Shown piece after piece: positions 1-32,000 of a DNA stretch of 32,000 bases. This stretch comes from Psychrobacter sp. DM4 (GTDB lineage: Bacteria; Pseudomonadota; Gammaproteobacteria; Pseudomonadales; Moraxellaceae), in assembly GCF_051307035.1 (NCBI RefSeq), contig NZ_CP195536.1, positions 1,980,001 through 2,012,000 of the forward strand, written 5' to 3'. Each line of letters starts with the position of its first letter. Positions within the stretch are counted from its first letter, which is position 1. The position numbers and the translations under genes were made by a program. The notes below the pieces were generated by a model that had not been told where the DNA came from, ran no database searches, and was given only the letters and a program-made list of their open reading frames with translations.

Positions 1-1
1 G

Positions 2-523
2 GATGTGTTTCAAGGCCCTCAGGACAAAAAAGGCGGCTTCTTAGGTAAGCTATTTGGCGGCGGCAATGGTGGCGGTGATTCTATCGATTTGGATGCGTCG
101 TGCATCATGTTCGATAGCAACAAGCAAGCTGTGGATGCTATTTGGTTTAGTCAATTAAAATCAAAGGACGGCAGCATCGTACATACGGGTGATAACCGTA
201 CAGGCGATGGCGACGGCGATGATGAAGTCATCAATGTCGATCTTGCTCGCGTACCAGCCAACGTGGTATCACTGGTATTTACAGTCAATAGCTTTACCGG
301 TCAAACGTTTGAGACGGTAGAGAATGCTTTTTGCCGTATCGTAAACGCCAATAACAACTCTGAGGTGGCGCGTTACAACCTATCGTCACAGGGCACTCAT
401 ACGGCGATGATCATGGCAAAGGTCTATCGCCACAATAATGAGTGGAAAATGCACGCGATTGGCGAAACAGCCTCTGGTCGCACCTTTCATGACTTGATGC
501 CTGCTATTACGCCACATGCTTAG
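2..523 (+). CDS. TerD-family stress/tellurite-resistance protein (TerD/TerZ/TerX-like), 5' end outside window
   Basis: The frame is open to the first bases of the window, and the listed ORF starts at an internal GTG. TerD-domain hallmarks are present: 'IDLDAS' strand, acidic Ca2+-binding loop 'HTGDNRTGDGDGDDE', and C-terminal 'AKVYRHNNEWKMHAIGE'. The usual N-terminal strand is missing, so the true start lies upstream. Stop TAG at 521-523, followed by a hairpin terminator. Confidence 0.85.
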   Translation, partial: DVFQGPQDKKGGFLGKLFGGGNGGGDSIDLDASCIMFDSNKQAVDAIWFSQLKSKDGSIVHTGDNRTGDGDGDDEVINVDLARVPANVVSLVFTVNSFTGQTFETVENAFCRIVNANNNSEVARYNLSSQGTHTAMIMAKVYRHNNEWKMHAIGETASGRTFHDLMPAITPHA

Positions 524-567
524 TATGATTTAAAGTTAAATATTTAGAGCTTATGCACCTTACAAAA

Positions 568-600
568 GACCGCCCGGCGTTAATCGTTGGGCGGTTTTTT
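568..600. terminator. Rho-independent terminator between convergent TerD and TerA-like genes
   Basis: Stem 'accgccc' (569-575) pairs with 'gggcggt' (589-595) around a 13-nt loop. It is followed by a T-run (595-600) and preceded by an A-run (564-567), so it could act in both directions. Confidence 0.8.
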
Positions 601-646
601 GTTTGGACTGGCTTTTCATGCTACTGTTTTACTTATGCTAAAACAC

Positions 647-1912
647 TTATTTGCTACCCCGCTTCCAGCTAAAGCCCCAGTTAAAAGCTTTGTCCATCTC
701 TTGATGACCTTTAAAGTATTGGTTGATACGCTCAACATTGATACTACCCTGCTGATTGACCAAACGGGCAATAGCACACATCGGCATATTACCTGCGCCC
801 TCAGTCAGGCGGGTCTCGATTGGTGGCTGATCGGGTACATGAATAGTCACAACCCCATCCGTTTGTGCCCAATTTGGGGCGCCCTCATAGATGAATGCAA
901 AGATGAATACCTCTTCGATTTGTGCCCACTGCTGACCGTTGATATCGAGCCACTCGCCGCCACTGACCTGACCGGTTCTATCATCAGCACGTAACAGAAC
1001 ATAAGGCGCCGTTTGCAAACTCCCAAAGCGATTGCCTAAGGCTTGAATCAACGTTTTCTCGCCATTTTTGAGGTGAATCATTGCGCCAACATCAAGGTCG
1101 ATACCACCTGCTTTATGTTGTTTAAATAGGTCACCCAGCAGTCCTTTTTTGGGTGCTTGCTTAGTGGCATCTGGACGCTGATTCCAGTTCAAATTGACCG
1201 ATATCTTGCCAAAATCATCGCGTTTTTTGAGATTAATACTAGATTGATTTTTGGTTAAGGTAATTTTACTTAGATTAATGGAAGGACTGGTAGAATTAGT
1301 AGGAATCGGTGGCGGCGTACTGGTTTGCGCGGCGCTACCTGCTTTTTGGGTGTTGATAGGCTTTTGAGTATTAATAGATTGGTTCTGGTTTTGATTCTGG
1401 GCAGGAGTATCATCGCTGATTTCGACACCGAAATGCTCAGACAAAGGTTTGAGACCCCCTTCAAACCCTTGAGCGATAAACCGAAATTTCCAGCTGCCCT
1501 GACGACGATAACACTCTGCTAAGATAATTGCTTTTTCGTTACGTCCGTTGGCACTTAGCTGACAAGTCATCAGTACTTGGCTACCTTGCAACACTTGAAT
1601 GTCGACATCACCAATCTGCGCCAAGGTTTGCGCGCTTGAGAATGCTAGAGCAATTTTATCGATGTTTGCAGGCTGCGCAGGCAGATCAATATCAAAGAAC
1701 CCATCGCTGTCATGACCTCGAAAGCTCACATGACCATCATCACTACGCGTCTGTCCATAAAATATCATATCACCATCACCGCGTACTTTGCCCTCGCTCG
1801 TTATACGGTAAGCGGCGCAATCGATCGCGTTTTGACTCAAAATACGGATGCTAATGTTGTCTGTTGGCAGTGGCGCATTGGCACCAGCAACGAGTGTTTG
1901 CGGTTGGCTCAT
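647..1912 (-). CDS. terA: TerA-like protein with two TerD-fold domains joined by a Q/N/T/P-rich linker
   Basis: 421 aa. The N-terminal TerD-like domain runs from 'QTLVAGANAPLP' to 'EKAIILAECYRRQGSWKFRFIAQGFEGGLKPLSEHFGVE'. The low-complexity linker reads 'AQNQNQNQSINTQKPINTQK...TSTPPPIPTNSTSP'. The C-terminal TerA-type domain reads 'GGIDLDVGAMIHL...ALGNRFGSLQTAPYVLLRADDRTG...VFIFAFIYEGAPNWAQTDGVVT'. Confidence 0.85.
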   Translation of the reverse strand: MSQPQTLVAGANAPLPTDNISIRILSQNAIDCAAYRITSEGKVRGDGDMIFYGQTRSDDGHVSFRGHDSDGFFDIDLPAQPANIDKIALAFSSAQTLAQIGDVDIQVLQGSQVLMTCQLSANGRNEKAIILAECYRRQGSWKFRFIAQGFEGGLKPLSEHFGVEISDDTPAQNQNQNQSINTQKPINTQKAGSAAQTSTPPPIPTNSTSPSINLSKITLTKNQSSINLKKRDDFGKISVNLNWNQRPDATKQAPKKGLLGDLFKQHKAGGIDLDVGAMIHLKNGEKTLIQALGNRFGSLQTAPYVLLRADDRTGQVSGGEWLDINGQQWAQIEEVFIFAFIYEGAPNWAQTDGVVTIHVPDQPPIETRLTEGAGNMPMCAIARLVNQQGSINVERINQYFKGHQEMDKAFNWGFSWKRGSK

Positions 1913-2068
1913 GATTTATCCTTGATGCGTGAGTATGATTTATTATGGTCTTATAGTAGCATGGATAAAGCTTAATTTTTAGCCAGCACTTGACGAGGAC
2001 AAGCACACTCTAATTAGACTCAAAACTTGTTATGTGAGCATTAGAACAATCTTTGCATAATGATTTAT
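1911..2068. promoter_or_regulatory. Divergent promoter region carrying three direct copies of ATGATTTAT (candidate operator)
   Basis: Exact 9-mer 'atgatttat' at 1911-1919 (overlapping the TerA-like start codon), 1935-1943 and 2060-2068, all in the same orientation. A 'tataat' hexamer lies at 2086-2091, upstream of the ATP-grasp gene. No binding protein is identified. Confidence 0.3.
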
Positions 2069-2134
2069 ATCTCAATGCATTTGTATATAATGGCTGTCAG
2101 ATAAAATATCAAAACATGTGAGGCTGAGACTATC

Positions 2135-3286
2135 ATGGACAATCAAAGCAACAATAACACTTCTAAATCAGCTGCTGTTTGGCTTGCAGAAGGACAATCA
2201 AGCCAGCGTGATATGCTCGCAAGCTTACAAGATCTTAAAATATCATCTGATACGCCATTTACTATTATCGCCTCACATCGTCATCATCGACCTGAGATTT
2301 TTGAATGTGCAGATAGCGTTTATCGAGAGCCCTCTTTAAGCATTAGCGATGAGGAGTCACTGACAGCTAACCCTGTTGAAGCCAAGCCTACTATGGCGCG
2401 TTGGCAGTTCGTATTAGAGCAAGCCCAACAACAAAACGTAAAGGTGCTCCTCACCGGTCGCAATGGTATTGATTATGAAGCACACCGTAATACCTTTAGC
2501 GCCGCTGGTATCCGTCTATTGACAGGCGCAACGAGCGTCGATGCCTTAGAGTCTATCGATGATAAGTTTACCTTTATGAAGCAATGTCACGCTTACAACA
2601 TCCCCGTAGCAGACGCTTGGCGGTTTGATACGACATCTGAGCTACAAGCATTACTTGCTGAGCATGGTCATCAGCCTCTATGCGTAAAGCCGGTCACAGG
2701 TATCTTTGCCCAAGGGTTTTGGCGTCTTGACTCTAGTAAAGAGACAGATGAGCAGTATGATAGCTTTGAGCACTTGTACTTCACTGAAGAGAGAAAAATT
2801 AACACCGAACAATTTATAAATGCTTATACCAACAGTCAAATGGTAAAAGAGCGCCCTATTCCTATGCTACTCATGCCTTTTTTATCAGGACAAGAGTACT
2901 CTATCGACGTCGTCTGCGAGTATGGTGAAGTGTTGGCCGCAATCACCCGTCATAAGACGGGAAAAGTCCAGCATATTGGTTACGAGCAGCCGGTTATGGA
3001 TGTCGTCATTCCGCTAATCAAAGCTTTTGGCTGCGATGGTATCGTCAGCGTACAGACCAAAGCTGATGATGACGGTCAGCACCGCGTCCTTGAGATCAAC
3101 TCGCGTCCCTCAGGCGGTATCGGTTATACCTCTCATAGCGGCGTCGATCTAACGCAAGTGGCTTTTAGCTATTGGCTTGGACTCACGGACAAACCCAAGC
3201 TTGAGGATATGATAAAAACATTTACGCCTTGTCAGGTACGCTCTATTATGACGAGCGTCAAGATAGAAGCTGAAATGCTCAAGTAA
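2135..3286 (+). CDS. ATP-grasp family ligase (Ter-associated biosynthetic module)
   Basis: 383 aa with the ATP-grasp layout: 'DDKFTFMKQCHAYNIPVADAW', 'PLCVKPVTGIFAQGFWRL', 'LMPFLSGQEYSIDVVCEYGEVLAAITRHK' and 'HRVLEINSRPSGGIGYT'. It sits next to TerA/TerD genes, as described for Ter-linked modules. Confidence 0.85.
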   Translation: MDNQSNNNTSKSAAVWLAEGQSSQRDMLASLQDLKISSDTPFTIIASHRHHRPEIFECADSVYREPSLSISDEESLTANPVEAKPTMARWQFVLEQAQQQNVKVLLTGRNGIDYEAHRNTFSAAGIRLLTGATSVDALESIDDKFTFMKQCHAYNIPVADAWRFDTTSELQALLAEHGHQPLCVKPVTGIFAQGFWRLDSSKETDEQYDSFEHLYFTEERKINTEQFINAYTNSQMVKERPIPMLLMPFLSGQEYSIDVVCEYGEVLAAITRHKTGKVQHIGYEQPVMDVVIPLIKAFGCDGIVSVQTKADDDGQHRVLEINSRPSGGIGYTSHSGVDLTQVAFSYWLGLTDKPKLEDMIKTFTPCQVRSIMTSVKIEAEMLK

Positions 3287-3333
3287 GCTAGCTGCCTTAT
3301 AACTTTAGCAGACTCATCTTCTACAACAATAAA

Positions 3334-4533
3334 TTAATGGCTGTTGCTGGTTAATTCAGGAAAACGCTTTATCATAAAAATTACGAGTATCAGCGCTAAT
3401 AAGGCAATGGCAGCGCCGACGTAGCCCACGCTCGATAGAGAGATATAGGTGACCGCGTAACCGCCAAGCAGTGCCCCTGTACCTATGCCTAAGTTGATGA
3501 TGCCCGAGAACATCGCCATCACCATGTCTTGGGCGTTGATATCAATCTCAATCACTTTGGACTGGATGGTTAACATTAGCAGTATCATGGCTGTACCCCA
3601 AATCACGGTGATGATGCTAAATAACCATATCGATGTCGCCGTCCATAACATGAGTAGCATCGCCCCTATCATGAGCACTGTAGATACTAGCATCATGGTA
3701 GTACTCGATCTGTCACTCCAGCGACTAAATATATAACTGCCAACGAGTCCTGCGCCGCCAAATAGTAACAGGATGAGCGTCACTAAGTTCTCACTCATAG
3801 CGCCAACCCGATTCAAAAAAGGTTCGATATAAGTATAAGCGGCATAATCTGCGGTAAAGATAATAAAGCAGAATACATACAGACTGACTAATAAAGGATT
3901 CTTGAGCAATTCTGGGATTTTTCTAAAAGAGCCGTTAAACATACTAGGCAGTGTAGGTAATAATCTGGCTTGCAAAATAAATACGATAAAAGCAATGATT
4001 CCAATACCCGCAAAGGTCGTGCGCCAACCAAACCATTGTCCTAATATACGTCCTATAGGTACGCCTAATACTAGCGCTAAAGAGGTCCCTGTAGCCAATA
4101 TGCTAAGCGCCAAGGCCCGTTTGCCTTCAGGTGCTACCCGCAGCGTTATCGCCGCAGTAATGGACCAAAATATCGCATGCGAAAAAGCAATCCCTACTCG
4201 GCTAACCAAGAGAACTTGAAAGCTCCAGGCAAATACAGATAAGGCATGACTGGTAATAAAGACCACGAATACAGCTAGTAGCAAGCGCTTGCGCTCAAAC
4301 CTGCTGGTCAGTAGCATCAGTGGTAATGACATAGCCGCGACGACCCAAGCATACAGCGTTAACATCCAGCCTGTTTCTGCCGCCGTGATAGAGAAATCTT
4401 TGGCGATGTCACTGAGCAATGCCACAGGCACAAATTCTGTAGTATTAATCACAAAAGCACTAATACCCATCAAGATCACTCGAAAATACTGAGTGCGGCG
4501 AGACACTGACCCTATCTCAAAATTATTTTCCAT
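3334..4533 (-). CDS. sotB: MFS transporter, SotB-like sugar efflux family
   Basis: 12-TM MFS protein collinear with my recollection of E. coli SotB/YdeA: 'NTTEFVPVALLSDIAKDF', 'LTLYAWVVAAMSLPLMLLTS', 'SHAIFWSITAAITLRVAPEGKRALALS', 'FSGIINLGIGTGALLGG'. The ATG at 4533 (MENNFE...) is preferred over the listed 4569 start, whose extra 12 aa are hydrophobic filler. It lies antisense to the flanking Ter-module genes. Confidence 0.85.
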   Translation of the reverse strand: MENNFEIGSVSRRTQYFRVILMGISAFVINTTEFVPVALLSDIAKDFSITAAETGWMLTLYAWVVAAMSLPLMLLTSRFERKRLLLAVFVVFITSHALSVFAWSFQVLLVSRVGIAFSHAIFWSITAAITLRVAPEGKRALALSILATGTSLALVLGVPIGRILGQWFGWRTTFAGIGIIAFIVFILQARLLPTLPSMFNGSFRKIPELLKNPLLVSLYVFCFIIFTADYAAYTYIEPFLNRVGAMSENLVTLILLLFGGAGLVGSYIFSRWSDRSSTTMMLVSTVLMIGAMLLMLWTATSIWLFSIITVIWGTAMILLMLTIQSKVIEIDINAQDMVMAMFSGIINLGIGTGALLGGYAVTYISLSSVGYVGAAIALLALILVIFMIKRFPELTSNSH

Positions 4534-4886
4534 AACACTGACTACTATAAAAAAGTGCACATATAGCACGGCTGACCCAAAAATGGGTGCTAGGATTTAG
4601 GGAGTATAAGTAGAGAGTAAGGCGCATTCATTTGCGGTAATATAGCTCTACTTTTGATTCAAGTTTCGTTCAGCGGCATATTCTAGTACATTGTTTTTTG
4701 ATTATCTATCAGACTTATGTTCACGGTAATTGATTGAGTCTATTAAAACTGCTTTGCCCTCCAGTTCTATGCAAAAGTCGTTAGAATGGACAAACTTATG
4801 TATTATATACCTGTATATCTATAGCGGTAACTTTGATAAGATTTAGCTCCTAAGTATATGACGAATATTTGAACAGAGGATAGGCA

Positions 4887-6110
4887 ATGACAGCCCAGAC
4901 TACGCTAGTGCTAGGCGCAAATACCATTATTGAGCATCCTAAGTGTTCAGTTGCTTTTGCTACAAATAATCCGCTCAAATTTGGTCAGCAGCTTGGTCTG
5001 ATTTGGTTGCCTTTGGATGAGAGCCGAAAAGCAGCTTGTAGTCCCGCCTACCTTCATGAGCCCAAAGACTGGGCACAGCTAGATGATAGCGAGAACCCCA
5101 GTAGATGGCAGCTTGATTTGCCAAAGCTATTTGAGACGCAAAATGTGAGCTATCTACAGCTTATTGCCTATGCTTACTATGAGCCGAGCTTAAACTTGCC
5201 TGCGGTTGAATTAAATCATATTAGTTTGAGATTGAATAATAGCGCTATACGTTACGACTTTATAGTGAGCGAGCGCCATGTCAAAGCTGCCATTATATTA
5301 GAGATATACAAACGTAATGGACAGTTTAAATGCAGGGCGTTAGGTGAGAGCTCAACCCAAGGATTAGCAAGCCTAGAGCAGCGCGTGCAAGTGAGCCTAG
5401 ATACTCGTCCACCAGATACTCATGCGCTCATTCAATCGGCGCAGCAGCAGCAACGAGGTCAGTCAAACAATGAGTTACGCCCGCCGCGTCATGTTGAACC
5501 GGGCGAGACATGGACGGGCACAGCGTTCGCTATTGGCCCCTATCATCTATTGACCTGCTATCATGTGATTGAGTCGGCGGCGATGATTGCTATACGTCAG
5601 CAAGGGCCTCCTGACATAGAGGCGCAAGTGGTGATGAGCGACATCGGTAGTGATTCAGCTATCATTAAAGTTCGCGAGCCGCTACCTAGCTATCTACCGC
5701 TCGCGCAGCAGTGCTCAGATATATTGGGCGAGACCATTACCACCCTAGGCTTTCCCCTATCAGGCGTGAGTAGTCAGTTGCAAGTGACCCAAGGCTGTAT
5801 CTCAGGATTGACAGGGTTTGGTGACGATATCCGCTATATGCAATTTACCGCGCCCATTCAGCCCGGCTCTAGTGGTAGCCCTTTATTGTTGCCAACGGGC
5901 GAGGTGATCGGCATGGTGACGGCTAGCCTCGTCCATGAACAGGCACAAAATATGAACTATGCGGTGAAATTTCAGTTATTATCCGCCCTACTCGCGAGCG
6001 CTGGCATCAGTTTGGACAACTCACATTCTGTATCAGCCGCGAATTTAAGCACACCGCAACTGAGCAAACAAAGCCGCAGCGCGCTCTGGCTAGTTGGTTG
6101 TCAGGATTAG
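4887..6110 (+). CDS. Fusion protein: N-terminal TerD-fold (TerA-N-like) domain + C-terminal trypsin-like (S1/HtrA-like) serine protease
   Basis: Residues 1-170 parallel the N-domain of the TerA-like protein. 'MTAQTTLVLGANTII' matches 'MSQPQTLVAGANAPL', and 'VKAAIILEIYKRNGQFKCRALGESSTQGLASLEQRVQVSLD' matches 'EKAIILAECYRRQGSWKFRFIAQGFEGGLKPLSEHFGVEISD'. A Q-rich linker follows, then the protease with candidate triad His226 ('LLTCYHVIE'), Asp256 ('SDSAIIKV') and Ser329 ('QPGSSGSPLL'). Triad spacing of 30 and 73 residues is typical of S1C proteases. RBS 'agagga' lies upstream. No signal peptide or TM segment. Confidence 0.8.
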   Translation: MTAQTTLVLGANTIIEHPKCSVAFATNNPLKFGQQLGLIWLPLDESRKAACSPAYLHEPKDWAQLDDSENPSRWQLDLPKLFETQNVSYLQLIAYAYYEPSLNLPAVELNHISLRLNNSAIRYDFIVSERHVKAAIILEIYKRNGQFKCRALGESSTQGLASLEQRVQVSLDTRPPDTHALIQSAQQQQRGQSNNELRPPRHVEPGETWTGTAFAIGPYHLLTCYHVIESAAMIAIRQQGPPDIEAQVVMSDIGSDSAIIKVREPLPSYLPLAQQCSDILGETITTLGFPLSGVSSQLQVTQGCISGLTGFGDDIRYMQFTAPIQPGSSGSPLLLPTGEVIGMVTASLVHEQAQNMNYAVKFQLLSALLASAGISLDNSHSVSAANLSTPQLSKQSRSALWLVGCQD

Positions 6111-6194
6111 ACAGACCTTTAATACCAAACAAAAACTATTATAGAGTTATCAAAAATAAAAAATACCGAAAATCAGAAACATCAAGGAATATGA

Positions 6195-7436
6195 ATGTCA
6201 AAGCAGCAACACAGTACTCGCATCACCTTACCTCGCGGTACATTAGATTTAACGTATCAAACCAATAGCACCAACAATAATAAAAACTATGAACTTGAAG
6301 ACTTACTTGGCTTTGCGCAGCGCATTAACCCCAAACGTGCGTTTTTATTCGTCTCAAAAGTCTTGGGTCGACACATTCCCGTCGCACCTCATACCATGCG
6401 TCGTGCTTTTACGGATTTGGCAAACCTAGTCCCTAGCAAGTTACCCGAGCCCATTTTAGTTATCGGTATGGCAGAGACTGCTGTGGGCTTATCTGCAGGC
6501 GTCCATCAAGCGCTACAAGCGCGCTATTTGAATGCTGTACTACTCAACTCCACGCGTCACGCACAGCATAGCGATAATAATAGTGAGACCTTGCTGACCA
6601 CTTTTAGTGAAGACCATAGTCACGCCAGCCAACATCTCATCTATCAAAGCTGCGATAAAATGACTCAAGAGCAATTGCTGGCTAGCAAAACGTTGATTAT
6701 GGTTGATGATGAAGCCTCAACAGGTAATACCTGCGTCAACGTCGTGACCGCACTGCGTAACGCTGGTCTGAACCAATTAGAGCAAGTCCATCTCACAACT
6801 TTGGTGGATTGGTCGCTAAGTCACGATGCAACTGATGCTGATGACACTATATCAACGCGTTTGCCTAATATTGACTTTCAGCGTCATCACTTGCTCTCTG
6901 GGGCATGGCAATGGAGAGATGCGCCTAATCCTGAACCGATCACTATGCCCTCAGTTGATACGACTGATGCTGGCACGCAAACGTTGGGTAATACAGGGAA
7001 TTGGGGACGCTTTCCCACTCTAAATAGCACTAATGGCTTTGCCCATTATTTAGCAAATTTTCAAACAAAGTTTGCACGCTTTCATGAGCAAGCGATATTT
7101 GCTAAAAAGCAATTACCCCAGCGTATTTTGGTTTTAGGTAGTAATGAGTTTGTCTGGTTGCCGTTTTTATTAGCGGAGTGGCTTGAGCAAAATACTGGCT
7201 CACAGAATGAAGTAAAGTTCAGCGCCTTGACCCGTTCACCGATTGCGCTTGGTGGTGCAATTACAACTATGCTCAGCTTTCATGATAATTACGGATTGGG
7301 CATGACGAACTTTGCTTATAATGTCGAGCCAAAGGATTGGGATTTGATTGTGCTATGTGTAGAAACGGCCGCTGCTAGTGTTGATACCATGTGGCAAAGT
7401 TTGGATAATGTGTTGGTGATGAGTCCTATACCTTAA
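6195..7436 (+). CDS. Phosphoribosyltransferase-domain protein with C-terminal TRSP-like domain (Ter-associated PRTase)
   Basis: 413 aa. PRPP-binding signature 'LIMVDDEASTGNT', preceded by 'LVIGMAETAVGLSAGV'. The C-terminal region 'RILVLGSNEFVWLPFLLAEWLE...FSALTRSPI' is consistent with the TRSP domain reported after this PRTase type in Ter loci. RBS 'aaggaa'. Confidence 0.75.
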   Translation: MSKQQHSTRITLPRGTLDLTYQTNSTNNNKNYELEDLLGFAQRINPKRAFLFVSKVLGRHIPVAPHTMRRAFTDLANLVPSKLPEPILVIGMAETAVGLSAGVHQALQARYLNAVLLNSTRHAQHSDNNSETLLTTFSEDHSHASQHLIYQSCDKMTQEQLLASKTLIMVDDEASTGNTCVNVVTALRNAGLNQLEQVHLTTLVDWSLSHDATDADDTISTRLPNIDFQRHHLLSGAWQWRDAPNPEPITMPSVDTTDAGTQTLGNTGNWGRFPTLNSTNGFAHYLANFQTKFARFHEQAIFAKKQLPQRILVLGSNEFVWLPFLLAEWLEQNTGSQNEVKFSALTRSPIALGGAITTMLSFHDNYGLGMTNFAYNVEPKDWDLIVLCVETAAASVDTMWQSLDNVLVMSPIP

Positions 7437-7478
7437 ATCGCATTCAAACTTCTAAACTTATCATTTACGGACACTACT

Positions 7479-8297
7479 ATGACCACCTCATTCTTCGAGT
7501 CTAACCCAAACCTTATAAAACCATACGCTCTTATGGATTTGGACGACACTTTATTTCAAACCCAACGTAAGATTGAGGCTTGGGATCTGCCTACTGCTGA
7601 CCCTAAAAACTTAGTTTGTGCGACGGTAAATAAACAAGACGAGCCGCTTAGCTTTATGAGTCAACGACAAGCGACGTTTTTTAATTGGTTGCTCGCTAGC
7701 ACTGAATTGATAGTGGTTACTGCCCGTGACCGTGATGAGATTAAACGCGTTAAGCTGCCTTTTAACAGTTGGCAAGTGCTGACTCATGGCGCGATTATCT
7801 TAACCAGTAATGGCGAGCTACTAAGCACATGGCAACAGCATATGTATCAGCAGCTAAGTCCCTTGCAAAATAAACTGAATCAGTTAAGCCAACTATTTGC
7901 CAGTCATAGTAAAAATGATAACAGTCAGCTGGTATTTACGCCGCATATTGATAACTTTGATGCTGGTTCTACTAACGAAGAATTAACCATTTATCTAGCG
8001 ATAAAACATGCCAAAAAAGATCATCGAGCATTAAAAGAATTAGCCGAGAAGCTCCCTACATTGATCCGTGATTTTGCACAGGACTTTTATGTGCATGTTA
8101 ATGCTAATAATCTAGCGATACTGCCGCATGCTATTCATAAGCAACATGCGGTACAGTTTTTATTAGATCATCATTTAGACAGTCAGCGTCCGAGTTTTGG
8201 CTTTGGTGACAGTCTGGCAGATTTGCCGTTTCTGCAACTACTTGATTGGTACGGTATGCCCAATCACGGTCAGCTGCATGACAATCTTAGTTCTTAA
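7479..8297 (+). CDS. HAD-superfamily phosphatase (Ter-associated)
   Basis: 272 aa. HAD motif I 'LMDLDDTLF', motif II 'VVTARD', C-terminal acidic motif 'FGFGDSLADLPFL'. Confidence 0.75.
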   Translation: MTTSFFESNPNLIKPYALMDLDDTLFQTQRKIEAWDLPTADPKNLVCATVNKQDEPLSFMSQRQATFFNWLLASTELIVVTARDRDEIKRVKLPFNSWQVLTHGAIILTSNGELLSTWQQHMYQQLSPLQNKLNQLSQLFASHSKNDNSQLVFTPHIDNFDAGSTNEELTIYLAIKHAKKDHRALKELAEKLPTLIRDFAQDFYVHVNANNLAILPHAIHKQHAVQFLLDHHLDSQRPSFGFGDSLADLPFLQLLDWYGMPNHGQLHDNLSS

Positions 8298-8371
8298 TGG
8301 TTTTTGGCTCTTAACAACTCTCAAATATCAATAATTATAATAACAACAGCTTATACGAGAAAGAACCTCTT

Positions 8372-9562
8372 ATGACCAACCCTAATCTTCAAAAATTAAA
8401 CCATTACGGCTCAGGCAGTTATCTTGCTAGCGATGTCACTGTACTGCTCGACATCGTCGCTAAAGACGCGGTTACCGATGTGCCCGTCACTCAAAAAGAA
8501 GCGCTGATTCAAAGTGGACAGCGTCATTATTCGGACATGCTAACCCTAGAGCAAGCACCAACAGCCATGCATGAGCAACTGTATAAGCAGGCACTGGATC
8601 AAGGCACAGATAGAACCGCAACCGATATTGCCAATTTAGCTTATACGCTAAGTCGTATTTTTCAGCAGACTGTCAATGTTGAGCATCCATTAGTATTGGT
8701 CAGCTTAGTACGGGCAGGTTTGCCAATTGGCGTATTATTACAACGGGCCTTATCAGATAATGGAAATTCAGATAATGAAAATTCAGATGCTGATAGCAGC
8801 TATGCGCTGCCAAGTGTGCATTTTGGTATCAGCATTATTCGTGATCGCGGTTTAGATGCTGTTGCTTTGCAAATGATATTGGAATTTTATCCAAACAGCC
8901 CTATCGTATTCGTCGATGGCTGGACAGGCAAAGGCGCTATTTATCAGGAACTAGCTCGTAGCTTAGAGCCATTTAGCGATAGCAGTCACCCCCATTTTGA
9001 AAATATTTTTCATCAAGGAAAAGACGTTATTCCCCTGCTGACACTGGCTGATCCAGCGGGCGTCGCTTGGCTTGCGGCGAGCGAAGATGATTGGCTCATT
9101 CCATCAGGTTTATTAAACAGCACCGTGTCAGGACTCATATCACGCAGCCTCTATACTGAGCCGCAATTAGGACTACATCGCAGCGTGTTCTATGATAACT
9201 TGAGTGATAAGGATCATAGCTTAGCGCTGGTTGATCGTATTGATGCAACGAGGCGTACAATAGCAACACCTTTGCTAGGTTTGCCAACGTTTGCTCTGCC
9301 TCGGTATCAGACCTCTGATCTCATAGATAAAATAGCAGTAGACTATAACATCACCAATCGCAATCGCATTAAGCCGACCATTGCAGAGGCAACGCGGGCT
9401 ATATTACGCCGTGATCCTGAGCGCATTTTACTTGCCGCATCCGACCATCCTGATACTTTATTATTGCGTCATTTATGCGAAGATCGTGATATCACTATCA
9501 GTATATTAGGTGATAAAATACGGCCCTATCAAGCCATCACTTTGATCAAGCAACGTAGCTGA
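8372..9562 (+). CDS. Second Ter-associated PRTase-like protein with C-terminal L7Ae/PELOTA-like domain
   Basis: 396 aa. PRTase-like core: 'LVLVSLVRAGLPIGVLL', 'IVFVDGWTGKGAI'. The C-terminal ~70 aa, 'ATRAILRRDPERILLAASDHPDTLLLRHLCEDRDITISILGDKIRPYQAITLI', follows the L7Ae/Pelota RNA-binding pattern. It contains an in-frame 15-bp tandem repeat that encodes SDNGN/SDNEN/SDADS. Confidence 0.7.
   Translation: MTNPNLQKLNHYGSGSYLASDVTVLLDIVAKDAVTDVPVTQKEALIQSGQRHYSDMLTLEQAPTAMHEQLYKQALDQGTDRTATDIANLAYTLSRIFQQTVNVEHPLVLVSLVRAGLPIGVLLQRALSDNGNSDNENSDADSSYALPSVHFGISIIRDRGLDAVALQMILEFYPNSPIVFVDGWTGKGAIYQELARSLEPFSDSSHPHFENIFHQGKDVIPLLTLADPAGVAWLAASEDDWLIPSGLLNSTVSGLISRSLYTEPQLGLHRSVFYDNLSDKDHSLALVDRIDATRRTIATPLLGLPTFALPRYQTSDLIDKIAVDYNITNRNRIKPTIAEATRAILRRDPERILLAASDHPDTLLLRHLCEDRDITISILGDKIRPYQAITLIKQRS
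8753..8797 (+). repeat. In-frame 15-bp tandem repeat (about 3 units) inside the PRTase gene
   Basis: Units are 'tcagataatggaaat' (8753-8767), 'tcagataatgaaaat' (8768-8782) and a degenerate 'tcagatgctgatagc' (8783-8797). Confidence 0.85.
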
Positions 9563-9605
9563 GAGATTTGAGCTTCTACGACTGTCCTATTAATATATAT
9601 TCTGC

Positions 9606-10724
9606 ATGTTAAAACCAATATTTCACTCACTTATGATGCCTACTATGTCAGATACGCCAGATAACGAGTCAAACCTCTATAGCTATACCCAGTCTTATGC
9701 GCATCTGATCACTGAGCGTCATGCGATGGTCAAGCCGCATACTCATCACCCTTATCAGTTGGGTGCTAGCCTCTATATGCCAGCGACGCGTCAAGACATC
9801 TGGCAAGTCATCAAACGTGATAAATTACCGAAGATTAACAGCATTATCATCTGCCTAGAGGATGCGGTAAGTCATAGCGATGTAGAGCTGGCGCTGGAAC
9901 GTTTGCAGACGTTGCTGAATACGTGGCACGAGCATAGTGATACGATCAATGAGCCATCGAGAGTGGGCCTTGAATCAGACTTAGGCACCCAGCAACCGAC
10001 ACGGCCGCTAGTGTTTGTGCGTCCACGCAATCCTATGATGCTACAACAATTGGCAGATTATCCTCATATTGACCTGCTCGATGGTTTTGTCATGCCCAAA
10101 GTCGATATGTATAGCTTATCCAATTGGCGCATGGTATGTCAGAACTTGAGTGACGATCAGCTATTGATGCCAACACTTGAGACTGCTGCTTTATTCAATC
10201 CTCATCACAATCAAGAGCTGGCTATAGCTTTTAAAGAAGCTTTTAATCAGCCTGTCTTTGCGCTACGTATCGGCGGTAATGACTTGTTTGCTACGCTACG
10301 CCTGCGTCGCCCTAGAAATAGCATCATCTATGATACGCCTATTGGTACTCTTGCCTATCAGCTGCTAGGCTGCTTTGTGCCGCACGGGTTTTATCTATCT
10401 GCGCCTGTCTTTGAGTATCTAGATCAGCCTATGTTGTTTATGCAAGAGCTCAGTCGTGACGTCAGTTTGGGGCTGGTTGGCAAAACCGTCATTCACCCAA
10501 GCCAAATAGCCTTAGTTCAGCAGGCCTATTGTGTGCCTATGAGTATGCTAGATGAGGCGCAAGCGATCCTTCATAGTGAAGCAAAAGCGGTCTTTAAATT
10601 TAACAATACCATGTTAGAGCCTGCCACCCACCGCGCTTGGGCTACCGAAATCGTCAATCGCGCTGAGGTGTTCGGTACTATCAACAATAGTAGCAATGAG
10701 TTTAATTCGCGGCTACAAGCGTAA
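9606..10724 (+). CDS. HpcH/HpaI aldolase / citrate lyase beta (CitE)-like TIM-barrel C-C lyase (Ter-associated)
   Basis: 372 aa. 'LGASLYMPATRQD', 'IIICLEDAV', 'LRIGGNDLFATLRLRR' and 'GKTVIHPSQI' match the CitE/HpcH-like pattern. It is the last gene of the co-directional run 4887-10724. The start is ambiguous, with ATGs at 9606, 9633, 9636 and 9645. Confidence 0.75.
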   Translation: MLKPIFHSLMMPTMSDTPDNESNLYSYTQSYAHLITERHAMVKPHTHHPYQLGASLYMPATRQDIWQVIKRDKLPKINSIIICLEDAVSHSDVELALERLQTLLNTWHEHSDTINEPSRVGLESDLGTQQPTRPLVFVRPRNPMMLQQLADYPHIDLLDGFVMPKVDMYSLSNWRMVCQNLSDDQLLMPTLETAALFNPHHNQELAIAFKEAFNQPVFALRIGGNDLFATLRLRRPRNSIIYDTPIGTLAYQLLGCFVPHGFYLSAPVFEYLDQPMLFMQELSRDVSLGLVGKTVIHPSQIALVQQAYCVPMSMLDEAQAILHSEAKAVFKFNNTMLEPATHRAWATEIVNRAEVFGTINNSSNEFNSRLQA

Positions 10725-10832
10725 ATTATTTACCTATTTATATATTGTATTGGCTTGATAAGCTAGGTAAGATGATTTGCATTGGTCCAAATGACCGATG
10801 GTAAATTTATAAAATAAAATATCAAAACGTTA

Positions 10833-10905
10833 TTCACAGGGGCGCCTTTAGGCTGAGATGTACCCTTTGAACCTGATCCAGGTCGTACTGGCGTAGGGAG
10901 TGTAT
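10833..10905 (+). promoter_or_regulatory. TPP (THI-box) riboswitch aptamer upstream of thiM
   Basis: 'acaggggcgcctttaggctgagatgtaccctttgaacctgatccaggtcgtactggcgtagggag' contains the conserved THI-box elements GGGG.GC, CUGAGA, ACCC, AACCUGAUC and GGCGUAGGGA. Downstream, 'gttttctc' (10938-10945) can pair with the SD region 'gagagaac' (10966-10973), which suggests translational control. Confidence 0.9.
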
Positions 10906-10973
10906 AGCTGTCACCGTATCCAATCGTGATGCTATGCGTTTTCTCGCCTGCTATTTTTAGTTATGGAGAGAAC

Positions 10974-11771
10974 ATGCACCCTCAATCGATTCATTCGTGT
11001 TTTACTGCTTTTCGTACTCAAGCGCCCTTAGTACACAACATCACTAATTTTGTCGCGATGAGTACCGCTGCCAATGTTCTACTAGCCGCTGGTGCCTCGC
11101 CCGCTATGGTGCACGCTAGAACAGAGGCGCCAGAGTTTGTCCGCCTATCCCACGCACTCACCATTAATATCGGCACGTTATCACCTGATTGGCTGGATAG
11201 TATGCTGGCAACGGTAGAAGTCGCTCACAACCAAAACATCCCCTGGGTCTTAGACCCTGTTGCGGTAGGAGCTACTACCTTTCGTAAGCAGAGCTGTGCG
11301 CAATTATTAGCGTTCAAACCCGATGTCATTCGCGGTAACGCTTCAGAGATTTTGGCGCTTGCCGGTATGAATAGCAAAAGCCGTGGCGCAGATAGCGGCG
11401 ATACTGTCGAGTCGGCAAAGGTAGCCGCTCAAGAGTTAACTCAACATGCCAAAGTCGTTGTCGTCACCGGTGAGGTCGATTGGGTTACTGATGGCACGCA
11501 GCGATGGAGCGTACATCAAGGCGTACCTATGATGACTCGTGTGACCGCGATCGGCTGTGCACTGACCTCTTTGATTGGCGGCTTTGTCGGTAGTAATCGC
11601 GACGACTTGGCAGGCGCTGTCATCAGTGCTCTATGCTATTACGGACAGGCGGGTGAACTGGCGGATAAGACAGCAAAAGGTCCTGGCAGTTTCTATGTCG
11701 AATTTTTGGATGCTCTCTATCATCTAGATGCTGATCAAGTCTCTAAACACGCCAAGGTGATTGTCATATGA
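10974..11771 (+). CDS. thiM: Hydroxyethylthiazole kinase
   Basis: Collinear with E. coli ThiM: 'PLVHNITNFVAMSTAANVLLAAGASPAMV', 'LTINIGTL', 'PWVLDPVAVGAT', 'IRGNASEILALAG', 'VVVTGEVDWVTDG', 'GPGSFYVEFLDALY'. The ATG at 10974, with RBS 'ggagag' 3 nt upstream, is preferred over the listed 10926 start. Confidence 0.93.
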   Translation: MHPQSIHSCFTAFRTQAPLVHNITNFVAMSTAANVLLAAGASPAMVHARTEAPEFVRLSHALTINIGTLSPDWLDSMLATVEVAHNQNIPWVLDPVAVGATTFRKQSCAQLLAFKPDVIRGNASEILALAGMNSKSRGADSGDTVESAKVAAQELTQHAKVVVVTGEVDWVTDGTQRWSVHQGVPMMTRVTAIGCALTSLIGGFVGSNRDDLAGAVISALCYYGQAGELADKTAKGPGSFYVEFLDALYHLDADQVSKHAKVIVI

Positions 11772-12427
11772 GCCTATCCAACCAAAACAACACTAGCAAA
11801 TCTAGTGAAGCATTACGCTTATATCTAGTCACCGATAGCGCGATGTGTACAGAATATGGATTAATTGACACCGTTTGCGCGGCCATTGATGGCGGCGTTA
11901 CGATGGTACAGTTGCGCGACAAACAAGCTAATGATGATGAGTTGTACAACACGGCTTGCGCGCTCAAAGAAGCGATTGCTGGACGTGTGCCTCTAGTCAT
12001 AAATGATCGTGTCGCTATTGCCAAAAAAGCTCAGCTTGATGGCGTCCATCTTGGACAAGGCGATATGTCTATCAGTAAAGCGCGAGCGATCTTAGGCGCG
12101 GACGTTTGGCTGGGATTGTCGATTAATACTCTCGATGAGCTACGCATCGCACACGCTCAGCACCTCTCACATCTGGACTACGTCGGTATCGGTCCCGTCT
12201 TTGCCACCGCAACCAAAGCTAATCATGCAGACCCTATCGGTATAAAAGGCTTGGGGGCTTTGGTCGCACAGAGTCAATTACCTACGGTAGCCATTGGCGG
12301 TATTGGTCAAGACAATGCCGCTGACGTCTATACCACAGGCTGCGACGGTATCGCTGTCGTCTCAGCGATTTGCAGAGCTGCCGATCCAAAAGCTGCTGCC
12401 AAAACTCTATTAGGAGCACAATTATGA
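11768..12427 (+). CDS. thiE: Thiamine-phosphate synthase
   Basis: 'LYLVTD', 'VQLRDK', 'LVINDRVAIA', 'GVHLGQGD', 'GIGPVFATATK' and 'VAIGGI' motifs. The start overlaps the thiM stop in an ATGA junction. Confidence 0.93.
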   Translation: MSLSNQNNTSKSSEALRLYLVTDSAMCTEYGLIDTVCAAIDGGVTMVQLRDKQANDDELYNTACALKEAIAGRVPLVINDRVAIAKKAQLDGVHLGQGDMSISKARAILGADVWLGLSINTLDELRIAHAQHLSHLDYVGIGPVFATATKANHADPIGIKGLGALVAQSQLPTVAIGGIGQDNAADVYTTGCDGIAVVSAICRAADPKAAAKTLLGAQL

Positions 12428-13218
12428 TTGCCAATATTTTAACCATTGCTGGTACTGACTGTACTGGCGGTGCAGGTATTCAAGCAGATATCAAAGCCAT
12501 CAGCGCCAATGGCGGCTATGCGATGAGCGTCATCACGGCAGTCGTCGCGCAAAACACTCAAGGCGTCCAGCAAATTCAGATGCTACCTACTCAGATGGTA
12601 CGCGCTCAAATTGACTCGGTGTTTAGTGATGTGCGCGTTGATGCGGTCAAAATCGGTATGCTCGGTAGCGCTGACATTATTAATTGTGTAAGCGATGCCT
12701 TGGCAAAATACCAACCCAAAAAAGTCGTACTCGATCCGGTTATGGTTGCCAAGAGTGGGGATCGCTTGCTGGATGCCGATGCGCTATCGGCGATGCGTAA
12801 GCTACTGCCACTAGTCGGACTGATCACGCCTAATCTACCAGAAGCAGCGGACTTACTAGGTGAGGAGGAGGCTAAAGATCGCAATGAGATGCTAGCGCAA
12901 GCTGGTCGCCTGTCAGTGCCTACCTTTTTGAAGGGTGGTCATTTACAGCAGGACGATTCGCCAGATTTATTATACGTCGATGGCGCGCATCAATGGTTTG
13001 AAAGCGTACGAATAAATACCAAAAATAGTCATGGTACAGGATGTACGTTGTCAGCGGCGATTGCCACCTATTGGGGACGCGGTGACGATCTAGATGTCGC
13101 TTGTGCAAAAGCAAAAACCTATCTCACTGGTGCGCTACAACACGCGGACAAACTCGACGTTGGACAAGGTCAAGGCCCTGTGCACCATTTTCATGAGTTC
13201 TACTCGGTTTCGGAGTGA
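12424..13218 (+). CDS. thiD: Hydroxymethylpyrimidine/phosphomethylpyrimidine kinase
   Basis: 'ILTIAGTDCTGGAGIQADIKA', 'VDAVKIGML', 'VVLDPVMVAKSG', 'LITPNLPEA', 'HGTGCTLSAAIA'. The ATG at 12424 has RBS 'aggag' and overlaps the thiE stop in an ATGA junction, so it is preferred over the listed 12370 start. Confidence 0.93.
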   Translation: MIANILTIAGTDCTGGAGIQADIKAISANGGYAMSVITAVVAQNTQGVQQIQMLPTQMVRAQIDSVFSDVRVDAVKIGMLGSADIINCVSDALAKYQPKKVVLDPVMVAKSGDRLLDADALSAMRKLLPLVGLITPNLPEAADLLGEEEAKDRNEMLAQAGRLSVPTFLKGGHLQQDDSPDLLYVDGAHQWFESVRINTKNSHGTGCTLSAAIATYWGRGDDLDVACAKAKTYLTGALQHADKLDVGQGQGPVHHFHEFYSVSE

Positions 13219-13258
13219 ATATTCTATAATGATTAAGCTGGTCTAAAGAGTATTCATT

Positions 13259-13916
13259 ATGATTAAAAATGGATTACCAGCTCCATACGTTATGCTCGTA
13301 TTGGCGCCATTACTTTGGGCAACGAGCAACGTCACAGGCAAGCTTGGCAAAGGCTGGCTGACCCCGTATGAGATGACATTTTTTCGCTGGTTTATCGCGA
13401 CCCTTATCTTGACGTTTTTTGCTCGCAGGCTGATTGAAAAAGATTGGGCGATGATCAAACAACATTTGCTATGGTTGTTTATCGTTGGTGGCGGCGGTTT
13501 TGCTTTATTTAATATTGTTCTATATAGCGCCTCTTCTTTGGGTCAGTTTAATGTGGGCGATGAGTTTGGCAGGACTGATCGTTGCGACGCCTTTTTATGG
13601 CTATGATTTGGCACAAAATGGCATCCACTTTCCTGATTGGCGCGGATGGCTGATGCTGCTCTATATTGCGGTATTTATCTCTAAGCTGTTTTATATGGAA
13701 AGCGTCATCCAGATCGGAGCAAATCGTGCGTCACTGGCTATGAGTCTGTTGCCTGTGTTTGGCACGGTGATGGGTGTGTTGTTTTTAAAAGATGAGATAA
13801 TGACCATCAATCATATCATTGCGCTAGGATTGGTCATGGTAGGTATCGTAAGCTCAGAATATGGGGCCGCGCTAAGACGACAACCCCATAGGCAAATTGT
13901 AGCTACTAAGAATTAA
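13259..13916 (+). pseudogene. EamA/DMT-family transporter remnant (frameshift plus probable internal deletion)
   Basis: Two overlapping ORFs, 13259-13606 and 13485-13916, lie in different frames (+1 shift). The first encodes DMT-like TM1-3, ending 'GGGGFALFNIVLYSA'. The second encodes the last four helices, including 'LLPVFGTVMGVLFLKDEI...ALGLVMVGIV'. The combined span is about 219 codons, against about 290-300 for intact 10-TM EamA proteins. That implies loss of about 3 helices near 13530-13545. Confidence 0.55.
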
Positions 13917-13943
13917 GAGTGCTAAGACCTAGCTAAAATAGCG

Positions 13944-13990
13944 GATACTGATACTGATACTGATACTAAGATTGAGATTGAGACTGACTG
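13944..13990. repeat. Hexanucleotide microsatellite block spanning the stop codon of the hydrolase gene
   Basis: (gatact)x4 at 13944-13967, directly followed by (agattg)x2 + agactg at 13969-13986. On the minus strand this encodes the C-terminal 'SQSQSQS', then the TAG stop (13966-13968), then an in-frame (TAT CAG)n continuation. Confidence 0.9.
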
Positions 13991-14790
13991 GCTAAAAACT
14001 TACTCATGACTTTGTTCACAGCATCAGGTGCTTCTACTGTCGAGGTATGTCCTGAGCCTTTGATGACCGCAAGCTTGGAGCTTTTAATACCAAAGTGCAT
14101 GCGCTCAGCTTTGCTATAAGGCGTTGCCACATCTTCGTCACCTACGATGATAAGTGTCGGTGTGGTGATGTGGCCGAGCTGATCAAGGATACCTTTACGT
14201 TCAATGACCCCTGTTGTTGCTTTGACCACGCCGCCTTTGCGGTTGGTTTGTAGTACGGATAACCATTCTTTACGAGCCGCTTTTTGCGTTTTATCGGCTA
14301 AAAAGGTCGCGCCGAACATAATAGGCATTACTTTTTTACTGACCCGTTTCATACCGAGTAAGCGGATTGCCATCAATAACTTTTTGTAGCCCGGTACATT
14401 TTCTAGATCCTCAGCATCAGCAGAGGTATCTATTAGCGTTAGCGTATTTAATAAATCAGGGCGCTTAATGGCAACGCGCTGACCGACAAAGCCGCCCATA
14501 GACAACCCAACATAGTGACAGCTATCGACATTTAGGGTGTTAAGTAGCTCGATCGCATCATCCGCTAACGTGTCCATATCGTAGCCGTCTTTGGTAATCT
14601 GCGACTTCCCTTGACCACGAAAGTCAAAAGCGATACAGCGATAGTCGTCTTTGAAATGCTCAACTTGGTTTTTAAACAAGCGCGTATTCCATAATAAACC
14701 GTGTGCAAATAGCATCACAGGTTTTTGCTGCTCATCGGGAGCGCTGTCTTCGTAATAAATGTCCGTATTATTGATCTTGATATGAGGCAT
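13966..14790 (-). CDS. Alpha/beta-fold hydrolase
   Basis: 274 aa. Oxyanion 'LFAHGLLWN', nucleophile elbow 'GLSMGG', C-terminal 'GSGHTS' histidine motif. Substrate unknown. Confidence 0.85.
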   Translation of the reverse strand: MPHIKINNTDIYYEDSAPDEQQKPVMLFAHGLLWNTRLFKNQVEHFKDDYRCIAFDFRGQGKSQITKDGYDMDTLADDAIELLNTLNVDSCHYVGLSMGGFVGQRVAIKRPDLLNTLTLIDTSADAEDLENVPGYKKLLMAIRLLGMKRVSKKVMPIMFGATFLADKTQKAARKEWLSVLQTNRKGGVVKATTGVIERKGILDQLGHITTPTLIIVGDEDVATPYSKAERMHFGIKSSKLAVIKGSGHTSTVEAPDAVNKVMSKFLASQSQSQS

Positions 14791-15076
14791 AACGACTTCC
14801 TTGTGTAGTATGAATATTTAGGTATTGGCGTAAAGCTTTAGATAAGTGACCATCGATAAAATCAAAGCCCTAGCCAAAGAGTTATTTGTACTGCTTAGTG
14901 GCACGTTTTAGCATAAGTCACAAAGGGATGCTTTGATAGTAGTATTTTTGAATGAGAAGTTTTACCATCTATTTATTATGGCGCAAAAGTGTACAAAACC
15001 TGATTTTCTCATCGTCTCAAACTGCTATAGTATTCAATGATTGCGCACCCAACTTCACTTATTTTAAGGATATAAC

Positions 15077-15874
15077 ATGTCTCAAGCTCTCGTCGACTAT
15101 CAAAGCGACAACCATATCGCCACCATCACTATGAATGATCCCAAAACCTTGAATGCTTTTAGTACGCCTCTAAAAAACGCCATTATGGAAGCACTTGATA
15201 AGGCTGATCAGGATGCCGATGTGAGAGTTATCGTGCTACAAGGTAGTGCTAATAACTTTTCTAGCGGTGGTCACATTGGTGAAATGCTTGAGAACGGTAT
15301 GGAATCTGAGGCGCTAGTCGCTAAGCTTGATTTTATGCTACGAGAAGTCGCTGAAGTGAGTCTTAAACTACGCAATATTCACAAGCCTATTATCGCAAAA
15401 CTAGAAGGCGCGGTTGCTGGCGCGGGTATGAATCTGGCATTGACTTGTGATTTTCGTATCGCTGCCGATAACGCAAAATTTGTACAAGCCTTTGTCAATA
15501 TTGGCCTCATTCCAGATGCGGGCGGTATCTATTTATTAAACCAATTAATCGGCGCAGCTAAGACTACTGAACTGGTTATGCTCGGTGATAAGTTAAAGGC
15601 AGAAGATGTCGCTCGTCTGAACTTAGTCAATAAAGTCGTCAGCAAGGAAGAGCTCGATAATGAAGTGACTGTGCTTGCTACGCGCTTGAGTCAACTACCC
15701 GGCAAGGCGCTTGCCTCCATGAAGCATATGCTCAACGTCCATGCCTACTCTGGACTCAATGAAGCACTGGATATGGAAGTAGAGCAACAGAATTTGATGG
15801 CGGTCACCGATGACTTTAAAGAAGGTATAACCGCTTTTATGGAGAAGCGTAAACCCGTTTATCAGGGGAAGTAA
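15077..15874 (+). CDS. Enoyl-CoA hydratase/isomerase (crotonase) family protein
   Basis: 265 aa. 'ITMNDPKTLNAF', 'VIVLQGSANNFSSGG', 'KPIIAKLEGAVAGAGMNLALTCDFRIA', 'GLIPDAGG', 'AFMEKRKPVY'. Confidence 0.9.
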   Translation: MSQALVDYQSDNHIATITMNDPKTLNAFSTPLKNAIMEALDKADQDADVRVIVLQGSANNFSSGGHIGEMLENGMESEALVAKLDFMLREVAEVSLKLRNIHKPIIAKLEGAVAGAGMNLALTCDFRIAADNAKFVQAFVNIGLIPDAGGIYLLNQLIGAAKTTELVMLGDKLKAEDVARLNLVNKVVSKEELDNEVTVLATRLSQLPGKALASMKHMLNVHAYSGLNEALDMEVEQQNLMAVTDDFKEGITAFMEKRKPVYQGK

Positions 15875-16051
15875 GTTCTAAACCCAAAAGCCTTCTATTC
15901 TGATACAGAGTTCTCTACAACAGGCTTTTGGGGTTCTATAATCAAAAATCAAACGCTACGATTTAAACAATGTGCTTTGAGCCATGCATTTTAAACAATA
16001 TGTTTTAACGGTGTTTTTAGCATTGTTTGAAATGACGTAATGGTATCAAGT

Positions 16052-16492
16052 CTACTTTGCTGGCGGACCCCATTGATTGGTTTCAAATTTGGTTTCGCTA
16101 GCCATAAACACTAGCAATATGATAGAGCCTATTAACGGCACAATGGATATCAAAAACCACCACCCTGAGCGACTAGTATCGTGAAGGCGACGTATAGAAA
16201 CAGCAATGCCAGGTAAAAATAGACCAAGCGCGACTATGATATAAAATAGACCCGTTTCTGAGCTAAATATAATGGCATCGAGTACTATCGCTGCGATGAT
16301 CAAGCCCATTTGCACTAAAAAGAAATACCAATACTCTTTACGACGGGCGCGACCAGAAAAATTAACGTAGTTTTTCAAGCCTTTTTTAAACCAATCAATA
16401 ATCCCGTAGTTTGCTTCTGCAGCATGATTATTGACAGTATTCTGTGGTAAAGGTGGCGGCGTCGCTTTATCGAGCATATTTTTGCTTTCCAT
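16052..16492 (-). CDS. DUF805-family inner-membrane protein
   Basis: 146 aa. 'GRARRKEYWYFFL' and 'IRRLHDTSRSGWW' are the DUF805 (YhaH/YhaI-like) signature, flanked by 3-4 TM helices. A proline-rich N-terminus precedes them. Confidence 0.8.
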   Translation of the reverse strand: MESKNMLDKATPPPLPQNTVNNHAAEANYGIIDWFKKGLKNYVNFSGRARRKEYWYFFLVQMGLIIAAIVLDAIIFSSETGLFYIIVALGLFLPGIAVSIRRLHDTSRSGWWFLISIVPLIGSIILLVFMASETKFETNQWGPPAK

Positions 16493-16618
16493 AAGTTTAA
16501 GTTTAGTGTTGATGTTTTCTAGCAGTGGAAGTACTAATCCAAATTAATGCACAACTTTGATTATAAGTACTCAATAAAAGTTTGCAAACTGTTATTTATG
16601 TTTTGTTCTATCTTAACG

Positions 16619-16658
16619 AAGAAACCCCGCATCATCACGATACGGGGTTTCTGTTTTT
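16619..16658 (-). terminator. Hairpin terminator downstream of acnB
   Basis: 'gaaaccccg' (16621-16629) pairs with 'cggggtttc' (16643-16651). The T-rich flank is clearer on the plus-strand side ('tgttttt') than on the minus-strand side ('ttcgtt'), so the strand assignment is by context. Confidence 0.6.
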
Positions 16659-16686
16659 AGAGTATTAAAAAGCGTTTAAATCCAAA

Positions 16687-19290
16687 TTAGCTCAATTGAG
16701 CAACATTAATCTTATCCGCCTCTTCCGTATAGTCTTCCATACGGTCAAAGTTCATGTACTGATACACCTCTTCACCCATGCTGTTTAACATACCAGCGTA
16801 CTGCTGATATTCGTCGTTGGTTGGCAATTTACCGAGTACGGCAGCTACTGCGGCAAGCTCAGCTGACGCAAGATAAACGTTCGCACCTTGACCGAGACGG
16901 TTCGGGAAGTTACGAGTCGAGGTCGAAACGGCGGTAGAGTTCGGTGCGATACGTGCTTGGTTACCCATACATAGTGAACACCCTGGCATCTCAGTACGAG
17001 CGCCGGCTTGTGCGTAGATGTTATAGTAGCCCTCTTCCATCAACTGACGCGCATCCATCTTGGTCGGTGGTGCAATCCATAGACGAGTCTGCAAGCTACC
17101 TGCTGGTACGTCTTGCAGGAGTTTACCCGCAGCACGGAAATGACCAATGTTGGTCATACATGAACCGATAAATACTTCATCAATGGTATCACCTGCCACG
17201 TCAGCTAGCGTCTTAGCATCATCTGGATCGTTCGGGCAGCAAAGAATCGGCTCTTTAATCGTGCTCATATCGATAGTCATATCAATCGTGTATTCTGCGT
17301 CATCATCAGCACGCATCAGGCTTGGGTTCGCTAGCCACTCTTGCATTTGTTCAACACGGCGACTAATCGTACGCGCATCGCCATAACCCTCAGAGATCAT
17401 CCACTTAAGTAGCGTGATGTTTGAGTTTAGGTACTCAGTCACTGACGCCTCTGACAAGGTAATGGTACAACCTGCAGCACTACGCTCAGCTGAAGCATCA
17501 GATAGCTCAAATGCTTGCTCAGCGGTTAAGTCTTCTAGACCTTCAATCTCAAGGATACGACCGTTGAACTCGTTGATCTTACCTTTCTTGTCAACTGTCA
17601 ATAGACCATCTTTAATCGCTTGATAAGGAATCGCATGGACGAGATCACGTAGCGTAATACCAGGCTGACGCTCACCGACGAAACGAACACGGACAGACTC
17701 TGGCATATCAAGTGGCATCACACCAGTAGCCGCTGCGAATGCGACTAGACCAGAACCTGCTGGGAACGAGATACCCATAGGGAAACGAGTATGCGAGTCA
17801 CCACCAGTACCAACGGTATCTGGAAGTAACATACGGTTAAGCCACGAGTGAATGATACCATCACCTGGACGTAAGCTCACGCCGCCGCGGTTCATGATAA
17901 AGTCAGGTAGGGTATGCTGAGTCTCAACGTCAACTGGCTTTGGATAAGCGGCAGTGTGACAGAATGACTGCATCACTAGATCCGCTTGAAAACCCAAACA
18001 TGCCAAGTCTTTTAGCTCATCACGCGTCATCGGACCAGTGGTATCCTGAGAGCCAACCGTAGTCATCTTAGGCTCACAGTACATACCTGGACGTACGCCT
18101 GTCAGGCCACAAGCTTTACCAACCATTTTCTGGGCAAGCGTAAAGCCTTTACCAGTATCAGCTGGCTCTTCTGGCTTAGCAAAGATGTCTGAATGACCAA
18201 GACCCATGTACGCGCGGGCACGGTTAGTCAGACCACGACCAACGATCAATGGAATACGGCCGCCAGCACGAACTTCATCAAGCAAAGTAGGTGAGTTTAG
18301 TGAGAACGTTGATAATACTTCATCAGAGTCATGCTTGGTGATTTTGCCTTCGTACGGATAGATGTCAAAAACATCACCCATGTTTAGATTATCAACCGCT
18401 ACTTTTTCGATTGGCAATGCGCCAGAATCTTCCATAGTGTTAAAGAAGATAGGAGCGATGTTGTTACCTAATACTAAACCGCCACCACGTTTGTTTGGCA
18501 CGTTAGGAATATCTTCACCCATCAGCCACAGTACTGAGTTGGTCGCAGACTTACGGCTAGAACCCGTACCAACCACGTCACCAACATAAGCGAGTGGATG
18601 GCCTTTTTCTTTTAGCGCTTCGATCTGCTTCATTGGACCGACAACGCCCTCTTCGTCAGCATTGATGCCGTCGCGAGAGTTTTTGTGCATGGCTAGTGAA
18701 TGCAATGGGATATCAGGACGGCTCCATGCGTCTTGCGCAGGTGATAAGTCATCCGTGTTGGTCTCGCCAGTTACTTTGAACGTCGTGTAAGTGGTTTTCT
18801 TTGGTACTTCAGCACGGTTCAAGAACCATTCTGCGTCAGCCCAAGACTGCACGACTTCTTTTGCAATGTCATTACCAGCTTCAGCTTTTTCAGTGACGTC
18901 ATTGAATGCGTCAAATACCAGTAGCGTTTTTTTCAACGCTTCAGCAGCGTCTTGTGCAACATCGGCGTCATCTAGTGCAGCAACCAATGGCTGCACGTTG
19001 TAGCCGCCTTGCATAGTGCCTAAGATTTCAACCGCTTTTTTCTTGCTGACGAGCGGTGAAGTCGCTTCACCTTTCACGATAGCTGCCAGAAAAGCTGCTT
19101 TTACATAAGCGGCTTGGTCAACACCCGCTGGAATGCGGTTCTCTAGCAAGTTCATTAGGAACTCATCTTCGCCTGCAGGTGGGTTTTTGAGCACTTCAAC
19201 CAACTCAGCTACTTGTTTTTCGCTGAGTGGTAGTGGCACTGTTCCTAGCTCAGCACGTTCTGCGACATGTTTGCGATAAGCTTCTAACAT
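16687..19290 (-). CDS. acnB: Aconitate hydratase B (bifunctional aconitase 2 / 2-methylisocitrate dehydratase)
   Basis: 867 aa, collinear over its whole length with E. coli AcnB: '[13 protein letters not shown]', '[13 protein letters not shown]', '[22 protein letters not shown]', '[11 protein letters not shown]', 'GGDSHTRFP', '[17 protein letters not shown]', '[12 protein letters not shown]', '[12 protein letters not shown]'. Confidence 0.98.
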
Positions 19291-19683
19291 ATAGGATTTC
19301 CTCGTCGGTCGATAGTCAGCACATCGCGTGGGTAGTCAGTATGACTGCCTGCATTGATGCGCTATTTTGAATAACTGTATATGTGAACGAATGTAGTACT
19401 GAATAGTAAGCGGATTAATTATCCCTGCTAATATAGCCTAAAATGACCAAAATGTTAATGGCTCGGCTAAGAAAAGACTTCATAATATAGCGATATTGAA
19501 TATTTATTAAAAAAATGGTCTCATAAATTAGCGAATTAAACGCCCTATCCTCACCTGCTAAACTTGTTATCCATTGCTAAAGTCACTATCACCAGTTTGC
19601 TATACTACTTAATCCATTTAAAATATCTGCCGTCCAAAAATTTAAAACGAATTAACCACCTTAAAATTGAAACAGGGTAAATC

Positions 19684-20094
19684 ATGAAAAACGATAATTA
19701 CAATAAAGGTCTCAAAGTACGCACCGAAGTCATGGGCAAAGATCACGTCAAACGTTCTCTTGATGCAGCGACCGCCTTTACCCAGCCATTACAAGACTGG
19801 ATTATTGAACACGCTTGGGGCAGTACCTGGCAAGACGATTCTGTACTACCGCGTAAGTACCGCTCTTTGGTCACGATCGGTTTTCTCATCGCTCAAAAGA
19901 GCCCGACCGAGCTAAAAGGACACATACGCGGTGCCATCAATAATGGGGCTAGTGTCGCTGAGATTCGAGAAGTCCTCATGCATAGCCTTCCCTATTGCGG
20001 CGCACCTGCTACTCAAGAAGCCTTCCGTGCCGCTATCGAGGTATTTGATGAATTGGATATTGATATAGTTAGTATGGACAAAGATAAGCTCTAG
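19684..20094 (+). CDS. Carboxymuconolactone decarboxylase (CMD/AhpD-like) family protein
   Basis: 136 aa. 'IIEHAWGSTWQDDSVLPRKYRSLVTIGFLIA', 'ELKGHIRGAINNGASVAEIREVLMHSLPYCGAP' is typical of PcaC-like CMD domains. Confidence 0.8.
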   Translation: MKNDNYNKGLKVRTEVMGKDHVKRSLDAATAFTQPLQDWIIEHAWGSTWQDDSVLPRKYRSLVTIGFLIAQKSPTELKGHIRGAINNGASVAEIREVLMHSLPYCGAPATQEAFRAAIEVFDELDIDIVSMDKDKL

Positions 20095-20230
20095 TAGTCC
20101 GATAGCATCGTTGCGATGAAGGTTGAATAATAAAATTCAAGCTCAATATCTGCTATAATAAGTGCACTTATAAAGCATGCCGATAATTCCATAAACCCTT
20201 ATTCTATCAAGGGTTAAGAGATCATTGATT

Positions 20231-21274
20231 ATGACAAATGCCGTCCAAAGTTATATTCCTGCCGCCAAAGCAAAACCTAAAAAAGCCATTCAAGGCGAAA
20301 AATTACGTGGTTACGATAAAGTCGCTCGTATCCCAATTAAAGTGATTCCAACCACCACTGCCAAGAAAAAACCAGATTGGATTCGGGTTAAGATGTCATC
20401 GCCTGCGGAAGTTGCGCGTATTAAAGCGACCCTACGTGAGCAAAAGCTCTATACCGTTTGCGAAGAAGCTGCCTGTCCCAATCTACCGCAGTGCTTTGCC
20501 GATGGTACGGCCACCTTTATGATTATGGGTGATATCTGTACCCGTCGTTGCCCGTTCTGCGACGTTGGTCATGGTCGTCCAAATGAGCTAGACGCTGATG
20601 AGCCGCGCCATACTGCCGAGACCATTTTGGGTTTAGGGCTAAAATATGCGGTCATTACCTCTGTTGATCGTGATGACCTCAAAGATGGAGGCGCGAATCA
20701 TTTTGTTGAAGTCCTTGACGAGTCACGTGCGCTAAGTCCGAACTGCTTAATTGAGATTCTGGTGCCAGATTTCCGTGGTCGCATGGAAGTCGCTTTAGAT
20801 TTGTTAACGGAAACTGCGCCAGATGTCTTTAATCACAACATTGAAACCGTACCACGTCTATACAAAGCCTTTCGTCCGGGTTCTGACTATCAGCATTCGC
20901 TAGACTTGCTCAAGATATACAAAGAACGTCGTCCTGATATCGCTACTAAGTGCGGCTTTATGGTCGGCCTAGGTGAGACCGAAGAAGAGATTTATACGCT
21001 GCTTGATGATCTAAAAGCGCATAACGTCGATATGATTACCGTCGGTCAATACTTACAACCCAGCAAAAACCACGCGCCCGTTGATCGTTACGTACATCCA
21101 GACGAGTTTCAGCGCTATATGGACTACGGCAAAAAGATTGGCTTTTTTAACATTTGGGCAGGACCTATGGTACGCTCAAGCTATTTTGCCGATCGTCAAT
21201 ACTATGGTGAGGAGTGCCCAGCACCGATTCGTAGCAAAAAAGCCCTTGAGGCGGAAGGTAAGCTTGGGTGCTAA
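20231..21274 (+). CDS. lipA: Lipoyl synthase (radical SAM)
   Basis: '[13 protein letters not shown]' auxiliary-cluster motif and '[10 protein letters not shown]' radical-SAM motif; '[14 protein letters not shown]', '[10 protein letters not shown]', '[11 protein letters not shown]', '[10 protein letters not shown]'. The ATG at 20231 is preferred over the listed TTG at 20225. Confidence 0.97.
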
Positions 21275-21298
21275 TGAATAATCAAGTAAGCTGATTAT

Positions 21299-21330
21299 AA
21301 AAAAGAGATCTATTAAGGTCTCTTTTTTAT
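21299..21330 (+). terminator. Rho-independent terminator after lipA
   Basis: 'agagatc' (21304-21310) pairs with 'ggtctct' (21317-21323) with one G-U pair, followed by the T-run 21324-21328. An A-run precedes it. Confidence 0.7.
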
Positions 21331-21421
21331 GTGCACTACTCAAAGCATCTACACTCACAGACTATAATAGTGCTATATTTTGAAACGATAAATAATGCTT
21401 TCGTCAAAAAAGGATCGACTT

Positions 21422-21895
21422 ATGAGCACTGAATTCACGTCGCAAGAAGGCTCTTGCTCTTGCTATAGCAATACTTACACGATAAATAACGCCCCTGTTG
21501 GTCGCTTTATCTGCCACTGTACTATCTGTCAAGAATACACGGGTCAAAACTACAATGATGTGACCATTCTACTCAAGTCTGATGTCAGTGAATTAGATAT
21601 TGCTAAAACGCGTTTTCAACGCTGGAAACTACCGCCCAACATCAGCCGTGGACTTTGCAAACGCTGCAACAAACCTAGCATAGAGATGGCTATGGGCGGC
21701 ACTCTTATGTTAGTACCGACGGACAATTATCCTGATATCAATGCGTTACCAAAGCCAAGTATGCACATATTTTATGATAGCAGAGTAGAAGATATAGAAG
21801 ATGATTTGCCAAAGTATAAAGGCTTTGTACAAAGTCAGGCGATGGTCGTCAAAGCATTGGCTCAGGGTATGTTTAAGAGAGTGGCTAAGCGTTAG
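21422..21895 (+). CDS. GFA (glutathione-dependent formaldehyde-activating / CENP-V-like) zinc-binding family protein
   Basis: Cys pattern 'GSCSCYSNTY...FICHCTICQEYTG...LCKRCN'. The ATG at 21422 has RBS 'aagga', and the listed start at 21395 is also possible. Confidence 0.7.
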   Translation: MSTEFTSQEGSCSCYSNTYTINNAPVGRFICHCTICQEYTGQNYNDVTILLKSDVSELDIAKTRFQRWKLPPNISRGLCKRCNKPSIEMAMGGTLMLVPTDNYPDINALPKPSMHIFYDSRVEDIEDDLPKYKGFVQSQAMVVKALAQGMFKRVAKR

Positions 21896-22010
21896 CGTTT
21901 AGGTTTAGAGCTCAAAATCTGTTAAACCCGAAATGTAGTATTGGCAGTCCTAATATTAAACGTTTAATAGATCCTAGAAACTCCCAATAAAAACAATAAG
22001 CTAAAAACGC

Positions 22011-22052
22011 AAAAAGGGTGAATAACAAACTCTTGTTATTCACCCTTTTTTA
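22011..22052. terminator. Bidirectional rho-independent terminator between convergent genes
   Basis: Perfect 13-bp stem: 'gggtgaataacaa' (22016-22028) pairs with 'ttgttattcaccc' (22033-22045). It is flanked by an A-run (22011-22015) and a T-run (22046-22051). Confidence 0.9.
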
Positions 22053-22090
22053 TTACTTTAATATATTTTAAAGTCTTTAAATTCAACGCT

Positions 22091-24175
22091 TTAAACAGTT
22101 AAGGTTGGCGTTGGCTTATCCGCTGTTTTTATATTAAATATAGCCACGATTAATACTATTAATCCGCCTATTAACCCTGTTGTCAGCTCAGGATAAATCA
22201 GTAGCAACGCGCCAATGGTCAGTATGCCACGAGTTAGTGGGTTCATAGCACCTTTGAAATAACCCTCCAGCGCCGCACTAAGTGCAATGACGCCCGTCAC
22301 TGACGTCAATACGACAGTCATTATGTCAAAAATAGGCGGTAGCGGGAAATCTTTTGCCGTGACCGCTAGACCTGTTGGATCTATCATCAGCATAGTAGGG
22401 CTATAAATAAACATAAACGGCACGATGAATCCGGCGAGTGCTAACTTTAACGATAAGAATCCTGTCTTCATCGGATCGCCGCCCGATATACCAGCGCCAG
22501 CAAAGGCTGCCAGACATACAGGCGGGGTAATATTAGCAAAAATACCAAAATAAAAGACGAACATATGCGCTGATAAAATTGGAATATCAAAACCTGCTAG
22601 AGCTGGTGCTGCCATCGTTGCCGTTATAATGTAAGCAGGAATAGACGGTAGACCCATGCCCAATACCATAGAGGCAAGCATCGTCAAAATAAGGGTTAGA
22701 AATAGTGACCCTGCTCCTAGCGTAACGATTGATGAGGTCATCACCGTACCAAAGCTAGTTAAGCTCACAACTCCAATGATAATACCTACCACCGCACAAG
22801 CTGCCATCACTGCCAATGACTGGCGAGCACCATCTTCTAAAGCCGCCATAATGTCAGAAACCCCCATTCTAGTCTCTTTGCGTAGCATACTGATCACAAC
22901 TGTGAAACCAATAGTGTAGGCTGCGGCATAGCCTACCGGTACGCTTCTAATTAATAAAAATATCAAAAACACAATCGGTAATAGCATATGACCGCGCGCT
23001 TTTAGCACCTCTTTGACCTGCGGTAAGCTCTCTTTAGCCATACCTTTTAGGTCGCGACGTCCAGCCCGAAAATGCACTTGGGCAATGACACCTAGATAAT
23101 AAAGTACTGCTGGTAGTAATGCTGCCAACGCAATCGTGCTATACGGCAACCCTGTCGTCTCTGCCATGATAAACGCACTCGCACCCATAATCGGTGGCAA
23201 TATCTGTCCGCCCACAGAAGCACTCGCCTCCACTGCACCTGCGAAATCTTTGTGATAACCGACCTTTTTCATTAATGGAATAGTAAAGGCACCAGTACTG
23301 ACCACGTTAGATAAAGCAGAGCCATTGATACTGCCCATAAAGCCACTTGAGATGACCGCAACCTTGGCAGGTCCGCCTTTTTTATCACCGGCTAGCGCAA
23401 GTGCCAAGTCATTAAATAACTGCCCCATTCCCGAACGTGCTAAAAATGCGCCAAATAAAATAAACAAGAAAATAAAGGTGACCGACGCGCCAATCGCAAC
23501 AGAATACAGACCTTCGGTTTTTAGAAATAATTGGCCAAAAATATCGCCCATATCATAGGGACGCGTGAGTAGTCGATCAGGCATAAAATCCAAATGGCTG
23601 ACAAATGGATAAGCCAAGAATATCCCTGCCAATATAGGCAAAATCCAACCCGTAATACGCCGACTGCCTTCTAGCACACAGACCACCGTAATCAATGAAA
23701 ATATGACATCGACCTGATTTGCCATACCGCCACGCGAGGTCACAATATCTTGATATTCATAGATTAGATAGCCCATACCAGATAAAGATAGAGCAAACCA
23801 AATCCAGTCATACCACGCTACTCGCTTACGACTGCTCTTTTTACTGGCAGGGAAAATCAGAAATATTAAGGCAAAACCAACACCCACGTGTACAGAACGC
23901 TGCAATAATGCTGGCATCGGGTTAAAGGTGATGTACAAGTGAAAAAGGGAATAGAGTATACAAATACCCGCAATAAAATACTTTACTGGGCCTTGAGTAA
24001 TATGACGGGTGATTGACTCTCGATCATATTTTTCTAATATCGCTTGATTATGAGCTTGTGCTTCAAGTTCATCGTCTGTATTGGTGGTAGCATGAGTATT
24101 GGAGTGTGTAGGCAGATCAGTATGGTTTGCTGACATCGTTGTCACATTATCGCGATCCATCACTTGAGCGTTCAT
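22091..24175 (-). CDS. TRAP transporter fused permease (TAXI-type, DctQ/DctM-like fusion)
   Basis: 694 aa polytopic membrane protein with a hydrophilic N-terminus. It is the last gene of an operon with a TAXI binding protein and DUF1850, and its start overlaps the DUF1850 stop. Confidence 0.85.
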   Translation of the reverse strand: MNAQVMDRDNVTTMSANHTDLPTHSNTHATTNTDDELEAQAHNQAILEKYDRESITRHITQGPVKYFIAGICILYSLFHLYITFNPMPALLQRSVHVGVGFALIFLIFPASKKSSRKRVAWYDWIWFALSLSGMGYLIYEYQDIVTSRGGMANQVDVIFSLITVVCVLEGSRRITGWILPILAGIFLAYPFVSHLDFMPDRLLTRPYDMGDIFGQLFLKTEGLYSVAIGASVTFIFLFILFGAFLARSGMGQLFNDLALALAGDKKGGPAKVAVISSGFMGSINGSALSNVVSTGAFTIPLMKKVGYHKDFAGAVEASASVGGQILPPIMGASAFIMAETTGLPYSTIALAALLPAVLYYLGVIAQVHFRAGRRDLKGMAKESLPQVKEVLKARGHMLLPIVFLIFLLIRSVPVGYAAAYTIGFTVVISMLRKETRMGVSDIMAALEDGARQSLAVMAACAVVGIIIGVVSLTSFGTVMTSSIVTLGAGSLFLTLILTMLASMVLGMGLPSIPAYIITATMAAPALAGFDIPILSAHMFVFYFGIFANITPPVCLAAFAGAGISGGDPMKTGFLSLKLALAGFIVPFMFIYSPTMLMIDPTGLAVTAKDFPLPPIFDIMTVVLTSVTGVIALSAALEGYFKGAMNPLTRGILTIGALLLIYPELTTGLIGGLIVLIVAIFNIKTADKPTPTLTV

Positions 24176-24674
24176 GACAAAAGTCCTTTTTCAATCTATC
24201 AATTAAATGATACGCCTTAGGCGTAATAGTTACTTCAGAATAATCTGGCGCCCATTTATGAATCAAAAGTCGATAGTCAGCATAATCAAGCTCACCTTTG
24301 GTCAGTCTGGACACTACCCAATTAAGGCTAGGCAGTTTTTCATTGATCTGATAACCCAGATAACCAGGTTTTTGTATGGGCGCTAGTGCTTCAGTAGAAG
24401 GCGTACCCGCGCCAAACGCTTGAAAATAGGTGGTTGTAAGTAGTAGTCCATCGTTTTTACGTTGGTATTGTTCTTCCCACCACTGTTTTTCTACAGAATG
24501 AATCCAGCGCAACTGAAAATTGGGTTCAGTAAAATAACAAACTTTTCCATCGACTTGTACTTCGATAACAGACTGACGTGATAAGCTTGCCCATAGCGCA
24601 AAACAAACTAGCGCAGCCATTAGTGCCGCGCTAGTGAATAACCATAATCGTTTATTTGGCAGCTTGCTCATCAT
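24147..24674 (-). CDS. DUF1850-domain protein (TAXI-TRAP-associated)
   Basis: One N-terminal TM ('LWLFTSAALMAALVCFALWA') followed by a soluble domain. Its position between the TAXI binding protein and the fused permease is typical for DUF1850. The start at the ATG-ATG pair 24674/24671 is preferred over the listed 24716. Confidence 0.65.
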   Translation of the reverse strand: MMSKLPNKRLWLFTSAALMAALVCFALWASLSRQSVIEVQVDGKVCYFTEPNFQLRWIHSVEKQWWEEQYQRKNDGLLLTTTYFQAFGAGTPSTEALAPIQKPGYLGYQINEKLPSLNWVVSRLTKGELDYADYRLLIHKWAPDYSEVTITPKAYHLIDRLKKDFCHERSSDGSR

Positions 24675-25671
24675 AGTACTTTTTGGCGCCAGGATGGATT
24701 GGGGCGACCATACCATCGAGAGCGGTTTCTAAACTGATATCATTGGCCGCTTGGTGAGCTGTCTTTAGACCGTCTAAATTATCAAACAGCGCTTTGGTTA
24801 ATTTATAACCATCATCTTCAGACAAATCAGAGCTAACCAACAATGCATTCATGATTGCCGCCGTTGGAATAGCGGATTCATTACCATAAGTACCAACAGG
24901 AATCTCAAAGGTCTTAAAGTAAGGCTTGCTTGCGATAATTTCTTTTAGCTTGTCTTGGTTGATAGTGATAATCTGTAAATCTAAGCCCTGCTCTAGCTCC
25001 ATCAAAGACGAGTTTGGTAAACCACTACTAAAGAATGCTGCTTCGATTTTACCCGCTTTCATACCATCAGCCGCTTCAGCAAAGCCTAGATAGTCGACAG
25101 TAACGTCATCATAGGTGATACCAAACCCTTCTAACAAAGTTCGAGCATTTACTTCTGTGCCAGAACCTTGATCACCGACAGCAATACGCTTGCCTCTTAA
25201 ATCTTCAATGTTTTTGATGCCAGATTTTTTTGACGTCACAATTTGTACCACGTTAGGGTACAGAACAGCAATCTGTTGAATATTGGTGATTGGCTGATCA
25301 AAGTTGTTTTTGCCTTCAACTGCGTCCGTGACCACGTCGCTGAGCGCCAATACCATGTCCACTTTACCTTGTGTCAATAGATTGACGTTTTCAACTGATG
25401 CGCCTGTAGTTTGTGTCTTTGAGTTGACGCCAAAAGTTTTGACATAGACCTCAGACAATGACGTGCCAATGATGTTATAGGGGCCGGACGCACCGCCAGT
25501 CGCAATAGTCAAAAACTTGGTATCAAGTTTGTCGACTGAAGCAGTGTCAGCTGTAGTAGAAGTATCGCTACTCTCCGAGCTCGGAGATGAACACGCCGTC
25601 AGGCCTAACGTGATGCTTAGCATTACTGATAAAAGTAAAGGGGATTTTATAGAATTGAGCATTGAGTTCAT
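24652..25671 (-). CDS. TAXI-family TRAP transporter solute-binding lipoprotein
   Basis: 339 aa. Lipobox 'LGLTAC', an S/T-rich tether, then 'LTIATGGASGPYNIIGTSL', 'GKVDMVLALSD', 'RIAVGDQGSGTE' and 'HPGAKKYYDE', as in TAXI receptors. Confidence 0.88.
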   Translation of the reverse strand: MNSMLNSIKSPLLLSVMLSITLGLTACSSPSSESSDTSTTADTASVDKLDTKFLTIATGGASGPYNIIGTSLSEVYVKTFGVNSKTQTTGASVENVNLLTQGKVDMVLALSDVVTDAVEGKNNFDQPITNIQQIAVLYPNVVQIVTSKKSGIKNIEDLRGKRIAVGDQGSGTEVNARTLLEGFGITYDDVTVDYLGFAEAADGMKAGKIEAAFFSSGLPNSSLMELEQGLDLQIITINQDKLKEIIASKPYFKTFEIPVGTYGNESAIPTAAIMNALLVSSDLSEDDGYKLTKALFDNLDGLKTAHQAANDISLETALDGMVAPIHPGAKKYYDEQAAK

Positions 25672-26035
25672 CCTTGAAGTAATCGATTTAATACCTTTAA
25701 CGACATTAATATATAGACATTAATCCGTTATAGCTAAGTAATGATATAGCAATTTTTATCACAAATAAACTAAAGTCTGTTTTCTATTTTCCTTGCATTA
25801 CCCTCATAACCTAATTGATGACACACCCTAGTTCCGTCACAATTTCCTTGGAAACAACTAATACTAAGGTATCAAATAACTGGATTGTATTTTTATTACT
25901 CCTTCAATTCTGCTATATTTCGACTAAAATTTAACTCGTAGTGCTGTATCTAAAACATATGCTACTTAAACCAACAAACACAATATCACCTGAACCAGCA
26001 CCTTTGCTTTTTGTGATCAAATTTGGATAAACCTT

Positions 26036-26932
26036 ATGACAACATCTACAATAGAAGCATCAGAATCTTTGTCTGCCGACATTGCTATCATCGGTGGTAG
26101 CGGTCTATATCAGATGGCCGACTTGACCAACAAGCGCAGCATCAGCATCGCAACGCCTTATGGTAAGCCCTCTGACGGTATTGTATTGGGTGAATTGAAT
26201 GGTGTGACCGTAGCTTTTCTAGCTCGTCATGGTCAAGAGCATAGACTCACCCCTTCTACTGTGCCTTATCGCGCCAATATTTATGCGCTTAAAACATTAG
26301 GGGTGCGCTATATTGTTTCCGTATCAGCAGTAGGTTCATTACAAAAAGAGCTCAAGCCATTGGATATGGTCGTACCCGATCAGATGATCGATATGACCAA
26401 ACAGCGCTCAAGTAGCTTTTTTGGTAAAGGTGCCGTCGCTCATGTATCGATGGCTGATCCAATATGTCCTGCGGTTGCTGATATCTTAACGCGTGCTTAT
26501 ACTCAAGCCAATATCAATGAGGGACAATGTCATCCTAAAGCGACTTACGTCTGTATCGAAGGCCCGCAGTTCTCTACTCGCGCTGAATCGCAGTGGTATC
26601 GTCAAATGAATGCCGATATCATCGGCATGACCAATATGCCAGAAGCGAAGCTCGCCCGCGAAGCGAGCATTGCTTATGCAACATTAGCATTGGTGACAGA
26701 CTTTGATAGTTGGCATCCAACGGAAGAAGACGTTAGCGCTGATTATGCGATTCAAAACCTCATGAAAAACGCCGATAACGCGCAACAAGTGATTAAACAA
26801 GCCGTTGCTCTGATCGCTGCCGAGCAGCCTAAATCGATCGCGCATAATGCTCTAGCTCAATCATTAGTCACGCCTATCGAAGCAATGAGCGTTGAAGTTA
26901 AGGCTAAACTTGGTGCTTTACTGCCTGAGTAA
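26036..26932 (+). CDS. mtnP: S-methyl-5'-thioadenosine phosphorylase
   Basis: 298 aa. 'IAIIGGSGLY', 'FLARHG..H...PS.VPYRANIYALK.LGV', 'VSAVGSL', 'ICIEGPQFSTRAES' and 'IGMTNMPEAKLAREA' are MTAP/PNP-family signatures. Confidence 0.92.
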   Translation: MTTSTIEASESLSADIAIIGGSGLYQMADLTNKRSISIATPYGKPSDGIVLGELNGVTVAFLARHGQEHRLTPSTVPYRANIYALKTLGVRYIVSVSAVGSLQKELKPLDMVVPDQMIDMTKQRSSSFFGKGAVAHVSMADPICPAVADILTRAYTQANINEGQCHPKATYVCIEGPQFSTRAESQWYRQMNADIIGMTNMPEAKLAREASIAYATLALVTDFDSWHPTEEDVSADYAIQNLMKNADNAQQVIKQAVALIAAEQPKSIAHNALAQSLVTPIEAMSVEVKAKLGALLPE

Positions 26933-26968
26933 TCATCTATGACCCCTTAGCCAACCCTAATTTTGCAT

Positions 26969-27001
26969 AAAAAAAGCCATCACAATATGTGATGGCTTTT
27001 T
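26969..27001. terminator. Bidirectional rho-independent terminator (mtnP / arsM-like convergent pair)
   Basis: A-run at 26969-26975. Stem 'agccatcaca' (26975-26984) pairs with 'tgtgatggct' (26988-26997). T-run at 26998-27001. Confidence 0.85.
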
Positions 27002-27025
27002 GCTGTTTTGCCTAATTAATGATCG

Positions 27026-28111
27026 CTAACAACAACCGCCTGAACTGCTAGAGGTATTTGTAGTAGCGACCATCGGCGCAACCTCTACTAGTTGATTGCC
27101 TTGCGACTGACCAAACGGTATCGAATCACCGCAACCAGCAAAGATGCCATAATGCTGGCTGTTATCGCCAATAAATTCAAAGTGCGGCGCAAAACGAGAC
27201 TCTTTGAGCATTTGATAAGTATTCGCGCAGACCGAAAACACCCGACCCGTCTCGATACTATGATGCTTATCAAGATCAAAGCGATGAGGTAGCTGATCAA
27301 TACTGCCTTTGTAAATCACGGCTTGTCCATAATCTTCACAAGCATCTTCTATTGACTCGCTCTTAAAGAGACGATAAGTGGCAGAAAAGAACTTGATCTC
27401 GCCAATTTTTGCTGCCAGTAAAGGATCAGTAATCTCAAGCGGACGATCTTCGACAAGTCTTGGATCTAAAAATTTGGCATCACGTGATAAGCGCTCAAAA
27501 TCTTTCCAATAAAGTGCGCCGCTTAAACACTCCCCATACAACACAGGATCTTCAACTAAGTGCTGAGGGATGCGGCGATCTGAATATACATCAGAAAAAT
27601 AAAACTCACCACCAGGCTTTAGCAGACGCTGTACGCTAGCCATTACCGCAGCTTTGTCAGTCGATAAATTGATAACGCAGTTTGAGACGATTATATCGAA
27701 GCTATTATCTTCTAGATCAAGCTCATCTAACGTTTCAAGATAGCCTTTTATAAAGGTGACGTTTTCGTAGCCAAATTTATCGCTATGATAGTCCTGATGC
27801 TCCTTTGCAATAGCTAATTGCTCATCAGTCATATCTATACCAACGACATGACCACTGCTTCCTACGAGCTGCGCTAAGGCGTAAACATCACGACCAGAGC
27901 CACTGCCTAAATCTAGTATACGGCAGCCCTCTAGTAGTGCTGGGCAGACAAGCCCGCAACCATAATAACGACTCAACACATCGTCATGAATATTAGCCAA
28001 TAGCGGTTTGAGCCAATTAGGCATGTTGCTGACATCACAGCACGCTGAGGTTTTTAGATCAGCTGTACTCTGTAGCTGTTTACCGTAATAATCTTGTACT
28101 ACATCTTGCAT
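27026..28111 (-). CDS. arsM: ArsM-like As(III) S-adenosylmethionine methyltransferase
   Basis: 361 aa. SAM motif 'ILDLGSGSGRDVY'. All four Cys contexts typical of ArsM are present: 'SACCD', 'YYGCGLVCP', 'VSNCVINL' and 'YGECLSGAL'. The C-terminal tail ends 'SSSSGGCC'. Confidence 0.8.
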   Translation of the reverse strand: MQDVVQDYYGKQLQSTADLKTSACCDVSNMPNWLKPLLANIHDDVLSRYYGCGLVCPALLEGCRILDLGSGSGRDVYALAQLVGSSGHVVGIDMTDEQLAIAKEHQDYHSDKFGYENVTFIKGYLETLDELDLEDNSFDIIVSNCVINLSTDKAAVMASVQRLLKPGGEFYFSDVYSDRRIPQHLVEDPVLYGECLSGALYWKDFERLSRDAKFLDPRLVEDRPLEITDPLLAAKIGEIKFFSATYRLFKSESIEDACEDYGQAVIYKGSIDQLPHRFDLDKHHSIETGRVFSVCANTYQMLKESRFAPHFEFIGDNSQHYGIFAGCGDSIPFGQSQGNQLVEVAPMVATTNTSSSSGGCC

Positions 28112-28164
28112 GATTTTTTTCCTTCAAAGGTAATAGTTGTAGAGATAGAGACATCTCTAATTTA

Positions 28165-28800
28165 TCAATCAGTTATCGTATAATCGGCTAGCCAGTCAGT
28201 AGGCAAATACTGTAGATCACTGGGCTCATCGATATCATGCAAGGTCTCAAGTATACGCAATGACCAGTCTAATTCCACTAATCGCTGTTGGGTGACTGCG
28301 GCAACGTTACTGATGCTCCAAGTCATATCTGAGAACAGGCGCTCGTGAGTTTGCTTGAAGCCTAAAAGCACATAGCCACCGTCTGAAGCTGGAATCATCA
28401 CACTATCACAGCTATCTAGTTGCTGCGCGGCACTTTGAATAACTGTCGTTGACAGACTAGGGCAATCTGTCCCTATTAGTAACACCTTTTCAAATTTTGT
28501 CAAAGCTTGCGCACTAGCTGTGAGCATACGAGTACCTAAGTCGCCATTGGCTTGTACTGACCACAGCAGTGACCTAGGTAAATCTAGCGTCTGCCAGCAC
28601 GGGTCATTTGGCGCCGGACTCACACATAACTCGACGGCAAGCCCAGTTGCTACTGCTTGCTCTATACTATGTAGCAATAGTTTACGCGCCATACGCGCAG
28701 AACCTGCGATACCAAGGGCGGGTTGCAGGCGAGTTTTGGCCATGCCTTCGGCAGGGAATTTGGCAAAGACAATAAGGCAGGTTGGTTGTTTTTGATTCAT
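28165..28800 (-). CDS. DUF2064 / CofC-MobA-like transferase (rSAM/selenodomain-associated 'transferase 1' type)
   Basis: 'CLIVFAKFPAEGMAKTRL', 'LLIGTDCPSL', 'IPASDGGYVLLG' match the DUF2064 nucleotidyl-transferase-like family. It is tightly packed after the GT2 gene. Start at ATG 28800, or 28809. Confidence 0.7.
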   Translation of the reverse strand: MNQKQPTCLIVFAKFPAEGMAKTRLQPALGIAGSARMARKLLLHSIEQAVATGLAVELCVSPAPNDPCWQTLDLPRSLLWSVQANGDLGTRMLTASAQALTKFEKVLLIGTDCPSLSTTVIQSAAQQLDSCDSVMIPASDGGYVLLGFKQTHERLFSDMTWSISNVAAVTQQRLVELDWSLRILETLHDIDEPSDLQYLPTDWLADYTITD

Positions 28801-28817
28801 GATAAGCATATTTTCTT

Positions 28818-29540
28818 TTATTGGTAATAGCGCTTTTTGATATTATCAGCAGATACGCCGCGCCAATAATCAAAACGCAGCTGCCACATTAGAGCAATCG
28901 TGCGCCAAGTGCCATGCTGTCGCCAGCGCCGCGCCGAGGTGGTAACTTTACTCTTCAAACAAGCAGGTTTGCCGATGGATTTTAAGCGTTTACTTACTTC
29001 AATATCTTCCATTAATGCTTGATTGGGATAACCGTTTATTTCTTCAAAGACTTTACGTTTAATAAAAATAGCTTGGTCACCAGTGGCAATACTACTCAAT
29101 CGTGAGCGCAAATTTATCATTTGGCCAACTAGCTTGAGCGTCCAATCAGGGCTATCTAGGCGCACATCAAAACGACCCCACTTAGCGCCTTGATACATTA
29201 CCCTAGCAATATCTAATATCGACGCAGTTGGTAATATCGTATCGGCATGCAAGAACAGCAGTACATCGCCAGTAGCGAGCGCGGCGCCCTCGTTCATTTG
29301 CGTCGCGCGTCCTGCTTTTGACTCAACCACTTGCCAATCTGTAGCCGATTGACTATCAATAGTCAGACTTTTTATCATTTGCTTAGCGAGTGCCAAAGAA
29401 TTATCGTTTGAGCTACCATCGACCATGATAACTTCTTTCGGCGCTGGGTTGAGTCCATTAATATGAGCAAACAAATGAGGCAGATTATCTGCCTCATTGA
29501 GTATGGGAATAATAATAGAAACCGTAACAATGGCGGTCAT
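28818..29540 (-). CDS. Family-2 glycosyltransferase (rSAM/selenodomain-associated 'transferase 2' type)
   Basis: 'VSIIIPILNEADNL', 'VIMVDGSSNDNS', 'LLFLHADTILP', 'GDQAIFIKRKVFEEINGYP...MEDIE' give the GT-A fold DxD/ED pattern. The ATG at 29540 is preferred, and the listed GTG at 29552 is possible. Confidence 0.8.
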   Translation of the reverse strand: MTAIVTVSIIIPILNEADNLPHLFAHINGLNPAPKEVIMVDGSSNDNSLALAKQMIKSLTIDSQSATDWQVVESKAGRATQMNEGAALATGDVLLFLHADTILPTASILDIARVMYQGAKWGRFDVRLDSPDWTLKLVGQMINLRSRLSSIATGDQAIFIKRKVFEEINGYPNQALMEDIEVSKRLKSIGKPACLKSKVTTSARRWRQHGTWRTIALMWQLRFDYWRGVSADNIKKRYYQ

Positions 29541-29560
29541 ATTTGCTAGCACTCACCTTT

Positions 29561-30382
29561 TTACTTTTTATTCAAATTCCAATTATAGTTGGTGTAGCTA
29601 ATCTTGGTTTTGCCTGCTTTTAGATCCGCAGTTTGTGATTTATTGAGACCTAAAGATGAATTGTAGCGAGCTAAGAACCCTTCTAAATCACCGGTACCGC
29701 GCCAGTTGCTCTCAAAATCTTCTTTGTACCATTTAAAAATAGGCGAGACCTCAAGCGTACTCCCTTTAAGACGGTTACGGCTACTATCCGCTAGGAACTT
29801 ACTGGTTACTTGCTCTAACTGCTTATCCAATTTGCTAGCAGTAAAAGCGTCGTTCAAGAGTGCAGGACAGCCGATGCTCGCGCAATTAACCGCAAAATGA
29901 ATTCGCGGTTCGTTATAACGCTTAGAGCCACGAATGAGATTGTGTTCAATATCGTCAAGCGAACGCGTTTTTCCTAACAAAGGAATGAAATCTTGCTTCC
30001 ACGGCGAGCCAAATATGCCACCGATATCCTTGATTGACTTGATACTAGGGTATTTGGTCAAAACCAACTCTACGGTGCCTGCGTTATAGACGTTAATCAA
30101 AAATGCCAACTGCTCGTCTTTACTCCAACGATTGAATTCAGATTGACTGACTTTGCTCGTCGCTGCCATGTAGCTATCAAGTTTGCTTTTATCAGCTTTC
30201 ATACCGTTGTAATTGACGACAGAGGCTTTACCACCATTGGTCATCGTCACGTTTTTATTTAGCAAACTATCCCAGCTACTATGATTAAAATCGGCATAAG
30301 CGGCGCTTGATAGCATGAGCGTGGCAGCGATAAAGGTTTTAGTCATTGAGATATTTGACAGTGGTACTTTATTATTAAACAT
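29561..30382 (-). CDS. DUF547-domain protein with N-terminal signal peptide
   Basis: The ATG at 30382 has RBS 'ggag' 8 nt upstream. The signal-like N-terminus reads 'MTKTFIAATLMLSSAAYA'. DUF547 core: 'AFLINVYNAGTVELVL', 'HFAVNCASIGCPALL'. The listed 30490 start would overlap the upstream arsS-like gene and adds an Arg-rich, non-homologous extension. Confidence 0.75.
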   Translation of the reverse strand: MFNNKVPLSNISMTKTFIAATLMLSSAAYADFNHSSWDSLLNKNVTMTNGGKASVVNYNGMKADKSKLDSYMAATSKVSQSEFNRWSKDEQLAFLINVYNAGTVELVLTKYPSIKSIKDIGGIFGSPWKQDFIPLLGKTRSLDDIEHNLIRGSKRYNEPRIHFAVNCASIGCPALLNDAFTASKLDKQLEQVTSKFLADSSRNRLKGSTLEVSPIFKWYKEDFESNWRGTGDLEGFLARYNSSLGLNKSQTADLKAGKTKISYTNYNWNLNKK

Positions 30383-30447
30383 AAGATAAGCTCCGTTGAT
30401 GCTAATGATAATATTGGTTTTATGAATAAGAGTGCCTAGAACCTGCT

Positions 30448-31425
30448 CTAAACCACTTTTACCTTTTCTTCTTCTAAAGCACCGCCACAACTACTGCCTT
30501 GTCCTGCCGTACAACCATAACAATGGTCGCCAATAGCAATATCGTCGCCAGTAGGGTTTTGGGTAAGTAGATTGCGTAGATGTCTTCGCGATCTGTTGGG
30601 TACAGGCATCTCTAACTGTTGATTAAAATCGCAATCAAATAACTCACCAAGCCAGTTGACACTAATCGTCGAGCGGCACATCACATCGGTTAAATTGTGA
30701 GCGTCATAGTTGTCTTTTAGCAGATTCATATAGGGATGAAATTCGTTTTTGGCGAGTAGCACTGCGCCAAAGCGCTGAATAGGCATATTGGTCAAGGCAA
30801 ACAATTGATTAAACTCGATATCGAAGTGCTCTTTTAACTCGCGCTTATAGTCCGCCTCTAGTAATTGCTGGTTGGGCGGCAAAGAGGCGCCCTGTGGGTT
30901 ATAAACAAGATTCAATGTCAACCCTGTATCTGCCCTTCCAAACCCAAATGCGTTGAGCTTATGCAGTCCCAAGATACTATCGTCAAATGCGCCTTTGCCG
31001 CGCTGTTTGTCGACGTTCTCAAGCGAGTAACAAGGCAGTGAGGCGACTACTTCGACCTCATTATCTGCCAAAAACTGTGCCATATCCTCATAACCCTCTT
31101 CCATCAAGATCGTTAAATTGCAACGATCAATGACTTTAACCCCTAGTGCGCGAGCTTCTTTTACTAAGTATTTAAAATCGTCATGCATCTCAGGAGCACC
31201 GCCTGTGAGATCAAGCGTGTCCATATCTTGCGCTTGTAATACGTCTACTATCAGCTCAACTAACTCACGCGACATCATCTCAGTCCGATAAGGACTGGCA
31301 GCCACATGACAATGGACACAAGACATGTTGCACAGATAGCCCATATTCACCTGTAGTGTTGTCAGCTCACGTCGCTTGATCGCTGGGAAGTCTGTATGTT
31401 CAAGCAGCTCAATAGTAGATTTCAT
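30448..31425 (-). CDS. arsS: Radical SAM / Cys-rich-domain protein, ArsS-like
   Basis: 325 aa. Radical SAM cluster motif 'CNMSCVHCHV', 'LDLTGGAPEMH', and the C-terminal Cys-rich tail 'HCYGCTAGQGSSCGG' that characterises this family. Confidence 0.8.
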   Translation of the reverse strand: MKSTIELLEHTDFPAIKRRELTTLQVNMGYLCNMSCVHCHVAASPYRTEMMSRELVELIVDVLQAQDMDTLDLTGGAPEMHDDFKYLVKEARALGVKVIDRCNLTILMEEGYEDMAQFLADNEVEVVASLPCYSLENVDKQRGKGAFDDSILGLHKLNAFGFGRADTGLTLNLVYNPQGASLPPNQQLLEADYKRELKEHFDIEFNQLFALTNMPIQRFGAVLLAKNEFHPYMNLLKDNYDAHNLTDVMCRSTISVNWLGELFDCDFNQQLEMPVPNRSRRHLRNLLTQNPTGDDIAIGDHCYGCTAGQGSSCGGALEEEKVKVV

Positions 31426-31620
31426 AAGGTATGGCCTTTATGTGATGGCAGTTTTGATTGATCAAACATTCCAATTGTAAAATATAGCGTTTTTATTCTT
31501 GATTAATTTGCTCGCCTGCAATAGTAGAGTATCTTAAAACTATAGAGATAAGTAGCATTTTTGAGTGATAACTCATTTATTATTGCACTATTTGACGATA
31601 CTATTGTGACGCTAGATAAT

Positions 31621-31642
31621 AGACCATGTAACTAAATGGTCT
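31621..31642 (-). terminator. Weak hairpin between the oxidoreductase and arsS-like genes
   Basis: 'agaccat' (31621-31627) pairs with 'atggtct' (31636-31642). Only a weak U-tract ('attat') follows on the minus strand. Confidence 0.3.
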
Positions 31643-31698
31643 AAACAGACTAAATTATTGTTTTTTAAATAGATTTTACTTTTTTCTCATACAAAAGT

Positions 31699-31998
31699 TT
31701 ACTTATATGACGCTACAAAACGCTTATCGATGTAGCGTTTGACGTACCAAATCCAGCGGCCTTGTAGGCTGTACTTACCCCAGCTACCGATAGCGTATAT
31801 ATCACCGCAGGACAATAAATATAGAGTACGCGCGCGTGGTTTGTACTCTTTTAACGGCTCATTAGCCAAGTACGCCATCAGATTGTTTGCTTCCACCGCG
31901 CCACCATGCACCGCGTGTACACCTGAATGTGCCACATCTTGGTCAGTGCGCGTTGCGACATCACCTACCGCGAATACATTGGCATGTGAAGTACTTTG
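31699..31998 (-). CDS. FAD-dependent pyridine nucleotide-disulfide oxidoreductase, C-terminal part (5' end beyond window)
   Basis: The frame stays open from 31935 to the window end. My own translation of 31936-31998 gives 'QSTSHANVFAVGDVATRTDQD', which joins the listed 'VAHSGVHAVHGG...'. 'NVFAVGDVA' is the second FAD-binding motif of NDH-2/SQR-like flavoproteins. Confidence 0.75.
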   Translation of the reverse strand, partial: QSTSHANVFAVGDVATRTDQDVAHSGVHAVHGGAVEANNLMAYLANEPLKEYKPRARTLYLLSCGDIYAIGSWGKYSLQGRWIWYVKRYIDKRFVASYK

Positions 31999-32000
31999 CT

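Follow-up and report, generated by a model that had tools for sequence, protein, structure and literature searches.

The first 10,724 nucleotides of the window, a 32,000-nucleotide stretch of Psychrobacter sp. DM4 DNA (NZ_CP195536.1, positions 1,980,001 to 2,012,000), very probably form the right half of a ter island on the Psychrobacter chromosome. With much the same confidence, we read positions 1-10724 as the five-enzyme Ter-associated module with its frequent sixth member, a TerD-like::S1 protease fusion, and an MFS transporter gene inserted in a sublineage. The module was predicted in 2012 by Anantharaman, Iyer and Aravind (Mol Biosyst 8:3142, as related in PMC7824862, PMC8115787 and PMC11994780). 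An initial annotation had proposed that the cluster is this module, predicted to build a nucleoside-like metabolite, and this core reading holds. Four of its further points call for correction: the fusion as an extra, TerB and TelA upstream, the absence of an experimental link, and the single operon, which is plausible but not a rule. The Psychrobacter copy of the module is intact, yet ordinary.

Gene content of the cluster

The nine genes lie where the initial annotation had placed them, and Pfam backs every assignment. For comparison we used 80 lyase-anchored genomes or loci of other genera and four Psychrobacter relatives (L081, L082, L084 and L085).

The window opens with a TerD gene in the terZ position (2..523, plus strand; Pfam TerD, 156 bits), whose frame is open to base 2 and whose 5′ end lies beyond the window edge. 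L081 has a TerD of 202 aa, whose residues 31-202 are 98% identical to the window protein; since this match begins at residue 31, some 30 codons lie outside the window. The canonical GDNRTGDGDGDDE calcium-binding motif is present. The following gene (647..1912, minus strand) is TerA-like and forms a divergent pair with the ATP-grasp gene. Its N-terminal TerD domain (Pfam TerD, residues 29-161) is followed by about 260 more residues. It matches the TerD structures 2kxt (E 1e-17) and 3ibz (E 2e-14) in the PDB and, over its full length and at about 39-44% identity, the terA-position gene of Pseudomonas, Burkholderia and Thiothrix loci. The C-terminal half is divergent, with no Pfam matches and weak colinear similarity to TerD.

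The module is headed by a Ter-associated ATP-grasp amidoligase (2135..3286, plus strand; PF15632 ATPgrasp_Ter, 114 bits), which is found in 60 of the 80 loci and keeps K185 and E320-x-N322 in 59/59 orthologues. The PRTase_2 phosphoribosyltransferase with a C-terminal TRSP domain (6195..7436, plus strand; PF15609 181, PF12500 65 and Pribosyltran 28 bits) occurs in 76/80 loci. Within its PRPP loop D171, D172, E173, T176, G177 and T179 are invariant in 75/75 orthologues, A174 and S175 are kept in 74 of these 75, and position 178 is variable. Equally widespread (76/80) is the HAD-IIB (Cof-type) phosphatase (7479..8297, plus strand; Hydrolase_3 30 bits, with weaker matches to TIGR01484 and TIGR00099), in which D20-x-D22-x-T24 (motif I), T81 and G243-D-S-x-x-D248 are invariant in all 76 orthologues. 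A protein combining PF11202 (‘StiP’) with a PELOTA/L7Ae-like RNA-binding domain follows (8372..9562, plus strand; PF11202 257 and PELOTA_1 78 bits; 78/80 loci). Both proteins that had been put forward as PRTases match the Pfam profiles of their families.

The last gene encodes a CitE/HpcH-like TIM-barrel C-C lyase (9606..10724, plus strand; PF15617 C-C_Bond_Lyase, 331 bits). Among solved structures, citrate lyase beta, malyl-CoA lyase and CLYBL come closest to it. E85, D86, R139, R141, R221 and H297 are invariant in 79/79 orthologues. The protein shares 100% identity with an NCBI entry of 359 aa from Psychrobacter sp. DM4, and the true start is probably at 9645 rather than 9606. The cluster ends at 10724, where a TPP riboswitch and thiMED adjoin.

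From 4887 to 10724 there are five genes, all on the plus strand, with gaps of 84, 42, 74 and 43 nt, in agreement with the spacing of 42-84 nt given earlier. A single operon is plausible here, but such an arrangement is not obligatory; in other Psychrobacter species the module genes are separated by inserted opposite-strand genes. Promoter and terminator scans of the cluster gave results at chance level.

Conservation across genomes

The gene arrangement is not due to chance: the order of the PRTase_2-HAD-PF11202-lyase core recurs in 76-78 of the 80 loci from other genera. It is conserved across Gamma- and Betaproteobacteria and on enterobacterial IncHI2 plasmids, and the catalytic residues of the module proteins are invariant across 49-79 orthologues. 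The usual order is ATPgrasp-fusion-PRT2-HAD-PF11202-lyase, then terZ-terA-(terB terC)-terD-terE. The expected co-conservation with TerD-family genes is borne out, with TerD genes adjoining the module in 61/80 loci and TerA present in 60-63; in most loci the module is linked to TerC and TerB too. On an IncHI2 plasmid ATPgrasp-PRTase-HAD-StiP-lyase faces terZABCDEF, and homologues are found in 2574 plasmids as well as in phage vB_AbaM_ME3.

The five enzymes also occur by themselves, in 14 loci (among L001-L015) of Moraxella osloensis and related Moraxella. The other window genes had no match in the flanks of these 14 loci (about 5.5 kb upstream and 2-10 kb downstream), and in L005 a Pfam scan of 10 neighbouring ORFs, each 170 aa or longer, found no Ter proteins. 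The module therefore does not have to lie next to Ter genes, a point against our preferred explanation.

The fusion protease and a possible signalling role

The gene at 4887..6110 (plus strand) encodes a TerD-like N-terminal domain (about residues 1-170), which is without the calcium-binding motif, joined to a serine protease of the trypsin-like S1 type (about residues 205-365; Trypsin_2, 75 bits). The Pfam TerD match of the whole protein is weak, at 23.7 bits against a cut-off of 25.3. The TerD call nevertheless stands, because the isolated N-terminal domain scores 25.4 bits, all 19 diverse orthologues match Pfam TerD at E <= 0.01 (best 1.4e-9), and the modelled fold agrees. In the AlphaFold model of residues 1-170 the mean pLDDT of ten-residue blocks is mostly 82-93, with 67-73 in 3 of 17 blocks. 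TerD structures 3ibz and 2kxt rank second and third among its four significant Foldseek matches, with probability 1.00 and a TM-score of about 0.6 on the target. In the protease domain H226, D256 and S329/S331 are invariant in 49/49 orthologues. The fusion had been described as an extra of this copy of the module, but it fills the same slot between the ATP-grasp and PRTase_2 genes in 49-50 of the 80 loci, with examples in Pseudomonas, Burkholderia, Thiothrix, Niveibacterium and Fluviicoccus.

A fusion protease with an intact catalytic triad, encoded within the module in some 50 of 80 loci, invites the idea that the module is the signalling arm of an anti-phage system. A nucleotide-like second messenger would be made upon infection or stress, and the TerD-like::protease would be a ligand- or calcium-gated effector, much like the proteases that serve as effectors in other defence systems based on nucleotide signalling. 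The spacers of the P. arenosus module carry NADAR-DarT1, PIN and NYN genes, a set characteristic of defence islands. Furthermore, Aravind and co-workers call the module product a signal of incoming threat, the module is carried by a jumbo phage (both PMC7824862), and ter loci confer phage and colicin resistance (PMC8115787, PMC5822837). That phenotype, however, is reported for ter loci and not for the module itself. The enterobacterial and Moraxella versions keep the five enzymes without the fusion protease, and a HAD phosphatase and a CitE-like lyase are more readily understood as parts of a metabolite pathway with several steps than of a messenger synthase that works in one. PADLOC, which has no model for the Ter-associated module, gives generic protease and PRTase matches only. 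On balance, we consider both the messenger and the effector role of the protease unlikely, and prefer to read the cluster as a biosynthetic module.

An inserted transporter gene

Between the ATP-grasp and fusion-protease genes lies an MFS transporter gene of the DHA1, YdeA/sugar-efflux type (3334..4569, minus strand; MFS_1, 158 bits), which is a lineage-specific insertion. It is absent in all 80 loci of other genera and in two of the four Psychrobacter relatives (L084 and L085); the other two (L081 and L082) have it at 93% identity. No repeats were found flanking the gene. Of the two additions singled out earlier, the efflux pump is thus the one that stands, the fusion being common to about 50 of 80 loci.

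It could be imagined that the transporter exports the module product, which this Psychrobacter lineage would then secrete, for instance as a nucleoside that acts like an antibiotic or as a chelator. The gene lies within the module, back to back with the fusion-protease gene, and has been kept in two relatives. It belongs to a sugar/nucleoside-efflux branch (NCBIfam PRK03545 ‘sugar transporter’, 522 bits against a cut-off of 401; a weaker match to NepI; about 49% identity to E. coli YdeA). Its patchy distribution argues against export, as does the unrelated cargo in the module spacers of other Psychrobacter (LRR proteins, toxin-antitoxin-type genes, an MscS channel). This variety points to insertion-tolerant spacers and not to functional recruitment, and makes a role in export highly doubtful.

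The PF11202 protein

PF11202 now bears the name StiP; its earlier Pfam name was PRTase_1. In this family R114-A-G116 and D182-G-W-x-G-K-G188 are invariant in 78/78 orthologues. The AlphaFold model of the window protein (pLDDT 73, pTM 0.78) has local Foldseek matches to HGPRT/PRTFDC1 (probability 0.97-1.0) and to L7Ae/Snu13 (probability 1.0), and none of the top 50 matches is described as a protease. No cysteine is invariant across 16 diverse orthologues. The only cysteine of the window protein is at a non-conserved position in the PELOTA domain, and positions 229 and 271, which are cysteine in at least 90% of Pseudomonas/Burkholderia-type proteins, are here alanine and serine. The database name ‘cysteine protease StiP’ is unfit for the window ortholog, which has no conserved cysteine and whose model matches PRTase and L7Ae folds.

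The name is used by both Pfam and NCBI, and comes from the StiP of Acinetobacter baylyi, also one of the Moraxellaceae and also a PF11202 protein. Reichert et al. 2013 (cited in PMC11994780) described A. baylyi StiP, which we compare by report only, as a protease on which normal morphology and resistance to tellurite depend, and a 2025 Bacillus paper places StiP outside nucleotide synthesis (PMC11994780). The window ortholog differs in that it has no cysteine that is a candidate for catalysis, and its predicted fold resembles that of a PRTase. Were it a true cysteine protease, the locus would hold two proteases for the processing of Ter or envelope proteins, and PRTase_2, HAD, ATP-grasp and lyase would be its only biosynthetic enzymes. 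This is very improbable given the cysteine pattern, the modelled folds, invariant motifs that look like PRTase loops and the annotation of the phage ME3 homologue as a phosphoribosyl transferase.

Relation to known ter islands

Enterobacterial IncHI2/pK2044-type islands carry ATPgrasp_Ter, PRTase_2-TRSP, HAD, PF11202-PELOTA and C-C_Bond_Lyase in the same order as the window, and there too the module is divergent from a terZ/terA-type TerD pair; their PF11202 proteins are 42-44% identical to that of the window. Unlike the window, they have neither the TerD::protease fusion nor the MFS gene, and they add DUF4236, terW, terXY (vWA), PP2C, a kinase and terB. Pseudomonas, Burkholderia and Thiothrix loci (L017-L080) share the six-gene order at 33-48% identity, adjoining terZ-terA, but have terB and an enterobacterial-type terC and no MFS gene. 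Their terZ and terA mostly come after the lyase, without a change of strand, in Pseudomonas and Burkholderia, whereas in Thiothrix they are upstream on the opposite strand; none of these loci has terA alone reversed upstream, as the window does.

In L081, an 89%-identical relative, the island is bordered by rlmL and thiM and runs rlmL, TerD-TerC-TerD-AIM24-TerD, terA (reversed), and onward. TerB, TerC and TelA had been suggested to lie upstream of the window; judging by L081 this is right for TerC, while close relatives have no TerB or TelA upstream. The Psychrobacter island has AIM24 and a DUF475-type TerC and is without terB, which the enterobacterial island has. That Psychrobacter is without terB has already been published (PMC5822837, 2018) for the P. 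glacincola BNF20 cluster, placed in ‘group I’ of Anantharaman et al., where terA is opposite and AIM24/TIGR00266 lies among the TerD paralogs, the same arrangement as here. That paper leaves the adjacent module undiscussed, with no mention of ATP-grasp or phosphoribosyl, whereas the window takes in the module but, of the ter genes, just the final two. TerB is the proposed link between the module and TerD/TerC, and its absence from the Psychrobacter island counts against our preferred explanation.

Proposed pathway and role

The module and the Psychrobacter ter cluster were already known from the 2012 and 2018 descriptions; only the MFS gene is lineage-specific. The initial annotation stated that neither the product nor its link to TerD had ever been shown. 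For the product this stands, as papers from 2021 and 2025 still call it predicted and unknown (PMC8115787, PMC11994780). Reichert et al. 2013 (cited in PMC11994780), on the other hand, reported a genetic link between the module and tellurite resistance, in the form of an A. baylyi StiP mutant that is sensitive to tellurite. In Klebsiella and E. coli terZ-F alone is enough to make cells resistant to tellurite (PMC8115787), as is terCD in Pseudomonas citronellolis (PMC8779313), so the module is not needed for this phenotype, which again speaks against our preferred explanation.

Following the 2012 prediction, we infer each step of the pathway from domain families. One or both PRTases would convert PRPP and some base or acid into a ribonucleotide. 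Loss of its 5′ phosphate to the HAD phosphatase would leave a nucleoside-like compound, to which the ATP-grasp enzyme may add an amide-linked group, and the CitE-like lyase may make or trim a carboxylate or acyl (CoA-type) side chain. In the fusion protease, the TerD-like domain could be a regulatory or targeting module that couples proteolysis to the membrane-associated TerD/TerC complex, and it is with this complex that the product would work under tellurite, phage and colicin stress.

Results

The ter cluster at the left end of the window is real and was correctly identified. It is orthologous to a system known from comparative genomics, and the ter cluster of the genus has already been published. 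Every gene named by the initial annotation was recovered by ORF listing and a Pfam scan of the window. The first, a TerD-family gene in the terZ position (2-523, + strand), has a frame that is open at the window edge. At 98% identity it aligns with residues 31-202 of the 202-aa TerD from a close relative, which puts about 30 codons of the gene outside the window, on its upstream side. The protein in the terA position (647-1912, - strand) carries a TerD domain at residues 29-161 and matches the solved TerD structures 2kxt (E 1e-17) and 3ibz (E 2e-14). Over its full length it is approximately 39-44% identical to its positional counterparts in Pseudomonas, Burkholderia and Thiothrix. Pfam recognises nothing in the C-terminal half, whose resemblance to TerD is colinear but weak. 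It is followed by a Ter-specific ATP-grasp gene (PF15632, 2135-3286, + strand) and by an MFS transporter (3334-4569, - strand) that passed the NCBIfam model PRK03545 ('sugar transporter') and shares about 49% identity with E. coli YdeA.

The remaining genes are a fusion of TerD-like and Trypsin_2 domains (4887-6110), a PRTase_2 and TRSP protein (6195-7436), a HAD-IIB phosphatase family member (7479-8297), a PF11202 and PELOTA_1 protein (8372-9562) and a TIM-barrel C-C_Bond_Lyase (PF15617, 9606-10724), all assigned with Pfam. These five genes lie on the + strand with spacers of 84, 42, 74 and 43 nt, and all five module families (ATP-grasp, PRTase_2-TRSP, HAD, PF11202-PELOTA and lyase) score above their Pfam gathering cut-offs. 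For the lyase, the longest reading would give 372 aa; a 100% identical protein of Psychrobacter sp. DM4 has 359 aa, and the true start is therefore probably the Met at 9645 and not 9606. This would make the gap from the preceding gene 82 nt instead of 43.

The right boundary of the island is formed by thiM-thiE-thiD (10926-13218), with a TPP riboswitch directly upstream (Rfam RF00059, 10828-10916, 73.6 bits). This was the only real Rfam match, and nothing was found inside the cluster at either the gathering threshold or E <= 1. Promoter and terminator scans of the cluster stayed at the chance level given by shuffled sequence, and the spacer upstream of 4887, searched for a conserved leader or K-turn-like element that might be a PELOTA target, is conserved in near-identical relatives only. 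PADLOC-DB 2.0 gave no system-specific anti-phage match to the cluster, returning just generic protease-domain and weak PRTase matches.

Two further observations concern the rest of the window. An EamA-family transporter at 13259-13916 appears to be divided between two ORFs, 13259-13606 and 13485-13916, which overlap and are read in different frames. In an 89%-identical Psychrobacter relative (locus L081, 18373-19311) the syntenic gene encodes a single 312-aa EamA protein; a frameshift, a pseudogene or an error in sequencing may account for the split. On the - strand, 27026-31425 encodes a radical-SAM and DUF3641 protein, a DUF547 protein, a family-2 glycosyltransferase, a DUF2064 protein and a SAM methyltransferase according to Pfam, a run that we take to resemble the ArsS/ArsM-type 'rSAM/selenodomain-associated' arsenosugar-like clusters.

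In the library searched, the lyase family comprises 649 clusters at 50% identity. We anchored 80 genome loci on the lyase and searched these with the window proteins; the set was derived from a 14-sequence alignment, with a search pattern that missed Psychrobacter itself. Homologues of the PRTase_2-TRSP and HAD proteins each occur in 76 of the 80 loci, of PF11202-PELOTA in 78, of the ATP-grasp in 60 and of the fusion protease in 49-50. The PRTase_2, HAD, PF11202 and lyase genes are colinear in 76-78 of the loci, with the ATP-grasp ahead of them in 60, and this conserved order rules out a chance juxtaposition. TerD was found within 10 kb of the module in 61 of the 80 loci and TerA in 60-63, which bears out the proposed co-conservation of the module with TerD-family genes. 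The loci with no TerD nearby are 14 Moraxella loci and short contigs.

In the commonest arrangement, seen in most Pseudomonas loci, the ATP-grasp, fusion protease, PRTase_2, HAD, PF11202 and lyase genes are followed by terZ-terA-(terB-terC)-terD-terE. Burkholderia and Thiothrix keep the order of the module, with the ter genes positioned or oriented differently. On an IncHI2 plasmid, terZABCDEF faces a run of ATP-grasp, PRTase, HAD, StiP, lyase, DUF4236, terW, terXY, PP2C and kinase genes, and here too the module order is that of the window. Homologues of the PF11202 protein are present on 2574 plasmids from Klebsiella, E. coli, Salmonella and Enterobacter, as well as in the Acinetobacter jumbo phage vB_AbaM_ME3.

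The catalytic motifs of the module enzymes are intact. Motif invariance was counted over 49-79 orthologues, depending on the gene. The PRTase_2 protein, which matches both PF15609 and PF00156, has the PRPP loop LIMVDDEASTGNT; this fits the usual pattern of a hydrophobic run, two acidic residues and T-G-x-T, and all 75 of the 75 orthologues keep D171, D172, E173, T176, G177 and T179. Likewise invariant among orthologues are D20-x-D22-x-T24, T81 and G243-D-S-x-x-D248 of the HAD protein, K185 and E320-x-N322 of the ATP-grasp, and E85, D86, R139, R141, R221 and H297 of the lyase. Searching the PDB by sequence gave no significant match for PRTase_2, the Ter ATP-grasp or PF11202. With the lyase profile, the nearest solved relatives are citrate lyase beta, malyl-CoA lyase and CLYBL. 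Since acyl-CoA compounds are the substrates of these three, the window lyase may use a substrate of a similar type.

The PF11202 protein deserves closer attention. Its Pfam name, 'tellurite-like stress resistance cysteine protease StiP', follows the A. baylyi study of Reichert et al. (2013) as cited in PMC11994780, and is passed on by NCBI, so that thousands of proteins carry it. An alignment of 16 diverse orthologues has no invariant cysteine. The window protein has a single Cys, located inside the PELOTA domain, and at positions 229 and 271, where Pseudomonas-type proteins have a nearly invariant Cys, it has Ala229 and Ser271. What is invariant are the motifs SxVRAGxP and VDGWTGKG, which resemble PRTase loops. 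In the latter, D182, G183, W184, G186, K187 and G188 are conserved in 78 of 78 orthologues and T185 in 74 of 78, although the loop has one acidic residue in place of the usual PRPP-loop pair.

An AlphaFold model of the PF11202-PELOTA protein, built with 40 sequences, is of moderate confidence (pLDDT 72.9, pTM 0.78). Local Foldseek matched it to HGPRT and PRTFDC1 with a probability of 0.97-1.0 over about 150 columns, with a TM-score of only 0.36-0.52 on the target, and the C-terminal 95 residues gave a confident match to L7Ae/Snu13. Whole-chain matches to SHMT and other PLP enzymes are spurious (TM 0.2, rmsd ~20 Å), and no match described as a protease was among the best 50 Foldseek PDB matches. 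Both the lack of a conserved Cys and the fold matches thus speak against the window protein being a cysteine protease. Given an ortholog with no conserved cysteine and with a PRTase-like predicted fold, the name 'cysteine protease StiP' does not suit the window protein and is probably wrong for the chemistry of the family. The earlier proposal of two PRTase-type proteins probably holds at the level of predicted fold, with the second, PF11202, a putative PRTase.

The fusion of a TerD-like domain with a protease was initially listed as an extra of this copy. Its occurrence in 49-50 of the 80 loci makes it a regular member of the module instead. The TerD score is 23.7 bits for the whole protein (cut-off 25.3) and 25.4 bits for the isolated domain, all 19 of 19 orthologues of the fusion match TerD, and a confident beta-sandwich model of the N-terminal domain matches TerD (3ibz and 2kxt) with a Foldseek probability of 1.0. 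This domain does not have the calcium-binding GDN..TG..GDDE motif, which the TerD in the terZ position keeps. The Trypsin_2 domain scores 75 bits, and the protease triad H226, D256 and S329/S331 (in GSSGSP) is invariant in 49 of 49 orthologues; AlphaFold modelled this half poorly (pLDDT < 50).

The genes beyond the left edge of the window were read from the 89%-identical relative L081 and not from the DM4 genome. There, between flanking housekeeping genes, the order is rlmL, TerD-TerC-TerD-AIM24-TerD, terA (reversed), ATP-grasp, MFS (reversed), fusion protease, PRTase_2, HAD, PF11202-PELOTA, lyase and thiM. The genes expected upstream in DM4 are therefore TerD, TerC, TerD and AIM24. The suggestion that TerB, TerC and TelA may lie upstream thus survives for TerC; neither TerB nor TelA is in L081. 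TerB was also not found by Pfam in the window, nor in the Psychrobacter loci L081 and L084. A tblastn search with E. coli TerB finds it in 55 of the 80 loci of other genera and has no match in Psychrobacter, Alkanindiges or Fluviicoccus, which have in common AIM24 (PF01987) and a DUF475-type TerC. Such TerB-less Moraxellaceae islands are found in L081 (1052-5607), L084 (3218-7388), L024 and L044. A Psychrobacter cluster with AIM24, a reversed terA and no TerB has already been published (PMC5822837), where it is placed in 'group I' of Anantharaman et al.

The module also occurs by itself. In 14 of the loci L001-L015, from Moraxella osloensis and related Moraxella and Enhydrobacter genomes, the five enzymes, about 60% identical to those of the window, stand alone: no other window gene was matched in the flanks searched (~5.5 kb upstream and, depending on the contig, 2-10 kb downstream). 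For one of these loci, L005 (module at 5493-10936), Pfam was run on 10 ORFs from the flanks, each 170 aa or longer; an OPT transporter and a WavE-like gene are among them, and no Ter protein. One contig, BMPS01000026.1, is labelled Streptomyces cinereus JCM 3040 and carries a module, with 61% identity to the window's lyase, whose genes are ordered as in Moraxella osloensis; the contig probably contaminates an actinomycete assembly.

Within Psychrobacter the spacers of the module are variable. The MFS gene is present in the window, L081 and L082, and has no homologue in any of the 80 loci. The relative L084 carries, at 12670-15027 and 7498-8514, two LRR proteins in its spacers and an MscS channel at the position of terA in the window. 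P. arenosus (L085) hosts NYN/OST-HTH, NADAR-DarT1 and PIN genes (11289-15600) and has no upstream ter genes. That the spacer cargo differs among Psychrobacter species argues for an incidental gain of the MFS gene by one sublineage; repeats were not found on either side of it. The inserted YdeA-type exporter is the sole peculiarity of the window copy. Since relatives carry opposite-strand genes between module genes, a single transcription unit need not be required, and the module seems to tolerate or attract insertions.

Discussion

For this cluster the evidence establishes which genes it holds, that their active sites are intact, that their order is conserved and that they are linked to Ter. 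What the module makes is a matter of prediction. In the 2012 model as summarised by later papers (PMC7824862, PMC8115787, PMC11994780), a PRPP-dependent step would form a ribonucleotide, which the HAD enzyme would then dephosphorylate; the ATP-grasp would perform an amide ligation, the CitE-like lyase would contribute side-chain chemistry, and the resulting nucleoside-like compound would act alongside a TerD/TerC complex. A nucleoside-like product is thus a prediction, following Anantharaman 2012; the catalytic motifs of the present copy are intact. No report of the product was found in the literature searched.

How closely are the module and the Ter proteins tied? Either terZ-F alone (PMC8115787) or terCD alone (PMC8779313) gives tellurite resistance. 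This, the missing TerB and the Moraxella osloensis module with no neighbouring ter genes point against a simple dependence. The rule cited in one paper is that terB accompanies the module, as a proposed link to TerD/TerC (PMC11994780).

Names matter here too. The StiP name already misleads published interpretation: through its propagation, a 2025 paper excludes the gene from nucleotide synthesis (PMC11994780). The TerD::protease fusion, a common sixth member of the module, has been overlooked. We have considered whether it is a ligand- or calcium-gated effector that turns the nucleoside-like product into a proteolytic response, perhaps by cleaving targets such as TerD paralogs, AIM24 or envelope proteins. 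We regard this as improbable. If true, the 'biosynthetic arm' of Ter would be a small-molecule-signalling pathway for stress and phage defence; it would run in Moraxellaceae with no TerB, and this would challenge the model of TerB as an adaptor.

The window copy adds no new component to the system, and for working out the chemistry of the module it is no easier starting point than the copies of enterobacteria, Pseudomonas or Bacillus. The module, described in 2012, is present on more than 2,500 sequenced plasmids and on many chromosomes. What the Moraxellaceae do provide are natural variants for dissecting the dependencies within it: a TerB-less island, the Ter-less module of Moraxella osloensis and the insertion-broken module of P. 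arenosus.

Follow-up and report, generated by a model that had tools for sequence, protein, structure and literature searches.

The ter operon has been linked for decades to tellurite, phage and colicin resistance. In the 32,000-nucleotide stretch of Psychrobacter sp. DM4 DNA analysed here (the window), one open reading frame joins a TerD-like domain to a serine protease among Ter biosynthetic genes, which raises the question of what such a domain does when attached to a protease. The TerD domain and an intact HtrA-like serine protease constitute one real fused gene in the Ter biosynthetic operon, which belongs to a widespread, previously catalogued fusion family and not to a new kind of system. 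We tentatively regard the protein, hereafter the TerD-protease, as a regulated serine protease that acts in the cytoplasm as an accessory to the Ter stress response and whose TerD domain may read the state of the pathway.

The fused gene and its operon

A Ter biosynthetic module comprising genes for a PRTase, a HAD enzyme, StiP as a second PRTase-like protein, an ATP-grasp enzyme and a TIM-barrel lyase near TerD-family genes has been defined (Anantharaman, Iyer & Aravind 2012, as quoted in PMC11994780). This context is found in the window, with biosynthetic genes at 2135-3286 and 6195-10724 and TerA and TerD genes at 5-1912 (Table 1). The TerD-protease, PRTase_2/TRSP, HAD, StiP/PELOTA and C-C lyase genes form a same-strand run. 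An earlier note on this DNA placed the protease gene at the head of the Ter operon. The gene is indeed first in the run here, but only because an opposite-strand SotB-like MFS gene inserted after the ATP-grasp gene splits the two. The MFS gene occupies this spot in just 5 Psychrobacter loci; it is a lineage-specific insertion, probably not part of the Ter system, and it was rejected as a candidate exporter of a Ter metabolite on the same ground. The other nearby genes have housekeeping functions (thi, acnB-like and lipA-like), and the surroundings are not a defence island.

Alignment of the Psychrobacter loci over 200 nt upstream of the gene revealed no conserved motif beyond the Shine-Dalgarno sequence, and a promoter and terminator scan remained at chance level. 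Rfam detected no riboswitch upstream of the gene, its sole match being the TPP riboswitch of the following operon.

Table 1. Features of the TerD-protease gene and its neighbours in the window.
Feature	Position	Strand	Evidence and remarks
Canonical TerD/TerZ-type protein	5..523	+	Pfam TerD E=1e-45; Ca2+ loop GDNRTGDGDGDDE; possibly cut by window start
TerA-like protein	647..1912	-	Pfam TerD E=2e-27, residues 28-160; N-domain is the paralogue nearest to the TerD-protease N-domain
ATPgrasp_Ter amidoligase	2135..3286	+	Pfam PF15632 E=5e-33
SotB-type MFS sugar-efflux transporter	3334..4569	-	NF002921, 522 bits vs 401 cut-off
Shine-Dalgarno GAGGA	4876..4880	+	6 nt before ATG of the TerD-protease; read off sequence
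TerD-protease ORF	4887..6110	+	407 aa plus stop, ATG start
TerA-N-type TerD-fold beta-sandwich, residues 1-172	4887..5402	+	AlphaFold, Foldseek, hhalign; without canonical Ca2+ loop
Linker, residues 173-205	5403..5501	+	Helix 176-191, Q-rich stretch, disordered 193-199 (AlphaFold)
S1C (DegS/HtrA-like) protease domain, residues 206-372	5502..6002	+	Pfam Trypsin_2, PDB phmmer, Foldseek
Catalytic His226 codon	5562..5564	+	TCYH; aligned to HtrA catalytic His
Catalytic Asp256 codon	5652..5654	+	GSDSA; aligned to HtrA triad
Catalytic Ser329 codon	5871..5873	+	PGSSGSP; GSSGS aligns to HtrA GNSGG
Conserved C-terminal tail LSTPQLSKQSRSALWLVGCQD, residues 387-407	6045..6107	+	Helix 389-399, strand 400-406
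PRTase_2 + TRSP phosphoribosyltransferase	6195..7436	+	Pfam E=2.7e-53 and 9e-18
HAD-IIB phosphatase	7479..8297	+	Pfam Hydrolase_3 and NCBIfam HAD-SF-IIB, both weak
StiP + PELOTA_1	8372..9562	+	Pfam E=1.6e-76 and 3.9e-22
TIM-barrel C-C bond lyase, last gene of module	9606..10724	+	Pfam PF15617 E=1.2e-98
TPP riboswitch	10828-10916		Starts next, unrelated thi operon; Rfam

The architecture had been thought undescribed when the gene was first noted. In fact, a 2008 tabulation already lists the domain combination 'TerD-Tryp' for YP_273108.1 of Pseudomonas syringae and describes it as uncharacterised in function (Tripathi & Sowdhamini, PMC2605481), and precomputed Pfam annotation already places PF02342 and PF13365 on many orthologues. 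In YP_273108.1, as in the window protein, TerD lies N-terminal to a trypsin-family protease, a likeness seen at the level of domain order. The 2008 paper gives Pfam co-occurrence in one protein and not the operon slot, the TerA-type origin, the loss of the Ca2+ site, the distribution or the tail. Our literature search found no functional study or experiment on any member of the family.

Domains of the TerD-protease

The relationship of the N-terminal domain to TerD proteins depends on the level of comparison. The protein's own sequence scores 23.7 bits against Pfam TerD (PF02342; cut-off 25.3) and the isolated N-terminal half 25.4 bits, in both cases over residues 117-164 only, and BLASTP aligns 46 aa with the neighbouring TerA-like protein (37% identity, E=3e-5). 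Because the single-sequence match is marginal and the BLASTP alignment so short, the description of the domain as a 'clear paralogue' of the TerA N-domain overstates the pairwise evidence. At the family and structure level the support is strong. Pfam TerD is matched by 29 of the 31 full-length relatives (best E=2.6e-27), and hhalign aligns the N-domain family over ~160 columns with both the TerA N-domain (P=99.9%, E=4e-33) and canonical TerD (P=99.4%, E=9e-22). A search with the N-domain alone returned just partial Psychrobacter fragments and was uninformative.

A separate AlphaFold model of the N-domain (pLDDT 91.1, pTM 0.87) was made because the protease domain dominated the full-length Foldseek search. 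The best five Foldseek matches of this model in the PDB (9a6r_B, 3ibz, 2kxt, 2qng and 2qz7) all belong to the TerD family, with probability 1.0 and TM 0.58-0.75, and the next match has a probability of 0.11. The N-domain has a TerD fold and, in the profile comparison, is closest to the TerA N-domain. The beta-sandwich is common to the TerA/TerD family (K. pneumoniae TerD in 2KXT, S. coelicolor 3IBZ and B. subtilis SCP2 in 9A6R), as are the N-terminal L..G.N..L and C-terminal E.YRR.G.WK.RA..G motifs. Unlike these proteins, the domain studied here is fused to a protease, and its own sequence falls below the Pfam gathering threshold. Across the N-domain family only the generic TerD core is conserved (L7, G10, N12, L78, E139, Y141, W147, K148, R150, A151 and G159). 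No conserved ligand pocket was identified in the family alignment, which counts against the proposed reading of pathway state.

We take the two Ca2+ sites of TerD to be the DLD segment and the GDNxTGxGDGDDE loop (motif-to-residue mapping presumed to follow Pan et al. 2011). In the profile alignment, DLDA stands opposite LGLIW in the N-domain, so that DLD is substituted, and the acidic loop falls in a gap of ~7 residues and is deleted. The canonical TerD encoded in the window keeps an intact Ca2+ motif. The Ca2+-site residues of K. pneumoniae TerD are quoted as 29, 40-42, 78, 79, 82, 84, 88 and 89 (PMC8779313). Since the canonical ligands are substituted or deleted, Ca2+ sensing by the TerD-protease, which had been suggested for its TerD fold, is judged from the alignment to be unlikely. 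The loss of the sole known TerD ligand site also weighs against the preferred mechanism.

These features could also point to a domain that binds no small molecule and instead docks the protease onto TerD, TerA, TerZ or their membrane-proximal TerC complex, where it would degrade or process Ter proteins for stoichiometry or quality control. The lost Ca2+ site, the lack of a visible conserved polar pocket and the TerA N-domain as nearest likeness are consistent with such docking. The toxicity of terCD alone, which is relieved by terA or terZ, likewise implies interplay among TerD-family proteins (PMC8779313). However, hetero-oligomerisation of TerD domains was not found in the literature searched.

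The linker that joins the two domains contains a Q-rich stretch (SAQQQQRGQSNN), as first described. Its residues 193-199 have an AlphaFold pLDDT below 50, and the linker and residues 373-386 are the least conserved parts of the protein. The full-length model (pTM 0.64) leaves the inter-domain geometry uncertain, which is a further point against the preferred mechanism.

The remainder of the protein is an S1/HtrA-like protease with an intact triad, as the earlier note had recognised. Pfam Trypsin_2 (PF13365) covers residues 211-343 (E=1.3e-20, 75 bits), the best PDB phmmer matches are Deg2, HtrA and DegS, and Foldseek aligns DegS-deltaPDZ at E=2.5e-11. The NCBIfam scores are 56 bits for degP_htrA_DO (cut-off 416) and 46 bits for DegS (cut-off 423). 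The chymotrypsin fold, the His-Asp-Ser order and the GxSGx active-site motif are shared with DegS/HtrA (MEROPS S1C). His226, Asp256 and Ser329 align to the HtrA triad, and none of the three varies across 23 Psychrobacter orthologues or 30 relatives that share 24-59% identity.

The absence of a signal peptide and a PDZ domain, also predicted earlier, is borne out. No PDZ domain was matched in Pfam at E up to 1, and the C-terminus is a 35-residue tail. The N-terminus is not hydrophobic, the TerD fold begins at once, and neither a membrane segment nor a hydrophobic stretch resembling a signal peptide was detected (Kyte-Doolittle 19-residue mean, maximum 1.38). Because no PDZ domain, signal peptide or membrane anchor was found, the TerD-protease is cytoplasmic. 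In contrast, DegS/HtrA proteins have one or two C-terminal PDZ domains and an envelope location, whereas the putative regulatory domain of the TerD-protease is N-terminal and has a TerD fold.

Residues 387-407 of the tail show a mean identity of 86% in Psychrobacter, compared with 43% for the 14 residues before them, and distant relatives have the consensus R..R..VWR.EC. Related proteases whose N-terminal domain is of another type align up to residue 405/406. Relatives that carry the same tail bear Sel1, TPR, Big_2, LRR, MORN or PG-binding domains, and a dedicated immune-effector clade for the protease was rejected on this basis.

Distribution, gene order and selection

The fusion is intact in ~70 Psychrobacter species, with 68-95% identity among the full-length orthologues. 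Both halves are under purifying selection, with a dN/dS of 0.105 for the N-domain and 0.047 for the protease domain against the closest orthologue (L001), the only pair that gives a usable value because dS is saturated for most others. The fusion is therefore not the sequencing artefact that had been considered, and none of the three grounds on which the earlier note could have failed (another fold, an unconserved triad or an artefactual fusion) was borne out. The 80 loci kept from a 9-sequence alignment search are nearly all from Psychrobacter or Moraxella, and the family also occurs in Pseudomonas IncP-2-type megaplasmids, Thiothrix and metagenomic lineages.

The gene occupies a near-constant slot in the order ATP-grasp, TerD-protease, PRTase_2, HAD, StiP and C-C lyase. 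This slot recurs in Psychrobacter and is kept in the Pseudomonas megaplasmids (L091, 33% identity) and in metagenomic relatives (L081, L084, L087, L089/L090 and L096, 24-44% identity). The ATP-grasp gene lies directly before the protease gene in most other lineages; it adjoins or overlaps the protease start in L081, L087, L089/L090, L091 and L096, and the protease start often overlaps its stop by 4-8 bp. Thiothrix (L093) has the ATP-grasp gene in the opposite orientation, with the protease gene at the head of the remaining genes.

In peptide-modification systems, a peptidase frequently accompanies an ATP-grasp amidoligase. This pairing and the immediate adjacency of the two genes, with start-stop overlap in several lineages, would suit a biosynthetic or maturation peptidase that acts with the amidoligase to trim or release an amino acid or peptide attached to the nucleoside-like product, a carrier or a tagged protein, the TerD-like domain holding the substrate. 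Such a role appears very unlikely, given that the five-enzyme module including the ATP-grasp gene exists without the protease in ~2,400 plasmids, that M. osloensis and the orphan copies have no ATP-grasp gene nearby, that the Thiothrix gene is on the other strand, and that an inserted gene separates the pair in the window.

Full-length homologues are present in 127 plasmid records, compared with 2,574 for StiP; ~95% of plasmid-borne Ter biosynthetic modules do not encode the TerD-protease. It is missing from Enterobacterial modules, and in an IncHI2 example the ATP-grasp gene is directly followed by the PRTase gene. The TerD-protease is an optional part of the Ter module and not a universal core component. 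Since the Enterobacterial modules work without it, a regulatory or effector role is favoured over a core biosynthetic one.

Two further contexts count against the preferred mechanism. In Moraxella osloensis, the gene is accompanied by two TerD genes (TerD-TerD-protease), with no biosynthetic gene within 10 kb, and the orphan copies L095 and L097, which are distant members, have neither a TerD gene (8 kb checked) nor an ATP-grasp gene nearby. The first context suits the docking of the protease onto Ter proteins, as the gene is accompanied most consistently by TerD-family genes, including in M. osloensis and L094. However, docking is at odds with the orphans, which have no TerD gene within 8 kb, and with the fixed slot inside the biosynthetic operon and not beside terZABCDE; on balance, we consider it rather unlikely.

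In nine Psychrobacter-group loci, a gene for an NYN RNase with LOTUS and TerD domains directly follows the TerD-protease gene; the window contains no NYN gene. Like the TerD-protease, these NYN + OST-HTH/LOTUS + TerD proteins fuse a TerA-N-type TerD domain to a hydrolase, but their TerD domain is C-terminal and the effector is a predicted RNase. A sensor module would be expected to show this pattern, in which a single TerA-N-type input domain is combined with differing degradative outputs.

Proposed regulation and comparison with immune effectors

DegS is allosterically switched by its regulatory domain. As the closest structural relatives of the protease domain are DegS-type, this behaviour was counted in favour of a gated protease, and the concept of a non-catalytic domain that gates a protease may, by analogy, be common to DegS/HtrA and the TerD-protease. 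In the preferred mechanism, an HtrA/DegS-type catalytic domain would have lost its usual C-terminal PDZ regulator and gained the N-terminal TerA-type TerD domain as a replacement input module. This domain would read the state of the Ter pathway, its ligand most likely being a nucleoside-like product or intermediate of the co-encoded ATP-grasp, PRTase, HAD, StiP and lyase enzymes, and would gate the protease via the helical linker. The protease would then perform limited cleavage of a Ter-associated or cellular target and thereby tune the response. Ligand, gating and substrate are the parts that we infer. A TerD input domain that gates a hydrolase is plausible by analogy and fits a role conjectured for TerD in the literature, the recognition of specialised nucleotide derivatives (PMC7159879, PMC7824862); the Ter PRTase/HAD enzymes are in turn conjectured to make a signal (PMC7159879, PMC7824862, PMC11994780). 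A broader proposal, that TerA-N-type TerD domains are receptors for the Ter nucleoside-like product and that the protease and NYN RNase fusions are ligand-activated degradative effectors, seems unlikely.

SAVED-Lon CalpL and SAVED-CHAT are ligand-sensor-protease effectors of nucleotide-signalling immunity. They are analogous in that a small-molecule-binding domain is joined to a protease next to enzymes for nucleotide-like molecules, the ligand being putative for the TerD-protease; the sensor and protease folds are both unrelated. Unlike SAVED-type effectors, the TerD-protease does not lie in a defence island, matches no PADLOC system and is optional in its own system. PADLOC did match its protease domain to the retron type XI RT-protease models PDLC02960 and PDLC02959 (E=9e-18, 62 bits, ~160 residues), covering only the protease part of the model (positions 348-504), and gave a weak HamA match. 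The retron protein has a homologous Trypsin_2-type domain, a likeness at the general domain-family level, whereas the TerD-protease has no reverse transcriptase or ncRNA and its N-terminus is a TerD fold.

The retron match, the parallel NYN RNase-TerD fusion and the position of the orphan L097 beside an anti-Pycsar Apyc1-like gene could suggest abortive infection, in which a phage-triggered signal of the module would activate the protease, as in SAVED- or CHAT-type proteases, and indiscriminate protein degradation would lead to cell death or arrest. The phage-inhibition phenotype of ter was described on IncHI2-type plasmids, and the TerD-protease is missing from ter clusters of that type. The retron match is generic, at the level of Trypsin_2 itself (62 bits vs 75 bits to Pfam Trypsin_2). 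No two-domain homologue was found in phage genomes, and the gene is chromosomal, vertically conserved genus-wide and situated near housekeeping thi genes. The Sel1, TPR, Big_2 and PG-binding domains of close protease relatives typify envelope proteins and not immune effectors. We therefore regard abortive infection as highly improbable despite the historical phage-inhibition phenotype of ter operons (PMC5822837), and the anti-phage sensor-effector role that the earlier note had put forward as speculation gains no direct support from the phage genomes, the PADLOC match, the surrounding genes or the plasmid-borne modules.

With the fusion itself already catalogued, the value of these results lies in the comparative findings: a set place in the operon, an optional distribution, a Ca2+ site that has been lost and a parallel fusion to an RNase. 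A TerD-type domain joined to an easily assayed enzyme activity provides a practical handle on Ter function, and the family also occurs on clinically important IncP-2-type megaplasmids of Pseudomonas aeruginosa. If the domain docks on TerD paralogues, it would give insight into the regulation of the Ter complex. If it senses the pathway product, protease activation could provide a bioassay with which to purify and identify that molecule. If the receptor proposal is true, Ter would be a small-molecule second-messenger pathway of stress or immunity with a logic like that of CBASS, Thoeris and type III CRISPR, and the protease fusion would be the first enzymatic read-out for identifying the Ter metabolite.

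Catalytic half and N-terminal domain of the TerD-protease

Residues 211-343 of the TerD-protease match Pfam Trypsin_2 (E=1.3e-20). The closest solved relatives of this protease are plant Deg2/Deg9, Thermotoga HtrA, HhoA, MucD and DegS by sequence, and DegS-deltaPDZ, DegP, MucD and HtrA1 by fold. The HtrA triad aligns with His226, Asp256 and Ser329, the last of which lies in PGSSGSP compared with GNSGG in HtrA. The three residues are unchanged in 23 Psychrobacter orthologues and in 30 relatives of 24-59% identity, which bears out the intact S1/HtrA-like triad claimed in the earlier note. Its exclusion of a signal peptide and a PDZ domain also holds: Pfam gave no PDZ match in the protein, and neither a hydrophobic N-terminus nor a membrane segment was seen. 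The TerD-protease is a cytoplasmic S1C-type protease with its catalytic residues in place. It scores far under the NCBIfam cut-offs for DegP, DegQ and DegS and therefore has an HtrA-like catalytic domain without being an HtrA orthologue. Whereas the usual regulator of S1C proteases is a PDZ domain, a TerA-type TerD domain at the N-terminus takes its place here. The highly conserved C-terminal tail, LSTPQLSKQSRSALWLVGCQD, is predicted to form a helix and then a terminal strand. Its consensus, R..R..VWR.EC, is present in distant TerD-proteases and also in protease relatives whose N-terminal domains are of other, unrelated kinds (Sel1, TPR, Big_2, LRR).

The single sequence by itself is weak evidence of TerD identity: the Pfam TerD match spans just residues 117-164 and scores 23.7 bits, under the 25.3 threshold, and BLASTP against the neighbouring TerA aligns 46 residues (E=3e-5). 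Family- and structure-level tests settle the question. Pfam TerD is matched by 29 of 31 full-length relatives (best E=2.6e-27), and the N-domain profile aligns with the TerA N-domain profile (P=99.9%, E=4e-33) and with canonical TerD (P=99.4%, E=9e-22, 160 columns). The five top PDB structure matches of the AlphaFold model (pLDDT 91.1, pTM 0.87) are all TerD-family at probability 1.0, and the sixth falls to 0.11. The nearer relative of the N-domain is the N-domain of TerA, not TerD proper. Since the profile and structure tests agree, the paralogy with TerA noticed earlier is right. Residues conserved over the whole N-domain family comprise only the generic TerD core.

In the profile alignment, the TerD DLDA segment lies opposite LGLIW, and the GDNxTGxGDGDDE loop, which we take with DLDA to carry the TerD Ca2+ motifs, is a deletion of ~7 residues; GDNRTGDGDGDDE is retained in the window's own TerD. 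Judged from these replacements, the Ca2+ sensing that had been suggested for the fusion is unlikely. The two Ca2+ sites of K. pneumoniae TerD involve residues 29, 40-42, 78, 79, 82, 84, 88 and 89, according to the part of PMC8779313 that quotes Pan et al. (2011).

The fusion is no sequencing artefact, as a single intact ORF is found in ~70 Psychrobacter species genomes. Comparison with the nearest orthologue gives dN/dS values of 0.105 (N-domain), 0.047 (protease) and 0.026 (C-terminal tail); in most other pairs, dS has reached saturation. The only split copy is that of L069 (Psychrobacter sp. ER1), a complete-genome assembly in which several neighbouring genes are split too; TerA, protease, PRTase and HAD each occupy two or three ORFs. 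In another complete-genome assembly, L020 (Psychrobacter sp. WY6), TerD, TerA, PRTase, HAD and StiP are split and the protease is intact. The split Ter genes in both look like indel sequencing errors rather than real pseudogenes.

Operon slot and distribution

The window comes from a Psychrobacter chromosome, and all orthologues with 68-95% identity are from Psychrobacter. The surrounding genes are the classic Ter set. The module ends at 10724, because a TPP riboswitch then opens an unrelated thiM-thiE-thiD operon.

Features of the window and of compared loci
Feature	Location	Strand	Remark
Canonical TerD/TerZ-type gene	5-523		
TerA-like gene	647-1912	-	
ATPgrasp_Ter gene	2135-3286		
SotB-type sugar-efflux MFS transporter gene	3334-4569	-	NF002921, 522 bits; between ATP-grasp gene and TerD-protease
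TerD-protease ORF	4887-6110	+	ATG start, 407 aa; Shine-Dalgarno GAGGA 6 nt before ATG
C-terminal tail	6045-6107		Residues 387-407
PRTase_2/TRSP gene	6195-7436		Past TerD-protease
HAD phosphatase gene	7479-8297		Past TerD-protease
StiP/PELOTA gene	8372-9562		Past TerD-protease
TIM-barrel C-C lyase gene	9606-10724		Past TerD-protease
TPP riboswitch RF00059	10828-10916	+	73.6 bits, gathering score 54.3; directly 5' of thiM
thiM	10926-11771		
thiE	11768-12427		
thiD	12370-13218		
Arsenosugar-biosynthesis-type cluster	27026-31425	-	
NYN-LOTUS-TerD gene	L003 11318-12640	+	Between TerD-protease and PRTase
TerD-TerD-TerD-protease unit	L074-L080, about 8650-11180		Moraxella osloensis / Enhydrobacter
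TerD gene and TerD-protease	L075 141-2047		BMPS01000063.1
Orphan TerD-protease	L095 8001-9218		
Orphan TerD-protease	L097 5078-6292		

The protease was described earlier as leading the Ter operon. This is true in the window, but only because the opposite-strand SotB-type gene is inserted after the ATP-grasp gene, which directly precedes the protease in most other lineages. The insertion is common to only five Psychrobacter loci (L001, L006, L055, L057 and L066); other Psychrobacter loci carry MHYT and V4R genes, or nothing, at this spot, which is thus a variable insertion site. Farther along the window, the arsenosugar-type cluster contains the radical SAM protein ArsS (TIGR04167, 459 bits), TIGR04283 and TIGR04282 glycosyltransferases, an unassigned 309-aa ORF and an ArsM-like methyltransferase that ends in a Cys-rich tail.

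In an all-against-all HMMER search, ~30 distinct 50%-identity clusters among the best 150 matches have both domains. Where contigs suffice, the order is constant: ATP-grasp, TerD-protease, PRTase_2/TRSP, HAD, StiP/PELOTA and C-C lyase. It is kept in a metagenomic locus (L081, 44% identity), in L089/L090 (31% identity) and in L096, which has an extra DUF4236 gene past the protease. The short contigs of L084 (42%) and L087 (27%) show ATP-grasp, protease and PRTase and no further. In Thiothrix eikelboomii (L093), the protease heads the run from PRTase to lyase, with the ATP-grasp gene on the other strand. In several lineages, the protease gene begins before the ATP-grasp gene has ended. A full-length homologue with 33% identity occupies the same ATP-grasp/PRTase slot, directly upstream of terZABCDE, in 127 megaplasmid records (Pseudomonas aeruginosa, P. 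citronellolis and P. kurunegalensis).

StiP, which served to mark the biosynthetic module, is present in 2,574 plasmid records, chiefly of Klebsiella, Escherichia, Enterobacter and Salmonella; plasmid-borne TerD-protease is essentially limited to the Pseudomonas subset. On an IncHI2 plasmid, the PRTase gene starts ≤10 bp past the ATP-grasp gene. The TerD-protease is embedded in the module yet dispensable for it, optional rather than core. A biosynthetic peptidase partnering the ATP-grasp enzyme is improbable given the many modules that lack the protease.

Moraxella osloensis and Enhydrobacter carry a compact TerD-TerD-TerD-protease unit, and no gene of the Ter biosynthetic module lies within 10 kb of it. 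This context, the resemblance of the N-domain to TerA and its lack of a conserved pocket would all suit a docking role, in which the N-domain seats the protease on TerD-family partners; we rank this second and consider it rather doubtful. In L076, a DDE transposase and a GmrSD restriction enzyme follow the unit. The 5-kb contig L075, labelled Streptomyces cinereus JCM 3040, is probably contamination of that assembly, since its protease (57% identity to the query) and layout fit the Moraxella osloensis loci. The two distant orphans have no Ter genes within 8 kb; that of L097 has as a near neighbour a gene of the metallo-beta-lactamase fold, for which an anti-Pycsar Apyc1 Pfam match was precomputed.

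A parallel fusion, a 440-aa protein with NYN RNase, OST-HTH/LOTUS and TerA-N-type TerD domains, was observed in nine Psychrobacter-group loci (L003, L017, L024, L046, L058, L065, L067, L071 and L073). Between its TerD domain and the window's TerA N-domain, identity is 32% (E=4e-23). Within a single operon slot, TerD domains of one kind are thus attached to two distinct hydrolases. Many database proteins have the NYN-LOTUS-TerD architecture, and their only annotation is 'NYN domain-containing protein'.

Possible regulation and significance

The preferred reading, held tentatively, is that the TerD-like domain would be an input module through which the nucleoside-like product of the biosynthetic genes gates the protease. 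It is favoured because the synteny, the variable-effector pattern and the conjecture in print that TerD is a sensor of nucleotide derivatives (PMC7159879; PMC7824862) fit. The sensor-effector logic raised in the earlier note is plausible. Its extension to a suicidal anti-phage effector, supported only by a generic similarity to the retron type XI protease, is improbable: defence-island context is lacking and no phage counterpart of the fusion was found. A phage-inhibition phenotype is described on IncHI2-type plasmids, but their ter clusters are without the TerD-protease.

The earlier note was right about the anatomy of the fusion (fold, triad and intact single ORF) and mistaken in regarding the architecture as undescribed. 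A 2008 table lists 'TerD-Tryp' (YP_273108.1, Pseudomonas syringae), with the remark that it is functionally uncharacterised (PMC2605481), and PF02342 plus PF13365 already stand on many orthologues in public annotation. Our literature search found no experimental study of the TerD-protease; a Ter comparative-genomics paper (PMC4104200) may describe the fusion too. The protein belongs to a known, uncharacterised family. What seems to be new on record for it is that the domain stems from TerA-N, that the Ca2+ loop is deleted, that the gene keeps a fixed ATP-grasp/PRTase slot, that its distribution is optional, that there is a parallel fusion of NYN and TerD, and that the tail is conserved. The TerD-protease would not surprise a specialist, but it offers experiments a useful way into the long-unsolved Ter system.

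Follow-up and report, generated by a model that had tools for sequence, protein, structure and literature searches.

What a cold-adapted heterotroph might make with an ArsM-like methyltransferase and an ArsS-like radical SAM protein, and whether the neighboring genes supply later steps of arsenosugar synthesis, is the question raised by a gene cluster in a 32,000-nucleotide stretch of Psychrobacter sp. DM4 DNA (the window). Published reports on Synechocystis bear out the view that the first arsenosugar-synthesis steps are carried out by ArsM and ArsS, and document the genetic pairing of arsM and arsS (Xue et al, 2019; Cheng et al, 2021); they also describe that ArsS adenosylates DMAs(III) to DDMAA in vitro. 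For adenine removal or any step beyond, the literature to 2026 names no enzyme, as the preliminary description of the locus had held. Here, the neighboring genes suggest candidates for these later steps. The NCBI annotation pipeline already names three families of the cluster arsenosugar biosynthesis proteins, and our literature searches found no organoarsenical product from Psychrobacter or any heterotroph carrying the cluster.

All six co-directional genes of the preliminary description are present, every one on the minus strand. The tight clustering claimed for them holds for five: arsS (30448–31425), a gene for an exported DUF547 protein (29561–30382), a TIGR04283 GT2 glycosyltransferase gene (28818–29552), a TIGR04282/DUF2064 gene (28165–28809) and an ArsM-family methyltransferase gene (27026–28111), with gaps of ~65, 8, 8, and 53 bp. 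It does not extend to the sixth, a TIGR03169-like flavoprotein gene whose 3' end (31699–32000, minus strand) lies 273 bp from arsS and is cut by the window edge. The preliminary description had also missed the adjacent MTAP gene (26036–26932, plus strand), which is convergent with the cluster and is a proposed module member on the comparative evidence given below. Between MTAP and arsM lies a terminator-like hairpin (26971–27001, assigned to neither strand) with a 14-bp stem and T-runs on both sides; weak Rfam 'leader' matches at this position were rejected as the hairpin itself. The A+T-rich, 273-bp intergenic region upstream of arsS (31426–31698, minus strand) contains promoter-like hexamers at 31645–31616 that overlap an inverted repeat (TAGACCAT-N8-ATGGTCTA), is poorly conserved among Psychrobacter, and matched no Rfam family. 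An NCBIfam scan of positions 1–24000, which covered 20 ORFs of 120 aa or longer, found no arsR, arsB, arsC or acr3, consistent with the earlier remark that none was visible.

Searches with TIGRFAM/NCBIfam models, the check proposed at the outset, placed ArsS and both rSAM/selenodomain-associated transferases above the curated cut-offs. ArsS matched TIGR04167 with 459.2 bits (cut-off 300, E = 5.7e-138), as well as PF04055 and PF12345, and is 92–93% identical to Psychrobacter proteins. It carries a CX3CX2C motif at C32/C36/C39, whose cysteine columns are invariant in the alignment, and a C-terminal Cys-rich DUF3641 domain with the final residues ...HCYGCTAGQGSSCGG. The 361-aa ArsM-like protein contains a variable linker and ends in a Cys-Cys pair that is kept in 27 of 28 such sequences (the window protein counted). 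It scored under every NCBIfam cut-off (171 bits against 263 for PRK11873, 96 against 400 for 'AsSugarArsM'). It matched the Chlamydomonas ArsM crystal structure 5evj over residues 4–334 with 350 bits (E = 1.6e-103), CmArsM 4fr0 with 304 bits, and PF13847 with 130 bits, and its Cys24, Cys52 and the cysteines of SNCVINL and YGECL align with CmArsM C44/C72/C174/C224. Structure-linked homology and these four cysteines clearly point to the ArsM family despite the missed cut-offs.

The proposed FAD-dependent oxidoreductase could be confirmed for its C-terminus, although not as a closely linked gene. The last 99 codons lie inside the window and encode part of an FAD/NAD(P) pyridine nucleotide-disulfide oxidoreductase that matched TIGR03169 with 85.4 bits over profile positions 268–365 of 365; a full-length Psychrobacter ortholog (L004:8461–9750) scored 279.8 bits, just under the cut-off of 310. 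In 27 of 80 loci, such a homolog maps no more than 10 kb from arsS. The family is named for a SelD fusion (TIGR03169/TIGR04369), which would fit selenium as the natural substrate, with ArsM and ArsS acting on selenium species to yield seleno-ribosides, as would a PhnD-like binding protein, encoded at some loci, that matches a putative selenate ABC model below threshold, and the link of DedA proteins to selenite uptake. Against this reading, none of the four cysteines that make up the As(III) site of solved ArsMs is missing from the methyltransferase, the biochemistry of ArsS is that of DMAs(III), and the genes of relatives are accompanied by phosphate (arsenate-type) transporters and ArsR. Moreover, 'selenodomain' denotes Sec-containing members and not a selenium substrate, and the window ArsS is the Cys form of the radical SAM enzyme. 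We consider a selenium pathway highly improbable.

Both transferases were recovered as previously described. The GT2 protein (244 aa, GT-A fold, soluble or membrane-peripheral) matched TIGR04283 with 264.1 bits (cut-off 182) and also PF00535, and the profile of its orthologs matched the GT2 structures ArnC, DPMS, GtrB, and GpgS. Conserved residues D45, D104 and E182-D183 may be read as the GT2 DxD and ED signatures. The 214-aa DUF2064 protein matched TIGR04282 with 190.1 bits (cut-off 134), with TIGR03552 CofC as the second profile match (E = 6e-9) and PDB 3cgx, a structural-genomics homolog, at E = 2e-16. After 3cgx, its ortholog profile matched the CofC/FbiD guanylyltransferases 2i5e, 7p97, and 6bwg weakly (E = 5e-5 to 1e-3). 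It is thereby closest to CofC/FbiD enzymes and not to glycosyltransferases. With CofC/FbiD, the phospho-acid guanylyltransferases of F420 biosynthesis, it has in common the CofC/FbiD/MobA-like nucleotidyltransferase fold as well as the motif (A/P)-K-x(n)-K-T/S-R-L in its N-terminal part, but the similarity is remote and the genomic context holds no F420 genes.

The third intervening gene encodes a DUF547 protein that matched PF04784 with 91.8 bits (cut-off 27). It is 273 aa long from the ATG at 30382, which has a GGAG 8 nt upstream; the longest ORF reaches 30490. Its export, as claimed earlier, is supported by a predicted signal peptide (...LMLSSAAYA/DFNHS) and by the 31 orthologous ORFs, most of which, and clearly those of Psychrobacter, show a signal-peptide-like N-terminus followed by a conserved FDH..WD.LL. 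An N-C-A-x-x-G-C-P motif with C155 and C160 is invariant, and the AF2 model (pLDDT 84.7) found no structural neighbor in the PDB.

We compared 80 ArsS loci (81 for gene order), including 12 from Psychrobacter, which are not phylogenetically independent. In 63 of the 81, TIGR04282 comes directly after TIGR04283 on the strand that also carries ArsS, in agreement with the earlier statement that the radical SAM family and the two transferase families form a conserved set. In the window, this widespread ArsS/TIGR04283/TIGR04282 module is present intact and on the Psychrobacter chromosome. The commonest partner, a DedA/VTT-MerA-like fusion of ~716 aa (about 48 of 80 loci, including Psychrobacter L010 and L089), is missing from the window cluster, as are DUF3047, which is also linked to clusters, the ECF sigma factor that precedes many of them, and a Pit-type transporter.

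The window MTAP exceeded the TIGR01694 cut-off (317 bits against 274.85) and aligned over its full length with PDB 4glf/4glj (537 bits), being near-identical to this solved MTAP-family protein. An MTAP gene adjoins a cluster gene in 33 of the 80 loci, in four arrangements and usually within ~200 bp, and never without TIGR04282/3 (33 versus 0; Fisher p = 2e-4, uncorrected for phylogeny). On this evidence from gene order, we propose MTAP as a module member. Arsenic handling or detoxification might instead end at DDMAA, with MTAP serving ordinary methionine salvage, or at most adenine recycling and clearance of 5'-deoxyadenosine after abortive radical SAM turnover, and with the transferases, DUF547 and flavoprotein unrelated. 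The match to the generic MTAP equivalog model and the near-identity to a solved enzyme would fit this, as would the position of the gene, convergent and outside the operon, and its housekeeping neighbors in Psychrobacter (lipA, acnB, and a TRAP transporter). Several observations argue the other way. In Microbulbifer, Polaromonas, Rhodoferax and Burkholderia plasmids, MTAP points the same way as arsS or TIGR04283 and lies within tens of bp of it; Burkholderia glumae plasmids carry one operon MTAP>TIGR04283>TIGR04282, and an Acinetobacter plasmid holds MTAP together with the whole cluster. In Psychrobacter sp. TAE2020, where the cluster occupies a different chromosomal site, MTAP is still attached, and no ArsS locus without the transferases has an MTAP gene next to it. 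Productive ArsS turnover, furthermore, consumes the 5'-deoxyadenosyl radical and releases no 5'-deoxyadenosine. An endpoint at DDMAA is, in our view, unlikely.

ArsM is present in 26 of 80 ArsS loci and in 4 of the 12 from Psychrobacter. Hence arsenic methylation is not obligatory in the module, since two thirds of the loci, and 8 of 12 in Psychrobacter, lack ArsM; nor is MTAP associated with ArsM (Fisher p = 0.47). These counts leave some room, though fairly little, for a reading in which MTAP, TIGR04282 and TIGR04283 make a glycoconjugate from an arsenic-free, SAM-derived ribose with a 5' substituent, such as 5-methylthioribose-1-phosphate from MTA (compare methylthioxylose capping in mycobacteria) or a derivative of 5-deoxyribose, the substrate of proteobacterial ArsS being broader or different and arsenic entering only in the minority of clusters with arsM. 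The surroundings (the ECF sigma factor and, on plasmids, a zf-HC2 protein, presumably an anti-sigma factor, with CcdA, thioredoxin-family and peroxiredoxin-like genes) resemble an envelope or redox stress regulon more than an ars operon, and a polyprenyl-phosphate-type GT2, a DedA/VTT membrane domain and an exported DUF547 suggest an envelope-directed product. However, an intact ArsM is encoded in the window operon, 53 bp past TIGR04282, and arsenic adenosylation is the only known biochemistry of the TIGR04167 equivalog. In relatives, the gene after arsM often encodes a phosphate transporter of the PHO4/Pit family, and the DedA and MerA-like pair recurs in a cyanobacterium, whose plasmid carries ArsR, TVP38, MerA-like, arsM and arsS genes together. 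This cyanobacterial locus had neither TIGR04282/3 nor MTAP within 9 kb; the transferases are thus not demonstrably needed for arsenosugars in proven producers. Other accessory genes, a HAD-IB phosphatase at L089 and an NAD-dependent epimerase/dehydratase with an SDR in a Hymenobacter locus, would fit sugar-phosphate or NDP-sugar chemistry.

On balance, we lean towards a route through ArsM, ArsS, MTAP, TIGR04282 and TIGR04283 by which the cluster would convert arsenic into a 5-deoxy-5-dimethylarsinoyl-riboside, an arsenosugar-type compound. ArsM would convert As(III) to DMAs(III), as its family membership and four conserved cysteines suggest, and ArsS, by equivalog-level homology to the Synechocystis enzyme for which this reaction was shown, would form DDMAA. 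Gene linkage newly suggests a step in which MTAP would cleave DDMAA by phosphorolysis to adenine and 5-deoxy-5-dimethylarsinoyl-alpha-D-ribose-1-phosphate. The CofC/FbiD-like TIGR04282 nucleotidyltransferase may then activate the arsenoribose-1-phosphate to an NDP-sugar, from which TIGR04283 could pass the arsenoribosyl moiety on to an acceptor, for instance a lipid phosphate or a compound of the glycerol type, with a beta-riboside as the product. MTAP products are alpha-ribose-1-phosphates, GT2 is a family of inverting glycosyltransferases, and natural arsenosugars are beta-ribofuranosides. More speculatively, the flavoprotein might hold arsenic or thiols reduced, for example by returning DMAs(V) to DMAs(III), and DUF547, which is exported and bears an invariant Cys-x4-Cys, might bind or act on the product in the periplasm.

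The closest characterized system is the arsM-arsS pair of Synechocystis sp. PCC 6803, with which the window shares a transcription unit that encodes both a TIGR04167 radical SAM protein and a methyltransferase of the ArsM family, the CX3CX2C motif and Cys-rich DUF3641 domain of ArsS, and the expected chemistry from As(III) through DMAs(III) to DDMAA. It differs in that DUF547, TIGR04283, and TIGR04282 lie between arsS and arsM, with MTAP following, whereas the cyanobacterial locus examined has TVP38 and MerA-like genes and no transferases. The window ArsS is only ~45% identical to that of the cyanobacterium Pseudanabaena, the methyltransferase stays at 96 bits where 'AsSugarArsM' sets 400, and no arsenosugar has been reported from the host, an aerobic heterotroph. 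In gene content, the window resembles the NCBIfam 'rSAM/selenodomain-associated' neighborhood of proteobacterial chromosomes and plasmids, with TIGR04167, TIGR04282 and TIGR04283 above cut-off, the order arsS ... TIGR04283, TIGR04282, and DUF547, an ArsM-like methyltransferase, MTAP and a TIGR03169-like flavoprotein as recurring accessories. The mycobacterial methylthioxylose (MTX) pathway follows a logic comparable to the proposed route: by analogy, a SAM-derived 5'-substituted adenosine would become an activated pentose that is transferred by a GT2 enzyme. There, MtxS (Rv0539, a GT2) makes the lipid-linked MTX donor, and we take the MTAP Rv0535 to be linked to the pathway and the 5-thio-pentose to derive from MTA; the substituent is methylthio, in place of the dimethylarsinoyl group proposed for the window.

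The region 27026-32000 contains five complete ORFs and one cut ORF, every one on the minus strand; the preliminary description had called its six genes co-directional. First in transcription order is a flavoprotein gene, of which only the 3' end (31699-32000, minus strand) lies inside the window. It is followed, after an A+T-rich intergenic region of 273 bp, by arsS (30448-31425, minus strand; TIGR04167), a DUF547 gene (29561-30382, minus strand; PF04784), a GT2 gene (28818-29552, minus strand; TIGR04283), a DUF2064 gene (28165-28809, minus strand; TIGR04282) and, last in transcription order, an ArsM-like methyltransferase gene (27026-28111, minus strand). The longest ORF for DUF547 reaches 30490, and the start at 30382 was preferred because of a GGAG motif 8 nt upstream. 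From arsS to the ArsM-like gene the internal gaps measure about 65, 8, 8 and 53 bp, and the spacing of these five genes is operon-like. The description of a tight cluster therefore holds for the five genes, but not for the flavoprotein gene, which lies 273 bp from arsS. An MTAP gene that was absent from the earlier gene list is located at 26036-26932 (TIGR01694), convergent with the cluster, and a hairpin with T-runs at its flanks (26971-27001) lies between it and the ArsM-like gene. Within 5.4 kb, the locus holds arsM, arsS, both transferase genes and the MTAP gene.

The family assignments of ArsS and the two transferases were borne out by NCBIfam/TIGRFAM profile searches, in which all three proteins exceeded the cut-offs. 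ArsS scored 459.2 bits against TIGR04167 (equivalog, cut-off 300), covering profile positions 2-303 of 303. It carries the radical SAM motif CX3CX2C as CNMSCVHC (residues 32-39) and a C-terminal Cys-rich DUF3641 domain (PF12345, 186 bits), in which C302, C305 and C313 are invariant in the orthologue alignment and the Cys/Sec site lies in ...SS(C/U)GG. A selenoprotein form was ruled out by the uninterrupted ORF, with Cys at the Sec position and no in-frame TGA. The protein is 92-93% identical to Psychrobacter proteins, and the closest relatives of the MTAP and DUF547 proteins are also from Psychrobacter. In the accessible part of the published work, ArsM is the source of methylated As(III), and ArsS puts a 5'-deoxyadenosyl radical on DMAs(III) to give the adenosylated product DDMAA in a redox-neutral reaction; this adenosylation is shown there for the Synechocystis enzyme only.

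Upstream of arsS, a perfect 8-bp inverted repeat, TAGACCAT-N8-ATGGTCTA, overlaps promoter-like hexamers (31616-31645, minus strand). The upstream region is poorly conserved in an alignment of 13 Psychrobacter sequences, in which only one other locus (L001) showed partial similarity to the repeat. Because it is not shared across Psychrobacter, we make no claim that the repeat is an operator. A different block, GGTATGATTGATTAGATAAA, is common to the arsS upstream regions of other Psychrobacter loci. An Rfam E-value scan of 25500-32000 detected neither a riboswitch nor a leader in the 273 bp upstream of arsS, and the weak matches in the scanned stretch corresponded to the terminator hairpin only (26965-27079).

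The methyltransferase matched the Chlamydomonas ArsM structure 5evj with 350 bits (E 1.6e-103, residues 4-334) and CmArsM 4fr0 with 304 bits. Its Cys24, Cys52, SNCVINL Cys and YGECL Cys align with C44, C72, C174 and C224 of CmArsM (against 4fr0 and 5evj), and a SAM-binding motif of the DLGxGxG type is present as ILDLGSGSGRD (PF13847, 130 bits). The label ArsM-like was upheld by these four cysteines and by the match to 5evj, but the protein fell below every NCBIfam ArsM cut-off (PRK11873, 171 against 263 bits; methyl_ArsM, 159 against 500; AsSugarArsM, 96 against 400). The NCBI pipeline names the Acinetobacter orthologue 'methyltransferase domain-containing protein'. Based on the structure-linked homology and the four aligned cysteines, we treat the protein as a genuine member of the ArsM family, lying outside every curated subfamily. 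A terminal Cys-Cys (27026-27040) follows a variable, low-complexity linker in 27 of 28 cluster-linked ArsM sequences, that of the window included, and is reminiscent of metal hand-off tails.

The TIGR04283 protein (264.1 bits, cut-off 182) adjoins the TIGR04282 protein (190.1 bits, cut-off 134). In the former, the acidic residues D45, D104 and E182-D183, corresponding to GT2 acidic motifs, are invariant among orthologues, and its sequence indicates a generic GT2 enzyme with these motifs kept. When its profile was searched against the PDB, soluble-acceptor GT2s (GpgS) could not be separated from polyprenyl-phosphate GT2s (ArnC, DPMS, GtrB). For the TIGR04282 protein, the top PDB match of the orthologue profile was the structural-genomics homologue 3cgx (4e-36), and the next matches were all CofC/FbiD guanylyltransferases (2i5e, 7p97 and 6bwg; 5e-5 to 1e-3), in agreement with a match to the CofC model in NCBIfam. 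Since CofC/FbiD enzymes are its nearest characterised relatives, the protein appears to be a nucleotidyltransferase whose substrate is a phosphate ester, despite the glycosyltransferase name of its family.

The DUF547 protein passes PF04784 and has an invariant N-C-A-x-x-G-C-P motif. Its proposed export agrees with signal-peptide-like N-termini, which are visible in most of the orthologues listed and are clearest in Psychrobacter. An AF2 model of the protein (29561-30382) was confident (pLDDT 84.7, pTM 0.84); Foldseek against the PDB returned nothing meaningful (best E 3.2, TM <0.25) from which a function could be inferred, and a sequence search against the PDB was empty. The 99 C-terminal residues of the flavoprotein matched the C-terminus of TIGR03169, a pyridine nucleotide-disulfide oxidoreductase family described as 'N-terminal to SelD', with 85 bits, and TIGR03169 was also the best match of the full-length orthologue from Psychrobacter nivimaris (279.8 bits, under the cut-off of 310).

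For comparison, 80 loci around ArsS homologues from beta- and gammaproteobacteria were fetched with 10-kb flanks, and 17 reference proteins were mapped onto them. Within 10 kb of arsS, TIGR04283 was present in 65/80 loci and TIGR04282 in 63/80, followed by a ~716-aa protein in which a DedA/VTT (TVP38) membrane domain is fused to a MerA/lipoamide-dehydrogenase-like oxidoreductase (about 48/80), MTAP (33/80), DUF547 (30/80), a TIGR03169-like flavoprotein (27/80), ArsM (26/80), DUF3047 (18/80) and an ECF sigma factor (14/80). A PHO4/Pit-type transporter gene lies directly behind arsM in 6/80 loci. One or both of the oxidoreductase types occur in 55 loci; within Psychrobacter, the DedA-oxidoreductase fusion is found in Psychrobacter sp. 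TAE2020 and one further locus (L010), and not in the window. The radical SAM and two transferase families had been described as a conserved set, and in 63 of 81 loci, the window counted, TIGR04282 is indeed the next gene after TIGR04283. Among Psychrobacter, ArsM is present in 4 of 12 fetched loci as well as in the window. In P. celer (L086, 11422-12382), arsS is broken into two ORFs (155 and 161 aa) and no DUF547 gene is left, with TIGR04283, TIGR04282 and MTAP kept; the module appears to be decaying there. P. nivimaris (L004, 14953-15722) carries an IS5-family transposase, split over two frames, between arsM and MTAP. In eight betaproteobacterial loci (L023, L029, L034, L043, L044, L060, L064 and L065), the cluster is extended by genes for an ABC transporter of the PhnD/PhnE type, for a ~320-aa protein that carries no annotation ('c12') and for a divergent paralogue resembling MTAP (41-46% identity); the PhnD-like binding protein matched a putative selenate-binding model, though below its threshold.

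Recent horizontal acquisition in the window was rejected on the basis of a G+C content of 42-46%, as in the flanks, and of synteny in most Psychrobacter genomes. Outside this setting the module is mobile. The Acinetobacter portensis plasmid pJNE5-X3_NDM-1 bears the whole set with an ArsM-like gene, a phosphate transporter and mtnP (the MTAP gene), accompanied by genes for CcdA, a thioredoxin-family protein, a YiiX-like cysteine hydrolase, an ECF sigma factor and a peroxiredoxin-like protein. Of the 49 Burkholderia plasmid records that contain arsS, nearly all come from B. glumae; the plasmid locus analyzed carries arsS, the transferases, MTAP, DUF547, an ECF sigma factor with a zf-HC2 protein, CcdA, a thioredoxin-family gene, a YiiX-like cysteine hydrolase and a second radical SAM gene. 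In Hymenobacter, a plasmid combines arsS with DUF547, TIGR04283, an NAD-dependent epimerase/dehydratase and an SDR. On a Pseudanabaena plasmid, ArsR, TVP38, a MerA-like gene, arsM, TVP38 and arsS were found, with no transferases within 9 kb.

The MTAP protein scored 317 bits against TIGR01694 (equivalog, cut-off 274.85), 240 bits against archaeal MTAPs and 213 bits against human MTAP. It matched PDB 4glf/4glj (deposited as 'RsfP') end to end with 537 bits (297/297 residues), so an experimental structure of a close relative already exists. In each of the 33 loci, MTAP is the immediate neighbour of a cluster gene, mostly at a distance of no more than about 200 bp, in one of four arrangements: convergent at the cluster 3' end (Psychrobacter, Acinetobacter); co-directional and directly upstream of arsS (Microbulbifer, Polaromonas, Rhodoferax and others); upstream of flavoprotein and sigma factor and divergently oriented (Gallionella and others); or downstream, behind an ABC-transporter block. 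On the B. glumae plasmid, MTAP leads the run MTAP>TIGR04283>TIGR04282>FAD-oxidoreductase, and in TAE2020 the cluster sits at a different chromosomal site, flanked by CopD and DUF4031, with MTAP still attached. MTAP was confined to loci with transferases (33 versus 0; Fisher p = 2e-4, kinship ignored), and the association was retained when the non-Psychrobacter loci were counted alone (p = 0.0014, kinship ignored). With ArsM, no association was found (p = 0.47, 80 loci, kinship ignored). MTAP could be merely a housekeeping enzyme here, or serve to clear a by-product; the variety of arrangements and replicons argues for a real, functional linkage to the cluster.

We tentatively propose, with rather less than even confidence, that MTAP, the CofC-like TIGR04282 protein and the GT2 TIGR04283 protein could provide the missing post-ArsS steps of arsenosugar synthesis, namely adenine removal, nucleotide activation and inverting transfer, with heterotrophs as producers. 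MTAP would phosphorolyse DDMAA to adenine and 5-deoxy-5-dimethylarsinoyl-ribose-1-phosphate, the TIGR04282 protein would convert this arsenoribose-1-phosphate to an NDP-sugar, and the TIGR04283 protein would pass the arsenoribosyl group to an acceptor with inversion, yielding a beta-riboside. The products of MTAPs are alpha-ribose-1-phosphates, transfer by GT2 enzymes is inverting, and arsenosugars in nature have the beta-riboside form, so the stereochemistry of such a pathway fits. Accessory genes of relatives, a HAD-IB phosphatase in TAE2020 and the epimerase/dehydratase in Hymenobacter, are also compatible with chemistry on sugar phosphates or NDP-sugars. The flavoproteins may serve to maintain arsenic or thiols in reduced form, in which case clusters lacking arsM might, speculatively, begin from environmental dimethylarsenate; a periplasmic role might likewise be imagined for DUF547.

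Arsenic could, as a rival reading, be optional to a module acting on a 5'-substituted ribose that contains no arsenic: two thirds of the loci lack arsM, and many relatives are stress-regulon-like (ECF sigma, CcdA, thioredoxin). Selenium as substrate, another rival, is hinted at by the SelD-fusion name of the TIGR03169 family and by the sub-threshold selenate-binding-protein match in relatives. For the window, arsenic is favoured because the operon includes an intact ArsM gene and because relatives show these genes in an arsenic context. The reported lack of arsenic resistance genes was confirmed for the scanned part (20 ORFs in 1-24000, each 120 aa or longer), where housekeeping genes were found.

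Separate from the cluster, a complete 'Ter-linked' biosynthetic gene set, also metalloid-stress-associated, occupies 647-10724. Its genes encode a TerD-domain protein (647-1912, minus strand), ATPgrasp_Ter (2135-3286), TerD with a trypsin-like peptidase (4887-6110), PRTase_2 with TRSP (6195-7436), a HAD hydrolase (7479-8297), a StiP cysteine protease with PELOTA_1 (8372-9562) and a TIM-barrel C-C bond lyase (9606-10724), with an MFS transporter gene inside the set (3334-4569, minus strand). Adjoining MTAP, a TRAP transporter operon (22091-25671) consists of a fused permease (TIGR02123), a small overlapping ORF and a periplasmic binding protein; its Psychrobacter equivalents carry DctM, DUF1850 and NMT1/Phosphonate-bd domains. 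This operon is syntenic in most Psychrobacter loci and absent in strains DM8 and TAE2020.

To our knowledge, how arsenosugars form once adenosylation is complete has been an open question ever since Edmonds and Francesconi made their proposal in the 1980s. In the literature on the later steps we found no named nucleosidase or transferase step, enzymes being assigned to the ArsM and ArsS steps only, and an algal review proposes a generic, unnamed 'adenosyl nucleosidase'. Arsenosugar formation was likewise not found in the literature on Psychrobacter or other heterotrophs. Arsenosugars are major arsenic species of marine food webs, and the Psychrobacter locus is a compact, intact test-bed in an aerobic heterotroph; together with the structure of the MTAP relative (4glf), this makes the MTAP-nucleotidyltransferase-GT2 hypothesis directly testable. 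If it is true, arsenosugar producers would extend past phototrophs, and Psychrobacter, plasmid-bearing Burkholderia and Acinetobacter would be unrecognised makers of arsenosugars or arsenosugar lipids, which might even use scavenged dimethylarsenate reduced by the linked flavoproteins.

Taken together, the preliminary observation is confirmed and its interpretation supported. NCBI records already name the proteins, as 'arsenosugar biosynthesis radical SAM (seleno)protein ArsS' and 'TIGR04283/TIGR04282 family arsenosugar biosynthesis glycosyltransferase', and genome papers reuse these names without experiments. Hence, the cluster is an object already recognised and named in databases, and the locus is of value for the MTAP/CofC-like/GT2 hypothesis on the unassigned steps and as a compact, intact copy in a heterotroph.
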